IMG/VR virus record: IMGVR_UViG_3300037087_000760
Coordinates: 124,001 to 188,000 of that record
DNA: 64,000 nt
Reading direction: 5' to 3' (one strand)
Shown here: piece by piece, positions 1 through 64,000 of the stretch
Position numbering within the stretch: position 1 is the stretch's first letter
Layout of the letters: each line of letters opens with the position of its first letter
The notes under the pieces: model-generated
Database searches by the model: none
Seen by the model: the letters and a program-made list of their open reading frames with translations, nothing else
Told to the model about the DNA's origin: nothing
Translations under genes and position numbers: made by a program

Positions 1-888
1 GAATATAAGGATATCATCAACGAAAACACCGTTATTATAAGAAAATTAAAAGTGGACATTGATGAATTGGAGAAAGTTATTGCTGAAAAGAATCTCATTA
101 AAAAGGGATTAGAAAAAAGGAAAGATTATATAATTAAAATGAATAAACTTTCTCAAGATAACAATACTCTGGAAAAGGCCATACAAAAGAACGAAACTTT
201 ATTAATAGACTACAACAAAAATCTTAAAAAAATTGAAGAAAACAAAGAAACGAATAGTAAAATTGAGCAATCAAGAGTCATTCTTAAACAAATGAACGAT
301 AAGAAGAAAGATCTGATAGATAAGAAGATTGTTATTACTAATATGATCACTTTACATCGTAAAACCATAGAAGATATGAGAGAAAGATTGAAGAAATATC
401 AGGAACAGGTATTAAGGGAAGAAATTCATAATGTTTATATCAGTATAATGAGCCGTACAGGATTACCCACTTATTTATTAAAGAAAAATATAGACTTACT
501 AAATGGGGAACTCTCAACTTTATTATCTAATACCAATTTTGATATGTTCTTTGACGATGAATTAAATTATAAATTAGAACATAATGGATTACCGGGTATT
601 CAGAACGCTATTGAATCATCTGGTATGGAAAGGACATTCGCTGCCCTTGTTTTGAAAGTCGTTCTAAGGACAATTAACTTCAGATCTAAACCAGCATTCA
701 TTTTCTTAGATGAAGTGATAAATAGATTATATGGAGAATCTGTTGATAAGTTCGTTGAACTATTAAATGTTATTAAGGAAAAAATTGATAAGATCGTAAT
801 CATTGAACACAATAATGAAATCATGGCTGATATGATTATTGATGTGAAAAAGGATAAAAACGGAATTTCAAGTTTTGAAATAATTTAA
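1..888 (+). CDS. SbcC/Rad50/T4 gp46-like recombination nuclease ATPase subunit, C-terminal part (5'-truncated by window)
   Basis: Frame open from base 1; coiled coil, then ABC signature SSGME and Walker B FLDE. Confidence 0.85.
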   Translation, partial: EYKDIINENTVIIRKLKVDIDELEKVIAEKNLIKKGLEKRKDYIIKMNKLSQDNNTLEKAIQKNETLLIDYNKNLKKIEENKETNSKIEQSRVILKQMNDKKKDLIDKKIVITNMITLHRKTIEDMRERLKKYQEQVLREEIHNVYISIMSRTGLPTYLLKKNIDLLNGELSTLLSNTNFDMFFDDELNYKLEHNGLPGIQNAIESSGMERTFAALVLKVVLRTINFRSKPAFIFLDEVINRLYGESVDKFVELLNVIKEKIDKIVIIEHNNEIMADMIIDVKKDKNGISSFEII

Positions 889-918
889 TATATACAATAG
901 AAAACAATAAATTATTTT

Positions 919-1668
919 ATGAAAAATTTTTGGTACAGACTCAGATTTTTATGGTTCGCTTATTTGACGAATTATTTTTATCAAGATCATTATCTATTAG
1001 GAACGACTAATCCAACACTTCTTGATGAAAAATTTCCTGATAATAAATATACTTACACTTGGGATAGACCGAGTTGGTCAACTTGGAATAATATAATTTT
1101 TAAAAATTCTCAGGTTAAACTCATTAATAATGAAGTTATCATGACAACAGATCATAATAATGTCCCAAATGAGCCAGCCATTATGAGTGGGGAAATAACC
1201 TCTGCTAATTTCTTAAATAGAACATATGGATATTATGAAGTAAATATGAAGCCTTGTGGATCATGGGATGCTACATGGCTTTTTCAGAGTGCTAATATTC
1301 CAGTAGGTATGGAACATTTTGAGATTGATTTCTCAGAATTCGAATGTGATACAGATAGTGCTTTTACTTGTACGATTTGGACTTATGGTATAGACGGAAA
1401 AGGAATAAATGGTAAAACCTCAGAAATAATAGCATCAAAGCGTTTTCAAGCAAAAAAGAATCTAACAAATAACTATCATATCTTTGGTTGTGATTGGCAA
1501 TCGGGATATGTCGCTATTTATTTGGATAATAAATTACTTTGGAAATATACTGGAAAAAAGATACCTAATACAAATATGTTTTTATGGGCTAATAACTCAT
1601 ATAAAGGTGGATCATTACCATCCTCTAATAGTACAAGAGCATTAAGAGTTAGTGAAAATAAATATTAA
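919..1668 (+). CDS. Glycoside hydrolase family 16 protein
   Basis: YGYYEV strand and catalytic EIDFSE (ExDxxE) motif. Confidence 0.75.
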   Translation: MKNFWYRLRFLWFAYLTNYFYQDHYLLGTTNPTLLDEKFPDNKYTYTWDRPSWSTWNNIIFKNSQVKLINNEVIMTTDHNNVPNEPAIMSGEITSANFLNRTYGYYEVNMKPCGSWDATWLFQSANIPVGMEHFEIDFSEFECDTDSAFTCTIWTYGIDGKGINGKTSEIIASKRFQAKKNLTNNYHIFGCDWQSGYVAIYLDNKLLWKYTGKKIPNTNMFLWANNSYKGGSLPSSNSTRALRVSENKY

Positions 1669-1864
1669 AATGAAAGATTTACTTACTAAAATTAATGAAG
1701 CTGCCAACTATATAGCTAAACATGAAAGGACAACAGGAGCCAATTATGTTGTGGTAAGTCCTAAGGTAGCTGATGCTTTTGAAGAAATCAAAATCATTCA
1801 AGATGCAAAAAATATCAATCAGGAAAGGTTCGAAAAATTAAAGAAAATATTAGATGAAGATTGA
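1652..1864 (+). CDS. Small protein resembling a major capsid protein fragment
   Basis: KINEAANYIAKHERTTGANYVVVSPKVA recalls a T4 gp23-type segment; ends RFEKLKKIL. Confidence 0.4.
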   Translation: MKINIKMKDLLTKINEAANYIAKHERTTGANYVVVSPKVADAFEEIKIIQDAKNINQERFEKLKKILDED

Positions 1865-2150
1865 TATAACATACAATCCATATGAAACTGGAAGTACATT
1901 AGTTAAAGTAGCACCTGATTTTCAAATCATTTCTACATTACAGAGAACGAATATCCAAGATCTATTGAAAGTTTATGATATGGATATTGTGAAAGAACTT
2001 GGAAGTATATTATCAGATGAACTTTCTAAAACAATTGATAAACAAATTATCAAAAATATGTTCGAAGAAACTTTAGAGGAAAGAAAGAAAAATATATGGA
2101 GAAAAATAGTATTGGGAAGAATTTTGGATGAACCCCCAAACATTCCATAA
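1854..2150 (+). CDS. Small protein resembling a major capsid protein fragment
   Basis: QDLLKVYDMDIVKELGSILSDELSKTIDKQII recalls the gp23 QDL..HG.D...EL..IL..EI...I segment. Confidence 0.45.
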   Translation: MKIDITYNPYETGSTLVKVAPDFQIISTLQRTNIQDLLKVYDMDIVKELGSILSDELSKTIDKQIIKNMFEETLEERKKNIWRKIVLGRILDEPPNIP

Positions 2151-2213
2151 ATGGAAAAATCAAACATTTGGTTTTTTTATATATAGAATACATAGTAAAA
2201 AAGGCCGATATTC

Positions 2214-2690
2214 ATGAAGTTGATTCATAAAGATATTATAAATGAGAGAGAAATTAATCATTATGATGAAGATTATTCATTTTCAAACAATGAATTAAGA
2301 GAATCTGAAAAAAATTTTTTTCAAATTTTCGAATTTAATCCATCTCCCATGTCTATTAATGACATAGATACTAATTTAATTATAGATGTCAATCGAGCCT
2401 TTGTAAAAATCATGGAAGTGGATTCTAAAAATGATTTGATAGGTAAAAATACAACAGAAAAGGAAGGATTAAATTTTCTTAAAGAAAAAGATAAATCATT
2501 TTTCTTCTCAGAATTAAAAAAGAATGGTATATTTGAAAATTATATTTTTTCTTTTAAAACAAAATCTGGAAAAAAACTAAAAGGCGTAGTTTCAGGGACT
2601 ATTATTGAATTAAATAAAAAAAATTATTTATTAACTGTTTGTCAAATAATTAGTTCAAGATGTCTTATGAGATTTTTTAATTTATTATGA
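2214..2690 (+). CDS. Stand-alone PAS domain protein
   Basis: FEFNPSPMSINDIDTNLIIDVNRAF...NDLIGK is a typical PAS N-terminal pattern. Confidence 0.7.
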   Translation: MKLIHKDIINEREINHYDEDYSFSNNELRESEKNFFQIFEFNPSPMSINDIDTNLIIDVNRAFVKIMEVDSKNDLIGKNTTEKEGLNFLKEKDKSFFFSELKKNGIFENYIFSFKTKSGKKLKGVVSGTIIELNKKNYLLTVCQIISSRCLMRFFNLL

Positions 2691-3255
2691 TGGAAAGTAT
2701 TCACGATTCAAGAAAATATAACAATGTAAATATTACTCCAAAGAAAAGTATAGAGCCGAGGAAGAATATTGATCAGCAAATTAGATTGAAAACAAGAACA
2801 GGGGAAGAACCACAAGTTCACCTGAGTATTCATGATTCAAGAAAAAAAGGTGTTGAAACTTGGCCTTTTTCTAAAAGATTAATTTTGTTTTATCAAAATA
2901 ATAGAAAAATCATCAAATGGTCATTTAGAGTTTGTGTTATTTTGATCATTGTATTGTTTCCTGTATGGTCAGGAACATTGATCGGTAATTGGATAAAGGA
3001 TTTTATCGGATCAATTATACATATTGTTAAAACGATTTAAAATGATGAAAATTACTATGTCTACTACCAATAAGGGAGAAAGAAATAGACTTACCCAAAT
3101 AAAATTTAAAAGAAGATTAAAAAGACTGAGAATTTTGGATAAGAGTGGTCAACCACAAGAAAATCAATATTGCTATAAAAGTCAAGGAAAACCATGTAGC
3201 TGCCGATTATGTTCCCCAGAGAAATATAAAAGAAATATTAAACATAAAGTAAGAT

Positions 3256-3558
3256 ATGACCGAGAAGAAGAAAAATGAATTAAATAGGGATTTCTATGTT
3301 AGTGAAATCGGTGTTTTAGATTGGTTATATGATGAAAATAAATTCCAGAAAATACGATTAGATCGTGCTGGTTGTTATCATTATAAATATAATAATCAAT
3401 TACATAGAGTACAGGGACCAGCCATCGAATATTTTAATGGTACTGGCAACCAATTTTACTTATTTGGTAAAAAGGTATCTTGGGAAGAACACACGAATAA
3501 AAAAAGAGATACTAATATAGATATATGTTTAATTCCACCACCTACTCCAATTATTTAG
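3256..3558 (+). CDS. H-R/N-x-x-GPA repeat family phage protein
   Basis: QLHRVQGPAIEY...QFYLFG, shared with the array at 5559-7301. Confidence 0.6.
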   Translation: MTEKKKNELNRDFYVSEIGVLDWLYDENKFQKIRLDRAGCYHYKYNNQLHRVQGPAIEYFNGTGNQFYLFGKKVSWEEHTNKKRDTNIDICLIPPPTPII

Positions 3559-4987
3559 TTTTCTTTTCTTTCTCTTTGTGCCTTTCGTTATTAACCATCT
3601 TTTGAATAAATTGAGCTTTATTCCTGAAAACTCTCACAATAAATTTATGTCTATCCTGATTTTTAGGGACCATAGTATCAACTAAGTGAATCAGATAGTT
3701 GGTAATTTCATCATCATTTGAATGTGATTTCATCGAATCGGTTTCAGATACTACTTCCCATATTTCTTTATCATTTTCTTTGGTACTATTTGGGAACACC
3801 CCCGTATTTTTCTGTTTACAATGATAAGTATAACCAGAGTAGTAGACCATATCATCTATTTCATATTCCCATTCTTCAATCCATTCTGAACACATGGATT
3901 TAAGGAACTTAACGATATTTTCAATATGTATTTTCTCTAAAGTTTCAAGAGGAATAGCTTTCAAATTATTCATAAGTTCAGTTGTACGAGCCCTATTGAA
4001 TGTAATAACATCCTCTTTTACTTCATCCCATCTTTCATAAATATCTTTTATACTGACCTGAACAGTATCATTACAGTATCTTACAAATTCTTGAAGTGAA
4101 GATCCTACACATCCAGTTCCAACTGTTTGAAAATTGATAGAAGAAACAACAGTAGCTAAATCTGGATTCTTTCCAAAGACAGTTAAGACATAATCAGAAA
4201 GATGTGTCCAACTACGAGCGGTAGCATATTGAAGAGTACCATCGGCGGGTGGTTTATAAATTTCGTCAGGATGACTAACGATATAATCCACTAACACATC
4301 CCAACAATGTTCTCTTGCGTATTCTCTTGCCCATTCATCAGCTGTTAATTCGTGTTCGAGGATAATAAGACGATTTGAAAGAGCTAAATCCATTTCTTCG
4401 ACTTCTGTTTTATCCATTTCACCGTAATTACCACTAGCCATCCAAAAAACATTCTTATTGAATTGAAAATTACTTCCAATTCTTTTTTCATTTAACAACT
4501 GGAGAGCTGCGTTACGAACCCTGATATCACAACGGTTTAATTCTTCGACATGAATAATAGATGGTGTAGTATTTGCTTTTATTGCCCAATCTGGGACAGC
4601 GAAACTTAAACTATCAATGTCATCTGAATTCAATACGATCAGATATTTCTTTTTTACTTTTTCAAATTCATCTGGAGTAATTAGTCCAGCCTGAACTAAT
4701 TGACTAAATCTGAGAATCTGTTCAAGTACATTTTTTAAAACTGGATAACTTCCTAAATCAGTTTCATCCTTATCAGATAATCGAAGATCAATATATTGAA
4801 TTCCTAAATGTCTTTCTTTTTGAGGATCTTCATCATCCCACCATATAATTTTTCGACATATTGCTTCTCCCATGGCTGATTTAGCTGATCCGGGAATACC
4901 CTGAAGGTATAATACTAATCCAGATCGCATTATATCGAAATACATTAATTGTAAAGGGGATAAATTAGATAGATCAAATTTTATCAT
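3551..4987 (-). CDS. MoxR-like AAA+ ATPase (partner of DUF2201/VWA protein)
   Basis: Walker A variant GIPGSAKS, IDLRLS, Walker B variant HVEELNR, ASGN sensor, ALSNR, ATARSW. Confidence 0.8.
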   Translation of the reverse strand: MIKFDLSNLSPLQLMYFDIMRSGLVLYLQGIPGSAKSAMGEAICRKIIWWDDEDPQKERHLGIQYIDLRLSDKDETDLGSYPVLKNVLEQILRFSQLVQAGLITPDEFEKVKKKYLIVLNSDDIDSLSFAVPDWAIKANTTPSIIHVEELNRCDIRVRNAALQLLNEKRIGSNFQFNKNVFWMASGNYGEMDKTEVEEMDLALSNRLIILEHELTADEWAREYAREHCWDVLVDYIVSHPDEIYKPPADGTLQYATARSWTHLSDYVLTVFGKNPDLATVVSSINFQTVGTGCVGSSLQEFVRYCNDTVQVSIKDIYERWDEVKEDVITFNRARTTELMNNLKAIPLETLEKIHIENIVKFLKSMCSEWIEEWEYEIDDMVYYSGYTYHCKQKNTGVFPNSTKENDKEIWEVVSETDSMKSHSNDDEITNYLIHLVDTMVPKNQDRHKFIVRVFRNKAQFIQKMVNNERHKEKEKKTK

Positions 4988-5050
4988 AGTATATTTAGAT
5001 ATTAAGTTTATTGTGTTGTTAATATAATAAAAGGAATTGTAAATAAAAAA

Positions 5051-5575
5051 TTATTCGGAGATTAATTGATCAAGAAGTTTCCACATATCTTCATATTCCC
5101 CAGCAACATAAAGCATTTCTTTGAAATGTTGATGTTCCTTTCTATACATATTTATAATTGTTTTCCTGTTAAGAATTCCTTGATTTACATTGGCTATTCT
5201 ATCACACAATTTTATAAAGGTGGCATATTTGGTATTTCTTATCTTTCTGTAATATTCATCACTCATTCTTTCTTTACGAGTGCCCTCTCCAGTTGTTACA
5301 GCTTTTACAATCATAGCCACCCTTAGATTTGTTATTTTAACAAGATCTGCAAAACTACAAATATCTTTACAATCTTCGAGAGTATCGTGCTCCCAAGCTA
5401 CAGCAAAAATATCATCCCTATCATCCTCTGGAATATGATGTTGAAAAGTGAGTGCCATATCTTTTACCAGTTGAAGATGATATTCATAATCTTTATCATT
5501 ATCATATTTATGATTTATCTTCTGGTGACATTCTATAGCATGTTTCTTAGCTATTTCTTCAATCGTCTGTTTCAT
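5051..5575 (-). CDS. HD-domain (p)ppGpp hydrolase-like protein (Mesh1/SpoT-HD family)
   Basis: H...Y...Y..HL, HDTLED, IKLCDRIAN motifs. Confidence 0.8.
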   Translation of the reverse strand: MKQTIEEIAKKHAIECHQKINHKYDNDKDYEYHLQLVKDMALTFQHHIPEDDRDDIFAVAWEHDTLEDCKDICSFADLVKITNLRVAMIVKAVTTGEGTRKERMSDEYYRKIRNTKYATFIKLCDRIANVNQGILNRKTIINMYRKEHQHFKEMLYVAGEYEDMWKLLDQLISE

Positions 5576-7301
5576 CGTCTAAAATACTTTTTAAAATTCT
5601 TTTTCTTAATTCATTTATATATTCTTCTTCTGTTTTATACTTATCACCATCCAAATATAAAGCACCTTCCCCATTGAGATATATAATAGCCGGTCCATGT
5701 TCATTGTGCATTTTATATTTTTTTGTATAGATAATAAAATGACCGCCCTTTTTAACTTTCATTGATAATTTGAAATCTGGTTTTTTTAAAAATTCAAAAT
5801 TTTCTTTTATAAATTTTTTCCATTCACCATGTTCATCATCATTTATTTCAATAACGACATATTCAATATCATTCTCTATTTCAATACTGTAAGGTTTCAT
5901 CCAATCTTATCTTTCTTAGCTCATTTTTAAATTCTTCTTCTTCACTATATTGTTCACCATTTAGATAGAAACTATTAAGAGTTTGCTCCCAAGTAAGAAT
6001 ATGACTTCTATTTCCAGTATTACTGGTATGATGAATTTTAATTTTCATGAGGGCTCTACCATATTCATTATGAATCTTTCCATCTTTGAATACCATTTCC
6101 TTAATGAGTTTATCATTCTCGAATTTCCTAATAATCGTATATTGATGCGATTTTGTATACTCAATTAATGATGAACCTTTAATTTCTTGATCATAAACTT
6201 CAATTACATGGTATTCTATATCATTATATATTTCTTTGTATTCTTTCATTATGATAAAATATCTTTTAATTTTTTATCCCTATCGTAATTAGTAAATTCT
6301 TCTTCACTTAAAGCATTTCCTTCGATATGATATAATCCACCTTTTATTCCTTCATATTCACCATGAATAGATTGTCCATATTCATTATGGTATTTTCCAT
6401 CCTTACCATAAGCAACAAAGTTATTTTTATTTTGTTTAAAAAATACATTCTTTCCAATCAATTTAACATACTTGTGTTTTTTAATAAATTCATCAAAAAA
6501 AGTTGGATTATCATCGAGATCTGTTTGTTCAAACTCGACTACATTATATTCGATTCCATTTTCTATTTCAATATATTCTTTCATATTAATATTTCATCAA
6601 GTCTGATTTTTCTTATTTCGTTTTTATATTCTTCTGTTTTTAGTTCCCTGTTATGATCCTTAAAAATTCCAAAGTAATAATATCTTTCACCATTCAACCA
6701 CCAAGCTTTATAGAAATATTCTATAACAGCTGGCCCACATTCATTATGTCTTTTCCCGTCCTTAAAAATTTCTATTCGGTGAAGTTTATCATCTTTATCA
6801 AGTTTTCTGACGATACAATTCATAAATCTCCTATGATGTAATAAGGGTTTTACTACCTTTTCAACAAAATCATAAATATACAATTCATTCTTCCTAAGTT
6901 CAAAGACACTATATTCAATTCCATTATATGTCTCTTTGTATTCTTTCATTTAATGTCTCTTTCAATATTTTACTTCTCTTGTAATTTATTACATATTCCG
7001 TCCAGTTATTACCAGTATATTTTATTTTCTTACCATCTAAATAGTATTCTCTGATCACATCAGATACGAGAATTCTTTCAATCGCTGGTTCGAATTCGTT
7101 ATGAAATTTACCATCTTTGAAATACATGGTTTCATTAATCTTAGCTCCATCTGTCCTTGTAAATGTTGTCTTTACTTTTGAATATTCCTTATCTTTTACA
7201 AAAATTCTCCATTCTCTTTTCATTTGAGTATGAGAGAGTTTTTTATTATCCAAAATTAAAACTTCATATCTAATATCATTATATATTTCCTTAGATTTCA
7301 T
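5559..7301 (-). repeat. Tandem array of five paralogous small ORFs (5559-5900, 5881-6249, 6249-6584, 6581-6949, 6924-7301)
   Basis: All share MKxYxEIxNxIxYxV, KDGKxHNExGxA, YLxG and a C-terminal RKxxLxxxL helix. Confidence 0.85.
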
Positions 7302-8626
7302 ATATCTTCTTCAGCTGGTAAATCATCTTGAATAACAATCTGTTTAGGTGAACCTGCTATAATACCACATTCCTTTCCTATGGAAAGAATTAATGTTTTC
7401 TTTAATTTAGACACATCCAAATTATCAGTAAAACCATCAGTAAGAATTACGGTATTCAATTGATTGATTTGACTACATCCTACTATAAAATCAATAGCTG
7501 GTTGGAGTGTTGTTCCACCACCACCTACTAATTGTATCTTCTTAAATTCCCTTTTATTGTTAATAACGGTATAATCTCTTTTCCCCTGTCTTTTTACCTC
7601 TACATCACATTGAATCAGATTAATTTTAATTTTATTTTGAAAAATATAAGACAATACTCTTTGAAAATAACCACCCATTGAACCAGACACATCAAGTATA
7701 ACATTTAATCCAAATCCGATTTTGAATCTACCTTTGATTCCTTCTATTGATCGTCTGTTTCTTTTCGAAATACTTTTTTCTTTATTATATCCTCTTATAG
7801 ATGATATAGCTGTTTTAATATCTCTCAGGTAATCTTTTCTTGATTTCTGTAATTTTTCCAAGGTTATTTTTATGTTAGCCTTTTCCAAACCACGACTTCT
7901 GAGATATCTTTGAACTCTACCAACTACTTCTTTTTTAAAATCATCAGATAGATCACAAGGTAAATGATTATCTAACCAATTTTTAATACCATCATCCATT
8001 CCATCAAAGACCTTCTTCAAATAATCACTTACTGGACAATCCCCAGATTTTCCTTCCTTCCCACTACCTTGTCCTTGACAACTTCCACCTTTTTTCCATT
8101 CATTATATTTTCTCTTTTCCTGTTTTAACCATTCATAAAGATCCTCGAATACATGCTGACCCTTATATTCCTTTGGCATCATAAGAACCCAAACATCATC
8201 AATTGTTTTATCTAAATAGCTAACCTTTTCCGTAGGAAGTTCGAGAAAATCTTTTGATGGTTTTGTAGTATCAATTAAATCGGAATAAATGGCTTGATTT
8301 ATACACATATCCTGAGCTATATTACTCATTTCATGATTGTATCCACCTCTACGGGTTCTTTTTGGATGATCAAACAATAAATGGAAAATTTCGTGAATGA
8401 CAATGAAATTAATGTGCTTCTGAGGGGTAGAGTTGACGAATTCTCTATTCCAATAACACACCATTCCATGAGTGTTCACAGTAACACCAATTCTTTCAAC
8501 ATGCTTTGATTCCTCGAAATTTATAAATTGACAAAATTCACCATAGTAATAGAGCAATAATACCATATCACTCATCATTTCGTCAATACACTTAACTATT
8601 TTCGGATGTAGATTACTTCTATTCAT
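7298..8626 (-). CDS. DUF2201-type metallopeptidase + VWA domain protein
   Basis: HEIFH (HExxH), NIAQDMCIN, MIDAS DVSGSMG, GGGGT, VILTDG. Confidence 0.85.
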   Translation of the reverse strand: MNRSNLHPKIVKCIDEMMSDMVLLLYYYGEFCQFINFEESKHVERIGVTVNTHGMVCYWNREFVNSTPQKHINFIVIHEIFHLLFDHPKRTRRGGYNHEMSNIAQDMCINQAIYSDLIDTTKPSKDFLELPTEKVSYLDKTIDDVWVLMMPKEYKGQHVFEDLYEWLKQEKRKYNEWKKGGSCQGQGSGKEGKSGDCPVSDYLKKVFDGMDDGIKNWLDNHLPCDLSDDFKKEVVGRVQRYLRSRGLEKANIKITLEKLQKSRKDYLRDIKTAISSIRGYNKEKSISKRNRRSIEGIKGRFKIGFGLNVILDVSGSMGGYFQRVLSYIFQNKIKINLIQCDVEVKRQGKRDYTVINNKREFKKIQLVGGGGTTLQPAIDFIVGCSQINQLNTVILTDGFTDNLDVSKLKKTLILSIGKECGIIAGSPKQIVIQDDLPAEEDI

Positions 8627-9253
8627 ATAAACTAATATAAGTAAAAATAATCAAACTAAAAAATTATTCTGGAAGAAATTTTATTATAAATATCCAATGA
8701 TATACCTTTATCAATGTGTACTTTTATTTTCATTTCTTCTCTCATGGATTTCTTAGGAGATTTAAAGGTTTTATCAAAATCTTCTGGATTTCTTTTCCCT
8801 ATTTTTTTATTTAAATCTTTAAGTCTTTCGATTTCAAATTTATTAATAGTTCTTATCCTATTAGAGTATAAAGTTTTCAATGAATCTAATGCTTCTTCTT
8901 TATTACCAAATATCCATTGAAGAACATCCAAATTCTTTACCTCGACATCTGTTGATTTAACCTTGTAAAGAATTAATACACCTGTTCTGTTTATTGAATA
9001 TTTCCTTCCTCTTATAGTAAAATTAATAAAATCCCCATTCTTGGTAATATCCTTAACTTGATTTTCACCAATCATTTGTTTTATATAATCAATAAGGTTT
9101 GGTAAGGATTGATCTTTGGAAAAAACAATTCCGAGTTGTTGGTTAACAACCGAGTCGTAATAATGTTCTAAAATAGGAAAGCTATAATCATAGAAGTCCA
9201 ACAAGAATTCCATTCCATTTGATATATTTTTAGGTATATATTAAAAATAAAAA

Positions 9254-9487
9254 AACAAAAACTGTTATCTCATAGCCGCGATTCTGTTTCTACTCTTACA
9301 TTTGTCTAATGCCTTTCGACATTCCCCGAAGGGTGCCCCAACCCGACCTCATAGGAAAACCGACATCCTCAGTCTGTTTGGGTTGCTACTTCCGCGGTTC
9401 AAACGACCTTACGGTCTCCCTCGTTAGGTTTTGTAGTCGCGAACTTCCTCTGGTTTCCCAGCGTAAGATCGAACAACAGTTTTTGTT
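9254..9487 (-). ncRNA. rnpB: RNase P RNA, minimal type with reduced specificity domain
   Basis: 13-bp P1 (9254-9266/9475-9487); GAGGAAGUUCGCGAC and ACAGAAUCGCGGCU form P4; P2 UCUUAC/GUAAGA; P5 CUAC/GUAG; P15; P18 with GAAA loop. Confidence 0.9.
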
Positions 9488-9565
9488 CTAAGTTACAAAG
9501 TTACAAAAGTACAAATTATAATCTTACCAAAAAAATCAATTGTCTTTTTAATATATATTAGTACT

Positions 9566-10923
9566 ATGATTACCAGTTTTAAAATATTCGAAAGTTCATT
9601 CAAACAATTATCTATTCCAGTAGTTAATAGATATGTTTATCATTCTTCTAATCCAATATTTAGGAAATCAATATTAGAAAAAGGTTTGATACCAAAAAAA
9701 GGGGACAAAGAATTGGAGAAGATCATTATGGTAAAGCTATATTTGTCACTAATTCAGATAAGAAAAAAGATTGGTTTGATTCGACCTATGATGACGATGT
9801 TTATAAGATTGATACAACAAAGACAAATAATTTATGGTATAAGGATCTAAATATGTATTCAAAAAGCATAGGATCTGATATTTATATTTTAACATTTGAA
9901 CCTATTCCTCCAGAATCCATAGAATTAATTTATAAGGGGAGTGGAAATGATAAACTAAAAAGAAATTGGAGAAAAAATAGAATTGTTGAAGAATTAGATT
10001 TAAAATCAAATCCATTAATATTTTGGCACGGAACAGCTAGTCAAGATTTAAGAGGAGGACTTAGTGGTTTACACTTAGGTACTTATGAAGCAGCCAAGAT
10101 AGCATTAGAAGCAACAATAGGGATTCCAGTAAAAGGAGAATGGGATGGGAAAAGAGAATATGGGAAAACAAAACTATCTGGTAAAAAAAGATTAAGAACA
10201 GGAGAAAAAGGTAAATATCGTATTTCTGGATATAATTGTGACATACCAGATGATGATTTTTTTCCAGTAGATAATCCATATAAAGCAAAATATTCAAATG
10301 GAGAAGAAATTTCTTTGAAATGTAAACCAATTATTTTTCCTTGTAAAATTGTTGGACCAATGACAAACACGATTCACAATCCACATTCTGATGATATGGC
10401 CAATTCAATGATGAAAGGACAATTAAAAAAAGGGAATGCTAAAAAAGGTTATTATTATATAAATGATGTGGAAGATTCAGGATCGATTTCAGTAGTAGTT
10501 CCAAATTATAAACATATAGAAATTATGAAAAATGTATCGGAAAATGTTACACCAAAAACGAGGATTGAAGATGAAATAGATCGTCTGATGGATAAGGGGT
10601 ATAAAAATCTTACTCCAGATGAACAGGATTTTTTAAAAAATCCATATAAATCAACTGAAGAACCAAAAGAAGAACCAAAAAAAGAAATTTTGAAATATTA
10701 TAGTATAGCTGAAGATTTCTTTCGTAGAGTCTTATCAACAGATGTCAGGAACTATGAATTAAATGATAATCTTGATATTTTTGATATTGTAAAAGATGAT
10801 AATGAAGCTTTTGATGTTGCCAATACAATCTATTATAAATATGGTATTCAAATAGATCCTGAAAACAACGATGAATTTAAATTAGTTAATATATTCAAGA
10901 AAATTAATAGTAAAATCAAATAA
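9566..10923 (+). CDS. Multi-domain ART-fold protein split by a -1 frameshift at A7 (9694-9700)
   Basis: YHSS...SILEKGLIP in frame 0 continues in the -1 frame (open 9700-9853) into TFEPIPPE; second WHGT domain; C-terminal ACP-like helices. Confidence 0.55.
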
Positions 10924-10926
10924 AAA

Positions 10927-11039
10927 ACTCCAACAGGGTTGCACCCTGATTCTGGGAATGTTACTGGATTTCTCCACCCAGCATCACATCTTGCTGACTT
11001 TTCAGACCTTTGTAGTTTACCTGCAATTGGATTGGAGTA
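10927..11039. ncRNA. Candidate structured RNA
   Basis: Intergenic, GC-elevated; closing stem ACTCCAA/TTGGAGT with nested hairpins. Confidence 0.35.
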
Positions 11040-11395
11040 TAATTTTTAACACAATCCCAATTTACCAGCATTTAGAATTTCAGTCTCAACCAATCTCAAC
11101 CATTCTTTAAAATCATTAATCTCTTGAACAGTTAATTTTTCATTGAGAGTATTACATACTATATTGGTCAGTTTCGAATTGTTTGAAACATGAACCATCT
11201 TTGATAATAAATTTCTATCCATTGTCTTTATATTTTTTATAAAGGTAAAAACTTTAATTGAATAAAAAAAATTCGTCTTATACCATTATATATTTTTTTA
11301 TCTCAGGGGATTGTTGTAATTTTGTACAGTAAACATAAAAATTTCATTTTTTTATTCGAAAAATGTTTCATATATTTGTAAAAAATAACTAAAAG

Positions 11396-12616
11396 ATGGA
11401 TAAGTATAGTTTCCTTGACCAAGACCAATACAAGTTTACGATGATGCAGGCCGTCATTCGACTTTTTCCAAATTTAATAGTCAGATACAAATTCATTAAT
11501 CGTGGAAAGACAGTTTGGCCAGAGGGAATGGCTCAAAAACTCAGAGAACGATTGAAACGATTTTCCGAGGAAGCAATTCTTACAAAAGAAGAATTGGAAT
11601 ATCTTTCTGGAATCCGTTTTTTCCTTCCATTCTTCCTTTGGGTTCTTTCAAAATATCGTTTCGATGTAAGTGAAGTTCATGTTACCGATAATATTGACGA
11701 TACCTATGTTGAGGGATACTGGTGGAGAACAATCCTTTGGGAATGTATATTTTTATCAATGTTATCTGAGTTATATCACGAGATGACAGGTCATAAACTT
11801 CCCGAAAGAAGTATCCTTACCAAACTTAATATGAGTAAAGGGTGGGATTTTTATAAAAACGACATCAATTTCGTTGAAGCTGGTTTCCGCCGTAGGTTTT
11901 CTTTCGATAACCAAGATTATGTTATCAATGATTTGATTAAATCCTCAAAAAGTTGTCTTATCGGTACAAGTAATGTATATTTCGCTAAAAAATACAATCT
12001 GATACCAATCGGGACTGTCGCTCACGAATGGTACATGGCTCATTCAGCTATGTTCGGATATCATGAAGCAAACCGTAAATCATTAGAAGATTGGATCAGG
12101 GTTTACAATGGAGATTTGGGTACGGTATTACCCGACACTTTCACATCAAAGGCATTTTTCAACATTTTCGATACACACTTCGCTAAATTGTTTGATGGGT
12201 TCAGACAAGATAGTGGTGATCCCTTTATCATCGGTCATTTGGGTCTTGATAATTATTACAGGACAATTCATGATAAACATATAATTCAGTCAAAGTCAGT
12301 TATTTTTAGTAACGCCTTGGATAATCTCAAATCAATCCTTGAAATCAGTGATGAATTCAAAAAAGAACTTATTACCCGTTTCATGATTGGAACTTGGTTA
12401 ACTTGTGATATTCCTATCATTTCGGATGAATCGAAGTCTGTTGATTTTTCTACTATGGAAAAAATAAAACCATTAAACATTGTCATGAAATTATCTCATG
12501 TGTTTATTGATGGTGTATGGATTCCTGTTGTTAAATTGGGAGATGGTAGTGGGGAGAAATATACAGGTGATCCCAATCAGATTGATTTAGCAAAAAGAAT
12601 TTTAAATATTAAGTAA
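11396..12616 (+). CDS. pncB: Nicotinate phosphoribosyltransferase
   Basis: LDQDQYKFTMMQAV, EAGFRRRFS, GTSNV, GTVAHEW, PDTF, RQDSGDP, VKLGD. Confidence 0.93.
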   Translation: MDKYSFLDQDQYKFTMMQAVIRLFPNLIVRYKFINRGKTVWPEGMAQKLRERLKRFSEEAILTKEELEYLSGIRFFLPFFLWVLSKYRFDVSEVHVTDNIDDTYVEGYWWRTILWECIFLSMLSELYHEMTGHKLPERSILTKLNMSKGWDFYKNDINFVEAGFRRRFSFDNQDYVINDLIKSSKSCLIGTSNVYFAKKYNLIPIGTVAHEWYMAHSAMFGYHEANRKSLEDWIRVYNGDLGTVLPDTFTSKAFFNIFDTHFAKLFDGFRQDSGDPFIIGHLGLDNYYRTIHDKHIIQSKSVIFSNALDNLKSILEISDEFKKELITRFMIGTWLTCDIPIISDESKSVDFSTMEKIKPLNIVMKLSHVFIDGVWIPVVKLGDGSGEKYTGDPNQIDLAKRILNIK

Positions 12617-14964
12617 GATGGAAAACTATTTAAGTCCAAAAACAGAAAAAATAATAGAAGTATTCGCTATTATTTTAACTTGTGTGTTCATGTTTGGTGT
12701 GATTCTTACACCAGTAATGATATCCTATTATTATTTTCATTTTGATACCTATTATATTGGTTTTTTAGTATCAGCTATAATTACAACAGAGATCAGTGTT
12801 GGTATCAAAATTTATGGAAAGAAAATAGAAAAAAAAGGAAAAATACCATTTAGAGAATATCTAAATCAATTAAAACCAAACATCATCACTGATATTTTTG
12901 TGATTCTCTCATCTTCCATACTACTTATGATTATATGTGCAGTAATCACTTTTATTTTAGCTCTCTTTGATATCAATCATTTTACAAATGGTTTTCTAAA
13001 TGGAATCATTTTGGCACTTGTGTTGATAGGAATTAATAAATTGTATAAAAAAGAAATTAAAGGAAAATCTTTGTTGGTATGATAATTACAAAACGAACAC
13101 CATTTGGAGTTAATACAATGGACATTCCTATTACGGATAGTCAATTGGATGAAATAGTGAATTCTGATAAACACATTCAATATATTTGTCCTGAATTACC
13201 TGCTTGTGAAAGGGAATTTCTTATTTCAGGAACTACACCTAAGGAATGGGAGAAAATGTTCGGTGGTTGTAGTAATCATTGTCAACCATGTAAATATAAT
13301 GTAATTCAAATCAATGAACCATGAAAAAAATATTAGAAAGAAAAGATTTTATCAAATTTACGCATCTGAAAAGTTATATAGAATCTGAGGTGATCGGATT
13401 AAATTTGGGTGATTACCCAAATACAGAATTCGATCAAACTAAATGGGGGGATTTGATTTTTAATCTAAAACTTATGTTTCATTGGTTGAACCATATGAAT
13501 TCACATTCTTATACAGGAATGTATCATGGATCAACAGGATTCTTACATATCAATAAAATTAAAACTGTACCTAATTCAGAATTGAAAATTGTTATCAATG
13601 AGAACAACGACATTGAATTTCTTGTAGTAAAACGAAATACTTATAAATTAAACTTATATAAATCTTAAACAAATGAAAAAATCAAATGTTAAAAGGCTTG
13701 TTGTCTATTTAAACAACATTGGAAAAAACAAAGATTTTCATACAACTTACACATACAAAGATGTTGTTGATGAATCTGAAGCAATACGTGTTGTTTGGGC
13801 TATGCATTTAGGGCCAACAGATAACACAAGTGATGTGTTGTTAAAAATAAAAAAGGTCATCTTCAACAATAAACCACTTACTTCTTTTGAGAAAAAGATA
13901 TAAATGAGAACATATGGAAATACTTGGGGGGTTTTTGATAAGGATGATGTGAATGTTCAATCCCAATTAGTTCTTGCTAATTTAAGAAAAGGCGATAAAC
14001 TGAAAATTGGTTCTATTGAATATGAAGTAACTGTCCAAACCAAGAAAACCCTAAGATTAAAATCCGATAAAAAATGTTATTCATTTAAAATTTGGATGTT
14101 GGAAGAATTTGGAAAGTGGTGTTGTAATGCGGGTAAAGGGTATGATCCAGCTGATAAAATATTGAGTGATATACAGGGTGATTTAATTCTGGATAGTATA
14201 AACTCTAATAACCCACTTCATGAATTGACCGATTCTGGGAAAATTTTATTGAGAGATCCGATTTATGAATTCTCAATAGGAATGAATACTTGGAAGAAAG
14301 CGATGGACAGAATACTTTCAGTAATAAAATGGCACAGCTTAGAAAATGATTTTAAAGATATTGTTATTGATAGTAAATTTATAACAGAAGCTAAACATAT
14401 TTTTTCACTTCCCTTTGTAAAAGAAGAAATTATAAGATATACCAAAGGATTCAAAGGTGAAGCAAAAGAATCAAAAGAGGCCTTTCTTATACTTGGTAAG
14501 TATATGAAAGGAGAAGATATAACGGAAGAAGAAAAGAACTTTTTTAAAGACCAGATGATTGACATTCTTAAAGGTATCGGGGTCATTCTTCCAATTCAAT
14601 TAATACCATTACCTTTTGTGAGTACAATTCTACTTATTGTTATGGATTATACACTAAAAAGTATGGGTATAAAAATTTTACCGAGTTCATTTTATGAGGA
14701 GGAAAAGAAAGATGAAAAATTATAAAGTATCTGATTTTAATCAGGGAGATAAAGTAAAGATTATTGGAAACATTGGATTTGCTCTATCTTCTGGTGGAAC
14801 TTATCCCCCAAAAGATTCGAAAGAATATCCAATGGTCGGAATTATCGAGAAAAAATCACCATGTTTATTATCCTTGATCCCAATTGGTTATTCTATCACG
14901 GTAAATGGATATGGGTTTCGTTTGGATACTCTTATTAAGAATGATTTAATTGAAAAAATAGAAA

Positions 14965-15192
14965 ATGAATCCTGATGAATGTATCGCTTGTGGAAAATGT
15001 TGTAATAAACATTGGTTGGTAAAATTAACGAATGACAGAGAAAAAAAGATGTTTAAAGGAAGTTTGGTTTCTGGTGAATTTATATGGACGAATGAATGTA
15101 AGTTTCTTTTAAAGAATGGTAAATGTAAAATTCACGGAGAAAAACAACCTTATAAATGTAAAGAATACTTTTGTGAGGGAAGAAAAATTTAA
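14965..15192 (+). CDS. YkgJ-like Cys-cluster (Zn/Fe-S) protein
   Basis: CIACGKCC...C.FL...KCKIH..QP..CK.YFC. Confidence 0.7.
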   Translation: MNPDECIACGKCCNKHWLVKLTNDREKKMFKGSLVSGEFIWTNECKFLLKNGKCKIHGEKQPYKCKEYFCEGRKI

Positions 15193-15195
15193 GTT

Positions 15196-15711
15196 ATGAA
15201 TTATCTAAGAATAATATTAAGTTGTTTCGTAATTTATTTGTTTATTGTAGTAGCAATTAGATTATTCGGGAAAAAGGAATTGTCCCAATTATCGGTTGTT
15301 GACTTGGTATTCATTCTTCTTATAAGTAATGCGGTTCAAAACGCGATGGTAGGGTCTGATTCATCTCTTTTAGGTGGATTGATCGCCGCTAGTACCTTAT
15401 TCATAGTAAATTATTTCTTTAAAATTTTCCTATTTAAATATCCCAGATTTAATAAACTGGTTCAGGGGAAACCTATACCACTTATCATACGGGGAGTTGT
15501 AAATGATGAAAATTTATTAAAGGCCAGAATGACTTTTGCTGAATTAAGAGAAACGATCCGTGAACATGGTATAGACCCGAATAATATAAAGAAAATTGAT
15601 TTGGTGTTACTGGAGGTGGATGGTAATATAAGTGTCCTGACTAATAATTTTGAATCCAAATCAAAGAAAAGAAGATCACCACATAAAATGTTAAAAAAAG
15701 ACGCAAATTGA
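15196..15711 (+). CDS. DUF421/YetF-family membrane protein
   Basis: RLFGKKELSQLSVVDLVFILLISNAVQNAM; LEVDGNISV. Confidence 0.85.
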   Translation: MNYLRIILSCFVIYLFIVVAIRLFGKKELSQLSVVDLVFILLISNAVQNAMVGSDSSLLGGLIAASTLFIVNYFFKIFLFKYPRFNKLVQGKPIPLIIRGVVNDENLLKARMTFAELRETIREHGIDPNNIKKIDLVLLEVDGNISVLTNNFESKSKKRRSPHKMLKKDAN

Positions 15712-15888
15712 AAAATATATTTTATTGGATTAACGAACATATTTGGTACAAACACTTTTTTCAAGATGGTAAACAGATTTATCATATTGTTGAAATGAAA
15801 GGTATCAGAACATTTTTGGTTGATGGACAAGGGGGACAAAGATCAACAATTACACCAATGATTAAAATAGGAAGAAATATATTATAAC

Positions 15889-16707
15889 ATGGAAACTTAT
15901 AAACCAGCTTTACTTATTTGGATGGAAAAAATGTTTAAACATGCACGAGAAAGACAATGGTTTGAAACATACCATTGTTTTGATGTACATGGTGTTATTT
16001 CTAATCCAGATTATAGAAAAACCGAAAAGGTCGGAAAGGAATTTAAGATTAATTATTATCCTTGGGCCAAGGAAACCCTTCAATATCTTACAAAGAATCG
16101 TCCAGATATGATTCTATTTATTTATACATCATCGTATAAAAAAGAAATAGAAAGATACATGGAACAATTCAAAAAAGATGGTATCCATTTTAAATATGTA
16201 AATGAAAATCCTGAAATTTCTGATGCCAAGGGAAGTTTTGGTTGTTACGATAAGAAACCTTACTGGAATTCTATATGGGAAGATAAAGCTGGTTTCGATC
16301 CAGAGATAGATTGGAAATCATTTTATGACTATTTCACAACTTCAGATTATAAACCAGATCCGAGTTGGAGTTTTAAATCAGATGAATCTTATCATGAAAA
16401 AATAAAACCAATAAGTTATAAAGATTTGACTGATGAACAATTGATAGAATTTGCTAAACTAAGAATTGATAATTCTCCTGAGTGGAAAAGTTATGGAAGA
16501 TTATACTATGAAAAGCATGTGAATAAAAAAATTACTATCAAAAAAATCACCATCGAGGACAAGCATAATTATGATTATTTTTGTGTGTCTTTTATTGTTA
16601 AAACAAAAGAATTTGCTGACGAAAGATTACCAATTCAATTTGATAGGTTTTATCCCAATGAAATATCATATCTTATTAAGTGTGGAATTAACTTTGAAAT
16701 GTTATGA
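15889..16707 (+). CDS. HAD-like phage protein
   Basis: CFDVHGVI, IYTSS, NENP. Confidence 0.5.
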   Translation: METYKPALLIWMEKMFKHARERQWFETYHCFDVHGVISNPDYRKTEKVGKEFKINYYPWAKETLQYLTKNRPDMILFIYTSSYKKEIERYMEQFKKDGIHFKYVNENPEISDAKGSFGCYDKKPYWNSIWEDKAGFDPEIDWKSFYDYFTTSDYKPDPSWSFKSDESYHEKIKPISYKDLTDEQLIEFAKLRIDNSPEWKSYGRLYYEKHVNKKITIKKITIEDKHNYDYFCVSFIVKTKEFADERLPIQFDRFYPNEISYLIKCGINFEML

Positions 16708-17994
16708 AAAATATTATATTATTTGTCCTTTTGTTTGTAGGAACACAAACGATGGCTCAAAAAATCGAATCAATCAGAGTAGATAGTTTACAATATAATT
16801 TTTACATACAGGGAATTCCGGGTGTAAAATATGAATGGATATTTACTACCCCTCCCGACTATAATGATCAGTATATAATCACTAAGAAGGACACTACATA
16901 TTTTCATTTTAGGTCGGTTGGGTCAGTCGCTGTTATGGTGAGATATAAAGACAAAGAGGGTAAATGGTCGGACAATTTATTTACAAATATTAAAGTAAAA
17001 TAATAATGAATAAAAAAGACATTTTAAAAGGAAAATTTGATAAGAAGTCAGTTGATTCTTTATCAACAAAAGAAAAATCAGATATGATTTATTCACTTCA
17101 TTCTCCATGTACTAAAGAAGTAAGTGCAAGACTTAAACCTCATCCATTGGAGGGAATCGGTGAATTTGGAATTGAAAATATTACCAAATTTTTAAAACTC
17201 TGTATGAAAACCAATCAGGATAATGTCGAATGGTTTTTACTTCATATTACTGATTTTATTAGATGTGATCATGATATGAAGAAATCTAAAAAGATTATTT
17301 CCGAATTTCAAAAAGTTAAAACTTTTAATATTCTTAGTAAATATTTAGCTAAAGATAAAGGAACGACACCTTGGAAATCTACTGAAATAGATAAATATAA
17401 TGTATGGTTCAGTGGTAATTCTCTTTTTCCTCTGGAAGATGAAATTAAGAGGATCGAAGAAAAGAAGAAATCTGATACGAAGAAAGAAGAAGAGAAAACG
17501 AAAAAACGAGTTGTATCAGAAATGATTCAAAAAAAGGTTAGGAAAAATATCAAAAAATTTGAAGTTGATACTATCCTTTACCTTGATGAATTATTCAGTA
17601 AAGGACAAATCACAAAAGAATATTATAATACATTCGTTAAGAAGGTTCACATGATTGGTTATAAAACTACGAGTGTGGTTTTTAGTAATTTTGAAACATG
17701 GATGATATGAATGAAAATCTAATTATTGGTAATATTGTTTATTTCGCCAAAACAGAAGAATTTTGGGATAAACCCTTTGTAATGAAACGACACCATGTTT
17801 ATGATACCAGAACCGTAATATTAAAAGGTAAAGTGACTGAGATAAAAGGGGATGAATTTAAAGCCAAACTTATTGATAATAACGGATTCGAAAAAGATGG
17901 TGAAGAATTTGTATTTCATAAGAATTCCCTTTTAGTCAATCAAGATTTTAAAAATTTTAATTTACTTGGGAAGTGGAAAATAAATGACATATAA

Positions 17995-19065
17995 ATGAAA
18001 ATACTAATTGGAATAACAGGTGGTATAGCGGCTTATAAGACATTGGATGTCATATCCATTCTTCAAAAGAAAGGACACGAAGTTCATGTTATTATGAGTG
18101 AAAACGCAAAACATTTCGTTACAGAAGAAGTGGTAAATGTTATCAGTAAAGAAAATCTGAAAACAGAAACATTCGGAGAAACAATTCATATCAAGGAATC
18201 AAAATGGTGTGATGCTTTTGTTCTTTGTCCAGCAACAGCCAATTCCATCGCTAAAATAAATTATGGGATATCAGATAGTTTTCTGTTGTCTACTGTTTTG
18301 GCACTTCCTGATAAAATTCGAATTTGTTGTCCGGCCATGAATACCAATATGTGGGAGAATCCCATCACCCAGCAAAATATTGATTCATTAAAGAAACATG
18401 GTTGGAAAATAATTTTTCCAGTTGAAGGTATGTTGGCTTGTAATGATTTCGGTATGGGTAAATTACCATCACCGAAAGTAATTGTTGAGAAAATCACTGA
18501 TATTATCAATCCACTTCCAATGTGGTGTTCACCATTCAAAAATAATTTGAATTATAAAGGAACGACCATAGATTCATTTTCTTTCCTTGATTATGAATGG
18601 AGAAAAGAATTCGAAATCAATATGTTTCCTCATGTGGGGTCTTTTGGAGTACGCCGTAGACACGATGTTCATAAGGGTATAGATTTATATGCCGAAGTTG
18701 GAACTGAGGTCTATTCAGTAGAATTTGGTGAAATAGTAGACATTTGTTGGTTTACTGGTGAACCTCTGGGGATGCCTTGGTGGGAAGATACTAAGGCTGT
18801 TTATGTAAAGGGAAAATCTGGAATTGTGGTATATGGTGAAATCGAACCAAATCCCTCCTTAGAGATTGGTCAAACTTGGTGTTCTGAAATGTTGATCGGT
18901 ACAGTGAAAAGAGTTCTCAAAAAGGATAATCACAGACCATTATCCATGTTACATTTGGAATTACATCATCCAGATCACATTCACACTCCACAGTGGGAAA
19001 TCGGTCAACCGAAACCAGTTGGCGTTCTTGATCCGACCCCTTATTTGTTAAATATTTACAAATAA
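17995..19065 (+). CDS. coaC: Phosphopantothenoylcysteine decarboxylase (CoaC) fused to an M23 peptidase-like domain
   Basis: GITGGIAAYK, PATANSIAK, PAMNTNMW, LACNDFGMG; C-terminal HKGIDLYA (HxxxD) and MLHLELH. Confidence 0.85.
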   Translation: MKILIGITGGIAAYKTLDVISILQKKGHEVHVIMSENAKHFVTEEVVNVISKENLKTETFGETIHIKESKWCDAFVLCPATANSIAKINYGISDSFLLSTVLALPDKIRICCPAMNTNMWENPITQQNIDSLKKHGWKIIFPVEGMLACNDFGMGKLPSPKVIVEKITDIINPLPMWCSPFKNNLNYKGTTIDSFSFLDYEWRKEFEINMFPHVGSFGVRRRHDVHKGIDLYAEVGTEVYSVEFGEIVDICWFTGEPLGMPWWEDTKAVYVKGKSGIVVYGEIEPNPSLEIGQTWCSEMLIGTVKRVLKKDNHRPLSMLHLELHHPDHIHTPQWEIGQPKPVGVLDPTPYLLNIYK

Positions 19066-19072
19066 AAATATC

Positions 19073-19786
19073 ATGAAAAAGATTTTAATTACTTCAGGTG
19101 GTACAAGAGAATATATTGATGAAGTTCGTGTACTCACCAATATATCATCTGGTAAATTGGGTTCATTAATAGCGGATCAATTTTCGATATTTAATGGTCC
19201 TTATTCCGTTTCTCATAAGTGTAATTTATATGAAGTACATTTCGTTTATGTGAAAGGTTCATTGAAACCATTTTTTGAGGGGGATGATGTTATATTACAT
19301 GAAGTAACTGATGTTAAATCCGTTTATGATATAATGGAAAAACTCGTTCCAGAAATGGATGTGGTTATTCATCCGATGGCCGTATCAGACTTTGGATTTA
19401 CCCCAATCAAAACAAAACTAAAAAGTAATGATCCAGAGGGTTTCATTCAAAGTATGAAAGAAAGAATTTATCAAACTCCAAAGATATTATCTCATATAAA
19501 AGAATGGAATCCCAATTGCTTTCTTATTTCTTTTAAATTTGAAAATGAATTAACAAGAGATGAATTACTTTTCTCCGCTGAAGAATCGATGAAGAAGAAT
19601 GGTTCTGATATTGTCATTGCTAATGATAAATCAGAAATGAAAAAATTGGGTGTTCACAAGGCTTATGTTATCAGGAAAGAACCAGTACCAACTTATGGTG
19701 TTTATGGAAGATTGGATTGTGAATTAAATGGAAAAGATGAAATAGCCAGAAAAATTTTTAAAATAGTAAACGAATTGAATGATTGA
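19073..19786 (+). CDS. coaB: Phosphopantothenate--cysteine ligase
   Basis: ITSGGTREYIDEVRVLTNISSGKLG, AVSDF, ISFKFE, IAND. Confidence 0.9.
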   Translation: MKKILITSGGTREYIDEVRVLTNISSGKLGSLIADQFSIFNGPYSVSHKCNLYEVHFVYVKGSLKPFFEGDDVILHEVTDVKSVYDIMEKLVPEMDVVIHPMAVSDFGFTPIKTKLKSNDPEGFIQSMKERIYQTPKILSHIKEWNPNCFLISFKFENELTRDELLFSAEESMKKNGSDIVIANDKSEMKKLGVHKAYVIRKEPVPTYGVYGRLDCELNGKDEIARKIFKIVNELND

Positions 19787-20318
19787 TTTTATAAAAATAT
19801 TAGATCCTGAAACAGAATTAGAAAGAAAAATTTTAATTGACCCTATTTTCATAAAAGGTGTTCAGTACGGTAGATCAAGACCCGGCCATCCCGAAGGACA
19901 AATCATATTTCATATTAGAGATATTTTTAGAAATATTGATAATTGTAAATATGTTAACCCCGAAGAAAGAAGAAAACTCAGACTGATTGCTCTTTTTCAT
20001 GACACTTGTAAATTTCAAGTGAATTACGATTTACCAAGAGTAGGTGATAATCATCATGGTTATTTGGCTCGCAAATTCGCTGAAAAATATATCACTGATG
20101 AAGATATACTCCAGATAATAGACCATCATGATGACGCTTATAACATATGGAAAAGATCCAGTAAGAGAAATGAATGGGATAAAGGTGAAAAAGATTTACT
20201 TAAACTCGTTGATAAAATAAATGATATAAATTTATACTCTTGGTTTTATTTCTGTGATAATAGTACTGGAAACAAAAGTCAAGGTGATTATGAATGGTTT
20301 TTAAATATAACAGCATGA
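19779..20318 (+). CDS. HD-domain phosphohydrolase
   Basis: FHIRD, LFHDTCK, HHGY, HHD. Confidence 0.7.
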   Translation: MIDFIKILDPETELERKILIDPIFIKGVQYGRSRPGHPEGQIIFHIRDIFRNIDNCKYVNPEERRKLRLIALFHDTCKFQVNYDLPRVGDNHHGYLARKFAEKYITDEDILQIIDHHDDAYNIWKRSSKRNEWDKGEKDLLKLVDKINDINLYSWFYFCDNSTGNKSQGDYEWFLNITA

Positions 20319-20437
20319 AAAAATTAGTATTCGTATTTGTATCTTTTCTGGTATCATCATGTGTACATGAAAGATGTGCAGCGTATGGTGGTGAAAAAAG
20401 ACACTATCAGATAGATTCCAGAAGTTTTAAAAAATAG
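20315..20437 (+). CDS. Small lipoprotein (40 aa, not in ORF track)
   Basis: MKKLVFVFVSFLVSSC lipobox then CAAYG; paralog follows. Confidence 0.55.
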   Translation: MKKLVFVFVSFLVSSCVHERCAAYGGEKRHYQIDSRSFKK

Positions 20438-20441
20438 TATC

Positions 20442-20582
20442 ATGAGAAAAATTATTTTTTTTCTACTATTCGTATTTGTATCTTTTTTGGTTTCATCCTG
20501 TGTGGTGGAACAACCGAAATGTTCAGCATATGGAGAAAAGCAAAGATATCAAAAAAATCCCAGTGATTGGGAAAGAAAATAA
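20442..20582 (+). CDS. Small lipoprotein (46 aa, not in ORF track)
   Basis: MRKIIFFLLFVFVSFLVSSC then CSAYG; overlaps the start of the next ORF. Confidence 0.45.
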   Translation: MRKIIFFLLFVFVSFLVSSCVVEQPKCSAYGEKQRYQKNPSDWERK

Positions 20583-21145
20583 TGGAATTATTGATTTTGA
20601 GGGTACAATTGTAAAACCAAATAAATCAGGTGTTTACAAATGTCCATTTCATTGTGGTGATCCCCGTTATTCATTGCCAAAATGGAAAACCGAAAAAGGG
20701 TTCAGACAACATATGGAGAAATGTCCAAAAAGACCATTTCATGTCAATTCTATAAAAGAAAAGGAAACTGTCATTAAGGAACTTTTCGATAAGATGAAAG
20801 AAGAACTTATTCCTACCTTACCTTATACAATCGGACAAAAGTTAATCTATGTAAAAGAGATAATTCTGAAACCGACCCATGTTCAAAGAGGGAATAGAAT
20901 GGTTAAAGTCAGATATGAGGCCGTTAAAGATTTTCAAGCAAGAGAAGAAGAATTAAAAACTATTGATGTCCGATGGCTTGGATTTGTACCAAAAAATTTG
21001 GAGGATATGAAACATTATATTCTTCTGAATAACCATATAAGTCCTTCGGAATTATGTAAAACTATGGAAGAAGCTGAGTTGAAAGCACGATCAGATAAAA
21101 AATCATATCAAGAAGATTGTGATTTTGCTTCCATGTGTAGATAAT

Positions 21146-21994
21146 TTATAAAGTGAATTGATATTTATTCTGTAAATATTTTTCGTAAATTTCTAAATTC
21201 TGTTTTATCTTCGGTAGTTTTTTAAGGAAAGATTCTACACTTAAATTGGTATAAGATACTTTGAGTCTTTCATAATAATGTAAATCTTCATCGTCAACAT
21301 CTCCCCTCATATTTTTATACATATTATCAATAGCTTTATTCCAAAGTTCGTCCTCTTCCTTTTGTTCTTCTGGTGTCGGTTCAATATATTGATCACTCAA
21401 TGGATTACGATTCATATTAAATAACTGGTTTATTGGAGATGTACTTTCTTCACCGGGATCTTTTGGATTCTTTGGTTCTTTCATCATATTAAACAAATTA
21501 TTATCTTTTTGGATTTTATTGATATGAGTTACGAATAAAAGTTTTATTTTTCCTTTTTTATATCCTAAATAACTATCTCCCGGTTCAAGTTTGGCTCTGT
21601 ATTGAACCCACATTTCTATACTGGCGGTATATCCTTTTTTCTTTTCAATTTCTTTCTCTTTTTTAAAATGTAAAGCATAATCCTTTTCGTGTTCGTACCC
21701 CGTATTACATTCAAAATTTTTAAATTGTGGAATTTCTTTTATTATCTTATGGTATAACATTTCAGCTATACCGTATGTTCCGCCAAATCTTTTTCTCATT
21801 GCATCAGACATTGACATATTTAAATCGACTGAAGCTGGACCAGAAAATAACTGATGCCTAAATCTCTTATATGGCTCCTTGAATGGAGAATCTGCTTTAG
21901 TCATCCCTTTTATTTCCTCAGGTGAAAATTTACCTACAAGATCAGGTGAATCGGCCTGTTCGAAAAATTTTTTCCAATTTTTAAGATATTTCAT
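21146..21994 (-). CDS. Hypothetical protein with capsid-targeting-like N-terminus
   Basis: MKYLKNWKKFFE; AATATATA box upstream (22016-22023). Confidence 0.5.
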   Translation of the reverse strand: MKYLKNWKKFFEQADSPDLVGKFSPEEIKGMTKADSPFKEPYKRFRHQLFSGPASVDLNMSMSDAMRKRFGGTYGIAEMLYHKIIKEIPQFKNFECNTGYEHEKDYALHFKKEKEIEKKKGYTASIEMWVQYRAKLEPGDSYLGYKKGKIKLLFVTHINKIQKDNNLFNMMKEPKNPKDPGEESTSPINQLFNMNRNPLSDQYIEPTPEEQKEEDELWNKAIDNMYKNMRGDVDDEDLHYYERLKVSYTNLSVESFLKKLPKIKQNLEIYEKYLQNKYQFTL

Positions 21995-22078
21995 TGAAAC
22001 TATCCTCTTTTTGTTTATATATTATTTTTTTATTCCAGAAAAACTTCGTAATTTTGTTTAAAATTAAGTAGTATCCAT

Positions 22079-23851
22079 ATGAATAAGAACATTAAGATAT
22101 CCCTCAACCAGATTAATACCGTAACTGGTGATATCAAAGGAAATTACAGTAAAATATTGGATCTTACCCATAAGGCTATTTCTGATGGAGCGGACATCAT
22201 TGTATTTCCCGAAACATCGGTAACAGGATATTGTGTTGGTTCTCTGTGGGATAATGTAGATTTTATTTTTGAACAGGAAAATTGTATCAAAGATTTGATT
22301 AAAATTATTCCTCATGATAAAGCCCTTATCATTGGTTATATCAGTTATCATGGAGCTAAACCTGATGGTTTCCCATTACTTCGTAATAGTGTCGCTGTTA
22401 TCAATCAAAATAAATTACAGAGGTACGACAAACAACTTCTCGCCAACGCTGATCATCACGAGGATAGAAAATATTTTAAGCCGGGAAAGAAATCCAAAGT
22501 ATTTGAACTTCATTTAAAAGATGGTGAAACCTTAAAGGTAGGTGTTCCTATTTGTGAAGATGCTTGGTATATGAATCATTTCCGTAATATTCCAAAAGAA
22601 ATGATTAATTTGGGGGCCGAAATTTTGATTATTCCCAATCAATCTTATTTCTATTATGGTAAGGATTTACTCCGTGAAAAACTTTTCAGTACCATCGCTA
22701 ATGAGTATCATATTCCAGTTATCACCCTCAATTCTGTTGGAATTGGTGATATTGTAAAGAACATCATCATATATGATGGAAGTTCAATGGTATTCAACGA
22801 AAACGGTGAAAAACTAAGACATTTCAAGAAATTCGGGGAACAATCTGATATTATTGATTTATTTACCAGTAAATCTTCTTTATATCATAATGAATACTTC
22901 GAAAATTATACCACAAAACCAAAATTTGAAGAAATCATTGACGCTATCTGTTTTGAACAGAAAGAAATGTTTCGTCTGTTGGGTATAAAGAAGGCTCAGG
23001 TTCATCTTTCTGGTGGAATTGATAGTATCATAGTCGCGGTTCTTTGTATCCTCTCTATGGGGAAAGAAAACTGTGTTTTTATAACAAATCCGACTTCACT
23101 TAACACTAAAAGTCTGAAACTTGTTCATAAGATGGTTAAAACTCTTGGAGTTGACTTATACACCGATGAATTAGATGAAATTGTTAACGCTCTCAAAAAG
23201 GCTGATACCAAAGCATTCGGAGAAACCACATCCAAAATTCAGGGTGAAATTGAAACAGTGTTTCACGCCGTTGGTAGGACAGTTCAGGGATTAGCGGCCA
23301 CTCATCGTTTCGGTAGTGGTATAGTCGCCACAGGTAATCATACAGAAATCGTTCTTGGTTGGTGTAACTTTCATGACATTGGTTCAATTGGAGTACATTC
23401 AATCATTGGTGATTTAACCAAATTGGAACTCTATCAATTATCTCAGGTATTGAATGATAAATGTCGTGAGATGTACAATGGTGAGAATGTTATTCCTGAG
23501 GAATTGTTTAATGGAAAAGTTCTCCCCGCAGCTGATTTACCAGATAGTAAACTTGACCCATTTGATTATTACATTCAGTCTGGATTATGTGCCGCTTACA
23601 TTCGTGAAAGAAAATCCAGAAATCAGTTGATCGAAGATTTTAAAAATCACAGATTGAATCCTGATTTCTTTCCCTCAAATGTATATGAGAAATATACTAT
23701 GGAACAGTTTATCAAGGAAGTTGAAATCACAATGTCAAGAAGTAGAACTTCCGTATTCAAGGCCGCACAGCATGCACCTATTGTGATATTAAGTCCTCGT
23801 AGTAGGGGGTTCTCAAATCGTGAAACCATTTTGAACAAATATATATCATGA
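22079..23851 (+). CDS. nadE: Glutamine-dependent NAD+ synthetase
   Basis: Nitrilase domain (FPETSVTGY, YDK, ICEDAW) plus synthetase domain (LSGGIDS, TGNHTE, GDLTK). Confidence 0.92.
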   Translation: MNKNIKISLNQINTVTGDIKGNYSKILDLTHKAISDGADIIVFPETSVTGYCVGSLWDNVDFIFEQENCIKDLIKIIPHDKALIIGYISYHGAKPDGFPLLRNSVAVINQNKLQRYDKQLLANADHHEDRKYFKPGKKSKVFELHLKDGETLKVGVPICEDAWYMNHFRNIPKEMINLGAEILIIPNQSYFYYGKDLLREKLFSTIANEYHIPVITLNSVGIGDIVKNIIIYDGSSMVFNENGEKLRHFKKFGEQSDIIDLFTSKSSLYHNEYFENYTTKPKFEEIIDAICFEQKEMFRLLGIKKAQVHLSGGIDSIIVAVLCILSMGKENCVFITNPTSLNTKSLKLVHKMVKTLGVDLYTDELDEIVNALKKADTKAFGETTSKIQGEIETVFHAVGRTVQGLAATHRFGSGIVATGNHTEIVLGWCNFHDIGSIGVHSIIGDLTKLELYQLSQVLNDKCREMYNGENVIPEELFNGKVLPAADLPDSKLDPFDYYIQSGLCAAYIRERKSRNQLIEDFKNHRLNPDFFPSNVYEKYTMEQFIKEVEITMSRSRTSVFKAAQHAPIVILSPRSRGFSNRETILNKYIS

Positions 23852-24120
23852 ATAAAAAAATTGAAATATTCGATGAACTTATTGAATTAACTCAAAATGA
23901 GATTGATAAAATTCAGAAAGATATATACAAAATAGAAGATAAGAATCTTTCAAAAAAATCCAAAAGATATTTTATATCCAATTTAGAAAAGCAAATTAAA
24001 AAATTGGAGAGAAATATAAAGAACATCGAAGAAATAAAAAAGGACTTAAAAGATTATTATAAACTGAAAAAGAAAAACAAAAAGAATATTTAATTATATA
24101 ATCTAAAAAGAAACTCTGAT

Positions 24121-24843
24121 ATGAACTTAGAATTTACAGAAATCGACAATGTGATAATTGTACCCGAATGTACAGCATCAATGAATGTAGATCCACAAAA
24201 AGGATTTACTCCATTATGTCCTGAAGAACTTCCTGTTCCAGAAGGTGACAAAATTGTCAATGAATTGAATGGTCAAAACTCTATCACTAAATATAAACTT
24301 GTGTCTAAGGATGTTCATCCTAAAAACGCAGCTTGGATCGCTACACCAGAGAATCCCCAATTATCAGTTGTCGGACTTCCTGATGTTGATGTTCGTTGGA
24401 ACAGACATTGTGAATCTGGTACTCGTGGAATGGAACTTCTTGATGGATTACCAAAAATGACAGAATACGACTTTTTTGTTGGTAAGGGTTTCGAACCGAA
24501 TCTTCATCCATATTCAGCTTGTTATCATGATGTGGCAAAAACAATATCTACTGGTGTCATTGAATGGTTGAATCAACATAATATTTTAACGGTTATTGTT
24601 GGTGGATTGGCACTTAATGTAGAAGAAACCCCTCTTTGCGTTGGTCATACAGTAATTGATCTCGCTGAGGCTGGTTTTCAGGTCGTTCTTAATTTAGGAG
24701 CTGTTCGTGGACTTGGAACAATTGAAGGTCAGGAAAAATTTATTGAAATGTTGAAAAATAAATATAATGTATTTGTTGTTAATTCTTATAAAGATATTAG
24801 CACCAATCTTACATTTGATTTACCATATACTGGAACAGTTTAA
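24121..24843 (+). CDS. pncA: Nicotinamidase
   Basis: VDPQKGF, ELPVPEGD, KDVH, WNRHC, GKG, YSAC, GGLA...CV. Confidence 0.88.
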   Translation: MNLEFTEIDNVIIVPECTASMNVDPQKGFTPLCPEELPVPEGDKIVNELNGQNSITKYKLVSKDVHPKNAAWIATPENPQLSVVGLPDVDVRWNRHCESGTRGMELLDGLPKMTEYDFFVGKGFEPNLHPYSACYHDVAKTISTGVIEWLNQHNILTVIVGGLALNVEETPLCVGHTVIDLAEAGFQVVLNLGAVRGLGTIEGQEKFIEMLKNKYNVFVVNSYKDISTNLTFDLPYTGTV

Positions 24844-26186
24844 TATTCTGTATTATGAACTCAACTGAAAAAATAGAACAGTTACAATCTGAAATCGAGA
24901 AAGAACAACAAAAGATTAAGAATTGTAAACACACATGGGGTAAAGTGAAATATGATCCATATACAATAAAAGAACCAACTTTTTCACATTTCATTCCACA
25001 TGGTTCAGACCCAGAACCAGTTTATAACTGGTCAAATAAAACTGTTTCAAGATGGAGTAGGACTTGTACTGAATGTGGACATACTGAATATACAGAAAAA
25101 ACGGGTCCTGTTGAACCTCTAAAAAATGAACCAAAATTTTAATGTTTGATATAAATAATTTCTTAGAAGGATATGACTTTCTTCTCAATAAAATGTTTCA
25201 AATCTTCGAATTAAAAAAGAAATACTCAACAAAAGTATTACTTAATTTGGATTTGAAAGACGCCTATCTTACTTTTGATAAACATCCCAACGGTAAAATT
25301 GAAATTAATCTAAGGAATAAGCAATTCGGGGGAGCCCCTGTTTGTGGTGTATTCAATGATGAAATAGATCAGCCATTGGAGATTTTTGAAAAGAATTTAA
25401 AAGAATTTCAAGAGGATTTTCTAAAAAAGAAAAAAGAAGAAGAAGCTGATATTACCAAAAAGGGATTTACTGAATTACAGTCAATTACAATCGGATTAAA
25501 AACTTATCCACAAATTAAGATTATAAAGAGTACTGGTATAATTGATTTTAGAACCAGTAAAATGATAAAATGTTCTTGGGAAAGACCAATTGAGAAATCA
25601 ACGGCTGATAAATTATTGAAACTAAAAAAAAGAGATCTGGTTTTAACCGATGGTGATGTGAATTTTATTTGTCATAAGATAAGTAAAATCGAATTAATAA
25701 CAAATAAAACATCAGCAGGAACGAATGTTTGTTTCGGTATGACCATTGAATTTAAAAATGGAGAAAGGAAATGATGTATGGACAACAGGAGAGAAATATT
25801 AGAACAGAGGATTGAAGAACTTAAAAAGAAAAGAGGGGTTGATTGGGTAAGTCCTTATGATCCTGAACTTGGATTTGTAACAGAAGCTGATGAAATTAGA
25901 AAAATTGTTTTAAATGCTCATAAAACAGGTGATACTTCCGAATTGAATAAAATTCATCCAGATAGAGATTTTGTGGGATTATATCCTGAGGAAATGAAAA
26001 CTTATGATAAGGATGGTAAAATAATTGATTTAAAAGATCTTCTCAAAAAAGATCCTTTCTTAGCTATACTTCTTAAAGATAGAAAAAGACTTAAAGAAAA
26101 ATTAATAGAGGATGAACAACAAATAGAAAAATTACAAAAAGAACTGAACGATCTCAAAGAACAGTTAAAAAAACAATAAACGAAAT

Positions 26187-26858
26187 ATGGACGAATTCAC
26201 AAAATATGCTACCCGACATATGGGTATTAACAGTTTAACACTGGATAAATATAAATCAATAGCCTCAAATTACATTTCACCAACTATTATTGAAGAAAGA
26301 CAACTCAATGTTGTTACGATGGATGTGTTTTCACGATTGATGATGGATAGAATTATTTTTTTGGGTGTTCCCATTGATGATTATGTTGCTAATATCATTC
26401 AAGCACAATTATTATTCTTAGAATCGGTTGATAGTGGTAAAGATATTCAAATTTATCTTAACAGTCCGGGTGGATCTGTTTACGCTGGACTTGGTATCTA
26501 CGATACAATGCAATATATCAACTCAGAGGTTGCTACTATTTGTACAGGTATGGCCGCCTCAATGGCCGCCATTCTTTTATGTGCCGGAACAAATGGTAAG
26601 AGAACTGCTTTACAACATTCTCGTATTTTGATCCATCAACCTATGGGAATGGCTGAAGGTCAAGCATCAGATATGGAGATCACAGTTAAAGAAATTAATA
26701 AACTCAAAAAAGAGTTATACGAAATCATAGCTTTACATTCTGGTCAGACTTTTAAAAAAGTGGAGAAAGATTCGGATCGTGATTATTGGATGACTTCAAT
26801 CGAAGCTAAGAATTATGGTATTATTGATGAAATCCTTGAGAAGAAAATAGTCGGATAA
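26187..26858 (+). CDS. clpP: ATP-dependent Clp protease proteolytic subunit
   Basis: DVFSRLMMDRIIFLG, NSPGG, AASM, IHQP, DRDYW; Bacteroidota-like N-terminus ISPTIIEERQLNV. Confidence 0.97.
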   Translation: MDEFTKYATRHMGINSLTLDKYKSIASNYISPTIIEERQLNVVTMDVFSRLMMDRIIFLGVPIDDYVANIIQAQLLFLESVDSGKDIQIYLNSPGGSVYAGLGIYDTMQYINSEVATICTGMAASMAAILLCAGTNGKRTALQHSRILIHQPMGMAEGQASDMEITVKEINKLKKELYEIIALHSGQTFKKVEKDSDRDYWMTSIEAKNYGIIDEILEKKIVG

Positions 26859-27844
26859 TTTTTTTATTCAATAATATTTCTTATATTTGAGGAAATAAGA
26901 AAATTATGAAGATAAGAATTCAAGTGATTGAAAATAGTAATGAGTCACTATCAATATCCTATACTTTACAGAAACTAACCTTAGTTGGTTGGGTTAATTT
27001 ACAATTATCTGATGTCTGGAAAGAAAAACTTCCCTATTTAGATGGAATTTCACCCATCCGATTCTTCGGAAAGGCCGGGAGTAGTTGTACTGATTCAGAA
27101 AAAGCTAAAACAGTCAAGACTTTTTTGAATAAATCCAAATATCTTGATGATTCTATGTACGAACTAATTTTTGGTTATAAACCTATACATAAGAAAGTTA
27201 GTTATCTCTATTAAGATGAAAAAAGAACCAATTCTTATTACAGAAGATGGTGTACCATACTATGATGAAAATAAGTTGGTCTGGGATACACATGATTTTT
27301 CCTCTGGTGATCCTGCTATAATAGTTAATCCTACATTTTTAGATCAAACACCTGTAAAATATGCTAAAAATATTGATCGAATGTTTTTTCATAGTAAGAA
27401 AAAAGCATTGGAATATATGAAAGATAACATAAGATTTTTAGCTTTGACTGACATTGATAAACTATCAAATGGTATTAATGAAGGAAATATAATTATCAAT
27501 AGAAAAGATTTAATAAAATTACTCAGAAAAAGAATAAACGATGAAAACTGTTAGTATACCAGCTAATGTTCATTTACCCAAGGTCGAAGTCGAAATCGAT
27601 CCACTTGATGTCTTAAAAGAATTAGAGGAAGAATTTTTAGATAAATATGGATGGATTGAAAAAAAAGGAAAGAAATATTTTTTAATGTATCCAGAACTCA
27701 GCTTTGATGAAAAGAGTTATCAAGTACGTCAAGTATCTACGAATGAAGTGAAATTTATTGATGCTATTCATACGATGCAAACTTTTTTACAAGAAAAAAA
27801 TAAGAAATCAAAATCAAAACCAAAATCTTAACAAAAAACTCACA

Positions 27845-29890
27845 ATGAAAAAACTCGCAATTATTTTTATGTCATTACTATTTGTAGTAATGGTTGGTTA
27901 TTCTCAGAAATTCAATCCTGATTCGGGATACAGATTAACAAAGGATACCTTACAATTAAATGAGGTTACTATCAGTTCCTTTCTTCCATACCAAGCAACA
28001 ACCTTGATGCCAATCACTTTTAAGAATTTATATAAAGCTGATTTGGGATTGAAAAATTATGGTCAAGAACCAAGTAGGATTTTAAATACCACTCCATCTA
28101 TAACCACTTATTCGGAATCAGGTGGTGATTGGGGTTATTCTTATATAAGATTAAGAGGTATTGATCAAACCAGAATAAACACCACTCTTAATGGTGTTCC
28201 AATGAATGAACCAGAGGATCAAGGATGTTATTTCTCAAATTATCCTGATTTTCTTCAGTCTGTTGATATGTTACAAATACAGAGAGGAACAGGAATGACT
28301 AAAAATGGGTCAGCCAGTTATGTTGGAAGTATGAATTTCGAATCATATAAACCATCTACATCAAGTGTAGGGGCCTTTTTCGGAGCTGGATCATTCGGAT
28401 CAACCAAAATTTCAATGAATACTGAACAAAATTGGAAAAAAGGTGGGTTATATGCTTCATTTTCTGACCTTGAAACAAAAGGTTATAAATATCATTCTGG
28501 TAATCATTCCAGAAGTGCTTTTCTTGTGGGAAATTATACAACTGGAAGAAATCAATTTAAATTTGTTGGTTTTGCTGGTGAACAAATGAACCAATTAGCT
28601 TGGTTGGGTGTTCCAATAGATAGTATCAATTTAGACCGTAGATATAACACTTGTACCACTCGTGAAAATGATCATTTTAATCAATATCATTTGCAATTTC
28701 ATCACACCTATATTATAGATAATAAATCCAGATTTAATTATTGTGTCTATTATAATTATTTGAATGGTTTCTATACTTATGATGGAATTCATAATGGAAC
28801 ATGGGATACTATATCATCTGGTAAATATAATTTATATGCATATCATCTTTATTCTAACTTCTTAGGTACTAATGTAAACTATTATATTAAACTTGGACCA
28901 TTGGATTTTTATACAGGGGTTAATGGTTCTAAGTATGATAGGGAACATCATGGAACAACAAATGATATCTATACTTACAAAAATACAGGATTCAGAGATG
29001 ATTTAAGTGGATTTGTTAAAGGTATTTTAAACGCTGGAAGTTTCAATTTTTATGGTGATGTTCAATATCGTTATACTACTTTTGTTTATAATGGTGATGT
29101 TTATCTACAACATTTTATTTGGAATTTTCTGAATTATAGTGTTGGTGTTGAATATAAAGCCAAACACAACATCCTTTATTATTCCATTGGTAAAACACAT
29201 CGAGAACCTATTCGTAATGATATGTTTGGTGGTTATGATAATCTATCGTCTGATCCTCTTGGAAAAGCTGTTTTTTATGATTTAAAACCAGAATCAGTAT
29301 TGGATCAGGAATTTGGCTATCGTTATATCATAGGAAATTTAAATTTGAACATCAATCTATATTATATGTTATTCAAAGATGAATTAGTATTAACGGGAGC
29401 TTACGGGCCAACAGGATTACCACTTCATGAAAATGTAGATAACAGTTTCAGGTCAGGATTTGAATTCGATTTTAAATACAGATGGAAATTTGGATTAACA
29501 TTACTTCAAAATGTATCCTATAATTATAGTAAAATAACATGGACAAATAAACAAACAACTCCTGTCTTAACACCAGAATGGCTATCAAATACTGAAGTAA
29601 ATTATAATTACAAATGGTTTATAATCGGTTTGAGTGGTAGGTATCAAAGTTGGTCTTATATTGATCAAAGAAACAACTTCACCATTCCAAGTTTTTATAC
29701 ACTGAATGCTATGATTGGATTAAAATGGTCATGGGGAGAATGGGATATTTATTTGAATAACATAACTGATCAAAAAACTTTATCGAGTGGTATGGTTTCT
29801 GGTGATGGGACTCCTTATAATCAATTTATTCCTCTGTATTATGTGAATGCACCATTTAATTTCTTTACTGGACTTAAATTTAAAATGTAA
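27845..29890 (+). CDS. TonB-dependent outer-membrane receptor (vitamin-uptake type)
   Basis: Signal peptide ending SQ; plug IRLRGIDQTRINTTLNGVPMNEPE, LQIQRG; aromatic beta-barrel ending GLKFKM. Confidence 0.9.
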   Translation: MKKLAIIFMSLLFVVMVGYSQKFNPDSGYRLTKDTLQLNEVTISSFLPYQATTLMPITFKNLYKADLGLKNYGQEPSRILNTTPSITTYSESGGDWGYSYIRLRGIDQTRINTTLNGVPMNEPEDQGCYFSNYPDFLQSVDMLQIQRGTGMTKNGSASYVGSMNFESYKPSTSSVGAFFGAGSFGSTKISMNTEQNWKKGGLYASFSDLETKGYKYHSGNHSRSAFLVGNYTTGRNQFKFVGFAGEQMNQLAWLGVPIDSINLDRRYNTCTTRENDHFNQYHLQFHHTYIIDNKSRFNYCVYYNYLNGFYTYDGIHNGTWDTISSGKYNLYAYHLYSNFLGTNVNYYIKLGPLDFYTGVNGSKYDREHHGTTNDIYTYKNTGFRDDLSGFVKGILNAGSFNFYGDVQYRYTTFVYNGDVYLQHFIWNFLNYSVGVEYKAKHNILYYSIGKTHREPIRNDMFGGYDNLSSDPLGKAVFYDLKPESVLDQEFGYRYIIGNLNLNINLYYMLFKDELVLTGAYGPTGLPLHENVDNSFRSGFEFDFKYRWKFGLTLLQNVSYNYSKITWTNKQTTPVLTPEWLSNTEVNYNYKWFIIGLSGRYQSWSYIDQRNNFTIPSFYTLNAMIGLKWSWGEWDIYLNNITDQKTLSSGMVSGDGTPYNQFIPLYYVNAPFNFFTGLKFKM

Positions 29891-30408
29891 TGAAAACGGA
29901 AGAAGCCATTAAAATTATAAAGTTAAATGAAAGAAAACCGAGATTCACCAAGAAAGGTGGTTTTATGGTTTCTTTTGAGAAAAAAGAGGGTCATATTTTA
30001 GCATCTCATCATTTTCCTGATAAACATACTGGTGAACCATTGATTCGAACTGAGGAAGAAGCTTGGAATTTAGCTAAAAGATTTGCCACATCTACTGATG
30101 ATTCATATGTAAATATATATGTAACCGATAGTGAATGGCGTCCAGTAAAAGGATATTACGAAAAAACAATCAGGAGATATTAATGATGGAGAAAACATGG
30201 AAAGATCTCAACGAAGATCAAAAAATAAAATACAAAGAATATTGTGATAACAAATATGGTAAAACCGTTGTATTTTGTGAAACAGGTGAGCCTTTGTATT
30301 TTGATGAAAATATAAATTTAAGAATGTCATGGGTCGTTATCGAATTACTCTTTGGTAATTTAGAACCATTATTTTAATTGAAACTTCGTTCTAAAAATAT
30401 ATATAATT

Positions 30409-30492
30409 GGCTGGGTGGCGGAACTGGTAGACGCGCGGGACTTAAAATCCCGTTCCTGTATGGGAGTGTGGGTTCAATTCCCATCCCGGCTA
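30409..30492 (+). tRNA. tRNA-Leu(TAA), long variable arm
   Basis: Full cloverleaf, loop CT-TAA-AA. Confidence 0.93.
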
Positions 30493-30493
30493 C

Positions 30494-30604
30494 AATCTCT
30501 GACATGGCACCCACTCTAAGGGACCAATACGAAAAGTTTGGGAGCTATCTGGAACAAGGCCGGAAGGCAGAAGGGATGGTAGTGGGGAGCCTAAATCAGA
30601 GATT
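30494..30604 (+). ncRNA. Structured ~111-nt RNA with SRP helix-8-like GCC-GGAA-GGC hairpin
   Basis: 9-bp terminal stem AATCTCTGA/TCAGAGATT; CCCACT/AGTGGG; GCTATC/GATGGT; CAAG-GCC-GGAA-GGC-AGAA. Confidence 0.4.
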
Positions 30605-30669
30605 TTTTAAATATTTTTATCAAATAATTTTTTTTATTCAGAAATTTGACATAATTTTGTAGTCCCTTG

Positions 30670-31072
30670 TTTGATAAAGAGTGTGAGTCAAAGGAAACAA
30701 TAAAGATTTTTAAGTCTTGAGTTCCGGCTGTAAAGGTAGCATACTCTTGTTCTTTGATTTAATGATGAAAAAGTTAGTTCTCGAAGATTAACGGCACCAG
30801 AAAGGTGTACGACACTCGTTGAGAGTGTACGATACTAAGAGGTGTATCAGAATCTTTGAAACGGGTATAAACCCGTTTGGGGAGGCGAGCAGCCGAACCA
30901 AATACAAACTCATATAACTCCGGCCCGCAAGTCGGATGAAAATTGAGTATTCAGTTTTGCGGAACTGTTGGGATAGCTAACATAAATTTATTTGTTGTGG
31001 TGATAAGTCCAAATCGATATGATTTAGTTCAGGAAGTATCGGACTAATTTGGTGAAAAACAAACACAACAAC
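30670..31072 (+). ncRNA. Candidate large ornate ncRNA
   Basis: No ORF of 60 aa or more, GC-elevated, dense hairpins (AAACGGGT/ACCCGTTT, ACACTC/GAGTGT, TGTTGTG/CACAACA), crossing helices at the 5' end. Confidence 0.5.
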
Positions 31073-31074
31073 AC

Positions 31075-31136
31075 GGACAGGTAGCTTAAGAGAGAGCCGT
31101 ATCAACGAGACGGTGGTTTAAACCCACCTCTGTCCA
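31075..31136 (+). ncRNA. 62-nt tRNA-like element lacking a normal anticodon arm
   Basis: Acceptor GGACAGG/TCTGTCC+A, D stem GCT/AGC, T arm GGTGG-TTTAAAC-CCACC; only 14 nt between D and T arms. Confidence 0.6.
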
Positions 31137-31309
31137 CAATATAAAGGGTGCAAAACTTGTTTTAACAATGTTTTTCGGGACGGTTTAGTTAAATCGGTTA
31201 TTCTTAACCAGCCCTTCTTAGAAAATTAGAAGAATCTGATACCCGATGGTGTATAGGATACCCGAAGTACAAGGGATGATCGGTGGCAACACAATCAACT
31301 TCTTTTAAC

Positions 31310-31441
31310 GAGTGTATTAGTGTAACGAAAGCACAGGCTGTTTGATGTTAGAGTAAGTTTTAGACGGCGGTCTTGGTCATTAGATTGACAAAACTGAAAT
31401 ATCGTAGGTCGGATGAGGGTTCAAATCCCTCATACATTCCA
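31310..31441 (+). ncRNA. ~130-nt tRNA-like element with expanded anticodon and variable regions
   Basis: GAGTGTAT/ATACATTC acceptor, D stem GTG/CAC, T arm GAGGG-TTCAAAT-CCCTC, GCTGTTT/AGACGGC stem closing an oversized loop. Confidence 0.55.
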
Positions 31442-31713
31442 AAAGGTGATGTGATGGAATAGTTTTTTCCATCCTGTTTTAAGGAGAGAACATTTGAGGA
31501 TAAAGCGAGCCTACATCACAAACAGGATCACCAAATAAGGTGAGGGAAACAAAGTAGAGTACCTTTTCTTCGGATTGAGGCCTTCGGGCCGAGGGAAATG
31601 ACCTGTTCTCCCTCAACTTTTTTAAAAAACGAAATTAAATTAAACTTTTTGAAAAAAAAGTTCTAAAATAGAAAAAAGAGACTTTATAAGTTAAATATAT
31701 AATAAAAAAACAT

Positions 31714-31784
31714 ATCCAGTAGGAACGTAAGTTCCGTTTTGGGACGCTCAGCGACCCAGAGGGGAAAACTCCCCGCAACTGGAT
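31714..31784 (+). promoter_or_regulatory. Four-way-junction RNA at the 5' end of the rplL-tRNA transcript
   Basis: ATCCAGT/ACTGGAT enclosing GGAAC-GTAA-GTTCC, TGGG..CCCA and GGGG..CCCC hairpins. Confidence 0.5.
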
Positions 31785-31888
31785 AAACTTTTTGAAATGA
31801 TTATGACACAGAACATCCAAAATATGATTATTAATCAGATACCCGGTAAAAATACCGATTGGATGAACTTTGTCTATAACGAATATAG

Positions 31889-31921
31889 AAAAAACCCAAT
31901 CGGAAACGATTGGGTTTTTTT
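31889..31921 (+). terminator. Intrinsic terminator of the attenuator
   Basis: ACCCAATCG-GAAA-CGATTGGGT followed by a T-run. Confidence 0.9.
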
Positions 31922-31952
31922 GTTTTATATGTCCACCATAGTTTTTAACTGG

Positions 31953-31965
31953 TGTTCTTTGAAAT
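31953..31965 (+). promoter_or_regulatory. boxA-like antitermination site
   Basis: TGTTCTTTGAAAT; copies at 32414-32426 (+) and 45905-45917 (-). Confidence 0.6.
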
Positions 31966-32044
31966 AATGATAAATCATATTCGGATTATAAGTTCAAAAC
32001 TGATAATCTGAACATAAAATGTAAATAAAAATAAATTAGAAACT

Positions 32045-32422
32045 ATGGAAGATTTAAAAAAATTAGCGGATGATCTGAGTAATCTCACCGTATTAGAGTG
32101 TTACCAGTTAGCTAAGATAATGAAAGAAGAATACGGAATAGAATCAAATACAAAAATTGTTGGTGTGAATGTATCACCAGTTCCAACTAAGGTAGTTGAA
32201 ATTGAAAAAACAAGTTTTGATGTGATTCTAAAATCAGCAGGAACAACCAACAAACTTGGTGTTATCAAATCCATCAAAGAAATGACAGGACAAAGTTTAT
32301 TGGAAATTAAGAATCTCGTTGATAATGCACCAGCGAAACTAAAAGAAAATGTAAGTAAAGATGAAGCTATGTCTTTACTGAATATTCTGAAAGAATTAGG
32401 TGCAGAAATTGAAGTTCTTTGA
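32045..32422 (+). CDS. rplL: Ribosomal protein bL12 (L7/L12)
   Basis: LSNLTVLE, EKTSFDVILK, KLGVIKSIKEMTG, LVDNAP, LKELGAEIEV. Confidence 0.93.
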   Translation: MEDLKKLADDLSNLTVLECYQLAKIMKEEYGIESNTKIVGVNVSPVPTKVVEIEKTSFDVILKSAGTTNKLGVIKSIKEMTGQSLLEIKNLVDNAPAKLKENVSKDEAMSLLNILKELGAEIEVL

Positions 32423-32449
32423 AAATAATAAAAAATGTAGTAGCGAGTT

Positions 32450-32546
32450 TGAGTGTTACTTCGTAGCTCAACAGTCGAGCATCAATCAGTTAAATTGAAA
32501 GTTGTGGGTGCGATTCCCACCGAACCCGAAAGGGTAATATCACTCA
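32450..32546 (+). ncRNA. tRNA-Asn(GTT)-like RNA with a hairpin inserted in the acceptor stem
   Basis: D arm GCTC/GAGC, loop CA-GTT-AA, T arm GTGGG/CCCAC; acceptor TTCG/CGAA interrupted by CCC-GAAA-GGG then TGAGTG/CACTCA. Confidence 0.65.
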
Positions 32547-32571
32547 ATGATTATCTCTACATTTTTTTAAT

Positions 32572-32649
32572 GGGTGTGTAGCTCAGTAGCGTTAGAGCGC
32601 GACACTGATAATGTCGAGGTCGTAGGTTCAAGTCCTACCATACCCACCA
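32572..32649 (+). tRNA. tRNA-Ile(GAT)
   Basis: Canonical cloverleaf with encoded CCA. Confidence 0.96.
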
Positions 32650-32659
32650 AAAATAACAC

Positions 32660-32741
32660 TGTGTCGTACGCAGCCGATCCTGATAAGATCGAGAACTTGT
32701 AACTGGTGTTGAAAATGTGGGTTCGAATCCCACCGGCACAA
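32660..32741 (+). tRNA. D-armless tRNA-Ile(GAT) with 25-nt variable region
   Basis: TGTGTCG/CGGCACA+A; CGATC-CTGATAA-GATCG; canonical T arm; only 8 nt between acceptor and anticodon stems. Confidence 0.65.
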
Positions 32742-32750
32742 CAAAAATTT

Positions 32751-32822
32751 GGGTTGGTAGTACTAATGAAAAACGGCGGCCTGTTAAGCCGCGAGATGTG
32801 GGTTCAAGTCCCACCCGGCCCT
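32751..32822 (+). tRNA. tRNA-Asn(GTT), weak D arm, U73
   Basis: GCGGC-CTGTTAA-GCCGC; T arm GTGGG-TTCAAGT-CCCAC. Confidence 0.8.
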
Positions 32823-32831
32823 CAATATTAT

Positions 32832-32905
32832 TCCTCAGTAGCTCAGCTGGTTAGAGCATTTGACTGTTAATCAAAGGGTCACAGGTCCAAATCCTGTCTG
32901 GGGAG
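32832..32905 (+). tRNA. tRNA-Asn(GTT)
   Basis: Canonical TCCTCAG/CTGGGGA+G; T loop variant TCCAAAT. Confidence 0.93.
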
Positions 32906-32910
32906 CAAAA

Positions 32911-32987
32911 TTCGGAATGTTTGTCTGTGATTGGGTGCACCACACAGATAATAAAGGAAAAATGTGGTTCAATTCCACCATTCCGAG
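32911..32987 (+). ncRNA. tRNA-like element with acceptor and T arm but a single long hairpin replacing D and anticodon arms
   Basis: TCGGAATG/CATTCCGA; TTGTCTGTG/CACAGATAA; GTGG-TTCAATT-CCAC. Confidence 0.55.
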
Positions 32988-32995
32988 CAAAAATA

Positions 32996-33087
32996 GGGAG
33001 TGTAGCTGATTTGGTTTAGCGGCAGACCGTTAATCTGTGACTGAAAATATTGAAATAAAGTTGGTTCGACCCCATCCTCTCCCGCCA
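32996..33087 (+). tRNA. tRNA-Asn(GTT) with 21-nt AT-rich variable region
   Basis: GCAGA-CCGTTAA-TCTGT; G73 plus CCA encoded; C33. Confidence 0.7.
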
Positions 33088-33095
33088 GTACATAT

Positions 33096-33175
33096 TGTGG
33101 TGTATCCCCCATGTCTTATAAACATGCATTAAAAGGGTAATAGCGTGTATGTGGGTTCGAGTCCCACCACCACAA
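33096..33175 (+). tRNA. D-armless tRNA-Ile(TAT) with 24-nt variable region
   Basis: TGTGGTG/CACCACA+A; CATGT-CTTATAA-ACATG; canonical T arm. Confidence 0.65.
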
Positions 33176-33180
33176 CAAAT

Positions 33181-33252
33181 GGTCGGGTAAGCTAACGGTT
33201 AAACTGGATGTCTTATACACATCTTTTAAGAGTTCGAATCTCTTCCTGACTA
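33181..33252 (+). tRNA. tRNA-Ile(TAT)
   Basis: GATGT-CTTATAC-ACATC; full cloverleaf. Confidence 0.85.
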
Positions 33253-33257
33253 CAAAT

Positions 33258-33333
33258 GGCGAGATAGCTCAGACGGTTTTAGAGCGTCGGATTCATAACC
33301 CGGAGGTCGAGGGTTCAACTCCCTCTCTCGCTA
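33258..33333 (+). tRNA. tRNA-Met(CAT), elongator type
   Basis: Canonical cloverleaf, loop TT-CAT-AA. Confidence 0.93.
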
Positions 33334-33341
33334 CCCAAAAT

Positions 33342-33413
33342 AGTCCTATGGCGTAACGCGAAGCGTGACTCCCCTTGAAGGAGATGGTACTGGTTCGAAT
33401 CCAGTTAGGACTG
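33342..33413 (+). tRNA. tRNA-Gln(TTG), C33 variant
   Basis: AGTCCTA/TAGGACT+G; loop CC-TTG-AA. Confidence 0.8.
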
Positions 33414-33418
33414 CAAAT

Positions 33419-33504
33419 ATCAATGTGAACGGAATGGTTATCGTAGAGGTCTCATAAGCCTTTCAACTCGTTGAGTTGTGGTGGTTCGAATCCACTCATT
33501 GATA
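33419..33504 (+). tRNA. tRNA(CAT), Met or Ile2, with long variable arm
   Basis: GAGGT-CTCATAA-GCCTT; variable hairpin TCAAC/GTTGA. Confidence 0.75.
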
Positions 33505-33510
33505 CAAAAT

Positions 33511-33581
33511 AGTCCTGTGGTGTAACGGTAGCATGCGAGCCTTTGAAGCTTTGGGTACAGATTCGAATTCTGTCAGGACTG
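33511..33581 (+). tRNA. tRNA-Gln(TTG)
   Basis: AGTCCTG/CAGGACT+G; loop CT-TTG-AA. Confidence 0.88.
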
Positions 33582-33587
33582 CAAAAT

Positions 33588-33660
33588 TGTTCTGTCGTAT
33601 AATTGGCAGTACAGCACCCTCTGAAGGTGTATGGTGTAGGTTCGAGTCCTACTGGAACAG
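33588..33660 (+). tRNA. tRNA-Gln(CTG)
   Basis: GCACC-CTCTGAA-GGTGT; G73. Confidence 0.88.
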
Positions 33661-33665
33661 CAAAT

Positions 33666-33737
33666 GGTTCTGTGGTGTAATGCGTAGCACGAGTGATTCT
33701 GAATCACTTGGTTAAGGTTCGAATCCTTACAGAACTA
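33666..33737 (+). tRNA. tRNA-Gln(CTG), A73
   Basis: AGTGA-TTCTGAA-TCACT; full cloverleaf. Confidence 0.85.
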
Positions 33738-33738
33738 C

Positions 33739-34053
33739 ATGAAAAAGGACATAAGAAAGACATTTCGTAAAGAGGTATTCACCAGAGATAAGTATACTTG
33801 TAAAGGATGTGATCAAAAACTTGATGAATCTGAATTGGATGCACATCACATCACTGACCGCAATGAAATGCCAAATGGTGGATATGTGAAAGAGAACGGT
33901 ATAACTCTTTGTAAGAAAGATTGTCATATAAAAGCTGAAAAATTTCATATAACAGATGGAAAAGAATGGGTAGAGGGATTTCATCCAGATGACTTATACG
34001 AGAAGATTGATTCATCTAAGGGGAAGGCTGTTTTAATGTCTCAAATTATTTAG
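33739..34053 (+). CDS. HNH endonuclease
   Basis: RDKYTCKGC, LDAHHI, ENGITLC...CHIKAE. Confidence 0.85.
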   Translation: MKKDIRKTFRKEVFTRDKYTCKGCDQKLDESELDAHHITDRNEMPNGGYVKENGITLCKKDCHIKAEKFHITDGKEWVEGFHPDDLYEKIDSSKGKAVLMSQII

Positions 34054-34419
34054 AATAATGAGAAATAATTTTTTTATTGATTTAATTTTTGTATCTTTGT
34101 ATTGTATAAATTTAAATTATATGAAACAGTTTATTAAACCATCAACATTCAAAGAAAGAAAAAAAAGACCAGATAAAACGAAAGTTGATGAATTTATCGA
34201 AAAGTTCAACAAACTTATAAAAAAGGGAGAATTAGAGGCTAATGATGTACTCAATAAACTCCCATACTTAAATGAATCTGAGTTTAATCTGGCTGTTGCT
34301 ATTGCTCGTGAAAATGGTTGGCAATTAACTCAATTTGAAGATAATTACAACACGACATCTTACCAACTTACAGAAATAAAACTTTCTGTTTAAAAAACAA
34401 TATATAATCATTGTTGTAT

Positions 34420-34490
34420 TGTCCTATGGTGTAATGGCAACACGTGGGTTTTTGGAGCCTTAGTTCTAAGTTCGAATCTTAGTAGGACAA
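34420..34490 (+). tRNA. tRNA-Gln(TTG), solitary
   Basis: TGTCCTA/TAGGACA; loop TT-TTG-GA; weak anticodon stem; AATATATA box at 34399. Confidence 0.75.
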
Positions 34491-34585
34491 CTCTATCACA
34501 ATATACAAGAAGTCAACTACGATGGGAATCGAGGCCAACACGACAAGGATCAAACTTCGTTATAAAGATATTGTGGATTTTTTCT

Positions 34586-34611
34586 CCCAACCCGAAAGGG
34601 TTGGGTTTTTT
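34586..34611 (+). terminator. Intrinsic terminator
   Basis: CCCAACCC-GAAA-GGGTTGGG plus T6. Confidence 0.9.
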
Positions 34612-34837
34612 ATTAAATTAATTATGATTAACATGAGTACAATTTTAGAACAGAGAATCAAGATGGATAACGATGTCTTAAAACGAATAAGACGCGAGAT
34701 CTTAAAGAGTGCCAAGAAAGGTAATTTATATTACTATTGGGAAGTTACTGGATTGAATGAATCCACTATCAGATATATTGTTGATATATTGGAATCTGAG
34801 GGAAAAATGTTTAAGAATAAAGGAAGTTGTAAGATTA

Positions 34838-35830
34838 TCAGGTGGTAATTGGTTGTTTATTACTATATTCATTTTTTAAAATATTCATCATATCTATATG
34901 ATTATGAACAGTTTTTATCTGATAAATATGGTCTAATCCGTATTCCTTTATTATATTATCTATTCTTTCCTTTTCCATTCCATGCGAACTATAATCACTT
35001 ACTCTTCTTCCACCTTCTTCTTTAAAATATAAAATACTTCCCTTTGGGATCTTGAATGATTTATCATTAACAGCCCATTCTCCCTCAGTTTCGAATGTTA
35101 CACTATTTATTTCAAAGGCTTTTGAAAAAAGTTTCCTCAGTTCAGGAAATTCTAATTTGTCTTTTATGTAATCTTCAATTGGTTTCCAATTTTTCCAAGG
35201 ATAATCCTTTGTCATTGGATAATCAACAACATATTCTTTTAGCATTTCCAAAATTATCTTGACAAAATCATCAAGATTATTTATATGTAATTGACCTAAA
35301 TGATAAAGATCATCTATTTTTTCCGACAAAGTATAATGAATATCCTGAATATAATTAATTATACCGTTTTTATCATGATAAGTATCAAATTTAAGTCCAC
35401 CATCTCTTTTTTTCTTAATATTTCTATAAGCTAAATTTTGAAACAATTTATCTAATGCCCCAGTGAAGGTTATATCTCTTTTACGGCCATTTTTATATTC
35501 GATAAATTGTGGATCATTCATTACTAATCTTCTCCAGTACTTAAAATTTTGTTTACAAAAGAAATCTGGATTGAAGTATTCTATGGGTTCTAAGTTTTTA
35601 TTCAATTTCAAGACTTCAGAACCATTCATTATGACAAGCAACTCTCTGATGTCAAACCAGTGTTTTGCTATCCCATAATGGTCTGAAATTCCCTTTAAAT
35701 TCAAAAATTCCATCCTCATTAAAGAATCCCACACTTTATCATCTCCAACTCTTAAAACTAAATAGAACCAATTAGGTTCATTCTTGGGAATCCATTTCTT
35801 TTCGAATATTTGAAAATCAGTAATCATCAA
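34838..35830 (-). CDS. Hypothetical protein with capsid-targeting-like N-terminus
   Basis: MMITDFQIFE; AATATATA box at 35833-35840. Confidence 0.5.
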   Translation of the reverse strand: MMITDFQIFEKKWIPKNEPNWFYLVLRVGDDKVWDSLMRMEFLNLKGISDHYGIAKHWFDIRELLVIMNGSEVLKLNKNLEPIEYFNPDFFCKQNFKYWRRLVMNDPQFIEYKNGRKRDITFTGALDKLFQNLAYRNIKKKRDGGLKFDTYHDKNGIINYIQDIHYTLSEKIDDLYHLGQLHINNLDDFVKIILEMLKEYVVDYPMTKDYPWKNWKPIEDYIKDKLEFPELRKLFSKAFEINSVTFETEGEWAVNDKSFKIPKGSILYFKEEGGRRVSDYSSHGMEKERIDNIIKEYGLDHIYQIKTVHNHIDMMNILKNEYSNKQPITT

Positions 35831-35859
35831 TGTATATATTATTTTTTATGGGCACAAAA

Positions 35860-35879
35860 AAACCGTGAATTCACGGTTT
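35860..35879 (-). terminator. Intrinsic terminator
   Basis: AAACCGTG-AATT-CACGGTTT with U-run on the minus strand. Confidence 0.65.
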
Positions 35880-37236
35880 AATGTTATATTATATTAGAAG
35901 TTAAAAGTTAATACCAGTATAATCAATAAGATCTTTCATATGTTCATTCTTATGTCCTTCGGCGTGTTCCATAGCTTCAAAGATATCTGTCTTACTTCTT
36001 TCAGTTTTGAATCCATTTGTAATTATATCAACATATTTAGGATCTGTCCAACTTTTAAATCCAGTTCCATTGATTGCATATGGGTTGAATCCCCAATGAG
36101 CTTTACACTCAACACCATCTTCAATTGTTGGTTGAAAAAAATCCAAAGATCCATAATTTCCAACAAAAAATCTTTTCTTTGTTAGTTTATCTTCAAACAT
36201 CAATCTATATACATTCTTTAAGTCTATCCAATAATATCCGTAGCAAATTCTATATCCGTATTTTTGGGTTTCGCTGAATTTATTTGGATTGAATGAAACA
36301 TTTATCTTTTTTGGATTTTTTGCTTCTATTACTTTATAGTAATTGTCGAATGTAATTCCAATCTCATGAAATTGACCATCTATTAATCCTGCATAAGATC
36401 TCCAACCCAGACCAAAAGCACAATCATACCAATCCCATTCACGGGCAGGGATATTCTCTTTATAAAGTGGTTGAACGACTAACTTTCCTTTACGGATAGT
36501 CAGTCTTTCAATCGGATTTATTGTTTTCATTTTCTGACGGCTAAAAGAATGATACCGAAAATAATTATAATTACTGCAAAAGGAATCCACAATGGAGAAG
36601 TAACCCACCACCATGACCATGTTATAGCACCTGTTAATTTAAGAATTAGGAATACGATGAACAATACTGTTCCGAAACTCATTCCACCACTTGCTGTTGA
36701 ATTTTTTGACATAATATTAATTTTTAATTGTTATTACTTAATAATTGTTGATAATAATTATATTTGTATTTATCATAGTTATCTTTTGTCATAAAAAGTA
36801 GATATATTGTTCCTTTATTAATATTTTTGATTAACCAACGATATACAAATGTATTTCCTTTTGGTTCTTTCCATATATTATTTTTCTTGTCAAAATTATC
36901 AGCATCCGTAGAATTAATAAAGGCTCTTAGATATTTATTGTCGTAATCTTCAATATAAAGTTTGAAAAGGTCAGTATTATACTCCATCATAATTATATAG
37001 AAGTAACAAAAATCACTCTTAGTAAAATAATATAAATTTGTACTCGATTGAAATTTAATCACTATGGAATAATAACCACTATCTATTTTTTCGGGTTTAC
37101 TAATAGAAATAGAAATTGGTTTCAATTGTTTCAGAATGTTTTTTTTGGTTTCACCTATAAATGATTGTGAAAATACGAAATTGAACATTACAATACCAAC
37201 GAGTGTTAAAAATAGTTTTTTCATTATCATTTGATT

Positions 37237-38103
37237 TTAGATTCCTAATAAATGTTTTGCTAGTGAAACCTCTGGGATATGTTGAAAATAGTACATTACT
37301 CCGAATAAAGATAGAGCCAATGAAAAGAAGAAAAACAAAGCCCATCCAATTTGTTTGTGGGTCATACTTTGATAATTATGTAATTTTTTCCATTCGAACC
37401 AAATTTCGATAACTCCCAGAATCATAAGTAAAGCAAATAATCCTATTTTTAACCAGAAAAACAGAACAGTTGAAGCTAATAGTCCAAATGATAAAATTCC
37501 CAATCCCAACCAAGATTTTAATGAGAAACCAATTGATTTAAATATTCTTCCACCATCCAATGGACTTATTGGTAAAAGGTTGAATAAATTTACAAAGGCC
37601 ATCCATCCGGCTATCGCCGCGAATAATGGATTCAGAGTAATAAAATATACTATTCCAGTAATAATAGTTAGGGCAAATCCCCAAACTGGTCCCATTATAG
37701 CAACAACGAATTCCGTATTTCTTGATTTGAAATCATTCTCAATAACAGCGGCACCACCAATGAATGGTATAAAATAAATGCCCTTAACTTTTAATCCATG
37801 TCTTTTGGCAGCCCATATATGACCAGATTCATGAACAAATAAACAAACCATGATAGCTATGGCGAATGTCCAAGTAGTGAGAAATGCATAACTCACAACA
37901 CTTCCAACGGCCAAACCTATTTTTACCACCTTTGCCCCTTTTAATAATTTTGTTACAACTGGAATGGCTTTAGATCCAATTTTTCCAAGAGCCACAAAAA
38001 ATCCTACAAAGATATTTTTCTTCTTCGGTTTTTCTTCAATCTTTGGTTGATAATTATAAGATGCTTTTACAAAAATTTTTTCTGGTTTTTCTCCAATCAT
38101 CAT
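37237..38103 (-). CDS. Site-2 (M50) intramembrane metalloprotease
   Basis: HESGH, FIPFIGG, MGP, NLLPISPLDGGR. Confidence 0.92.
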   Translation of the reverse strand: MMIGEKPEKIFVKASYNYQPKIEEKPKKKNIFVGFFVALGKIGSKAIPVVTKLLKGAKVVKIGLAVGSVVSYAFLTTWTFAIAIMVCLFVHESGHIWAAKRHGLKVKGIYFIPFIGGAAVIENDFKSRNTEFVVAIMGPVWGFALTIITGIVYFITLNPLFAAIAGWMAFVNLFNLLPISPLDGGRIFKSIGFSLKSWLGLGILSFGLLASTVLFFWLKIGLFALLMILGVIEIWFEWKKLHNYQSMTHKQIGWALFFFFSLALSLFGVMYYFQHIPEVSLAKHLLGI

Positions 38104-38714
38104 AATGTAACTTTTTTGAGGTTATAAATTTTTATCCAGTTTATAAATCCATAAATTGCCGTTCCTGTAAAAATCAATGATTCTATAGCGACAAGGTATA
38201 TTCCACTAAATCCAAACAAAAAAACACAAACTATATCACTTATTATCCAGACTAACCAAGATTCAATGTATTTAAAGGATAGTAGGTTGACACCAAGGAT
38301 ACTGAGAACTGTTACTGTGATGTCTAAGAATAGGTTTGCTGACTGTTTTTCTACTGGAAGTATCTGTCGAACTATGAAATCAATAACAAAAATGGAAATT
38401 ATAGTAATTATACTCCAAATTAGACGCTGTTTATTCGTCAACCATCTTAATCCCTTACCTTCGTTTTTATCTGTTTTTCTCCAATAAAATATGGCAACAA
38501 TACAGATGTAAGTAAAGTAAATTTGTAGAATGGCATTAGCGTAAAGTGAATTATTCCAGAAAAGAAAGAAGAAACACACTTGACCGATAATACTACAAAT
38601 CCAATTCCACCAATTAGCTTTTGTGGCAAATATAACGGAAACAAAATTGAAAATCGATCCGATCAATTCCAAGTAAGTTAAATGATAACCATATATTGTT
38701 AAGGCTGTTTCCAT
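38100..38714 (-). CDS. pnuC: Nicotinamide riboside transporter PnuC
   Basis: Multi-pass membrane protein; LYANAILQ, KYIESWLVWIISD, YGFINW. Confidence 0.88.
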   Translation of the reverse strand: METALTIYGYHLTYLELIGSIFNFVSVIFATKANWWNWICSIIGQVCFFFLFWNNSLYANAILQIYFTYICIVAIFYWRKTDKNEGKGLRWLTNKQRLIWSIITIISIFVIDFIVRQILPVEKQSANLFLDITVTVLSILGVNLLSFKYIESWLVWIISDIVCVFLFGFSGIYLVAIESLIFTGTAIYGFINWIKIYNLKKVTL

Positions 38715-39203
38715 TATATTAAGTTAAATTCATAAATTTTTCTCGTAAAGATTCTTCCATATTTTGTAGAAAAATTTGTTTGTTTTGTAAAACCCATTCA
38801 ACAGCTTCCTGTGATGATGTGAAATAATCCTTTTCGAGTACAAGATCTTTAATATCCATTATCATATATCGTTTAGGTAATGAATATAAAGCTCCATTTC
38901 TATCATAACAATTAGATCCCTGAATATTATAATCTGCCACTAAAATGTGTCTCCACACACCATCATCTGATGGTTTCCCAAAAATTGTATTACTCCATGC
39001 TGGTAAACCAATATTATAAATCTCTAATTCACAAAAATTATTCATTTTTGAATTTTCAGAAAATATAAAATATTGACATAACCCACAAACAATGCCACAA
39101 TAGAAATACTGAAAACAACCAAAAAGGATGAAAGAAATCACCATCTAAATATGATTTTTCACCCGGTATAATCATAAATCCACCAAAGATTGGTATCCAA
39201 AAT

Positions 39204-40001
39204 TTAATTTTTTCCATTTTCTTTTATAAATTCATCAATATGTTTAAGTCCACATTGGGTTTGTAATATATCATTGATATCCATGTTGAAATTGGCATAA
39301 TCCCTATGACTATGATCTTCATTTAATAATTTAGTAATTAATTCAATACAATAATTACCCCATACCCTTTTAATCTCCTTTACTCTCCAACTATCATTGA
39401 GGGCTTTATTATATTCAAATTCTCGTTTTTCTATCAATGAATTGAATTTCTCTGATAAATCATTTTCATCGAACTTGACTTTTTTTGACTGTTCGATTTC
39501 CCAGAGATAATAATATACAGTATCTAAGTGTGATTTTATTATATCAGAAGAAGAAACCCAATTCCATTTCTCTTTTTTCCATTCATGTTGACAATCATTA
39601 CATTTGTTAACTTCATTCGTATCCATTTCTCCGTGCATACTACCACTCATACTACCAGAAAATAAGAAAAAATCTCCTTCCACATGACCATCTACCTGAC
39701 CTTGAACTCTCTTTATTCTATCGTTTACTTTCGAACTACCACATTTGGGACATTTATTATTGTGTCTGTTAGCATAACCTTTGTCCTTTTCCTCTTTCTC
39801 TGAAGCTTCATTTTTACAAATTTCATCGAATGATTGATATTGATTCTTTAAAACAGCCAATCTTTTTTCCTTAATAACAGGATCGACAGATTCGAGTTCT
39901 ATTTTCTGAAAAGATCTTTTAATTGAATGCCAAACACCATACCAATTAGTAGTGAATATAATGAATAATACTACTACAGCAACAATAAAAATATATTCCA
40001 T
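39204..40001 (-). CDS. Membrane-anchored zinc-ribbon protein
   Basis: N-terminal TM helix; CPKCGS and CNDCQHEW. Confidence 0.55.
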   Translation of the reverse strand: MEYIFIVAVVVLFIIFTTNWYGVWHSIKRSFQKIELESVDPVIKEKRLAVLKNQYQSFDEICKNEASEKEEKDKGYANRHNNKCPKCGSSKVNDRIKRVQGQVDGHVEGDFFLFSGSMSGSMHGEMDTNEVNKCNDCQHEWKKEKWNWVSSSDIIKSHLDTVYYYLWEIEQSKKVKFDENDLSEKFNSLIEKREFEYNKALNDSWRVKEIKRVWGNYCIELITKLLNEDHSHRDYANFNMDINDILQTQCGLKHIDEFIKENGKN

Positions 40002-41414
40002 AATTATTTAGTTTATCAATTTTACTAAATGTATGAAAAATAAGTGGAATAAAAAAATTAAATTTGGATAAATTTACCAGTAATCATCCCTTTGCGAATC
40101 CATCTCATTAGGGTAATAGATTTGAATGTTGGAGTAAAATATATATCTTTGTTCTCTTTCTCGTCAAGAGTATCAATTTGTAATTCATAATAAGTATCGT
40201 CTACCTTTATATGATAGTAAACCCATCCATTACAAATATGAGATAATTTAGCTGTTGTTCCGTTTACTATTTCAGTTAGTGTGTGTTTATAGTCCATTAC
40301 TTTTTTGCTAATTTTTTGGTATATTTAATGATATTTTTTGTGTTGTTATTTAATCTTTTAATTTCGTCTGGAGACATTTTAATCAACATCTGTTCTGGTG
40401 TCCATTCGGTAATTCTCCTTATAACCTCGACATCTTCTACTATATAATTATATTTGGGTATTTCCTGTTTTAACATTTCTATTTGATGTTGAATATCTCG
40501 TTCCTTTTTAGCGTCATCACAATCACATTCCCAATATTCATCATAATCATCCCATTTTTTCTTTTCTTCTTCACCACAATATAAGCAAATATGACTTATA
40601 TAACCTATTTCATCGATGAATTTTCTTTCATTTTTTCTTAGCTTTCTCATAAATCTATGTTGTATTTCTCTTTGATTTCTTCTTTGGTATATAGGTGATA
40701 ATTACAATCCTCATATTCTCCCCATTCCAATATACAATGATAAAGTTGAGGTTCGCTCCATCCAGATTTAATAATCTTCAAACCAACTATATTTTGAGTA
40801 TCAATATAAGATCTAACAAGTTGTTCAGAACTTTTTTCAAAATTGAGTTTTATTACATCTAATCCGTCATTCAATCCTGACATACTTCATCCTCCTCTTC
40901 TCCATTATTAAATCCTTTGCCATAAAATGGGCCACTGGTTTCATCGGTTTCGATTTTTTCATCATCTTCTAAACCGTTATTAAAACCTTTACCATAAAAA
41001 GGACCAGATTGTTCATCTACTGGTTTCTTTTTCTTTTTAGGTTCATCTTCTTCGTATTTTCCATACCACATACTATTTATATATGATTTTTCAAGGAAAG
41101 TTTTTTTATTTCACTATTTTTTCGTACTTTTGTAGTCTAATAAATTCTCTTATGAAAATAGATAAGGTAATACATGGATTTACTTTCAGGTACAATGTAT
41201 CTCTTATTCCGAATACGATGAAATGTAAGGTCTATTTCTTATCAAAGGATGAAGAAGTAATCGGAGAAATAAGCCCTGATTTCAAATATATTATCCTACC
41301 CGATACTTACACCAGCCCATATATAACTGATTATGGTAATGTGAAAGTCGGAAAATTAAAGATGAATAAGTTTCAACAGGCAGATGCTCGTGATTACAAT
41401 TCCATAAATACAAA

Positions 41415-41810
41415 ATGAAAATAAGTGATTTTTTAAAAGGACAAGGTGTTTTCAGTAATGAAATTAAAGCCAGATTCCAAAACGGACAAATCAAAATAAA
41501 TGGGGAGTCCGTTAAGGAAGATATTGATTTGAATGTGAAAAAACAAATTCCAGATCCAAAAGTTGATGATATTCCATTTGAAGCTGGAGATTGGATTTTT
41601 CACAATTTAATAACTTCGTTATCAGAGGATAAAAAGAAAAAACTATTTCTCATTACTACCTTATTTGATATTGAAACTCTGTTCTCAGGTGGATGTCAGA
41701 TTAACGACAAACCAGTTGAAGATATTTTACCAGAATTGAATATTATGAAAGGTCATATATTTTTAAAAACTTCCAAAAAACAATGTTTCATCCTAAAACT
41801 TAACAAATAA
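41415..41810 (+). CDS. S4-like RNA-binding protein resembling the TyrRS C-terminal domain
   Basis: SNEIKARFQNGQIKINGE and terminal LKTSKKQCFIL. Confidence 0.45.
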   Translation: MKISDFLKGQGVFSNEIKARFQNGQIKINGESVKEDIDLNVKKQIPDPKVDDIPFEAGDWIFHNLITSLSEDKKKKLFLITTLFDIETLFSGGCQINDKPVEDILPELNIMKGHIFLKTSKKQCFILKLNK

Positions 41811-41818
41811 AAACTAAT

Positions 41819-42808
41819 ATGACTAACAAAAAAGATAAAAAAATAGGACTTGTATTTGGAAAGTTCATGCCCCTTCATAATGGACACATGGCCTTGATTC
41901 GATTTGCACAATCTCAGTGTGATAAACTATATGTATTGTTATGTGAGGCTAATGATGAACCAATATGTGGAAAAATTCGATTAGGATGGTTATTGGACAC
42001 ATTCAAAGATGATTTGAACATAGAAGTGAGAATTACTGATGTTCAATTACCATTAGTTCCCTATTCATCTAAATTAATAGCTAAAATGTGGGCCAAATTT
42101 TTCAAGGAAGAATTTCCTGATGTGAATATTCTATTTACTTCGGAAAGATATGGTGATTTCACAGCAGAATTCATGGGTATAAAACATATACTTTTTGATA
42201 ATGACAGAGAAGAAGTTTTTGTATCAGCCACCAAGATTCGTAATCATCCACTCATTTATTGGGATTATATTCCCGACATTGTAAAACCGTACTTTGTTAA
42301 GAAAATTTGTATTTGTGGAACAGAATCAACGGGAAAAAGTATATTAACCGAAAAACTTGCTAAGAGATTTCATACTAACTTTGTTCCAGAATGGGGTAGA
42401 ACTTTATGTCCGTCTACAACTGAATGTACCATAGATATAATTAAACAAATCGGTAAATCCCACGCTACTGACATTCACAATAAAATACAATTCTCACATA
42501 AATTTTTATTTTCAGATACCGACCTGAATACAACAAAAATGTATTCCTATTTCTTATTCAATGAAATACCGAAATTTGATGATTGGATTGAACAAGAAAA
42601 TAAGTTCGATTTGTACATTTTTCTTGAAAACGATGCCCCTTTTATTCAGGATGGAACACGACTGACAAAAGAAAGAAGGGATGAACTACGAGATTACCAT
42701 TACGACTACCTTATATCTCAAGGATGTAAAGTTGAAATTGTAACTGGTAGTGATTGGGAAATCAGGTATGAAAAAGCTGTCAGAATAATTGAGGAAAATT
42801 TCGGATAA
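41819..42808 (+). CDS. nadR: NadR-type NMN adenylyltransferase / ribosylnicotinamide kinase
   Basis: GKFMPLHNGH, FTSERYG, VSATKIR, GTESTGKS, EWGR, DTD, QDGTR. Confidence 0.92.
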   Translation: MTNKKDKKIGLVFGKFMPLHNGHMALIRFAQSQCDKLYVLLCEANDEPICGKIRLGWLLDTFKDDLNIEVRITDVQLPLVPYSSKLIAKMWAKFFKEEFPDVNILFTSERYGDFTAEFMGIKHILFDNDREEVFVSATKIRNHPLIYWDYIPDIVKPYFVKKICICGTESTGKSILTEKLAKRFHTNFVPEWGRTLCPSTTECTIDIIKQIGKSHATDIHNKIQFSHKFLFSDTDLNTTKMYSYFLFNEIPKFDDWIEQENKFDLYIFLENDAPFIQDGTRLTKERRDELRDYHYDYLISQGCKVEIVTGSDWEIRYEKAVRIIEENFG

Positions 42809-42813
42809 GAATC

Positions 42814-43104
42814 ATGAGAAATTACAAATTAGAAAAATTACAAGCCGGAGAAAGTTTCGTTACCAGTGAAAAAGGTAATTCCATGTCACCAATTATTAAG
42901 TCGGGACAAAAACATAAACTTGTTCCCGCCACTTGGAGAGATGTAGATGTAGATGATATAGTCTATTGTAAAGTCAAAGGAAACTTCTACACTCACCTTG
43001 TAAAAGCAAAAAATGAAGATAAGGGTTGCTTAATAGGTAACAACAAAGGTGGAGTTAACGGATGGACTAAACAAGTCTATGGTAAGGTTGTAAAAATCCT
43101 TTAA
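42814..43104 (+). CDS. S24/S26 peptidase-like small protein
   Basis: KGNSMSPII.SG. Confidence 0.5.
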   Translation: MRNYKLEKLQAGESFVTSEKGNSMSPIIKSGQKHKLVPATWRDVDVDDIVYCKVKGNFYTHLVKAKNEDKGCLIGNNKGGVNGWTKQVYGKVVKIL

Positions 43105-44360
43105 ATATAAATATTCAGAATTTCATTCAGTTTAATTTTGGTTTCCTCATTCAGTGATTTCCCCTTATTTTCATTATACAGAATCATAAAGGAACTTACC
43201 ACTTTATTGAATTTGAAACTATCCGTATAACCAAATACAGTTTCCTTAAACTTTTCAATATCAACAGTTTCCTTACCAGTTCTTGACATCCATTCATCCC
43301 ATTTTTTGAAGAATCTGATGATACCATTGATGTTCTGGTCTGACCATTGACCACCATCGAAATAATGTCCGATGAACATCAGATAAAACCTCAGAACCTT
43401 TGGATCATAGTTATCTGGATTAACAATATTTCCTTTACTTTTGGCCATCTTGATTCCATTATTCAGAATCATTCCCTGATGCACCACTTTTTTAAAAGGT
43501 TCTTCCTCACTGATCATCCCAATATCATACAGGAACATATTAATAAAACGAGCATATATCAGGTGCATGCAAGCGTGTTCACTTCCCCCGATGTACAGAT
43601 CAACTTGTTTATATTTATCTTTACTACACAGTTCATTTTCGTTGTACGAATCACAATAACGGATAAAATAGAAACTACTATCTACGAAAGTATCCAGAGT
43701 ATCAGTCTCACCTTCAATTGGAATAGGACATCCCCAACTTCTTTGTCTACTGACACACCAATCATGTTGATTCTCCAGCCAATCTCTTTGAGAATTGATT
43801 GTTTTCTTTGGGTAATCAATCCAATCCAGATTTTTTATCAGTCGGTCTTTATATTCGGTGATTTTAAAATACCATTGTTCCATTTGACGAATTTCAATGG
43901 TCGTATTACATCTATCACATTTACCATCTTTGACCTGTTCACGAGCCAGAACAGTTCCACAACTTGGACACCAATTTACTTCACCCCAAGCTTTGTAAGC
44001 CAGTCCATGTTCTTTCAGTTTGATAAATATCCATTGTGTCCACTTCTGGTAAGATGGATCTGAAGTAATTACTTTTTCTTCAAAAGAAGTGTCCATTCTT
44101 TCCATCTGTTTACGGAAATTCTCAATGTTTTCATAGGTAACTTCTCTGGGATCTCTATTGACTGATTTGGCGTAATTTTCAGCTGGAAGTCCAAAGGAAT
44201 CATACCCAAACGGTTGAAAAACTTTAACTCCTTTATATCTTTGGTATCGACAATAACTGTCTACGATAGCGTAATTATAATAATGTCCGATGTGCAGTCC
44301 GTTTCCGCTCGGATAAGGAAACATGACAACCACCATTTTTTCATTTTTTATGTCGTTCAT
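43101..44360 (-). CDS. leuS: Minimal leucyl-tRNA synthetase (no CP1 editing domain, no C-terminal domain)
   Basis: MFPYPSG, HIGH, DSFGLPAEN, CPSC/CDRC, DWCVSRQRSWG, ETDTLDTF, GGSEHA, KMAKSKGN. Confidence 0.92.
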   Translation of the reverse strand: MNDIKNEKMVVVMFPYPSGNGLHIGHYYNYAIVDSYCRYQRYKGVKVFQPFGYDSFGLPAENYAKSVNRDPREVTYENIENFRKQMERMDTSFEEKVITSDPSYQKWTQWIFIKLKEHGLAYKAWGEVNWCPSCGTVLAREQVKDGKCDRCNTTIEIRQMEQWYFKITEYKDRLIKNLDWIDYPKKTINSQRDWLENQHDWCVSRQRSWGCPIPIEGETDTLDTFVDSSFYFIRYCDSYNENELCSKDKYKQVDLYIGGSEHACMHLIYARFINMFLYDIGMISEEEPFKKVVHQGMILNNGIKMAKSKGNIVNPDNYDPKVLRFYLMFIGHYFDGGQWSDQNINGIIRFFKKWDEWMSRTGKETVDIEKFKETVFGYTDSFKFNKVVSSFMILYNENKGKSLNEETKIKLNEILNIYI

Positions 44361-45120
44361 TGTCTTTTAATTTGTTTGAGAAATGTTCAATTGAGATATT
44401 ATGTTTTTTGATTGTTTTATAAATAAGACTTCTATTACTTTCGTTATATTCCATATTTAAATTTTTCATAATATCTCTATAAGATTTTGATTTAGAAATA
44501 ATCCCTTTAAAAAGATTAATATCATAATCGAAATAATCATAATTTCTTTTATTTGTGAAATCTTTCCAATCATCTTTTTCAATTATTTCCTTATCTTCGT
44601 ATCTAAAATAACACCCACCAGCCGTCCCTTTCAATTGACAACTAAATTTAATTTGTTGTCTAAAAATACCTGTTTCTCTTTCAGCTCCTCGAAGGCTAAT
44701 GAATTTTTTTAAAGGAGTAAAATTTTTATCATACATTATAATTGATTTCTTATTTGGATTGGATATTTTCATTAGTTTTTTACTTTTATCAGAATGTTTT
44801 TTTCCTGTCCAATCTACACCATCTCCACCATCTGTACTATTCTTCAATCTAAATCCCCAGCATTTAAATTGAGAAATCCAATATCTTTCTAATGAATCAA
44901 TATTATTTTTATCACCGATATCAAGTATTTCTATTATTGGTGAAAGATTTTTATTTTTGAGATATTTTAACCATTTATTTTTTCTTGTCCAAGGTTCTTG
45001 ACGGATACTCCAATTTGACATATGTCCCCTCAATCTTTTTTCTAAATTTTTGGTCTTACCTACATATTTTATAATTTTATCTTCTGGGTCTGTTAATGTA
45101 TAAATATAAAATTCCATCAT
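44341..45120 (-). mobile_element. Free-standing GIY-YIG homing endonuclease with NUMOD-type DNA-binding motifs
   Basis: YIYTL...YVGKT...R...H, LERYWI, NSTDGGDG, GKKHSDKSK, FISLRGAERETG. Confidence 0.88.
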
Positions 45121-45169
45121 AGATTTTTATTTCTATATATAAAAATTTATGTGTAATGTTTCATAGTTG

Positions 45170-45243
45170 TAACCCCACCCGGACTTGAACCGAGATATTT
45201 AGTTTCTAAAACTAACGCCGCTAACCAATTAGGCCATGGGGTC
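45170..45243 (-). tRNA. tRNA-Leu(TAG) with short variable loop
   Basis: TTAGT-TTTAGAA-ACTAA; 4-nt variable loop; A73. Confidence 0.8.
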
Positions 45244-45253
45244 ATTATTTTAG

Positions 45254-45327
45254 TAGTTCTGTTCGGACTTGAACCGAAATATTTGGTTTTTGAAACCAAC
45301 GCCGCTAACCAATTAGGCCACAGAACC
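45254..45327 (-). tRNA. tRNA-Leu(CAA) with short variable loop
   Basis: TTGGT-TTCAAAA-ACCAA; near-copy of the neighbouring D arm; A73. Confidence 0.8.
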
Positions 45328-45332
45328 TTTTG

Positions 45333-45417
45333 TATCGATGGTGGGACTCGAACCCACACCCTCGTAATGAGGAACGGCTTCTGAGGCCGTCGCGTCTACC
45401 AATTCCGCCACACCGAC
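45333..45417 (-). tRNA. tRNA-Leu(CAG), long arm
   Basis: Canonical Leu D arm GCG-GAATTGGTAGA-CGC; CT-CAG-AA. Confidence 0.94.
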
Positions 45418-45469
45418 AAATTTCAAATATTTACCAGTTTTTTGAAAAACTGTTCAAAATTTGATTTTG

Positions 45470-45543
45470 TAGCACCTGTCGGATTCGAACCGACAAACTT
45501 GGATTTTAAGACCAATATGGTTGCTCTATTACATCAAGGTGCC
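45470..45543 (-). tRNA. tRNA-Leu(TAA) with short variable loop
   Basis: TTGGT-CTTAAAA-TCCAA; A73. Confidence 0.75.
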
Positions 45544-45548
45544 ATTTG

Positions 45549-45632
45549 TAGCCTCTGTGGGAATCGAACCCACACGGTCTTTCGACCACTGGATTTTGAG
45601 TCCAGAGCGTCTACCAATTCCGCCAAGAGGCC
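45549..45632 (-). tRNA. tRNA-Leu(CAA), long arm
   Basis: Canonical cloverleaf, CT-CAA-AA. Confidence 0.95.
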
Positions 45633-45637
45633 ATTTG

Positions 45638-45722
45638 TGGGAGTTGATGGAGTTGCACCACCCGAGCCCTGAGGACAACAGATTTACAGTCTGCCCCGCT
45701 ACTACTTACGGAATAAACTCCC
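45638..45722 (-). tRNA. tRNA-Tyr(GTA), long arm
   Basis: GCAGA-CTGTAAA-TCTGT; atypical T loop TGCAACT. Confidence 0.88.
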
Positions 45723-45726
45723 AAAG

Positions 45727-45811
45727 TGACCAAGGTGGGATTCGAACCCACACGGGCGTAAAGCCCAACGGATTTTAAGTCCGTCGCGTCTACCAGTTCC
45801 GCCACAAGGCC
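45727..45811 (-). tRNA. tRNA-Leu(TAA), long arm
   Basis: CT-TAA-AA; two T-T mismatches in acceptor stem. Confidence 0.88.
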
Positions 45812-45819
45812 AATTTCAG

Positions 45820-45901
45820 TGTCCATAGGGGGACTCGAACCCCCACGCCTTTCGACAATAGTTTCTTAGGCTATCGCGTCTACCAGTTCCGCCATACGGA
45901 C
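45820..45901 (-). tRNA. tRNA-Leu(AAG), long arm
   Basis: ATAGC-CTAAGAA-ACTAT; canonical Leu D arm. Confidence 0.88.
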
Positions 45902-45918
45902 AATTTCAAAGAACTCAG

Positions 45919-45990
45919 TGGGAATAGAAGGATTCGAACCTACAAATCACGATTTTACAGACCGCTGAGCGACCACTGCTCAATATTCCC
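45919..45990 (-). tRNA. tRNA-Tyr(GTA) with short variable loop
   Basis: GGGAATA/TATTCCC+A; CT-GTA-AA; 5-nt variable loop. Confidence 0.85.
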
Positions 45991-45995
45991 GTTTG

Positions 45996-46068
45996 TGGAA
46001 GTACAAGGATTCGAACCTCGAATACACGGTGTTACAAGCCGCTGAGCGACCATCCGCTCACTACTTCC
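45996..46068 (-). tRNA. tRNA-Tyr(GTA) with short variable loop
   Basis: GGAAGTA/TACTTCC+A; TT-GTA-AC. Confidence 0.85.
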
Positions 46069-46069
46069 T

Positions 46070-46225
46070 TGGTGGGGGTGGATGGAATTTCACACATCGG
46101 ATGATAAGTTTACAGCTTACGAAGTAACTGTTTTACATCACTACAATTGATTGGCCTTCGATAAAGGAAACAGTCCAATTCAGAATCCTTATCAATCGAG
46201 ATACTTTGGTACAGTAATCACCCCC
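46070..46225 (-). ncRNA. tRNA-Tyr(GTA)-like RNA with ~80-nt structured insertion in the D loop
   Basis: GGGGGTG/CACCCCC+ACCA; ACTGT/ACAGT D stem; GTAAG-CTGTAAA-CTTAT; degenerate T arm. Confidence 0.65.
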
Positions 46226-46257
46226 TTTTATTTTCAATATGTTTAAGAACATGCAAC

Positions 46258-46289
46258 AAAAAACCCATCACTTTTTCAAGGACGGGTCT
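46258..46289 (-). terminator. Intrinsic terminator of the Leu/Tyr attenuator
   Basis: GACCCGTC-CTTGAAAAAGT-GATGGGTT followed by a T-run. Confidence 0.8.
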
Positions 46290-46316
46290 TTCTGATTCTA
46301 TGATAATATTTAAAGT

Positions 46317-46403
46317 TTATCTTTCAGCAATACTAACCCATCCTCGATTTTGATAGAGGTATAAATACAAATAATATAGGTTAATATTTACTCTGTTTTT
46401 CAT
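46317..46403 (-). promoter_or_regulatory. Attenuator leader peptide MKNRVNINLYYLYLYLYQNRGWVSIAER
   Basis: Codons CTA TAT TAT TTG TAT TTA TAC CTC TAT; 13-bp 1:2 stem, 10-bp 2:3 antiterminator, stop codon before segment 3. Confidence 0.85.
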
Positions 46404-46467
46404 AACTTTTATTCTTTCTGAAAATTATATATTAAATAATTTTAGTCTGTTTTTTCTATTTATACGA

Positions 46468-46475
46468 CAAAGGTA
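46468..46475 (-). promoter_or_regulatory. Bacteroidota sigma70-type -7 box (TAnnTTTG)
   Basis: TACCTTTG upstream of the leader; similar boxes just upstream of pncB, rnpB, the 26906 ORF and the 34121 and 41152 starts. Confidence 0.6.
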
Positions 46476-46499
46476 TGTAAAAGTTTTAAAATAAAAAAA

Positions 46500-47111
46500 T
46501 TATTTTGAAGTTTTCTTGAAATAGTCTATCACTTCTTTGAATTTAACATCAGATTTTATTTCATTAAAATCTAAATCATAGATGTCATATACATATTCTT
46601 TTGTGTTGTTTTGGTCTACATATATATAAACTATAAACTTGGGATTAACAAGTCTAACATCGAATATGACCTGTGATTCTTTATCTTGATCGTTATAGGA
46701 TTTTATTGCCTCTGGTGAAGTGAATACTAATCCATATCTACCATAAGAACCCAGATTCTTAGTGTATCTACTGTCCATTTTCTTAGTAGTACAATCCCAA
46801 GCCACACTGAAATTACCTGATTGTACTTCTTTCATTCCTGTTTTGGTTTTAGTCAGGGATGAATACCAAGAACCGATACCTCTGAATCCTGTTTTAAGGA
46901 TTCCCTCGATATTTTCTTTTTTGGTAAAGTGTATAATGGGTGAATCGGATGGTAATTTTTTAGAACCTATCCAAGAAAATCCTCTTTGTGGTCTTTTATT
47001 CTCAAAAGAAAGGATACAATTATGAAAATCATCGATTGTTTCGATTCTTTGGATGACTTCCTTATTCTTTCTGGTAAACTCAGTGAAATTATCCATATAC
47101 TGAAGGTTCAT
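46500..47111 (-). CDS. ART-fold-like protein with capsid-targeting-like N-terminus
   Basis: MDNFTEF; IIHFTKKENIEGILKTGF; QVIF. Confidence 0.4.
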   Translation of the reverse strand: MNLQYMDNFTEFTRKNKEVIQRIETIDDFHNCILSFENKRPQRGFSWIGSKKLPSDSPIIHFTKKENIEGILKTGFRGIGSWYSSLTKTKTGMKEVQSGNFSVAWDCTTKKMDSRYTKNLGSYGRYGLVFTSPEAIKSYNDQDKESQVIFDVRLVNPKFIVYIYVDQNNTKEYVYDIYDLDFNEIKSDVKFKEVIDYFKKTSK

Positions 47112-47547
47112 TTTCAGTATATATTAAATCAAATTGAATGGTTTATTTTCAATTTCCTTATACCATTCGAGTATTATTTCAGCGTTTCTTTTATTAGAAT
47201 ATCCTTCAAAACTATCAGCTATCTTCCATGAATAACCAGCAGCACCGCCCGAAAGAATAGTTCGCCATCTCCATCTTATTTTTATCTGAGGATAAAACAT
47301 ACCACCTTTCTCACGGATTCTACTTTTTCTCATAATTAATTTTTTGAGGCCTGATCATTCTCCATATTTTTTTTAAGACTTGGAATGAGAACATCTTTGG
47401 TGAATTCTCGTACCTTATCGGCCAATAACCCGGCTTGTCCAGAAAGAATTGAACCACCCAAAGAATGAATAACGATCAAAAAATTAGGATCATTATATTT
47501 TTTCTCCAGTTCTTCCAAGTCTTGAATAATAAATTTTTCCTGATCTG

Positions 47548-48033
47548 TCATGATTTCCAATTTTTGAATGGGATTTTAGCTAAATTACAATTATAATATT
47601 TACTATCCCCTGTAACTTCTTCTTTAATCCAATCTGGTTTTTCAAATGATTCATTTTCAGAATCCAGTTCAATCTCAGCTACTATTAATCCACCGTTATG
47701 TCCAAAAAACACATCAACTTCCCAAGTATGTCCTTTGTATGGAATGATGTATCTCGATTTGACAATGAAATTTTTCTCACAATAGTCTACGATAAGATCA
47801 ACGGCATCCCCAAAAGGAATTTCATATTCATATTCTTTTCGTGATATAAGTCCAGATCCTTTGACAGTCATGAATCCTTTCTTTCCAAAAGTTCTAATTC
47901 GAACTAATTTTTCATTATCTTCGAACATGAAACCTTGACGAACCTCCACAGATTTATATTTATCTTTAATCTGTAAAAACTTTTCTTCGTCAACAAGAAA
48001 TTTTCTTTCGATTTCTAAATTTTTATTTTTCAT
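47548..48033 (-). CDS. CYTH-domain protein
   Basis: EIERKFLV, VRIR, TVKG, EYEYEI, KSRY, WEVDVF, AEIEL, YYNCNL. Confidence 0.92.
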   Translation of the reverse strand: MKNKNLEIERKFLVDEEKFLQIKDKYKSVEVRQGFMFEDNEKLVRIRTFGKKGFMTVKGSGLISRKEYEYEIPFGDAVDLIVDYCEKNFIVKSRYIIPYKGHTWEVDVFFGHNGGLIVAEIELDSENESFEKPDWIKEEVTGDSKYYNCNLAKIPFKNWKS

Positions 48034-50157
48034 AATCTGTCGAGCTCATCTTCTAAGAAAGAGATTGATCCATATAATACTCCGAGTAAAGTGGAATTTA
48101 AAATAAAGGCCCTTTGTTCTGATTTACTTCCGTGTTTAACTGGTGTAATTTTTCTACGAATTAATTCCTTTTTTTCATCGATATAATCAGAATATGAATA
48201 AATATCATATTTTTTAAATTTATTCAGAATATATGATGACGATGATTGATCTCTTATAGTGGATGATAGGAAGAAATCAAGAATTTCTAAATCAATTGAT
48301 TTTTCGATTCCATGTTCCAAACGGCTTCTAATAATCTTTAAACCTTCAACAGTAAGATTAGGATTTTCATCTTTTCCAAGATGTCTATCGGTATCTTCGT
48401 GTTTTTTCGAAGAAAAACATTTTAAAATTGACATAGTATTAATCAATAAAAGCGTTGATAGTATTATTTGAATTGTTTTCAGTAGAGAGATGAATTTCGT
48501 GCCATCCGATAAGTTCGATTGTATGATGATCAGGATGTTTTACTTTACCACGACCAAGAACCCTTGCTCCACTAACTCTTTGGGTGTATCCTATACGATC
48601 AAATGGTTTAAGTTTGTTGTATTGGAGTACGGAAATAATCGAATCCCCTTTAACATAGACTGTTTCACCACCAGAACGAACAACTTCAGCTACATAGTGA
48701 GGTTTTCCACCAGTAGGTCTTGAAATAGGTTCATTTTTATGAATGATAGTGTTTTTATCGGGTTCGAAATGTACAGGAACGAAAAACCATTCACCCTGAC
48801 GGACAAATCCTTTGTTTTTACGTTTTCTCCATTCTTTGGTTTTAACACCTTTCTGTTGCATTGCCACGGTTACGGCTTTTGGACGAAGTAAGGAGAAAGC
48901 TTCACGAATATTTTTAGCCACGGTAACACCTGCGACAAACCAGTGCATTTCATCACGACCAACCAGAAGTCTTTCGGTTGTCGTATCACCATGTTTGAAA
49001 TCTTTTACTCTTTCAGTGATCATATGACCACCAGACCATCTTTGATTCATTCTTGGTGAACGAACAAGAAGTAACATTTGTCTTAATTTCGGATCGTAAT
49101 CGAGAACATTGATATTAATTTCGGAATCATCAATATCGGGATGAATAGTGAGAGTAAAATGTTCACCTTGTTTATCGGTGGCAACATTTAATCTCAGAAT
49201 ACCACCTCTTGGTGAAGTACCTTTGCGGATGGTGATTCTTGCTCCCATCTTCTCGAATTGTTTTTCTAACCAATTTCTTTCCATGACACTATATATTGTA
49301 ACAAATTTATCTTAAATTTCCATTTTCATTTAAAAATATTTCTTTTCCATGAGTTACAAAGATAAGAAATACTTTCAAATAAAAAAATTATAAATCAACT
49401 TTTTCGAACAACTTCTTATTAAGTTCCAAAAACTTAGTTTCAAAAAGAGCCTTCACATATACTCCATCATTTTTAAGGAACACTTCGTTTTCGAAACAAA
49501 TTAATGTCGTGCCGGGTTTAGCGGTGATGTGATTTGAATCATCAACTGGTATATTAAAAAATTGAGTTGTCTTATATACCTTAATGTCTCTTTCTGTTTT
49601 TGAAACTTTCTGTGCTTCAATTGGTCTCCTACTTTCGTTTATAAATTCCATAGGTGATTTAATATTTTTATAATCCATTCCATATTATTATTTTTTTGTA
49701 AGAAAGTCTACGATATCACTCACTGAGTTCTTAGCTGTTTTGTAAGCACTTTCTGAATCAAAACCTAATGACTGTATATATTCATAATAATTGTACCTCT
49801 TTTTATTGAAGATGTACCAAAAACAAATATTAATCTTTTTCATCTATTCTATCGTTTAAAAATTTAGCTAATTTTTTAGCTTCCTCAGATTCCAAAACAA
49901 TTTGATCATCATATATTCTACCAGTAAAAAGATGATAAAAAGCGTATCTGATACGACCAAAAATCAAACTCCTTATAGTCTGTTGACCATTAGTATATAT
50001 GGCAATGTAAAACAATTTATCTTCTTCATCGTACTGAATTTGGATCAAATGAGTTCCACAACTACACTCTGATACATGCTTCGTTTTCATGTTGAATAAA
50101 TTTTTATGGTTTTATATTATATCCTTGAATATAGTGAAATGTTTCGAAATAAAAAAT

Positions 50158-51120
50158 TTATTTGATTTCTATTTTTATGTTTGGTATGAAAATATTTACT
50201 TTATCAAGATCATCTATTAAATCTTTCTTGTATAATTTAGGATACCAATTTGAATCATATTCGATACCAATTATATATTTATTAATACCTTTTATACAAT
50301 CAAAATTATTTGATGGATCATATTTCAAATTAAGTTCAGTATGAGAATTACATTCTACTCTTTCTTCAGCTTCGTGTTTAAAATATGGATCTTTATGATA
50401 TAAATGAGATCTAATTTTAAAATGATGGCTCATTCTATCACCATCGAATGTTATTTTAACTGGATGGTTATTATAATTTAGATTTTTATTTCTCGAAAAA
50501 GATATAAAATGAAATAAGGAAATCATTCTATCATCTTTTAAAATATTCTTCAAATTATCCAAAGTTGTCCAATGATATAAGAATCCAACCTGTTTTGACT
50601 CTTTTAATTCACAACCCCAATTATAATTTCTCTCCCTTTGATATTGTTTTATTATTTCAACTAAACTTGACCAAAAGACAACAGCTGTAGTTCCTACCCC
50701 TTCTTTAAATTTTATTGAATCGTATCCTTTCTTTTTAAGTTTGGGAACTATATGATATTCCCTATCCAATATTTCTAAAACTTTATATGGTGAAAAATAA
50801 TCATAACCATAGAATCTTTGTTTCCTCATAAGATCATTTAATTCTGTTTCGGGTATAGGTAACGATCTCAATAATTTTTCATAATTATCAATTCCTTGCT
50901 CTCCATAAGGTGTTAAATCCAATGTTTTTTCCAAGTGAAGTTTAACTACATAGATATATTTTCCATATCTTTTCGATTCCTTTTCCGTATCGGAGAAATA
51001 TATTCCCATTCTACTTTTTGTAGTATCTCGTCTGGTTTTAAATGATGTAATATCATCATTATAACTTCCATGATACCAAATTTCATTATCATTATTGAAT
51101 TTTTCAAAAGTGGTTAACAT
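50158..51120 (-). CDS. Tandem ART-fold (ART-PolyVal-like) protein
   Basis: MLTTFEKF; WYHGS...GIYFSD...YDSI; second domain LYHWT...ISFSR...EAEE. Confidence 0.55.
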   Translation of the reverse strand: MLTTFEKFNNDNEIWYHGSYNDDITSFKTRRDTTKSRMGIYFSDTEKESKRYGKYIYVVKLHLEKTLDLTPYGEQGIDNYEKLLRSLPIPETELNDLMRKQRFYGYDYFSPYKVLEILDREYHIVPKLKKKGYDSIKFKEGVGTTAVVFWSSLVEIIKQYQRERNYNWGCELKESKQVGFLYHWTTLDNLKNILKDDRMISLFHFISFSRNKNLNYNNHPVKITFDGDRMSHHFKIRSHLYHKDPYFKHEAEERVECNSHTELNLKYDPSNNFDCIKGINKYIIGIEYDSNWYPKLYKKDLIDDLDKVNIFIPNIKIEIK

Positions 51121-51129
51121 ATGATGTAT

Positions 51130-51765
51130 TTATCTTTTCTTTCTATCTGGTTGATCATATGGAATGACATATCCAATCTTATTCTTATCATCATATACAC
51201 CGAATACGAATCCGAATTGCTTTATCATATCTAAATATGGAATATGCTGATTCTTTTCATCATTTACCCAAGAATGTCCACAACTAAAAAATCTACAATT
51301 TTGGATAGCCTTATCATATTCTTCTTTACTATGAACGACTGTAACCTGTGGATGCTTTTTTAAATGTTCCTCGGCTATTTTATAACCATAAATATCACTT
51401 TCAACTCTTAATTCTGGATGTTCGTTTGTTCCGATTTCAGGAAATTCGAGTAATCCCGGCATTGGTTTTTGACCCAACATTAAATCTTCATTTGTTTCAT
51501 CCTCTAAATCAAAAACAACATCATATAATAATTCTCTGACATATTCTATTTCTTTTGGATATAAATAAGTTCTGTATTTAAAAAGAACTTGTCTTACAAT
51601 CTTTTTGAATTTATTATAATCATCATCATTCATTATCATAGCCCCAATATATGGCTGAATTTGTGGATCTTGTTTAATTCTTTCAAACCATTTTTTGGCT
51701 CTTTCGTAGGTGAAAACAGGTTCATCTTCAAATCTTTCATTAACAAATTCTTGAAACTTTTTCAT
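51130..51765 (-). CDS. Hypothetical protein with capsid-targeting-like N-terminus
   Basis: MKKFQEFVNE; TATATATA box at 51784-51791. Confidence 0.55.
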   Translation of the reverse strand: MKKFQEFVNERFEDEPVFTYERAKKWFERIKQDPQIQPYIGAMIMNDDDYNKFKKIVRQVLFKYRTYLYPKEIEYVRELLYDVVFDLEDETNEDLMLGQKPMPGLLEFPEIGTNEHPELRVESDIYGYKIAEEHLKKHPQVTVVHSKEEYDKAIQNCRFFSCGHSWVNDEKNQHIPYLDMIKQFGFVFGVYDDKNKIGYVIPYDQPDRKKR

Positions 51766-51818
51766 GATGTTGTTTTTTATTGATATATATAAAATAAAAA
51801 AACCGGATGTTATCCGGC

Positions 51819-52103
51819 TCAAATGTAAAGATCATATATTAATAACATATGATCTCTAAAATTTTCTCGATCCACACTATCACCAGCAAATTCGTGTTTC
51901 TTGATATATTTATTATACCATCCATTAAATAAATCATTAACCATTTTTCGAGTTAATTGATTTCGGAAAATATCACTATGAACTTTCCCTTTACAATAAA
52001 ACTCACATACATAATCAATAAACTCTTTTTTCATTTCTGGTGAAAGATCTGAATTTTCATTTAAAGACTGAGAGAAAGATTCAAAAGTTTTTAAGTTTTT
52101 CAT
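51819..52103 (-). CDS. Hypothetical protein with capsid-targeting-like N-terminus
   Basis: MKNLKTFESF...LNE. Confidence 0.55.
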   Translation of the reverse strand: MKNLKTFESFSQSLNENSDLSPEMKKEFIDYVCEFYCKGKVHSDIFRNQLTRKMVNDLFNGWYNKYIKKHEFAGDSVDRENFRDHMLLIYDLYI

Positions 52104-52105
52104 TC

Positions 52106-53191
52106 TTATTTTTTCTTCTTTTTTTCTTCTGGTATTGATGGTGGAAAATATTCCAATAACCAAGAATCTAAATTATCAGCAGATGGTTTATAATTATGTT
52201 TTGAATATAAATGACGAACCTTATCGAATTCATCATCAGTTACTTTTGTTCCACAATCTGTACATTCAACTGTCTTGGCTGGTTTTGGAACTGAATTTTC
52301 AACAAGTTCATCTTCAATATTGATATCAATATCATCAATATTTATATCTTCTTCGATAGTATCTGGTTTTATATGAAGTCTATTCATTATAAAATCTGAA
52401 AATTTTTCTATCTTAATTTCTTTTTTTTCACCAATATCATCACTATCATGATTTCTTCCGAGATATTCTTCTTCTGGTTCACCATTTATCATCAAAATAA
52501 CATCCTCACCAGCAGCTCTTCCGTGTCCTGATTTAGATTGTTCCACATATTCTTGATATGTTTTTCTTGCCTCTTCTTCTGTATCACAAGGAATATTACC
52601 GATGTTTCCTACATTTACAATGAATTCATCTGGAACAATCACTTTTTCTTCGATAGGTTTTTCAACTGATTCTAAGATTTCATCTTCTTCAACTTCCTTA
52701 ATAGCCTTAACGGTATTAGCCGCGAAATTTTCCCATTTCTTTTCCCAAAGTTGTTTTTCCTCAGACTTTTTTTCATTCAGGTTTAATATTTTACTTAAAA
52801 GATCTTTATCGGTTTCATTTAATTCTGGTTGTTTTACTTCCTCTACATTAATAGTAGATTCATAAGTTTTTTCTGCATCCTTCTTTTCTTTCTTATAAGC
52901 TTTATGAAACTCTTTTAAAAATTCGGGTAATGAATATTCTTTGATTTCTTTACTCAATCTATCTTCTACATAAACGATACTATCTTTTACACTTTTGATT
53001 ATACCATCTATCTTATCGGTTGTAATTTGGCGACCTCTAATACCTAAATTATCAAGAGGATCTAAATCACCCCTATTGATGGTCTGTCTTGGAGATGGTT
53101 TGATAAATAAATCAGTATCACCACCAACACCCTTACCTTTATTTTCGGTACTTTCTTTCATGAAATCTTCAAATTTTTTAATATTCTTCAT
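52106..53191 (-). CDS. Acidic protein with capsid-targeting-like N-terminus and C-terminal Zn finger
   Basis: MKNIKKFEDFMKE; CTDC...HLYSKH. Confidence 0.55.
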   Translation of the reverse strand: MKNIKKFEDFMKESTENKGKGVGGDTDLFIKPSPRQTINRGDLDPLDNLGIRGRQITTDKIDGIIKSVKDSIVYVEDRLSKEIKEYSLPEFLKEFHKAYKKEKKDAEKTYESTINVEEVKQPELNETDKDLLSKILNLNEKKSEEKQLWEKKWENFAANTVKAIKEVEEDEILESVEKPIEEKVIVPDEFIVNVGNIGNIPCDTEEEARKTYQEYVEQSKSGHGRAAGEDVILMINGEPEEEYLGRNHDSDDIGEKKEIKIEKFSDFIMNRLHIKPDTIEEDINIDDIDINIEDELVENSVPKPAKTVECTDCGTKVTDDEFDKVRHLYSKHNYKPSADNLDSWLLEYFPPSIPEEKKKKK

Positions 53192-54024
53192 TTTGTTATT
53201 CTTTCTTTTTAGACTATATATTGAAATAATTAGTCCTCATCTTCCCACTTATATCCCCTTTTTCGTGTAATTTTTAATATCATCTATCCAAGTTTGGATT
53301 TTCCCCTCATCTTCGGTTGCATCTGCTGCCTCTTGAAGCCTTCTCAATAAAATATCAACCTCTGATTTATGAAAATTGAAAACATATCTATGACCATTTT
53401 TAAAAAAATTTGATTTTACAAAACCTTCTAAATGAGAATCAATTCCTTTATTAATCATATCTTTAAACAACTTAAAATCATCAGATCCGATGGGAGTTGT
53501 TATTTCCATGAACTCACTTTCGTTCTCTTTTTCTTCTTTTATAAAATCTTTAAATCTTTTCATTATTTATAATGACTTATTTTACCAGTTAAAGCATTTC
53601 TTCCACCAGATGATTTCATAGATTTATTTTTTCCTGATTTCTTTCCCAACTTTTTAATTTTCTTTACTGTCGAACTTCTTGGTAAAGCTGGTGAATTTGG
53701 TGATCCCGTGCCGATGCAGCTACATCTCCACTTCCACCTCCACCACCTCCGGCACATTCTTGAACACCCTCTTCTTCTCTTTCAATAATTAATCGAAATG
53801 GGACACCCATGTATTTAAAAGTGATTTCCGCTGTTTCCATATCCAGAGTATTATCTTCTACCTGAGAAGTACTAAATGTATCTCCACCATTATTCATGAT
53901 AGTGTCGTAAATCAATTCTATCATTTTTAATTTACTGATAGGATCATCATTACGATAATCATTATCTGTCAATTTCTCAACTAATTCTTCGAATGTTTTC
54001 AAATATTTCAGCTTCGTATTCATA

Positions 54025-54561
54025 TTATTTTAATCTTTTATGTTGTTCAGGATCACCTAATAAACCAAGTGATCTTAAATGTTTACAGGAACGAACTCCA
54101 TTTCTTGCATTTCTCCATCCCGGACAATCACAACCCCACTCACCAGTTTTTTTATTCTGTGCAACTGTGTAAACTCTATCACTGGTTTCTGATTCGATTT
54201 CAAATCTATTTGTCCATAGAGCATTATCATCTAATTTATGTTTACCTCTTAAAGATGCTGGTACTGGATAGTTATGTTCATGTTCTTCATCGTGCTCTTT
54301 CACGATGTCTAAACCAACCTCAGTACGCTTTGTTTTCTTTTGATCTTCGGGTTCCCATTCCTTTTCAAAATTTTCGAAATCCAAGAGATTATTTAATTTT
54401 TTGTCAATGCCACCTTTTAAATCAGAAACTGCGATTCCCGGTTCATTTTCTTCCTTAACAATGTCTAAACCAACTTCAGTTCTTTTGGTTTTCTTTTGTT
54501 CTTCGGGTTTCCAATCTTTTGAAAATTCATCGAAGTTTAATAAATTGTTGAGCTTTTCCAT
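54025..54561 (-). CDS. Repeat-containing SWIM zinc-finger protein
   Basis: Two KLNNLLxFxxFxKxWxPExQKKTKRTEVGLDIVKE repeats; WGCDCPGW...CKHL. Confidence 0.7.
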   Translation of the reverse strand: MEKLNNLLNFDEFSKDWKPEEQKKTKRTEVGLDIVKEENEPGIAVSDLKGGIDKKLNNLLDFENFEKEWEPEDQKKTKRTEVGLDIVKEHDEEHEHNYPVPASLRGKHKLDDNALWTNRFEIESETSDRVYTVAQNKKTGEWGCDCPGWRNARNGVRSCKHLRSLGLLGDPEQHKRLK

Positions 54562-56220
54562 TTTTTATTTTTTATTTTTTAACAACTTCTAAACCACTCG
54601 TATTGGTATCAGTTGATTTAGGCATTTTCTTTGGGTCTTTTTCTGGGATATCAGTTGGTACTGGTTTTTTATCATCATCCACAGTATAACCTAAACTCTT
54701 TCGAGCATCATTTTTAACAAAATCTTCATAAGAACAAATATATCTATCAATTGGATTATCCCACCAGAATAAATTATTTTGTTGATGTTTTTTTAAATCA
54801 GAAATTACCCTATCACCAATATCAGAATGCATCGTTTTGGTTTCTGGACCAATTTTTACTTCTTGATTCCCCATGATTTCTGCACGAATTCTTTTCAACT
54901 GATCAACAGTTGATTGTCTTGGTAAACTTTCATACAATTTATCTCTAAATATGCTAAATTTTGCAATCATATGGGTATATATTAATTTTTTAAATCAAAT
55001 ATTCGTAATCTATTCTATCAGTAGTATCTATATCAAATCCAGTAACAACACTAATCCAAAATAAGATATCACCAATTTGAACATCTCCATCATTCACTCT
55101 TGCTTGAGATGGATCTCCATTAGCTGACACTGAAGTGAAATAAGTTCCTATTTTTCCCCAAGGTCCATCTGGAATACCAGCATATACTTGACCTCCAGAA
55201 TTAACGATAATCTTAACTCTCGATTTTGGTTTTTGTAAAACTGGAGCATTTCCGTACAAAGCAGGTGTTCCACCACTAACAAACATAGGTGTAATACCTG
55301 ATGTTGATTGACAAATCATTTGAATGTTCAATGTATTAAATGTAGGTCTTTCTCCTTCCACCATTTCACCAGTTTGAACAAGTAATGTTTTTCTTATAGA
55401 TTCTAATTTATCCAATGCAAGTTGGGCCGTTTCACGAGAATCGAAACTCAACATAATATCATTTCGATTAGTAATTTTGATAACCACACAATTATTCTTA
55501 ACAAACCAATGAGATAAATCCAGAATAATACTATATCTGAAATTCCCATCCTTATCCACTATAATTATTCTGGTTGTATCTCCATTTGGAATTGAAACAA
55601 AATTCTCTAATTTGTAATTGTATGTCATTCTTTTTTATTTTTTAATTTTTTATTTCATCATCGGAATAATTTCACTATCTTCCCCTACTGTTGATACTAT
55701 TTGCCATCCCATCTTTAACCAAGATTTTAACTCCGCTTCCAATTCTTCCACTTCTTTTAATACATCTTTTAATTCATATTCACCAACTGGTAATCTTAAA
55801 TAAGTGGAATTAAATCTCAAACCTTCATTAATAGATTTGGACTCTTTTATAATGTCTTTAAATCTTTTTACTTTATAACTCTCTTTATGTATATCTGAAT
55901 CACTACTTCTATGATTCTGATGTGGTTTAAATCCCATTTCGAAATCCAAAATTCTGGCATATTTATTAAATAACATTTTTTCATCACCCTCTAAATATTT
56001 CCAAAGTTCATCGTCATAAGCGTCCATTCCACCAATAGAACCTTCGTGCCCACTTCCATGTAAATCATCATTCAATAACTTTAGAGCTTTTCTTCTAAGT
56101 TCTCTATATTTTATTCTGAGTTCGTCTTTATCGAAACTTTTGAGTTTAAGATATTCATCATAATACTCTTTATCCCTTTTGAAAAATTCATCATCTATCA
56201 TATTCATTTAATTATTTTTA

Positions 56221-57414
56221 TTAAACACTAATATAAACCGTTACCCATGTTGTACTGTTTGCCCAATAACCAGTTATCCATTGTCCACCAACATATGTGG
56301 CTATAACTATATATTTTTGTTCTGTCCTGAAATTATTTGCTAAATCGTTTATTTCAAAATACACATCATAAATTCCAATATCTGTCATTCCAGTTATTGG
56401 AACTAAATCATTATACCCATATATCGTGATAACAGAATCATATTTACTAATTATTCCATCTACATTATCTGTTATTCCAGAAATAAATATATCTTGAAGA
56501 TTAATTGAATTATATGTTGTTCCACTTGTAAGAATAAAAGCGGTTGTTGAACCACTGGTGATTCCAGTTGTTACCCCAGAAAGAACAGGATTCCATGTAA
56601 AAACAGGTGGAGTAGTATCAATTGGAGGATTATTAATAGTTAAGTTTCTATATCTTTCAGATCTCAATACCCAATTTATTCTACTATTTGCTTGGTCTGT
56701 ATTAAATTCACTTAGGAATTGCAATTTCACTTTTTCTTCTGTATCTAAACCAATCAATAATGTCAAAGCATCAATTTTTTCAATGGTTCTGATATTAGCA
56801 TATGGTATATAAATTAATGAATTACCATCTATATCAATAACTTTTAATTCGGTAGAACCAGTTGAGGTTGGGATTGTATAATTAACATAATCAGATATAA
56901 TTGAATTGTAATAAAGTCCACTGAAGAAACTTGTTCTTTTGAATTGATCAGGATTTGATAGTGAACTTTGTCCAAGGTTTGCCATAAGTATTTCCAAAAC
57001 CACTTTGTTCTTCGTTGATTTATTATTGAAATAAATTTGTGGAATTCTTTTAGCACTATTACCAGTTAAAACTAACATTTGACCCATTGTTCTTATTTGA
57101 GTTGGATCATCAGCGTAATAATATTCTATGTATTGTTCGGTTTCTTGAACCCACATCGGATCTATTGGAGTATATTTTGCTCTAACCATTAAAAAAGTTA
57201 TATTATTACCCAAGAATCCATATAAAAGTGGTTGATCAGAAGATTCAGGATTTAATATCATTTGAGCCAGATTAAAATTTTCATAATGAAACTCTAATCC
57301 CTCTAAATTTAATTTACCTTTTAAGTTAGGTCCTTCTACCACAATCATTGCACATTCATAAGGTCTAATAATCTTATCAGCGGCGTAGAACATATTTGGT
57401 TGTATATATGGCAT
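56221..57414 (-). CDS. Probable virion structural protein with Ig-like C-terminal domain
   Basis: T/G-rich, DTTPPVFTW, GITDNVDG, NDLANN. Confidence 0.45.
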   Translation of the reverse strand: MPYIQPNMFYAADKIIRPYECAMIVVEGPNLKGKLNLEGLEFHYENFNLAQMILNPESSDQPLLYGFLGNNITFLMVRAKYTPIDPMWVQETEQYIEYYYADDPTQIRTMGQMLVLTGNSAKRIPQIYFNNKSTKNKVVLEILMANLGQSSLSNPDQFKRTSFFSGLYYNSIISDYVNYTIPTSTGSTELKVIDIDGNSLIYIPYANIRTIEKIDALTLLIGLDTEEKVKLQFLSEFNTDQANSRINWVLRSERYRNLTINNPPIDTTPPVFTWNPVLSGVTTGITSGSTTAFILTSGTTYNSINLQDIFISGITDNVDGIISKYDSVITIYGYNDLVPITGMTDIGIYDVYFEINDLANNFRTEQKYIVIATYVGGQWITGYWANSTTWVTVYISV

Positions 57415-57425
57415 TTTATTTTAAT

Positions 57426-57815
57426 TTATTTTTTATTTGGATTTTTTTGGGCCCATTCAACTCCAGCTTTAAAAGTATCTACTATCATATGTTCTAAATA
57501 AGTTGGATGCATTTCTTTCATATCCGGTCCCGTCTCTTTTCTCACATGATTAATTTGAACATTATCAACTAATAAATCTTTACAATAATTCCAAGCAGCT
57601 CCCTGTGAATTTCCAGCTGATAGAGTTTCTGGTGTTAATTCTTCTTTAATTACATCAAGACCAGTTTCAGTCCTCTTAGTCTTTTTTTGTTCTTCTGGAT
57701 TCCATGTTTTTTCGAAATCTTCAAAATCCATAAGATTGTTCAATTTTTTATCAGAACCAGCTTTCATTTGAGAAACTTCGATTCCCGGTTCATTACACTC
57801 ATTCTTTATTTTCAT
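57426..57815 (-). CDS. Protein carrying a third copy of the KLNNL...KKTKRTE module
   Basis: NEPGIEVS...KKLNNLMDFEDFEKTWNPEEQKKTKRTETGLDVIKEE. Confidence 0.6.
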   Translation of the reverse strand: MKIKNECNEPGIEVSQMKAGSDKKLNNLMDFEDFEKTWNPEEQKKTKRTETGLDVIKEELTPETLSAGNSQGAAWNYCKDLLVDNVQINHVRKETGPDMKEMHPTYLEHMIVDTFKAGVEWAQKNPNKK

Positions 57816-58486
57816 TTTTATTTTAATTTATTTTTGATCACCGAATAAAACATTATCTATAAGTGGATTATACGGATGAAAGTTTACATCAATAATTGTT
57901 TCTCCTTTATATATATTTCCAATTAAATACTTTAATTTAGCCTTTTCAAATTGTCCCTTTGTATTCAATAGTATTCTGATACTTCCAAATCTGATATCAA
58001 ATGGTTTATCGGGATGATTTGTCGAAAATTCTTTCTTAGTTCTGTCTGTAACTATTAAGCAAACCCATTTCTTTCCTATCTTTCTTCGTATCTTTTGATA
58101 CTCTTTTGCATATGCAGTCATCTTAGGCTTTTTCGGTTTCTTCAATTTCTTTTTTTCTAATAAGAATTCATCAAATCTTAATATTATCATATTCGTATAA
58201 TTTTATTTTCCCCAATCTTTTCCCTCAGGTGAAATTTTTACCAGTTCTTTAATTCTTGTTATTGCTTTATCAAAACAATCAAAGAGCTCATCGTCACCTA
58301 CTAAATTATAGAGTTCACCCTTTAAAGATTCTATTGTTTTAATATAAGACTTAGCCACTTTTTGTTCTTCTGGATTTTTGGGTAATGCCCATGTTCCTTC
58401 ATTAACAAACTCATTAAATTTCTTCATTTTCATGGATTTTGATTTCTTTTCTTTAATATATATTAAAAAACTAAAATACTTTTTCA

Positions 58487-60955
58487 ATGAATTATCTTCT
58501 TAGTAAAAAATATGATGGAACATTCACTATTAACTTTATCGGAACTGAAATGTTAAGCCAAACAGGTAATACTTTGAAATTGGTTACTACAGCTCCAATT
58601 AGTGGAATAAAGGATATATATCTAACAGGGGCAACGATTGATGGGTCTAATAGTTATCAATATTTGAAGATATTCTTTAAATATAAAAATATACCAGATA
58701 TAAATGATCTAAAATGTGGAGATTGTTGGAGTGATTTAATACCGATTGAACAAATAACAGGTATAACTTTCAGTGAAAGTGTTCCTTTTAACATCGAATT
58801 ATACATATATCGAATTGATGATGGTCCTTTTGATAGTTTTCATCCGAGATCGTCCATTTACATTTCAAACATAACTTTATATGGTGATTACGATTTGAAT
58901 TATACTGATGGGGCATTTACCATAAGTGGAACAACAGAATCAATCATTCTAAAACCAAAAGATATCTATAAAGTATTTTCAGTATCAGATTTTCAAGTTA
59001 TCGGAAATTTAAATATTTCAAACCTTGATATTAAATGGCGTGTTACACAAACTGATGGAAGAACATTCTCACAATGGGAGCCATTAACAAAAGAAAATAT
59101 ATCTTCATATAAATTCAATGAATTGAGATTTGCACAGGTTCAATATCTTATAACTCCACTAACCAATGATCCTGAACCAGCAAATATTTACGATATTATA
59201 TTAATCGGTGATTTTCAGAATGTATCGGCCAATTATTTAAAAACTAATAAATATGGATTAAGAGAAGATTGTTTAACAACATATTTACAAGCAACTGGAA
59301 CAACACAAATTTGTGGCTTGAATGTACAATCAACTGATCCGAATGATCCTTCAAATTGGAATACAGTAAAACCAGCCAATGCACCTCTTAGTGATCGTGA
59401 ATTAAACTTGAATGCTTATACACAAGGATTGAGTTGTTATAGTAATCCAGACGCTAATGTGGAGGGTGCTTTAACGGCTGAAAATACAGCCAACTCTTCT
59501 ACTTTTTGGCAACCGTATAATATAGATGCAATAACGGCCTATTATAATTCATTAGCCAATCAAGTAAGTCAATTATTTGGATGGAATGTTGACTACCACT
59601 TGACAGATCCAGATAGAAATGGTATAGATTATATCTTACACGAATACCAGTTGAAGAATATTATTGATGTAAAAACTATAAGAGTAATTGTTCCAGAAAA
59701 TAAATTTCCAGAAAATCAACCAAGAGCAAATACGGTTTATTTAGATTTATTTGACAAATTCGAAATTCATATATTAAAAGATGAATTCAAAAGTAAATTC
59801 GGTGTTCATCGCCGTCCAAGTGAAGATGATATTATCTTTTTCTGTCCTTTAAATAGGTTATATTATGTTTCAAGTTCAAATGTATACAGAGATGTTATGA
59901 ACGCTGGAATATATTATAAAGTCATGTTAGAAAAATACGAACAGAAAGCCAATATTCTTAATCTTTCCGCTGAAAGTAAAGCCAAATTGGGAGATCTTAC
60001 AAGAAGTACAACAATGGAAGAATTATTTGGTCAGGAAATTAAAGAAGATTCCGACAAAATAGCAAATAAAGATCAATTCAAACCATTTACCTTCGATGTA
60101 ATGAGATATATTGTGAATAATAAGGTAATTCGTGTAAAGCAAGACATTTGGAATGGGAATATAAACTATGCGGTGAATTATTATAACTTTAAAGATGCCA
60201 TCAGTAAACAATGTGTTTTATACAAAAAAACAGATAACTCAGTTAAGGTATCAGATAACAGAAGTTTCACTTTATGGTTTAATTTTAATAATGGTTGGGA
60301 TGCTTTGAATCCAGCCAGAAATGCTTGGAAACAATATGACATAGACCAGACTACTAATTTCCAATTGTTGAATAATTTTGATGAAACAAATAAATTGGGA
60401 TATAGAATTTGGTATTTCAAAAAAGATATCAATTTCCAAATCAACAATTCATTTTATAAATTACAAAATCTGTCATTACTAACAAATATTTGGTATGGAT
60501 TAGTTGTCATGTTAGATAACAGACAAAGAGTAGTTGAATTGAAATTATACCAGAGAGATAATGATTATGATATTACTTTCATTGAACCTAACAGTTATCA
60601 GGTCGAAACTATTTCTTGGATGGATACAACTGGTTATACTTCATTAATAAGTAGTGGGTTTAAACCAGTTAATAATACAGAACTTCATTCAGTAAATACA
60701 ACATTCAAGACGATAAACGAAACATTTTATGATGGATTTGATCCATTTAGTTTTGATCATGATGTTGATATTCAAATTTTGGGAAGTAATATAAAATATA
60801 CGAATCTCAGAATATTTAACGATGTTATTCCTACTGATGAAATTAATAATACATTGAATGAAAATATTATCAGGAATGCCGATAAGTTGATATTGGCAGA
60901 TAATGCGGATAAGAATATTTACGCTGAAAACTTTGTAAATCTTAATTGGGTGTAA
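58487..60955 (+). CDS. Virion structural protein with T4 gp14-like neck domain
   Basis: LFDKFEIHILKDEFKSKFG..RPSEDDIIFF...NRLYYV...YYKVML.KYE; beta-rich flanks. Confidence 0.55.
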   Translation: MNYLLSKKYDGTFTINFIGTEMLSQTGNTLKLVTTAPISGIKDIYLTGATIDGSNSYQYLKIFFKYKNIPDINDLKCGDCWSDLIPIEQITGITFSESVPFNIELYIYRIDDGPFDSFHPRSSIYISNITLYGDYDLNYTDGAFTISGTTESIILKPKDIYKVFSVSDFQVIGNLNISNLDIKWRVTQTDGRTFSQWEPLTKENISSYKFNELRFAQVQYLITPLTNDPEPANIYDIILIGDFQNVSANYLKTNKYGLREDCLTTYLQATGTTQICGLNVQSTDPNDPSNWNTVKPANAPLSDRELNLNAYTQGLSCYSNPDANVEGALTAENTANSSTFWQPYNIDAITAYYNSLANQVSQLFGWNVDYHLTDPDRNGIDYILHEYQLKNIIDVKTIRVIVPENKFPENQPRANTVYLDLFDKFEIHILKDEFKSKFGVHRRPSEDDIIFFCPLNRLYYVSSSNVYRDVMNAGIYYKVMLEKYEQKANILNLSAESKAKLGDLTRSTTMEELFGQEIKEDSDKIANKDQFKPFTFDVMRYIVNNKVIRVKQDIWNGNINYAVNYYNFKDAISKQCVLYKKTDNSVKVSDNRSFTLWFNFNNGWDALNPARNAWKQYDIDQTTNFQLLNNFDETNKLGYRIWYFKKDINFQINNSFYKLQNLSLLTNIWYGLVVMLDNRQRVVELKLYQRDNDYDITFIEPNSYQVETISWMDTTGYTSLISSGFKPVNNTELHSVNTTFKTINETFYDGFDPFSFDHDVDIQILGSNIKYTNLRIFNDVIPTDEINNTLNENIIRNADKLILADNADKNIYAENFVNLNWV

Positions 60956-60986
60956 ACATTTTTCTTATTTTTTGATATAATATATT

Positions 60987-61793
60987 ATGATAAAGAAATT
61001 TAATGCCTATAAATCATTGACATTGAAATACATGATATTTGATTGGGATAACAACATTCTACATATGCCCACTCCAATTCATATCGAAGTCTTAAAAAAA
61101 GGCAAATGGATTCCAAAAGATATACTACCAGAAGAATTTGCCAAAATAAGAACAAATGAAAATTGGAGAAACAGGAATAATGATTTTGTATTGACATTTC
61201 AAGAATTTAGAGATACAGGGCCAAGGGGTAATAAATCTTTTCTCGAAGATGCTAAGAAATCTGTTTTGAGGGGTAATTTTGGTCCCTGTTTTCAAGATTT
61301 TATCAAAACATTAATCAATGGTAATATTTTTCTTATTATTACCGCTCGTGGTCATGAACCAGAAACAATAAAACATTTTGTTAAATGGCTGATTTGTAAT
61401 TATTTGACTCCAGAACAAAGAATAAAAATGAAAAAAAATCTGGAGAAATTTCAAAAACTTTTTAATTCAAAAGATTCCACCATTCATTCTTATTTGGATA
61501 CTTGTGAGTTTATTGGTATTATGTCTCAATATTTTAGAAATAGATTTGGATTGGACTTTGAGAATACCCAAAATGTTGAAGAGGGTAAGGAATTGGCCAT
61601 TGATTCATTCTTGATTAGATTACAAAATTTTGCCACTAAAATCGGAGCTAAATTAAAAGTAGGTTTCTCCGATGATGATGAAAATACTGTAAGACATATG
61701 ACAGATTTCTTTAAAGAGAAAGATCTTGATGTCGCTGTTGATTATTATATTTTCAATACTTCAAATAAGGGGAAAGAAAAAGTTAAGATATAA
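60987..61793 (+). CDS. HAD-superfamily phage protein
   Basis: IFDWDNNI, ITARGH, GFSDDD. Confidence 0.65.
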   Translation: MIKKFNAYKSLTLKYMIFDWDNNILHMPTPIHIEVLKKGKWIPKDILPEEFAKIRTNENWRNRNNDFVLTFQEFRDTGPRGNKSFLEDAKKSVLRGNFGPCFQDFIKTLINGNIFLIITARGHEPETIKHFVKWLICNYLTPEQRIKMKKNLEKFQKLFNSKDSTIHSYLDTCEFIGIMSQYFRNRFGLDFENTQNVEEGKELAIDSFLIRLQNFATKIGAKLKVGFSDDDENTVRHMTDFFKEKDLDVAVDYYIFNTSNKGKEKVKI

Positions 61794-62316
61794 CCTCTAT
61801 TTTCAATATATCTGAATAAAAAGTATCAAACACTAATATTTCTTTTTCTGAATTATATTCAGACCATCCAGAGATTTGTGATCTGGTTATTGGATTTGTT
61901 ATTAATTTTTTTTGTCTTTCAGTTATTTTATCCATAACCAAATCCAAAGATACTGGATATTTAACATCTTTTAAGTCTAAGGTATATAAGTAAGAAAACA
62001 TATCTTCCGAATCTGGTTCAATAAAACCCATGGCAATTTCCTTTTCGTATGACCAAGATATACCAGCGTTGTTCTTAGGTGAAAATCTAATTGGTTTCGT
62101 TATTTCATAATCTCTTGATTCTCCCCTATAAACTAAAGTATTTTTTGTCATTTCTTTAACTAAGTTATAACTTTCCTGAAACAAATTTGAAGGTATTTTG
62201 TTTACATCTTCAATAAACTTTATAGTTTGTTGTGCAAAGAAATCCATAAACCAGATGGCTAATTCATCTGGTATTGATTCTTTCATTCCCTCAAATACTT
62301 TAAAATTTACAATCAT
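61783..62316 (-). CDS. ART-fold-like protein with capsid-targeting-like N-terminus
   Basis: MIVNFKVFE; LVYRGE, GISWS, SEKEI (R-S-E-type pattern). Confidence 0.5.
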   Translation of the reverse strand: MIVNFKVFEGMKESIPDELAIWFMDFFAQQTIKFIEDVNKIPSNLFQESYNLVKEMTKNTLVYRGESRDYEITKPIRFSPKNNAGISWSYEKEIAMGFIEPDSEDMFSYLYTLDLKDVKYPVSLDLVMDKITERQKKLITNPITRSQISGWSEYNSEKEILVFDTFYSDILKIEVIS

Positions 62317-62489
62317 AGATTTATATATTAAAATCCACAATTATTTTCTTATCGTCTGGACTGAATTCGATATTCACTGAATGAATATGATTTTTTAATT
62401 CCTCTGTTAATTCCAAAACTCTTTTCATTATTTTTGATTTAATCTGATCGTTGTTCATTTTATCTTTTTATTTTTATATATAGAAAGTG

Positions 62490-64000
62490 ATGAAGTTAGA
62501 CAAAGAAACATATGAGAAAATCATTCATTCCAAAGAGTTTAAGGATTGGTTTGGTGATTGGGAACATCCGAATAAAAAGACCAGTAAAATAGTGGATAAA
62601 AATGGTAAACCATTGGTAGTTTATCATGGAAGCCCTTATAAATTCACAGAATTCAAATATGGTATGAATGATACTTCTGGTCAGATGGGTGCTGAATATG
62701 CTTTTTGGTTTTCAAACCTGAATGTTGCAACACATTATTCACAATGTTATCCAAGATCGTATTACAATGAAAGGAATGAGGTTAACGAGAAATATAACGA
62801 GAAAATAGAAAAAGACAAGATTGAATTTTTAAAGACGGTAGATATGTCGGTATGGGATGGAATGTTATCTTTCATAGAAAAGGAGTATGGTAAGTCTACT
62901 GGTTATTATAATTTAAGTAGTTGGGTGAAATCAGATAATTGGAAAGAAGTATCAAAGACATTGATGGATTTATTGTTTTGGATAGGTAAGAAGAACATAG
63001 ATGAAATCAGTCCAAAACTAAGTGAATTTGTACACTTGGATAAAAAATACGATATTGAATTGAATAAGGAATTGGAAGAAATTCAAAGTAAATACGACAA
63101 TCAAGAGGGTTACATATATCCATGCTTTATAAAAGCGACAATTATTGAGGAAGAAGATGGGGAGAATGTAGGTGTGGGTTTAAATCGAGTTCCAGATAGT
63201 AGTATTCATTGTAAAATAATCAGGAATGCGGACACTGGAGCACAGTTCGCTGATGAATATGTGGTAACAAATCCTAAACGAATAAAAATAGCAACTGGTG
63301 AAAACACAACTTTCAATGGAAAGAGTAAAAATATTTATGAAAATCATCATAGAATGATAATCAATTTTGGAGAATTTGAATTTGTATTATTAGAGAAGAA
63401 TAATGAATCGATAGATGGTCAGACTATGTATAACAAGTTAATAAAAAGGTTTCCTGAAATTAACATTGACAGACCAGAAGGTATAAGTGGTGAATCCATA
63501 ACGATATGGGGTATTTATAAAGGTCATGATAAATATGAAGATATTTACAAGTGGTATGAAGATTTAGATGATAAAGAGTTTATTGACAAGTTATTGAAAT
63601 ACATAAACAAATTTGGTTGGTATTCAAGGGCATCAATGACAAGGATTAAGAACACACATACATTAAGTATTTCTCCGAAGTGGAGTAAGGGGTATGTATT
63701 AATTCCAGATACATTATATCATGCTTGTCCAATGTCCAGATTAAATGATATTTTGAAACATGGTTTAAAATCCAAGTCGGAAGATATTCGACACAAGTAC
63801 CCACCGAGAATCTATATGTCTACGAACAAAGAGGTTTTATATTCATTAATAAAGGAATTAAAAGTATGGAAGCAGATAGATAAAACAGATAAAGAACCAT
63901 ATGCGATTGTGGGTATAAATACAGATGATTTGAATTTAGGTATATTATATAAAGACCAAATGAGTTTATTTACAGGTAATTGTTACATACAAGGAAAGAG
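62490..64000 (+). CDS. Polyvalent protein with ART-PolyVal domain(s), 3'-truncated by window (not in ORF track)
   Basis: Open to window end; FKDWFGDWE...SKIVDKNGKPLVVYHGS; later LYHAC...ILKHGLK..RIYMS. Confidence 0.7.
   Translation, partial: MKLDKETYEKIIHSKEFKDWFGDWEHPNKKTSKIVDKNGKPLVVYHGSPYKFTEFKYGMNDTSGQMGAEYAFWFSNLNVATHYSQCYPRSYYNERNEVNEKYNEKIEKDKIEFLKTVDMSVWDGMLSFIEKEYGKSTGYYNLSSWVKSDNWKEVSKTLMDLLFWIGKKNIDEISPKLSEFVHLDKKYDIELNKELEEIQSKYDNQEGYIYPCFIKATIIEEEDGENVGVGLNRVPDSSIHCKIIRNADTGAQFADEYVVTNPKRIKIATGENTTFNGKSKNIYENHHRMIINFGEFEFVLLEKNNESIDGQTMYNKLIKRFPEINIDRPEGISGESITIWGIYKGHDKYEDIYKWYEDLDDKEFIDKLLKYINKFGWYSRASMTRIKNTHTLSISPKWSKGYVLIPDTLYHACPMSRLNDILKHGLKSKSEDIRHKYPPRIYMSTNKEVLYSLIKELKVWKQIDKTDKEPYAIVGINTDDLNLGILYKDQMSLFTGNCYIQGK

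What the first reader, a model, noticed from the sequence alone, without database searches (positions are those of the whole stretch)
45170..45543. Three Leu-anticodon tRNAs without the long variable arm: possible orthogonal pair with mini-LeuRS
TAG, CAA and TAA anticodons occur in class I bodies (3-4 nt variable loop, A73), beside normal long-arm CAA and TAA copies. Bacterial tRNA-Leu is class II and is recognised partly through its tertiary shape by the LeuRS C-terminal domain, which the phage enzyme lacks. Inference: the short tRNAs are the dedicated substrates of the phage mini-LeuRS. Alternatively, they are charged with another amino acid and recode Leu codons.
Basis: partly seen in the sequence, partly recalled or inferred. 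Interest (0 to 1): 0.82.

Follow-up and report, generated by a model that had tools for sequence, protein, structure and literature searches.

The report
Arm-less leucine tRNAs beside phage mini-LeuRS
A huge peat-soil phage carries three real leucine tRNAs that lack the usual long extra arm, next to a stripped-down leucyl-tRNA synthetase; they look like ordinary leucine acceptors, not a private or recoding pair, but the synthetase gene uses essentially one leucine codon, and related phage synthetases contain none of their own amino acid.

Summary
Three 74-75-nt tRNAs on the minus strand (45169-45243 UAG, 45253-45327 CAA, 45469-45543 UAA) have 4-nt variable loops and A73. They sit among long-arm tRNA-Leu genes, upstream of a GIY-YIG endonuclease and a 419-aa LeuRS that lacks the CP1, leucine-specific and C-terminal domains.

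They are best read as leucine acceptors. All 31 arm-less Leu tRNAs I first collected keep A14 and the A15:U48 pair; 30 of 31 keep A73. The full Leu signature is met by 20/31 short and 31/32 long Leu tRNAs, against 2/154 other class I tRNAs. Stems covary strongly.

The "dedicated orthogonal pair" reading is only partly supported. In favour: conserved synteny, and short Leu tRNAs near the enzyme in 8 of 9 LeuRS-bearing genomes. Against: the same tRNA design occurs in cultured phages with no LeuRS and in mycobacterial chromosomes, and long-arm copies share the arrays. Recoding is not supported.

Unexpected: the LeuRS gene encodes 19 of its 20 leucines with CTG, a codon that makes up 6% of window Leu codons. 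Most orthologues use TTG alone, and a sister subfamily has no leucine at all. IleRS, AsnRS and ValRS of related phages likewise lack their cognate amino acid. No charging or expression data exist.

The parts
45169..45243 (-). Arm-less (class I body) tRNA-Leu, anticodon UAG. G1.U72, A73, A14, A15:U48, D-arm GCC-U-AAUUGGUUAG-C-GGC, variable loop AUAU. It is the last tRNA before the GIY-YIG and LeuRS genes.
   Evidence: ARAGORN; Rfam 56.3 bits; cloverleaf; all 20 stem pairs standard. A short UAG tRNA holds the same position in L001, L112 and L113.
45253..45327 (-). Arm-less tRNA-Leu, anticodon CAA. It is a paralogue of 45169-45243, with an identical D-arm and variable loop. Its acceptor stem GGUUCUG/CAGAACU is identical to that of tRNA-Gln(CUG) at 33666-33738.
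   Evidence: ARAGORN; Rfam 58.8 bits (0.92 core identity to 45169).
45469..45543 (-). Arm-less tRNA-Leu, anticodon UAA, the most divergent of the three. Its D-loop AAUAGAGCAAC has no G18G19, and pair 31:39 is a mismatch. It keeps A73, A14, A15:U48 and G1.U72.
   Evidence: ARAGORN; Rfam 51.7 bits.
45332..45417 (-). Normal long-arm tRNA-Leu(CAG). It is the only C34 decoder of CUG in the window, and CUG is the codon the LeuRS gene uses for 19 of its 20 leucines.
45548..45632 (-). Normal long-arm tRNA-Leu(CAA).
45639..45722 (-). Degenerate long-arm tRNA-like element with a GUA (Tyr) anticodon and an aberrant T-loop. It lies where the relative L045 has a normal 83-nt tRNA-Tyr.
   Evidence: Not called by ARAGORN or the tRNA model. 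tRNA-Sec model 28.6 bits, E 9e-4, below gathering score. Synteny with L045:701-783.
45726..45811 (-). Normal long-arm tRNA-Leu(UAA).
45819..45901 (-). Long-arm tRNA-Leu with the unusual anticodon AAG.
   Evidence: AAG copies also occur in L007, L027, L037, L044, L045 and L113.
45918..45990 (-). 73-nt tRNA-Tyr(GUA) with a short variable loop (class I body), although bacterial tRNA-Tyr is normally long-armed. It is the first gene of the array.
   Evidence: An orthologue is at L045:322-394.
44341..45120 (-). GIY-YIG homing-endonuclease gene inserted between the tRNA array and the LeuRS gene.
   Evidence: Pfam PF01541 and TIGR01453. The same insertion is in LR756501 (L001 6012-6782). It is absent in L112 and L113, where the LeuRS gene starts 10-22 nt after the tRNA.
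43101..44360 (-). Mini-LeuRS, 419 aa: catalytic Rossmann core with HIGH and a KMAKS version of KMSKS, the ZN1 cysteine cluster and a short helical C-terminal bundle. It has no CP1 editing domain, leucine-specific domain or C-terminal tRNA-binding domain. It has 20 Leu codons: CTG 19, CTT 1.
   Evidence: domain map against T. thermophilus LeuRS; best 120 homologues 404-515 aa, 69-100% identical, on contigs up to 780 kb; codon bias; model and 3ZIU match.
30409..30493 (+). Second long-arm tRNA-Leu(UAA), at the head of the other tRNA array.

Best explanation
The three short genes are genuine leucine-accepting tRNAs: tRNA-Leu isoacceptors whose long variable arm has been reduced to a 4-nt loop. They belong to a widespread but little-noticed design, found in many phage tRNA arrays and in actinobacterial chromosomes. 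This design keeps the anticodon-independent leucine identity set of bacterial tRNA-Leu: A73, A14, the A15:U48 Levitt pair, a 3-bp D-stem with 13:22 unpaired, and the Leu-type D-loop register.

In this phage they are probably transcribed with the long-arm copies as one minus-strand array that may continue into the GIY-YIG and LeuRS genes. They would then be processed and given CCA after transcription, because CCA is not encoded. Charged with leucine, they decode UUA, UUG and CUA/CUG. UUA, UUG and CUA together make up 66% of the Leu codons of this 30% G+C genome.

Together with the mini-LeuRS they form a phage-owned leucine-decoding module. The most likely reading is that the mini-LeuRS charges both long and short forms, mainly through the acceptor end and A73, and that a normal bacterial LeuRS can also charge at least the two short forms with an intact G18G19 elbow.

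What is shown: the genes, their structure, the conservation of the identity nucleotides, the synteny and the codon usage. What is inferred: co-transcription, leucylation, and which enzyme does it.
For: Structure. Two detectors agree. Across 31 unique arm-less Leu tRNAs, 97.7% of stem positions pair and 19/20 stem pairs have compensatory changes.

Identity. A14, A15 and U48 are present in 31/31 short Leu tRNAs and A73 in 30/31, as in 32/32 long Leu tRNAs. Other class I tRNAs of the same loci have A15:U48 in 62/154. The joint Leu signature is met by 20/31 short, 31/32 long and 2/154 other class I tRNAs (Fisher 5e-17). U8, A14, A15, the A after G18G19 and U48 are invariant in alignment A1. These are the elements that define leucine identity for E. 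coli LeuRS, which does not need the arm (PMC9976931; A. aeolicus arm deletion mainly lowers affinity, PMC2377443).

Origin. Some short copies are plainly long-arm Leu tRNAs minus the arm (L011:3419, L027:7949, L007:8800; 0.84-0.86 core identity to long Leu). An 81-nt intermediate exists (L027:8263).

Precedent with a normal LeuRS. S. coelicolor class I tRNA-Leu(CAA) is charged by its single LeuRS (PMC6614811). Mycobacterial chromosomes carry a single-copy tRNA-Leu(UAA) with the same GCCU-AAUUGG D-arm. Cultured phages without a LeuRS hit carry the design.

Demand. TTA is 42%, TTG 18% and CTA 6% of Leu codons.

Codon equivalence. CTG columns of the window LeuRS are Leu (TTA, TTG or CTN) in 82% of orthologue cells.
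Against: No aminoacylation or expression data exist. No RNA run was listed as holding the stretch, and laying reads gave only fragments of other organisms' tRNAs.

The window's three tRNAs are the less canonical members of the class. Two have one extra D-loop nucleotide, and 45469 has no G18G19, so none passes the strict joint signature.

The D-arm of the 45169/45253 type is also close to generic class I arms. Relatives in L027 are 0.89 identical in core to a tRNA-Phe, so an origin by anticodon change from another class I tRNA cannot be excluded.

E. coli LeuRS fails on S. coelicolor class I tRNA-Leu, so host charging is not guaranteed.
Confidence: 0.6

Rival explanations
1. The arm-less tRNAs are the dedicated substrates of the mini-LeuRS. 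The host LeuRS, which uses its C-terminal domain on the tRNA elbow and arm, charges them poorly or not at all, while the truncated phage enzyme charges them well. The pair would be at least one-way orthogonal.
For: A short tRNA-Leu(UAG) is the immediate upstream neighbour of the LeuRS gene in the window, L001, L112 and L113, across enzyme subfamilies only 38% identical. Eight of nine LeuRS-bearing genomes have short Leu tRNAs near the gene. The LeuRS-less huge phage LR756511 has an all-long Leu array. Short Leu tRNAs without G18G19, and so presumably without the elbow that the C-terminal domain binds, occur only in LeuRS-bearing genomes (5/20 vs 0/18, p=0.048). E. coli LeuRS cannot charge a natural class I tRNA-Leu. 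The LeuRS gene avoids all codons read by the short tRNAs' cognate anticodons (TTA, TTG, CTA = 0 of 20). A sister subfamily has no leucine at all, as expected if the enzyme must be made before its own products exist.
Against: Long-arm Leu tRNAs are in the same arrays and are the nearest neighbour in L007, L023 and L027. Most LeuRS loci have no Leu tRNA within 10 kb. The arm-less design exists without any LeuRS in cultured phages and in Mycobacterium. Arm-less E. coli tRNA-Leu variants are charged by E. coli LeuRS. The mini enzyme lacks the modules that could sense the arm. In LR745206 the enzyme's single codon, TTG, is read by a short CAA tRNA, so codon avoidance does not track the short forms. 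The sample of genomes is small, is not corrected for relatedness, and is limited to 10-kb flanks.
Confidence: 0.22
2. The arm was lost to escape attack rather than to fit an enzyme. On this reading the short forms are leucine tRNAs made structurally unlike host tRNA-Leu, so that a tRNA-targeting nuclease or modifying toxin fails to recognise them. The attacker could be a host defence or the phage's own host shut-off. This concerns why the arm is lost and is compatible with the best explanation.
For: The design recurs in unrelated phages of Acinetobacter, Aeromonas, Gordonia and Bacteroidota-type huge phages, which suggests a general advantage for phages. Phage Leu tRNAs are strongly enriched in G1.U72 (47/76 vs 31/205 other tRNAs, 7e-14), another departure from the G1-C72 I recall for E. 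coli tRNA-Leu; no host tRNAs were examined here. The cognate-free synthetases point to infections in which particular aminoacyl-tRNAs become unavailable. Al-Shayeb et al. note genes for repair of tRNAs cleaved by host defences in huge phages (PMC7162821).
Against: No Leu-specific tRNA nuclease or repair gene was identified in the window. The phage keeps long-arm copies with the same anticodons. Cellular Actinobacteria use the same design with no obvious conflict.
Confidence: 0.12
3. Recoding. The short tRNAs are charged with another amino acid and make UUA, UUG and CUA ambiguous or reassigned.
For: Class I body with a Leu anticodon. One acceptor stem is identical to that of a tRNA-Gln. The core of related copies resembles tRNA-Phe. 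The LeuRS gene avoids TTA, TTG and CTA completely.
Against: None has G3:U70 (Ala) or a long arm with G73 (Ser). Their A35 departs from the U35 that, on established identity rules, GlnRS and LysRS need, and position 34 is U or C where PheRS needs G34 (sequence). The leucine set is invariant. Long-arm tRNAs with the same anticodons UAA and CAA coexist, so every UUA and UUG, 60% of Leu codons, would be ambiguous. TTA and TTG occupy the same conserved Leu columns in orthologues as CTG does in the window.
Confidence: 0.03
4. Decaying duplicates. The short genes are tRNA pseudogenes produced by array turnover and have no function.
For: Array turnover is evident: a degenerate tRNA-Tyr-like remnant lies at 45639-45722. 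45469 lacks G18G19 and has a mismatch at 31:39. L007:8800 has U73 and an acceptor mismatch.
Against: The cloverleaves are intact with compensatory changes. Orthologous short genes are kept at about 73% DNA identity in LR756501 and in syntenic position across deep divergence. In this window UAG exists only as a short gene.
Confidence: 0.03

Closest known systems
Type I (short variable loop) tRNA-Leu(CAA) of Streptomyces coelicolor, and the chromosomal short-loop tRNA-Leu(UAA) of Mycobacterium and other Actinomycetota
   Same: A bacterial-type tRNA-Leu with a short variable loop coexists with long-arm isoacceptors in one compartment. A73 and A14 are present. The mycobacterial gene shares the GCCU-AAUUGG D-arm of window 45169 and 45253. 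The S. coelicolor tRNA is leucylated experimentally (PMC6614811).
   Different: The cellular examples have one normal full-length LeuRS and a loop of 5-7 nt. Here the loop is 4 nt, there are three such tRNAs, G1.U72 is present, one lacks G18G19, and the adjacent enzyme lacks the CP1, leucine-specific and C-terminal domains. S. coelicolor tRNA-Leu(CAA) has C48 rather than the U48 kept here.
Arm-less or short-arm tRNA-Leu genes annotated in cultured phages (Acinetobacter phage Acibel004, Aeromonas phage Akh-2, Gordonia phage Fryberger; shortened arm in Salmonella phage S114 and Vibrio phage Hades)
   Same: Same design: Leu anticodons UAG, UAA or CAA; a 4-6-nt loop ending in U48; a Leu-type D-loop; A73; frequent G1.U72; location in phage tRNA arrays.
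   Different: Those genomes gave no LeuRS hit, and all their short Leu tRNAs keep G18G19. I found no study of their charging. One is annotated as a pseudogene in the record.
Animal mitochondrial tRNA-Leu with mitochondrial LeuRS
   Same: A class I tRNA-Leu recognised through A73 and A14 without a long arm (PMC9976931). Human mitochondrial LeuRS also charges S. coelicolor class I tRNA-Leu.
   Different: The mitochondrial enzyme is full length. Mitochondrial tRNAs have relaxed cores, whereas two of the three here have canonical D/T loops.
Mycoplasma mobile LeuRS (naturally CP1-less; PDB 3ZIU) and the viral mini-AlaRS of a giant virus
   Same: These are natural synthetases that have lost the editing module. 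3ZIU is the best structural match to the mini-LeuRS (TM 0.86, 32% identity). M. mobile also replaces the leucine-specific domain with a tetrapeptide (PMC3643597 abstract). The mini-AlaRS (PMC10036535 abstract) is a viral precedent for a truncated synthetase.
   Different: The M. mobile chain in 3ZIU is 637 aa against 419 aa here, and the model covers only about 0.6 of it. I expect that enzyme to keep its anticodon-binding and C-terminal domains, but I did not check this. The phage enzyme ends after a short helical bundle. Its Leu-codon monopoly has no counterpart that I could find.

Membership tests
tRNA (Rfam RF00005) | Covariance-model score at or above the gathering score of 29 bits | tested here: met
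   56.3, 58.8 and 51.7 bits, full model 1-71.
tRNA (Rfam RF00005) | Cloverleaf kept by compensatory change in relatives | tested here: met
   31 unique short Leu tRNAs: 606/620 stem cells paired, and 19/20 pairs show double-sided changes.
Class I (type I) tRNA-Leu | Leu anticodon with a variable region of 4-7 nt and no extra stem | tested here: met
   UAG, CAA and UAA with loops AUAU, AUAU and GUUU.
Class I (type I) tRNA-Leu | Accepts leucine from a LeuRS | not testable with these tools
   Needs aminoacylation assays or charged-tRNA sequencing. No RNA run holding the stretch was listed.
Bacterial tRNA-Leu identity set (E. coli / A. aeolicus rules) | Discriminator A73 | tested here: met
   All three have it; 30/31 of the class.
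Bacterial tRNA-Leu identity set (E. coli / A. aeolicus rules) | A14 and the A15:U48 Levitt pair | tested here: met
   All three have it; 31/31 of the class against 62/154 other class I tRNAs.
Bacterial tRNA-Leu identity set (E. coli / A. aeolicus rules) | G18G19 in the Leu register (3 nt after A14, 3 nt before position 22) with A20a | tested here: inconclusive
   45169 and 45253 have AAUUGG and the A, but with one extra U after G19. 45469 has no GG at all.
Bacterial tRNA-Leu identity set (E. coli / A. aeolicus rules) | Long variable arm (class II body) | tested here: not met
   The loops are 4 nt. The arm is reported as not required for leucylation by E. coli LeuRS.
Orthogonal synthetase/tRNA pair | The tRNA design occurs only together with the dedicated enzyme | tested here: not met
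   Arm-less Leu tRNAs occur in Acibel004, Akh-2 and Fryberger with no LeuRS hit at E<=1e-10, and in Mycobacterium chromosomes.
Orthogonal synthetase/tRNA pair | Host enzyme does not charge the tRNA; the dedicated enzyme does | not testable with these tools
   Requires a cross-charging matrix.
Orthogonal synthetase/tRNA pair | Genetic linkage of enzyme and tRNA | tested here: met
   A short tRNA-Leu(UAG) directly precedes the LeuRS gene in four genomes, but long-arm Leu tRNAs are linked as well.
Bacterial leucyl-tRNA synthetase (TIGR00396) | Class I catalytic core with HIGH and KMSKS, and a LeuRS-specific sequence match and fold | tested here: met
   HIGH at residues 23-26 and KMAKS at about 304-308. 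LeuRS is the best family (E 9e-114) and the best PDB sequence hits (1e-83). The model matches 3ZIU with TM 0.86.
Bacterial leucyl-tRNA synthetase (TIGR00396) | Full-length architecture (CP1 editing, leucine-specific and C-terminal tRNA-binding domains); score above the curated cut-off | tested here: not met
   381 bits against a cut-off of 548. T. thermophilus residues 228-417, 437-486, 579-637 and the C-terminus have no counterpart.
Identity-mismatched (recoding) tRNA | Determinants of a different synthetase (G3:U70 for Ala; long arm with G73 for Ser) | tested here: not met
   Pairs 3:70 are C-G, U-A and C-G. The discriminator is A73 and there is no arm.

The most novel reading that the evidence does not exclude
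The Leu array and mini-LeuRS are one module of a self-starting, phage-owned translation subsystem. On this reading, huge-phage synthetases are built so that they can be translated when their own aminoacyl-tRNA is missing. Some have no cognate residue at all: LeuRS subfamily 2, and the IleRS, AsnRS and ValRS of related phages. The window's LeuRS has about 20 irreplaceable leucines, all but one on a single codon read by a C34 tRNA. The arm-less, and in some cases elbow-less, tRNA-Leu species would be bodies adapted to a synthetase that has lost every domain touching the elbow and arm, which would make them the preferred substrates of the phage enzyme once host leucine charging fails or is shut off.
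Probability: 0.3. Interest if true: 0.9.

Novelty: new variant of a known kind. Interest (0 to 1): 0.62.

Why it matters
Bacterial tRNA-Leu is a textbook long-arm (class II) tRNA, as the LeuRS papers read here also state. This locus, with the relatives collected here, shows that phages repeatedly shed the arm while keeping the exact nucleotides that define leucine identity. That is a natural experiment on what LeuRS really reads.

Placed next to a LeuRS reduced to its catalytic core, the tRNAs give a compact and directly testable system: five transcripts and two enzymes. It addresses how little of a class Ia synthetase is needed for specific charging, and whether phages build private charging systems.

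The codon finding raises the stakes. The synthetase gene is the only gene in 64 kb with a one-codon leucine usage. Related phage synthetases have purged their cognate amino acid altogether. This points to infections in which specific aminoacyl-tRNAs become limiting. It also offers a simple sequence signature, a synthetase without its own amino acid, for finding such systems.

Tried and rejected
1. Opposite-strand reading. The reverse complements of the three anticodons are CUA, UUG and UUA, a suggestive suppressor/Gln set. I rejected it because the GGUUCRANUCC T-loops exist only on the minus strand, and neither ARAGORN nor Rfam, even in E-value mode, calls a tRNA on the plus strand.

2. Origin from tRNA-Gln. 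The acceptor stem of 45253 equals that of Gln(CUG) at 33666, but the D-arm, Levitt pair and loop register are of the Leu type. G1.U72 and A73 are common in this phage's tRNAs. The identical stem remains unexplained.

3. Origin from tRNA-Phe by a change at position 34. Core identity is up to 0.89 for L027 copies. I could not exclude it for the GCCY-type D-arm. However, the D-loop has the Leu geometry (3-bp stem and 11-12-nt loop), and the same arm is found in mycobacterial tRNA-Leu(UAA).

4. Expression evidence. Two run searches and one read-laying run found the phage DNA in 13 peat metagenome runs holding at least two-thirds of the sampled words (three more hold 5-13%), but no RNA run holding the stretch. 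The fragments laid came from other organisms' tRNAs.

5. Promoter and terminator scan. Promoter-like sites were not above shuffled expectation, and no minus-strand terminator lies between the array and the LeuRS gene. Bacteroidota-type promoters are not covered, so this is uninformative.

6. MAFFT alignment A1 misplaces the 3' anticodon-stem strand of 4-nt-loop members. I therefore counted pairs from ARAGORN-parsed arms instead.

I dropped that row and did not resend it.

8. Literature. Eight full-text searches, six of them aimed at these two questions, found no paper on phage arm-less tRNA-Leu or on synthetases lacking their cognate amino acid. Absence from this library is not proof of novelty.
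Full report
**What is there**

The window is a 30% G+C piece of a 211-kb IMG/VR contig (L004). The phage is present in 13 peat metagenome runs that hold at least two-thirds of the sampled words. Its closest database relatives are the 595-735-kb uncultured huge phage genomes of the INPHARED collection. Al-Shayeb et al. report that their genomes above 634 kb all fall in the Mahaphage clade, with Bacteroidetes as predicted hosts (PMC7162821). A TonB-dependent receptor in the window and a T9SS sorting domain in a relative fit a Bacteroidota host.

On the minus strand, from 45990 down to 45169, lies a tRNA array:
- short tRNA-Tyr(GUA), 73 nt
- long-arm Leu(AAG)
- long-arm Leu(UAA)
- a degenerate Tyr-like remnant
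- long-arm Leu(CAA)
- short Leu(UAA)
- long-arm Leu(CAG)
- short Leu(CAA)
- short Leu(UAG)

The array is followed by a GIY-YIG endonuclease gene (45120-44341) and a 419-aa LeuRS gene (44360-43101).

**Checking the observation**

The three short genes score 51.7-58.8 bits on the Rfam tRNA model, against a threshold of 29. They fold into complete cloverleaves with 4-nt variable loops, A73 and C74, and no encoded CCA. Only the coordinates need a note: the stated interval also holds the long-arm CAG gene.

The enzyme is a LeuRS core. It has HIGH and KMAKS motifs and a ZN1 cysteine cluster. It lacks the CP1 editing domain, the leucine-specific domain and the C-terminal tRNA-binding domain. Its AlphaFold model (pLDDT 85.6) superposes best on the naturally CP1-less Mycoplasma mobile LeuRS (3ZIU, TM 0.86), and covers about 0.42 of full-length enzymes. 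The family is large and tightly conserved. The 120 best database matches are 404-515 aa long and 69-100% identical, and many sit on contigs of 400-780 kb.

**Are the short tRNAs leucine tRNAs?**

I collected tRNAs from 33 LeuRS-bearing IMG/VR loci, from three huge-phage records, from loci found with a D-arm plus anticodon-loop pattern, and from cultured phages. That first set held 31 unique arm-less Leu tRNAs. Two further loci, L112 and L113, later added seven more.

Across the 31, 97.7% of stem positions pair and 19 of 20 stem pairs show compensatory changes. All 31 have A14, A15 and a variable loop ending in U, which gives the A15:U48 pair. Thirty of 31 have A73, and 27 of 31 have an unpaired 13:22. 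This matches the 32 long-arm Leu tRNAs of the same loci. Among 154 other class I tRNAs, A15:U48 occurs in 62 and an unpaired 13:22 in 31.

The joint signature, which adds the Leu-type D-loop register, is met by 20/31 short, 31/32 long and 2/154 other tRNAs (Fisher 5e-17). These are the elements that define leucine identity for E. coli LeuRS. For that enzyme the long arm and the anticodon are dispensable (PMC9976931). For A. aeolicus LeuRS, arm deletion mainly lowers affinity (PMC2377443).

Some short copies are visibly long-arm Leu tRNAs with the arm removed, and an 81-nt intermediate exists.

The window's three are at the divergent end of the class. 45169 and 45253 carry one extra nucleotide after G19. 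45469 has no G18G19 at all. None has the Ala or Ser determinants I checked.

**Is the pair dedicated?**

Evidence for a link is real.
- A short tRNA-Leu(UAG) is the last gene before the LeuRS gene in the window and in LR756501. In both, the same GIY-YIG gene lies between them.
- In L112 and L113 the LeuRS start codon lies only 10-22 nt after that tRNA. The two enzyme subfamilies are only 38% identical.
- Eight of nine LeuRS-bearing genomes with tRNA data have short Leu tRNAs nearby. The LeuRS-less huge phage LR756511 has an all-long array.
- Short tRNAs without G18G19 occur only in LeuRS-bearing genomes (5/20 vs 0/18, p=0.048).
- E. coli LeuRS cannot charge the natural class I tRNA-Leu of S. 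coelicolor.

Exclusivity, however, fails.
- Long-arm Leu tRNAs share the arrays and are the nearest neighbour of the gene in L007, L023 and L027.
- The arm-less design is present in cultured phages that gave no LeuRS hit at E<=1e-10: Acinetobacter phage Acibel004, Aeromonas phage Akh-2 and Gordonia phage Fryberger.
- It is also present as a single-copy chromosomal tRNA-Leu(UAA), with the same GCCU-AAUUGG D-arm, in many Mycobacterium and other actinobacterial genomes. The only direct evidence for charging by a normal LeuRS is from S. coelicolor (PMC6614811).
- An enzyme stripped of the elbow- and arm-contacting domains has no obvious means of preferring an arm-less body.

I therefore rate the dedicated-pair model at about 0.2. 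The plain reading, that the tRNAs are leucine isoacceptors usable by either enzyme, I rate at about 0.6.

**Recoding**

Recoding is unlikely. The leucine set is intact. Long and short copies share the anticodons UAA and CAA. TTA and TTG codons in orthologous LeuRS genes occupy the same conserved leucine columns as CTG does in the window.

**An unexpected property of the enzyme gene**

The window uses TTA for 42%, CTT for 22%, TTG for 18% and CTG for 6% of leucine codons. The LeuRS gene encodes its 20 leucines with CTG 19 times and CTT once. All its other amino acids use the usual AT-rich codons (GC3 0.33).

TTA and TTG are frequent in the two other reading frames of the gene (13-15 and 10-14 times) but absent in frame. 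The bias therefore acts on decoding. The gene is the single extreme outlier among all ORFs of the window (G=99.7; the next highest value for another gene is 17).

Most orthologues show the same monopoly with TTG, for example 20/20, 18/18, 19/19 and 26/26. In those genomes TTG is 4-29% and TTA 28-67% of background Leu codons. The 20 leucines sit at positions that are nearly invariant in the subfamily.

The sister subfamily (LR756501, L112, L113; 508-519 aa) contains no leucine at all, against about 40 expected. Ile, Met and Phe stand at the corresponding columns.

**The same property in other phage synthetases**

I scanned all 309 ORFs of at least 250 aa in the phage loci for depletion of common residues. 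Every zero-count case was a synthetase lacking its own amino acid:
- IleRS of LR745206: 735 aa, 0 Ile against 57 expected.
- AsnRS: 392 aa, 0 Asn.
- A weak ArgRS-like protein: 392 aa, 0 Arg.
- A CP1-less ValRS: 442 aa, 0 Val.
- GluRS is strongly depleted: 6 Glu against 34 expected.

I found no description of this in the searchable literature.

The simplest reading is that these enzymes are selected to be translatable when their own aminoacyl-tRNA is scarce or absent. In other words, the phage charging system must be able to start itself. This supports the general idea that phage synthetases and phage tRNAs work as a unit (already suggested in general terms by Al-Shayeb et al.). It does not single out the short tRNAs. 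In the window the chosen codon, CUG, is read by the long-arm tRNA(CAG). In LR745206 the chosen TTG is read by a short tRNA(CAA).

**Mechanism proposed**

Shown:
- Gene structures, conservation of the identity nucleotides, synteny, codon demand, and the domain content and codon monopoly of the enzyme.

Inferred:
- The array, the endonuclease gene and the LeuRS gene form one transcription unit. No minus-strand terminator was detected, but the scan is weak.
- The tRNAs are cut out and receive CCA.
- They are leucylated through A73 and the D-loop/Levitt core by the mini-LeuRS, and probably by the host enzyme.
- They read UUA, UUG and CUA/CUG.

Why the arm was lost is open. Candidates are fit to an enzyme with no arm or elbow contacts, escape from tRNA-targeting attack, or neutral streamlining. 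The strong enrichment of G1.U72 in phage Leu tRNAs of both body types (47/76 vs 31/205) is a further unexplained departure from the G1-C72 I recall for E. coli tRNA-Leu.

**Novelty and limits**

Class I tRNA-Leu is known from mitochondria and S. coelicolor, and such genes are annotated in phage records. The tRNAs are therefore a new variant of a known kind. Their coupling to a core-only LeuRS with a one-codon or zero-leucine design appears new.

All functional statements rest on sequence. No charging, expression or host data exist. The co-occurrence counts come from 10-kb flanks of related genomes and are not phylogenetically corrected.

Noticed in passing
window 43101-44360 (-); orthologues in L005-L036: The mini-LeuRS gene encodes its 20 leucines with CTG 19 times and CTT once, although CTG is 6% and TTA 42% of window Leu codons. 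TTA and TTG are common out of frame but absent in frame. It is the only such gene in the window (G=99.7). Most orthologues use TTG alone (e.g. 20/20, 26/26)..
   Followed up: partly
L001:4489-6015 (-), L112:4001-5560 (+), L113:4001-5536 (+): A second mini-LeuRS subfamily (38% identical to the window enzyme, 508-519 aa) contains no leucine at all, against about 40 expected (Poisson 1e-18). Ile, Met and Phe stand at the columns that are leucine in the window subfamily..
   Followed up: partly
L053 (LR745206): 22048-24255, 30523-31701, 31721-32899, 35799-37277 (+); L009:4590-5918 (+): Other huge-phage synthetases lack their own amino acid: IleRS with 0 Ile (57 expected), AsnRS with 0 Asn, an ArgRS-like protein with 0 Arg, a CP1-less ValRS with 0 Val, and GluRS with 6 Glu (34 expected). 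In a scan of 309 ORFs, every zero-count hit was a synthetase missing its cognate residue. I found no literature on this..
   Followed up: partly
window 45918-45990 (-) and 45639-45722 (-): A 73-nt tRNA-Tyr(GUA) has a short variable loop, although bacterial tRNA-Tyr is normally long-armed. A degenerate long-arm Tyr-like remnant lies where relative L045 has a normal 83-nt tRNA-Tyr. Arm loss may therefore be happening for Tyr as well..
   Followed up: partly
window 33419-33505 (+), 32996-33087 (+); L053:47962-48043; L007, L008, L010, L027, L031: The reverse swap also occurs. Long-arm bodies of 82-92 nt carry anticodons of normally class I families: Met CAU 87 nt and Asn GUU 92 nt in the window; Gln UUG 82 nt with U1-A72 and G73, and Thr, His, Arg, Cys and Ile copies in relatives. 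tRNA body plans seem unusually fluid in these phages..
   Followed up: no
all phage Leu tRNAs collected (window, L001-L053, L112, L113): G1.U72 instead of G1-C72 is found in 47 of 76 phage Leu tRNAs of both body types, against 31 of 205 other tRNAs (Fisher 7e-14). This includes cultured phages of Acinetobacter, Aeromonas, Salmonella, Gordonia and Vibrio. The reason is unknown..
   Followed up: partly
window 45253-45327 (-) and 33666-33738 (+): The short tRNA-Leu(CAA) and a tRNA-Gln(CUG) in the other array have identical acceptor stems (GGUUCUG/CAGAACU) and A73..
   Followed up: no
window 44341-45120 (-); L001:6012-6782 (-): A GIY-YIG homing-endonuclease gene sits between the last tRNA and the LeuRS gene in both the window and LR756501. 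The endonuclease-plus-tRNA stretch is about 73% identical in DNA, while the adjacent LeuRS genes are only 38% identical in protein. L112 and L113 lack the insertion. This looks like mosaic exchange at the junction..
   Followed up: no
window 45819-45901 (-): A tRNA-Leu has anticodon AAG. My recollection, not checked here, is that A34 is unusual in bacteria outside tRNA-Arg(ACG). Similar copies occur in L007, L027, L037, L044, L045 and L113..
   Followed up: no
window 11396-12616, 22079-23851, 38100-38714, 41819-42808, 32045-32422, 50158-51120: The window carries a set of NAD salvage genes: NAPRTase, a glutamine-dependent NAD synthase, a PnuC-type NMN transporter and a NadR-like protein. It also carries a ribosomal protein L7/L12 gene inside the tRNA region and an ADP-ribosyltransferase domain protein..
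   Followed up: no
window, 46 long ORFs: Stop codon use is TAA 31, TGA 14 and TAG 1. A relative (L005:3537-3609) carries a tRNA with a CUA anticodon. Coding density under the standard code is normal in this window..
   Followed up: no

Follow-up and report, generated by a model that had tools for sequence, protein, structure and literature searches.

A predicted leader-peptide attenuator in front of the Tyr and Leu tRNA genes of a huge bacteriophage

Organization of the locus

The locus lies on the minus strand of a 64-kb stretch of DNA (64,000 nucleotides, positions 124,001 to 188,000 of IMG/VR record IMGVR_UViG_3300037087_000760), referred to here as the window, which derives from a huge bacteriophage. 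A very short open reading frame rich in Leu and Tyr codons is followed by three alternative RNA helices and a U-run and, about 30 nt later, by an array of Tyr, Tyr-like and Leu tRNA genes, a GIY-YIG endonuclease gene and a gene for a reduced leucyl-tRNA synthetase (LeuRS). The features are as follows.

46424-46460, minus strand: promoter-like motif, AATAGAAAAAACAGACT (46460-46444), then TTTAATATATAAT ending in TATAAT at 46429-46424.
46317-46403, minus strand: leader ORF of 28 codons, from ATG at 46403 to TAA at 46319-46317, encoding MKNRVNINLYYLYLYLYQNRGWVSIAER.
46353-46379, minus strand: regulatory codon run CTA TAT TAT TTG TAT TTA TAC CTC TAT (LYYLYLYLY), with four Leu codons, all different, and five Tyr codons.
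46376-46388, minus strand: segment 1, AATATTAACCTAT, the 5' strand of the protector helix 1:2, overlapping the start of the codon run.
46329-46346, minus strand: segment 2, of which ATGGGTTAGTATT (46341-46329) pairs with segment 1, and C GAGGATGGGTT (46346-46335) pairs with segment 3 to form the antiterminator.
46278-46291, minus strand: segment 3, AAA GACCCGTCCTT, the strand shared by the antiterminator (2:3) and the terminator (3:4).
46258-46275, minus strand: segment 4, AAAGT GATGGGTT, and the U-run (46263-46258), which with segment 3 form the predicted intrinsic terminator.
46070-46225, minus strand: 156-nt tRNA-like RNA with a CCA end.
45994-46068, minus strand: Tyr-like tRNA with a 9-nt anticodon loop, CUUGUAACA.
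45169-45990, minus strand: tRNA array, comprising Tyr(gta) 45990-45918, Leu(aag), Leu(taa), Tyr(gta, long variable arm) 45722-45637, Leu(caa), Leu(taa), Leu(cag), Leu(caa) and Leu(tag) 45243-45169.
44341-45120, minus strand: GIY-YIG homing-endonuclease-like gene.
43101-44360, minus strand: mini-LeuRS gene, 419 aa.

The initial annotation, which proposed a Leu/Tyr attenuator with four different Leu codons ahead of these genes, is confirmed in its sequence observations. The 13-bp helix 1:2 includes three G.U pairs. Helix 2:3, formed by GAGGATGGGTT (46345-46335) and GACCCGTCCTT (46288-46278), contains 11 bp and is extendable to 13 in the fold. In the terminator GACCCGTC pairs with GATGGGTT (46269-46262), which is followed by six T. 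The 8-mer GATGGGTT occurs in both segment 2 and segment 4, and the stop codon of the leader lies before segment 3.

The description of the downstream genes required correction. Four Tyr(GTA) or Tyr-like genes had been proposed, but only two Tyr tRNAs are recognized: a standard tRNA-Tyr(gta), and a second one with a long variable arm that is found only at a relaxed ARAGORN threshold. The other two elements are not called as tRNA genes by any tool. The one with the 9-nt loop folds as a cloverleaf, scores 25.6 bits against the Rfam tRNA model, below the threshold of 29, and keeps the same loop in a related sequence, L077:243-315 (L numbers denote the huge-phage contigs and loci used for comparison). 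The 156-nt RNA displays a 7-bp acceptor stem (GGGGGTG/CACCCCC), an encoded ACCA end and an internal CUGUAAA (Tyr-type) loop motif, yet ARAGORN with introns allowed, a tmRNA search and Rfam all failed to identify it. Its orthologue, L077:131-239, lacks the roughly 55-nt hairpin, and the seventh acceptor pair covaries from G-C to T-A. The seven tRNA-Leu genes proposed initially are all present.

The putative LeuRS at the end of the unit is a bacterial-type catalytic core only, with HIGH and KMAKS motifs but without the CP1 editing domain and the C-terminal domain: LeuRS structures in the PDB match it at 1e-83 in two stretches, and TIGR00396 scores 381 bits, below its cut-off of 548. The protein is conserved at about 419 aa in 33 IMG/VR contigs. 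The GIY-YIG gene (Pfam GIY-YIG, 6.6e-9; the NCBIfam group I intron endonuclease model is hit below its cut-off) is probably an insertion, as in the relatives L021, L025 and L005 the last tRNA-Leu abuts the LeuRS-like gene directly. No terminator-like site lies on the minus strand between the array and the mini-LeuRS gene, which is probably the last gene of the regulated unit. Upstream of the leader, a gene for a 203-aa protein belongs to no recognized family, and the protein has no relative in IMG/VR other than itself and none in the metagenome contigs searched. A blastn search of the region against the GenBank phage collection gave no match, and no cultured relative was found among GenBank phages.

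The codon run and the leader fold exceed chance expectation

The leader folds with a z score of -3.7, and 0 of 200 shuffled sequences fold as well. The terminator hairpin (46291-46259, with six U) appears in the minimum-energy fold with a duplex energy of about -15 kcal/mol, although a simple terminator scan missed it; its stem is interrupted by a bulge. The z score of helix 2:3 against shuffles is -5.6. With nine consecutive codons, the Leu/Tyr run is the longest Leu/Tyr segment in all six frames of the window, the next best being six. The presence of four different Leu codons alone is not remarkable under the codon usage of this phage (P = 0.135), whereas the exact set has P = 0.0066. Interestingly, each codon has a matching anticodon in the array: tag, caa, taa, aag and gta. 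The suggestion of isoacceptor-specific sensing is consistent with these codons being invariant, but it is only weakly supported statistically by this locus alone.

The leader is not preceded by a Shine-Dalgarno sequence. However, only 5 of 47 long ORFs in the window have one, and the A-rich upstream region of the leader resembles that of other genes of the phage. The 17-mer of the promoter-like motif occurs exactly only twice in the window, before each of two leaders (see below), and would put the transcript start about 15-20 nt before the leader ATG. Its function as a promoter is inferred.

Conservation and covariation among orthologues

A first search for leader homologues, by blastn-short and nhmmer against 32 LeuRS-linked loci, found nothing. 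Orthologues were recovered subsequently through the promoter motif and the exact codon run; a scan of IMG/VR with the promoter 17-mer gave mostly chance hits in A-rich DNA, and only L077 and L083 were useful. Together with the window, four sequence variants are available (the window, L083/L213/L215, L212 and L214), the orthologues being at about 80-85% identity.

All variants keep the ATG, the stop and the reading frame, including an in-frame 3-nt deletion, and the promoter motif is conserved. The 27 nt of the codon run are identical in the four variants although the flanks diverge by about 20%, and the rest of the peptide, which changes at seven or more positions, is not conserved. As a MAFFT alignment mis-registers segment 3 by one base, base pairs were tabulated sequence by sequence. 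Helix 2:3 is paired at 11 of 11 positions in all four variants and two positions covary (G-C / A-T / G-T and A-T / C-G), whereas helix 3:4 is kept with a changed sequence. The core of helix 1:2 is retained, with 1-2 mismatches at the edges in the orthologues. The three helices have comparable energies: -10.8 to -13.9 kcal/mol for 1:2 (-13.9 in the window), -14.3 to -19.8 for 2:3 and about -15 for 3:4. Only four variants are available and three of them share the same terminator, so that covariation rests on few independent events.

A ribosome footprint switches the predicted fold

Masking a 30-nt ribosome footprint at codons 7, 10 or 13 releases segment 2 and makes the antiterminator the minimum-energy fold, whereas a footprint further downstream, at codon 19, leaves the terminator in place. 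The last three regulatory codons lie too far 3' for a stalled ribosome to cover segment 1, as indicated by a mask at codon 16. In two orthologues the unmasked minimum-energy fold is already the antiterminator, and thus the basal state is uncertain.

Matched leaders recur in huge phages

A second unit in the same window shares the promoter motif, and the two upstream regions align over the motif and the -10 element at the same spacing.

31667-31925, plus strand: sister unit, with the promoter motif at 31667-31683, a leader reading MIMTQNIQNMIINQI from ATG 31797, the helices CATCCAA:TTGGATG and CCGATTGG:CCAATCGG, and the predicted terminator at 31891-31925.
32045-32422: L7/L12 gene.
32460-34491: Ile/Asn/Met/Gln tRNAs.

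The leader of this unit is the top Ile/Met/Asn/Gln segment in the window, and an orthologue is present in L077:3300-3480. Its ORF runs through the terminator, and a 1-nt indel changes the whole C-terminus of the peptide.

At least ten further huge-phage lineages carry leaders matched to their downstream tRNAs. In L021 the leader LSLSLSLSLSLS precedes Leu and Ser tRNAs, and every leader codon is matched by an anticodon. Matched leaders are also found in L005, L008/L029/L006, L039, L185, L166, L176/L170, L094, L189/L197, L047 and L216 (= LR745206.1), the last of which bears a Pro/Gln/Asp leader preceded by a close variant of the promoter motif. Lys leaders (MKQYKQIKQKQ and relatives) before tRNA-Lys in L006, L008 and L029 are weak, lack a clear terminator and were not counted, and the Leu/Val/Cys leader of L025/L026 is only marginal.

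An initial array-anchored statistic, based on a fixed 450-nt upstream window and a 600-nt array-splitting rule, missed several true cases, namely the second unit of the window and L005, and was replaced by a global ranking and by a terminator-anchored scan with permutation. In the latter, eight leaders score at least 4, against a mean of 0.33 and a maximum of 3 in 500 permutations of the leader-array pairings, and the summed score is 82, against a mean of 14.5 and a maximum of 32.9; none of the 500 permutations reached the observed match. Complementarity between the post-run region and the 5' arm of the terminator has a mean z of -3.3 over 14 leaders. In some members of this class, however, namely the Ile/Met/Asn/Gln unit of the window, L021 and L025, the terminator remains the minimum-energy fold under every mask, and the switch there would have to be kinetic.

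A model for demand-driven tRNA supply

Taken as a whole, the computational evidence strongly supports, in the absence of any experiment, a ribosome-mediated transcription attenuator that gates the phage's own Tyr/Leu tRNA array and probably the mini-LeuRS gene behind it; a rough probability of 0.8 is assigned to this reading. In the proposed scheme, transcription starts at a dedicated promoter and a ribosome translates the leader while RNA polymerase moves on. If every Leu and Tyr codon (CUA, UUG, UUA, CUC, UAU, UAC) is decoded quickly, the ribosome moves onto segment 2, segment 3 pairs with segment 4, and transcription ends at the U-run before the first tRNA-like gene. If any of these codons is decoded slowly, because the matching charged tRNA is scarce, the ribosome stalls on codons 9-14, covers segment 1 and leaves segment 2 free to pair with segment 3: the terminator cannot form, and polymerase reads into the array. 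Rising phage tRNA, and possibly LeuRS activity, would then speed up leader translation and shut the unit off again, a demand-driven negative feedback. Translation of the leader, use of the promoter and terminator, the direction of regulation in vivo and co-transcription of the LeuRS-like gene are all inferred, and neither the host nor the RNA polymerase that reads these signals is known, the Bacteroidetes host of the clade being taken from PMC7162821.

If correct, phage tRNA arrays would be feedback-regulated supply units rather than constitutive cargo, which bears directly on the long-standing question of why large phages carry tRNAs. The rule that leader composition should equal the downstream tRNA set can be used to annotate operon boundaries and odd tRNA-like genes in uncultured phage genomes, and these compact elements could be useful as reporters of tRNA availability, perhaps at isoacceptor resolution. 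A broader and more tentative possibility is that huge phages carry a general, modular system of isoacceptor-resolved sensors, in which each tRNA sub-array has its own leader and every codon species polls one of the tRNAs encoded downstream. The phage would then switch on exactly the replacement tRNAs that are running out, whether through a codon-usage mismatch, host shut-off or host anticodon-nuclease defences that deplete particular tRNAs. This would be the first case of tRNA genes regulated by ribosome-mediated attenuation, and a built-in detector of attack on the tRNA pool.

Alternative explanations

Leader translation might control the array without hairpin competition, through Rho-dependent termination on the untranslated leader, RNA cleavage triggered by ribosome stalling or stabilization of the tRNA precursor. 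The persistence of the terminator under every mask in several class members, their short antiterminators (6-8 bp) and the ORF that runs through the terminator of the sister unit are in keeping with this view. Nevertheless it appears unlikely for the present locus, where the three-helix geometry, the thermodynamic switch and the three-way covariation are exactly those expected for hairpin competition, and antiterminator complementarity is significantly enriched across the class.

About as improbable is a stand-alone unit, in which the short ORF and hairpin represent a small gene or small RNA with a constitutive terminator, or the terminator of the upstream 203-aa gene, and the array is transcribed from its own promoter just downstream, the codon match serving another purpose or none. 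The 25 nt between the terminator and the first tRNA-like gene are conserved among the orthologues, so a weak internal promoter cannot be excluded, no experiment shows read-through, and a consensus promoter scan is uninformative in this AT-rich DNA. On the other hand, the U-run is separated from the first gene by only about 30 nt here and 12-40 nt in other lineages, which leaves little room for a separate promoter. Furthermore, the antiterminator covaries with the terminator, which has no purpose at a constitutive terminator, and leaders track the identity of the downstream tRNAs in at least 12 lineages. The lack of peptide conservation outside the run and the C-terminal change in the sister unit argue against a functional small protein.

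It is very unlikely that the invariant 27-nt run is conserved as a DNA or RNA signal, such as a promoter element, a protein-binding site or an obligatorily unstructured spacer. Absolute nucleotide conservation is also what a binding site would show, and the run is AT-rich with TATAC- and TATTAT-like hexamers, but this does not explain why other lineages have entirely different runs that each spell the amino acids of their own downstream tRNAs, nor why start, stop and frame are preserved through an in-frame indel. Finally, chance is effectively refuted: although TA-rich DNA readily encodes Tyr, Leu, Ile and Asn, and four different Leu codons alone are not improbable, the run is the global maximum of the window, lies on the correct strand directly upstream of the only Tyr/Leu array and is identical in four diverged variants, and the same coincidence recurs with GC-richer codon sets (Pro/Gln/Asp, Lys/His/Phe/Ser/Trp, Arg/Trp/Leu/Lys) with a match that no permutation reaches.

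Comparison with known systems

Phage-encoded tRNA arrays, such as the T4 tRNA region and the arrays of huge phages described in PMC7162821, are thought to supplement or replace host tRNAs, and no regulatory leader has been described for them in the literature that could be searched. The mechanism invoked here is the known leader-peptide attenuation of amino-acid biosynthesis operons and a few synthetase genes; what is new is the target, as no description of it for tRNA genes was found. A Phe-rich leader ahead of the E. coli pheV/pheU tRNA-Phe genes is not supported: the 105 nt between yqgA and pheV in MG1655 hold only a promoter.

T-box riboswitches (Rfam RF00230) are a functional analogue, as a terminator/antiterminator switch upstream of translation-supply genes reports the state of a specific tRNA. 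A T-box, however, binds uncharged tRNA directly through one specifier codon and needs no translation, whereas the present element has a translatable ORF with a long codon run, and no T-box match was found at either unit of the window.

In the E. coli pheST attenuator, with its pheM leader, leader-peptide attenuation seems to control an aminoacyl-tRNA synthetase in response to the supply of its charged cognate tRNA, which resembles the probable control of the mini-LeuRS. That system would differ in being cellular, in sensing a single amino acid and in having no tRNA genes in the regulated unit.

The closest parallels are presumably the multivalent attenuators of amino-acid operons, the leu leader of E. 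coli/Salmonella (Rfam Leu_leader RF00512) and the ilvGMEDA leader. These appear to share a short ORF with a run of regulatory codons, the overlapping protector, antiterminator and terminator helices followed by a U-run, and a stop codon before segment 3; the ilv leader probably senses several amino acids, and the leu leader may depend on rare Leu codons (CUA, CUC; Carter, Bartkus and Calvo 1986). There is no sequence similarity: no Rfam leader family (Leu_leader, His_leader, Thr_leader, Trp_leader) is hit at E up to 10 in 44900-46800, and the sister unit hits Thr_leader only at 24.3 bits against a gathering score of 55. The element would work like these families without being a member of any of them. 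It is encoded by a phage, the genes it is predicted to regulate are tRNA genes plus a mini-LeuRS rather than biosynthetic enzymes, and its leader mixes Leu with Tyr in a codon set that mirrors the isoacceptors of the array.

Genomic setting

The window belongs to the IMG/VR contig IMGVR_UViG_3300037087_000760, which is 211 kb long, and is characterized by a G+C content of about 30%, many small ORFs and two tRNA arrays. Its LeuRS-like protein is 76% identical to one encoded by LR745206.1, a 634-kb uncultured phage of the size class for which Bacteroidetes hosts have been predicted (PMC7162821). Only 5 of 47 long ORFs are preceded by a Shine-Dalgarno-like motif and upstream regions are 53% A, a pattern that fits such a host. 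Genes in the neighbourhood of the element, at 41819-42808 (+), 47548-48033 (-) and 50158-51120 (-), include a NadR-like nicotinamide-nucleotide adenylyltransferase, a CYTH-domain protein and a protein with an ART-PolyVal ADP-ribosyltransferase domain.

Architecture of the Leu/Tyr leader

The initial annotation had proposed a Leu/Tyr attenuator consisting of a short reading frame followed by alternative helices, and all the coordinates and pairings it gave are correct. The elements, all located on the minus strand, are as follows.

46403-46317 (-), leader ORF encoding MKNRVNINLYYLYLYLYQNRGWVSIAER
46388-46376 (-), segment 1, which pairs over 13 bp with 46341-46329
46345-46335 (-), segment 2, GAGGATGGGTT, which pairs over 11-13 bp with segment 3
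46288-46278 (-), segment 3, GACCCGTCCTT, shared by the antiterminator (2:3) and the terminator (3:4)
46269-46262 (-), segment 4, GATGGGTT, which pairs with the same segment 3 and is followed by six U

Segments 2 and 4 share the exact 8-mer GATGGGTT, which is what two strands competing for one partner should look like. The unconstrained fold contains helices 1:2 and 3:4 at -35.3 kcal/mol, with z = -3.7. The Leu/Tyr run scores 9, whereas the next best Leu/Tyr segment anywhere in six frames of the 64 kb scores 6. The presence of four different Leu codons, which the initial annotation had emphasized, is by itself unremarkable (P = 0.135); however, the exact set includes two codons used at only about 6% each and has P = 0.0066.

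Genes downstream of the terminator

The region that follows the U-run is occupied by the genes below.

46225-46070 (-), 156-nt tRNA-like RNA with an encoded CCA end, beginning about 30 nt after the U-run
46068-45994 (-), Tyr-like tRNA with a 9-nt anticodon loop, CUUGUAACA, sub-threshold in Rfam
tRNA-Tyr(gta), and a second, long-arm tRNA-Tyr(gta) detected only at a relaxed threshold
seven tRNA-Leu genes, aag, taa, caa, taa, cag, caa and tag, of which the aag gene lies at 45901-45819 (-)
45120-44341 (-), GIY-YIG homing-endonuclease-like gene, overlapping the start of the next gene by 20 nt
44360-43101 (-), mini-LeuRS of 419 aa, a catalytic core with HIGH and KMAKS motifs but without the CP1 editing domain and the C-terminal domain

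The first of these genes remains unidentified: it displays a 7-bp acceptor stem, an ACCA end and an internal CUGUAAA motif, but is not recognized by Rfam or by ARAGORN, even with introns allowed or in a tmRNA search. The RNA is also present downstream of the terminator in the orthologues L212 and L214 and, at positions 131-239, in the orthologous contig L077, where it is about 108 nt long and lacks one hairpin; the acceptor pair covaries. The Tyr-like tRNA with the 9-nt loop is likewise conserved in L077 (243-315) and might decode unusually or act as a decoy. The CTC codon of the leader would need the tRNA-Leu with anticodon AAG carrying a modified A34, or the tag tRNA.

No terminator-like site separates the array from the endonuclease and LeuRS-like genes on the minus strand. 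In relatives the endonuclease gene is absent at this position and the last tRNA-Leu abuts the LeuRS-like gene directly. The mini-LeuRS (this gene and loci L003-L034) is conserved at this length in 33 IMG/VR huge-phage contigs, and in several of these it lies directly behind tRNA-Leu genes. The initial annotation's description of four Tyr or Tyr-like genes and a LeuRS downstream of the leader therefore needs qualification, but its gist holds.

Conservation among orthologues

A scan for the promoter motif and a scan for the exact codon run recovered three further variants of the element, designated L083/L213/L215, L212 and L214, which are about 80-85% identical to the window overall. All retain the ATG, the TAA and the reading frame, with L214 harbouring an in-frame 3-nt deletion. 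All preserve the 27-nt codon run without a single change, although the rest of the peptide differs at seven or more positions. Selection therefore acts on the codons and on the RNA, not on a peptide.

In helix 2:3 every one of 11 positions is paired in every variant and two positions covary, G-C / A-T / G-T and A-T / C-G. The terminator 3:4 is maintained with a different sequence, ACCCGGTC/GATCGGGT instead of GACCCGTC/GATGGGTT, whereas helix 1:2 keeps its core with one or two edge mismatches. The three helices have similar energies in all variants, and in two of them the antiterminator is even the unconstrained optimum, as is expected of a poised switch.

Direction of the switch

When a 30-nt ribosome footprint is forced single-stranded around codon 7, 10 or 13, the minimum-energy structure becomes the 13-bp antiterminator. 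In contrast, with the footprint at codon 19, on segment 2, the terminator forms. A stall on the Leu/Tyr codons is therefore predicted to give read-through, and smooth translation, or no translation, to give termination. A footprint at codon 16 no longer covers segment 1, so the first six codons of the run are the effective ones.

A sister unit in the window

The exact 17-mer of the promoter motif, AATAGAAAAAASAGACT, occurs only twice in the window, once before each of two leaders, and a TATAAT follows at the same spacing. Three copies with 3 mismatches, spaced about 140-150 nt apart at 39419-39722 (-), lie inside the 265-aa ORF 39204-40001 and are probably a repeated coding motif rather than promoters. 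The second unit comprises the following elements.

31667-31925 (+), promoter motif, leader and terminator, the leader starting at 31797 and reading MIMTQNIQNMIINQI
32045-34491 (+), phage L7/L12 gene and an array made only of Ile, Asn, Met and Gln tRNAs
32460-32524 and 32650-32745 (+), two odd tRNA-like genes at the head of this array, one with an Asn-type loop (CAGUUAA) and one with an Ile-type loop (CUGAUAA), neither called by ARAGORN

This leader is the top Ile/Met/Asn/Gln segment of the window; its helices are CATCCAA:TTGGATG and CCGATTGG:CCAATCGG, accompanied by a strong terminator. The orthologue in L077 has one C fewer, so that its ORF stops inside segment 2 after 20 codons, whereas the window copy reads through the terminator (57 codons). 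Again the RNA and the codon run are conserved, not the peptide. Upstream, between tRNA-Leu(taa) and the second leader, about 1.3 kb of G+C-richer DNA (30494-31790, +) contains no long ORFs but many stem-like stretches. The only Rfam matches here are a 129-nt tRNA-like hit with a long insert (31311-31439) and chance-level hits, and the region may hold unknown structured RNAs.

Recurrence in other lineages

Analogous leaders, each followed by downstream tRNAs, have been observed in other lineages.

L021: LSLSLSLSLSLS, then Leu(tag), Ser(gga), Ser(tga), Ser(gct), Leu(taa), Leu(caa), with every leader codon matched by an anticodon
L005: MTTMNLNMNMNLTVVLNTL, then Asn/Ile/Leu/Val/Thr/Met
L008/L029/L006: KHFSSHKHSFKFWF, then His/Phe/Trp/Lys/Ser
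L185: LLAADLLWADEDIL, then Asp/Glu/Leu/Ala/Trp
L166: LSKLLRRRKWLRR, then Arg/Trp/Leu/Lys
L176/L170: RQFVQIQVVRNFR, then Phe/Val/Ile/Gln/Arg
L094: LYPMPCYP, then Tyr/Pro/Leu/Met/Cys
L216 (= LR745206.1): PQPQDQDP, then Pro/Asp/Gln, behind a close variant of the same promoter motif

A terminator-anchored scan gave 46 unique candidates. Eight of these score at least 4, against a mean of 0.33 and a maximum of 3 in 500 permutations of leader-array pairings, and the summed score is 82, against a mean of 14.5 and a maximum of 32.9. Complementarity between the region after the run and the 5' arm of the terminator is also enriched, with a mean z = -3.3 over 14 leaders. The His/Phe/Trp/Lys/Ser trio constitutes a second orthologue set that shows the same pattern: an almost invariant run, a conserved GTTCGG repeat in segments 2 and 4, and covarying outer stem pairs. 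The U-runs lie 12-40 nt from the first tRNA in most cases, which leaves little room for a separate promoter.

Proposed mechanism

We propose that the element is a ribosome-mediated attenuator that measures how fast Leu and Tyr codons are decoded, whether through tRNA abundance, tRNA charging or both, and gates the phage's own Tyr/Leu tRNA genes accordingly. The confidence in this model, which is supported by the sequence evidence, is about 0.8 and is limited only by the absence of any expression data. The mini-LeuRS is probably gated as well. Because the products would relieve the stall, the circuit would be a negative feedback on tRNA supply. A more tentative idea is that each codon polls one isoacceptor: this fits the invariant codons and the codon-anticodon match here and in L021, but is not proven. 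The design appears to be widespread in huge phages.

Comparison with known systems

No description of leader-peptide control of tRNA genes, in phages or in cells, was found in full-text searches, in the huge-phage paper (PMC7162821) or in a 2026 jumbo-phage review, although an earlier account cannot be fully excluded as subscription-only literature lay outside the survey. A possible precedent in E. coli, pheV, did not stand up to inspection. What appears to be new is the set of genes placed under control, whereas the mechanism itself is already known. The element is not a member of any Rfam leader family or of the T-box family. As proposed, however, it works like the leu, ilv and pheST attenuators and fulfils every structural criterion that could be assessed.
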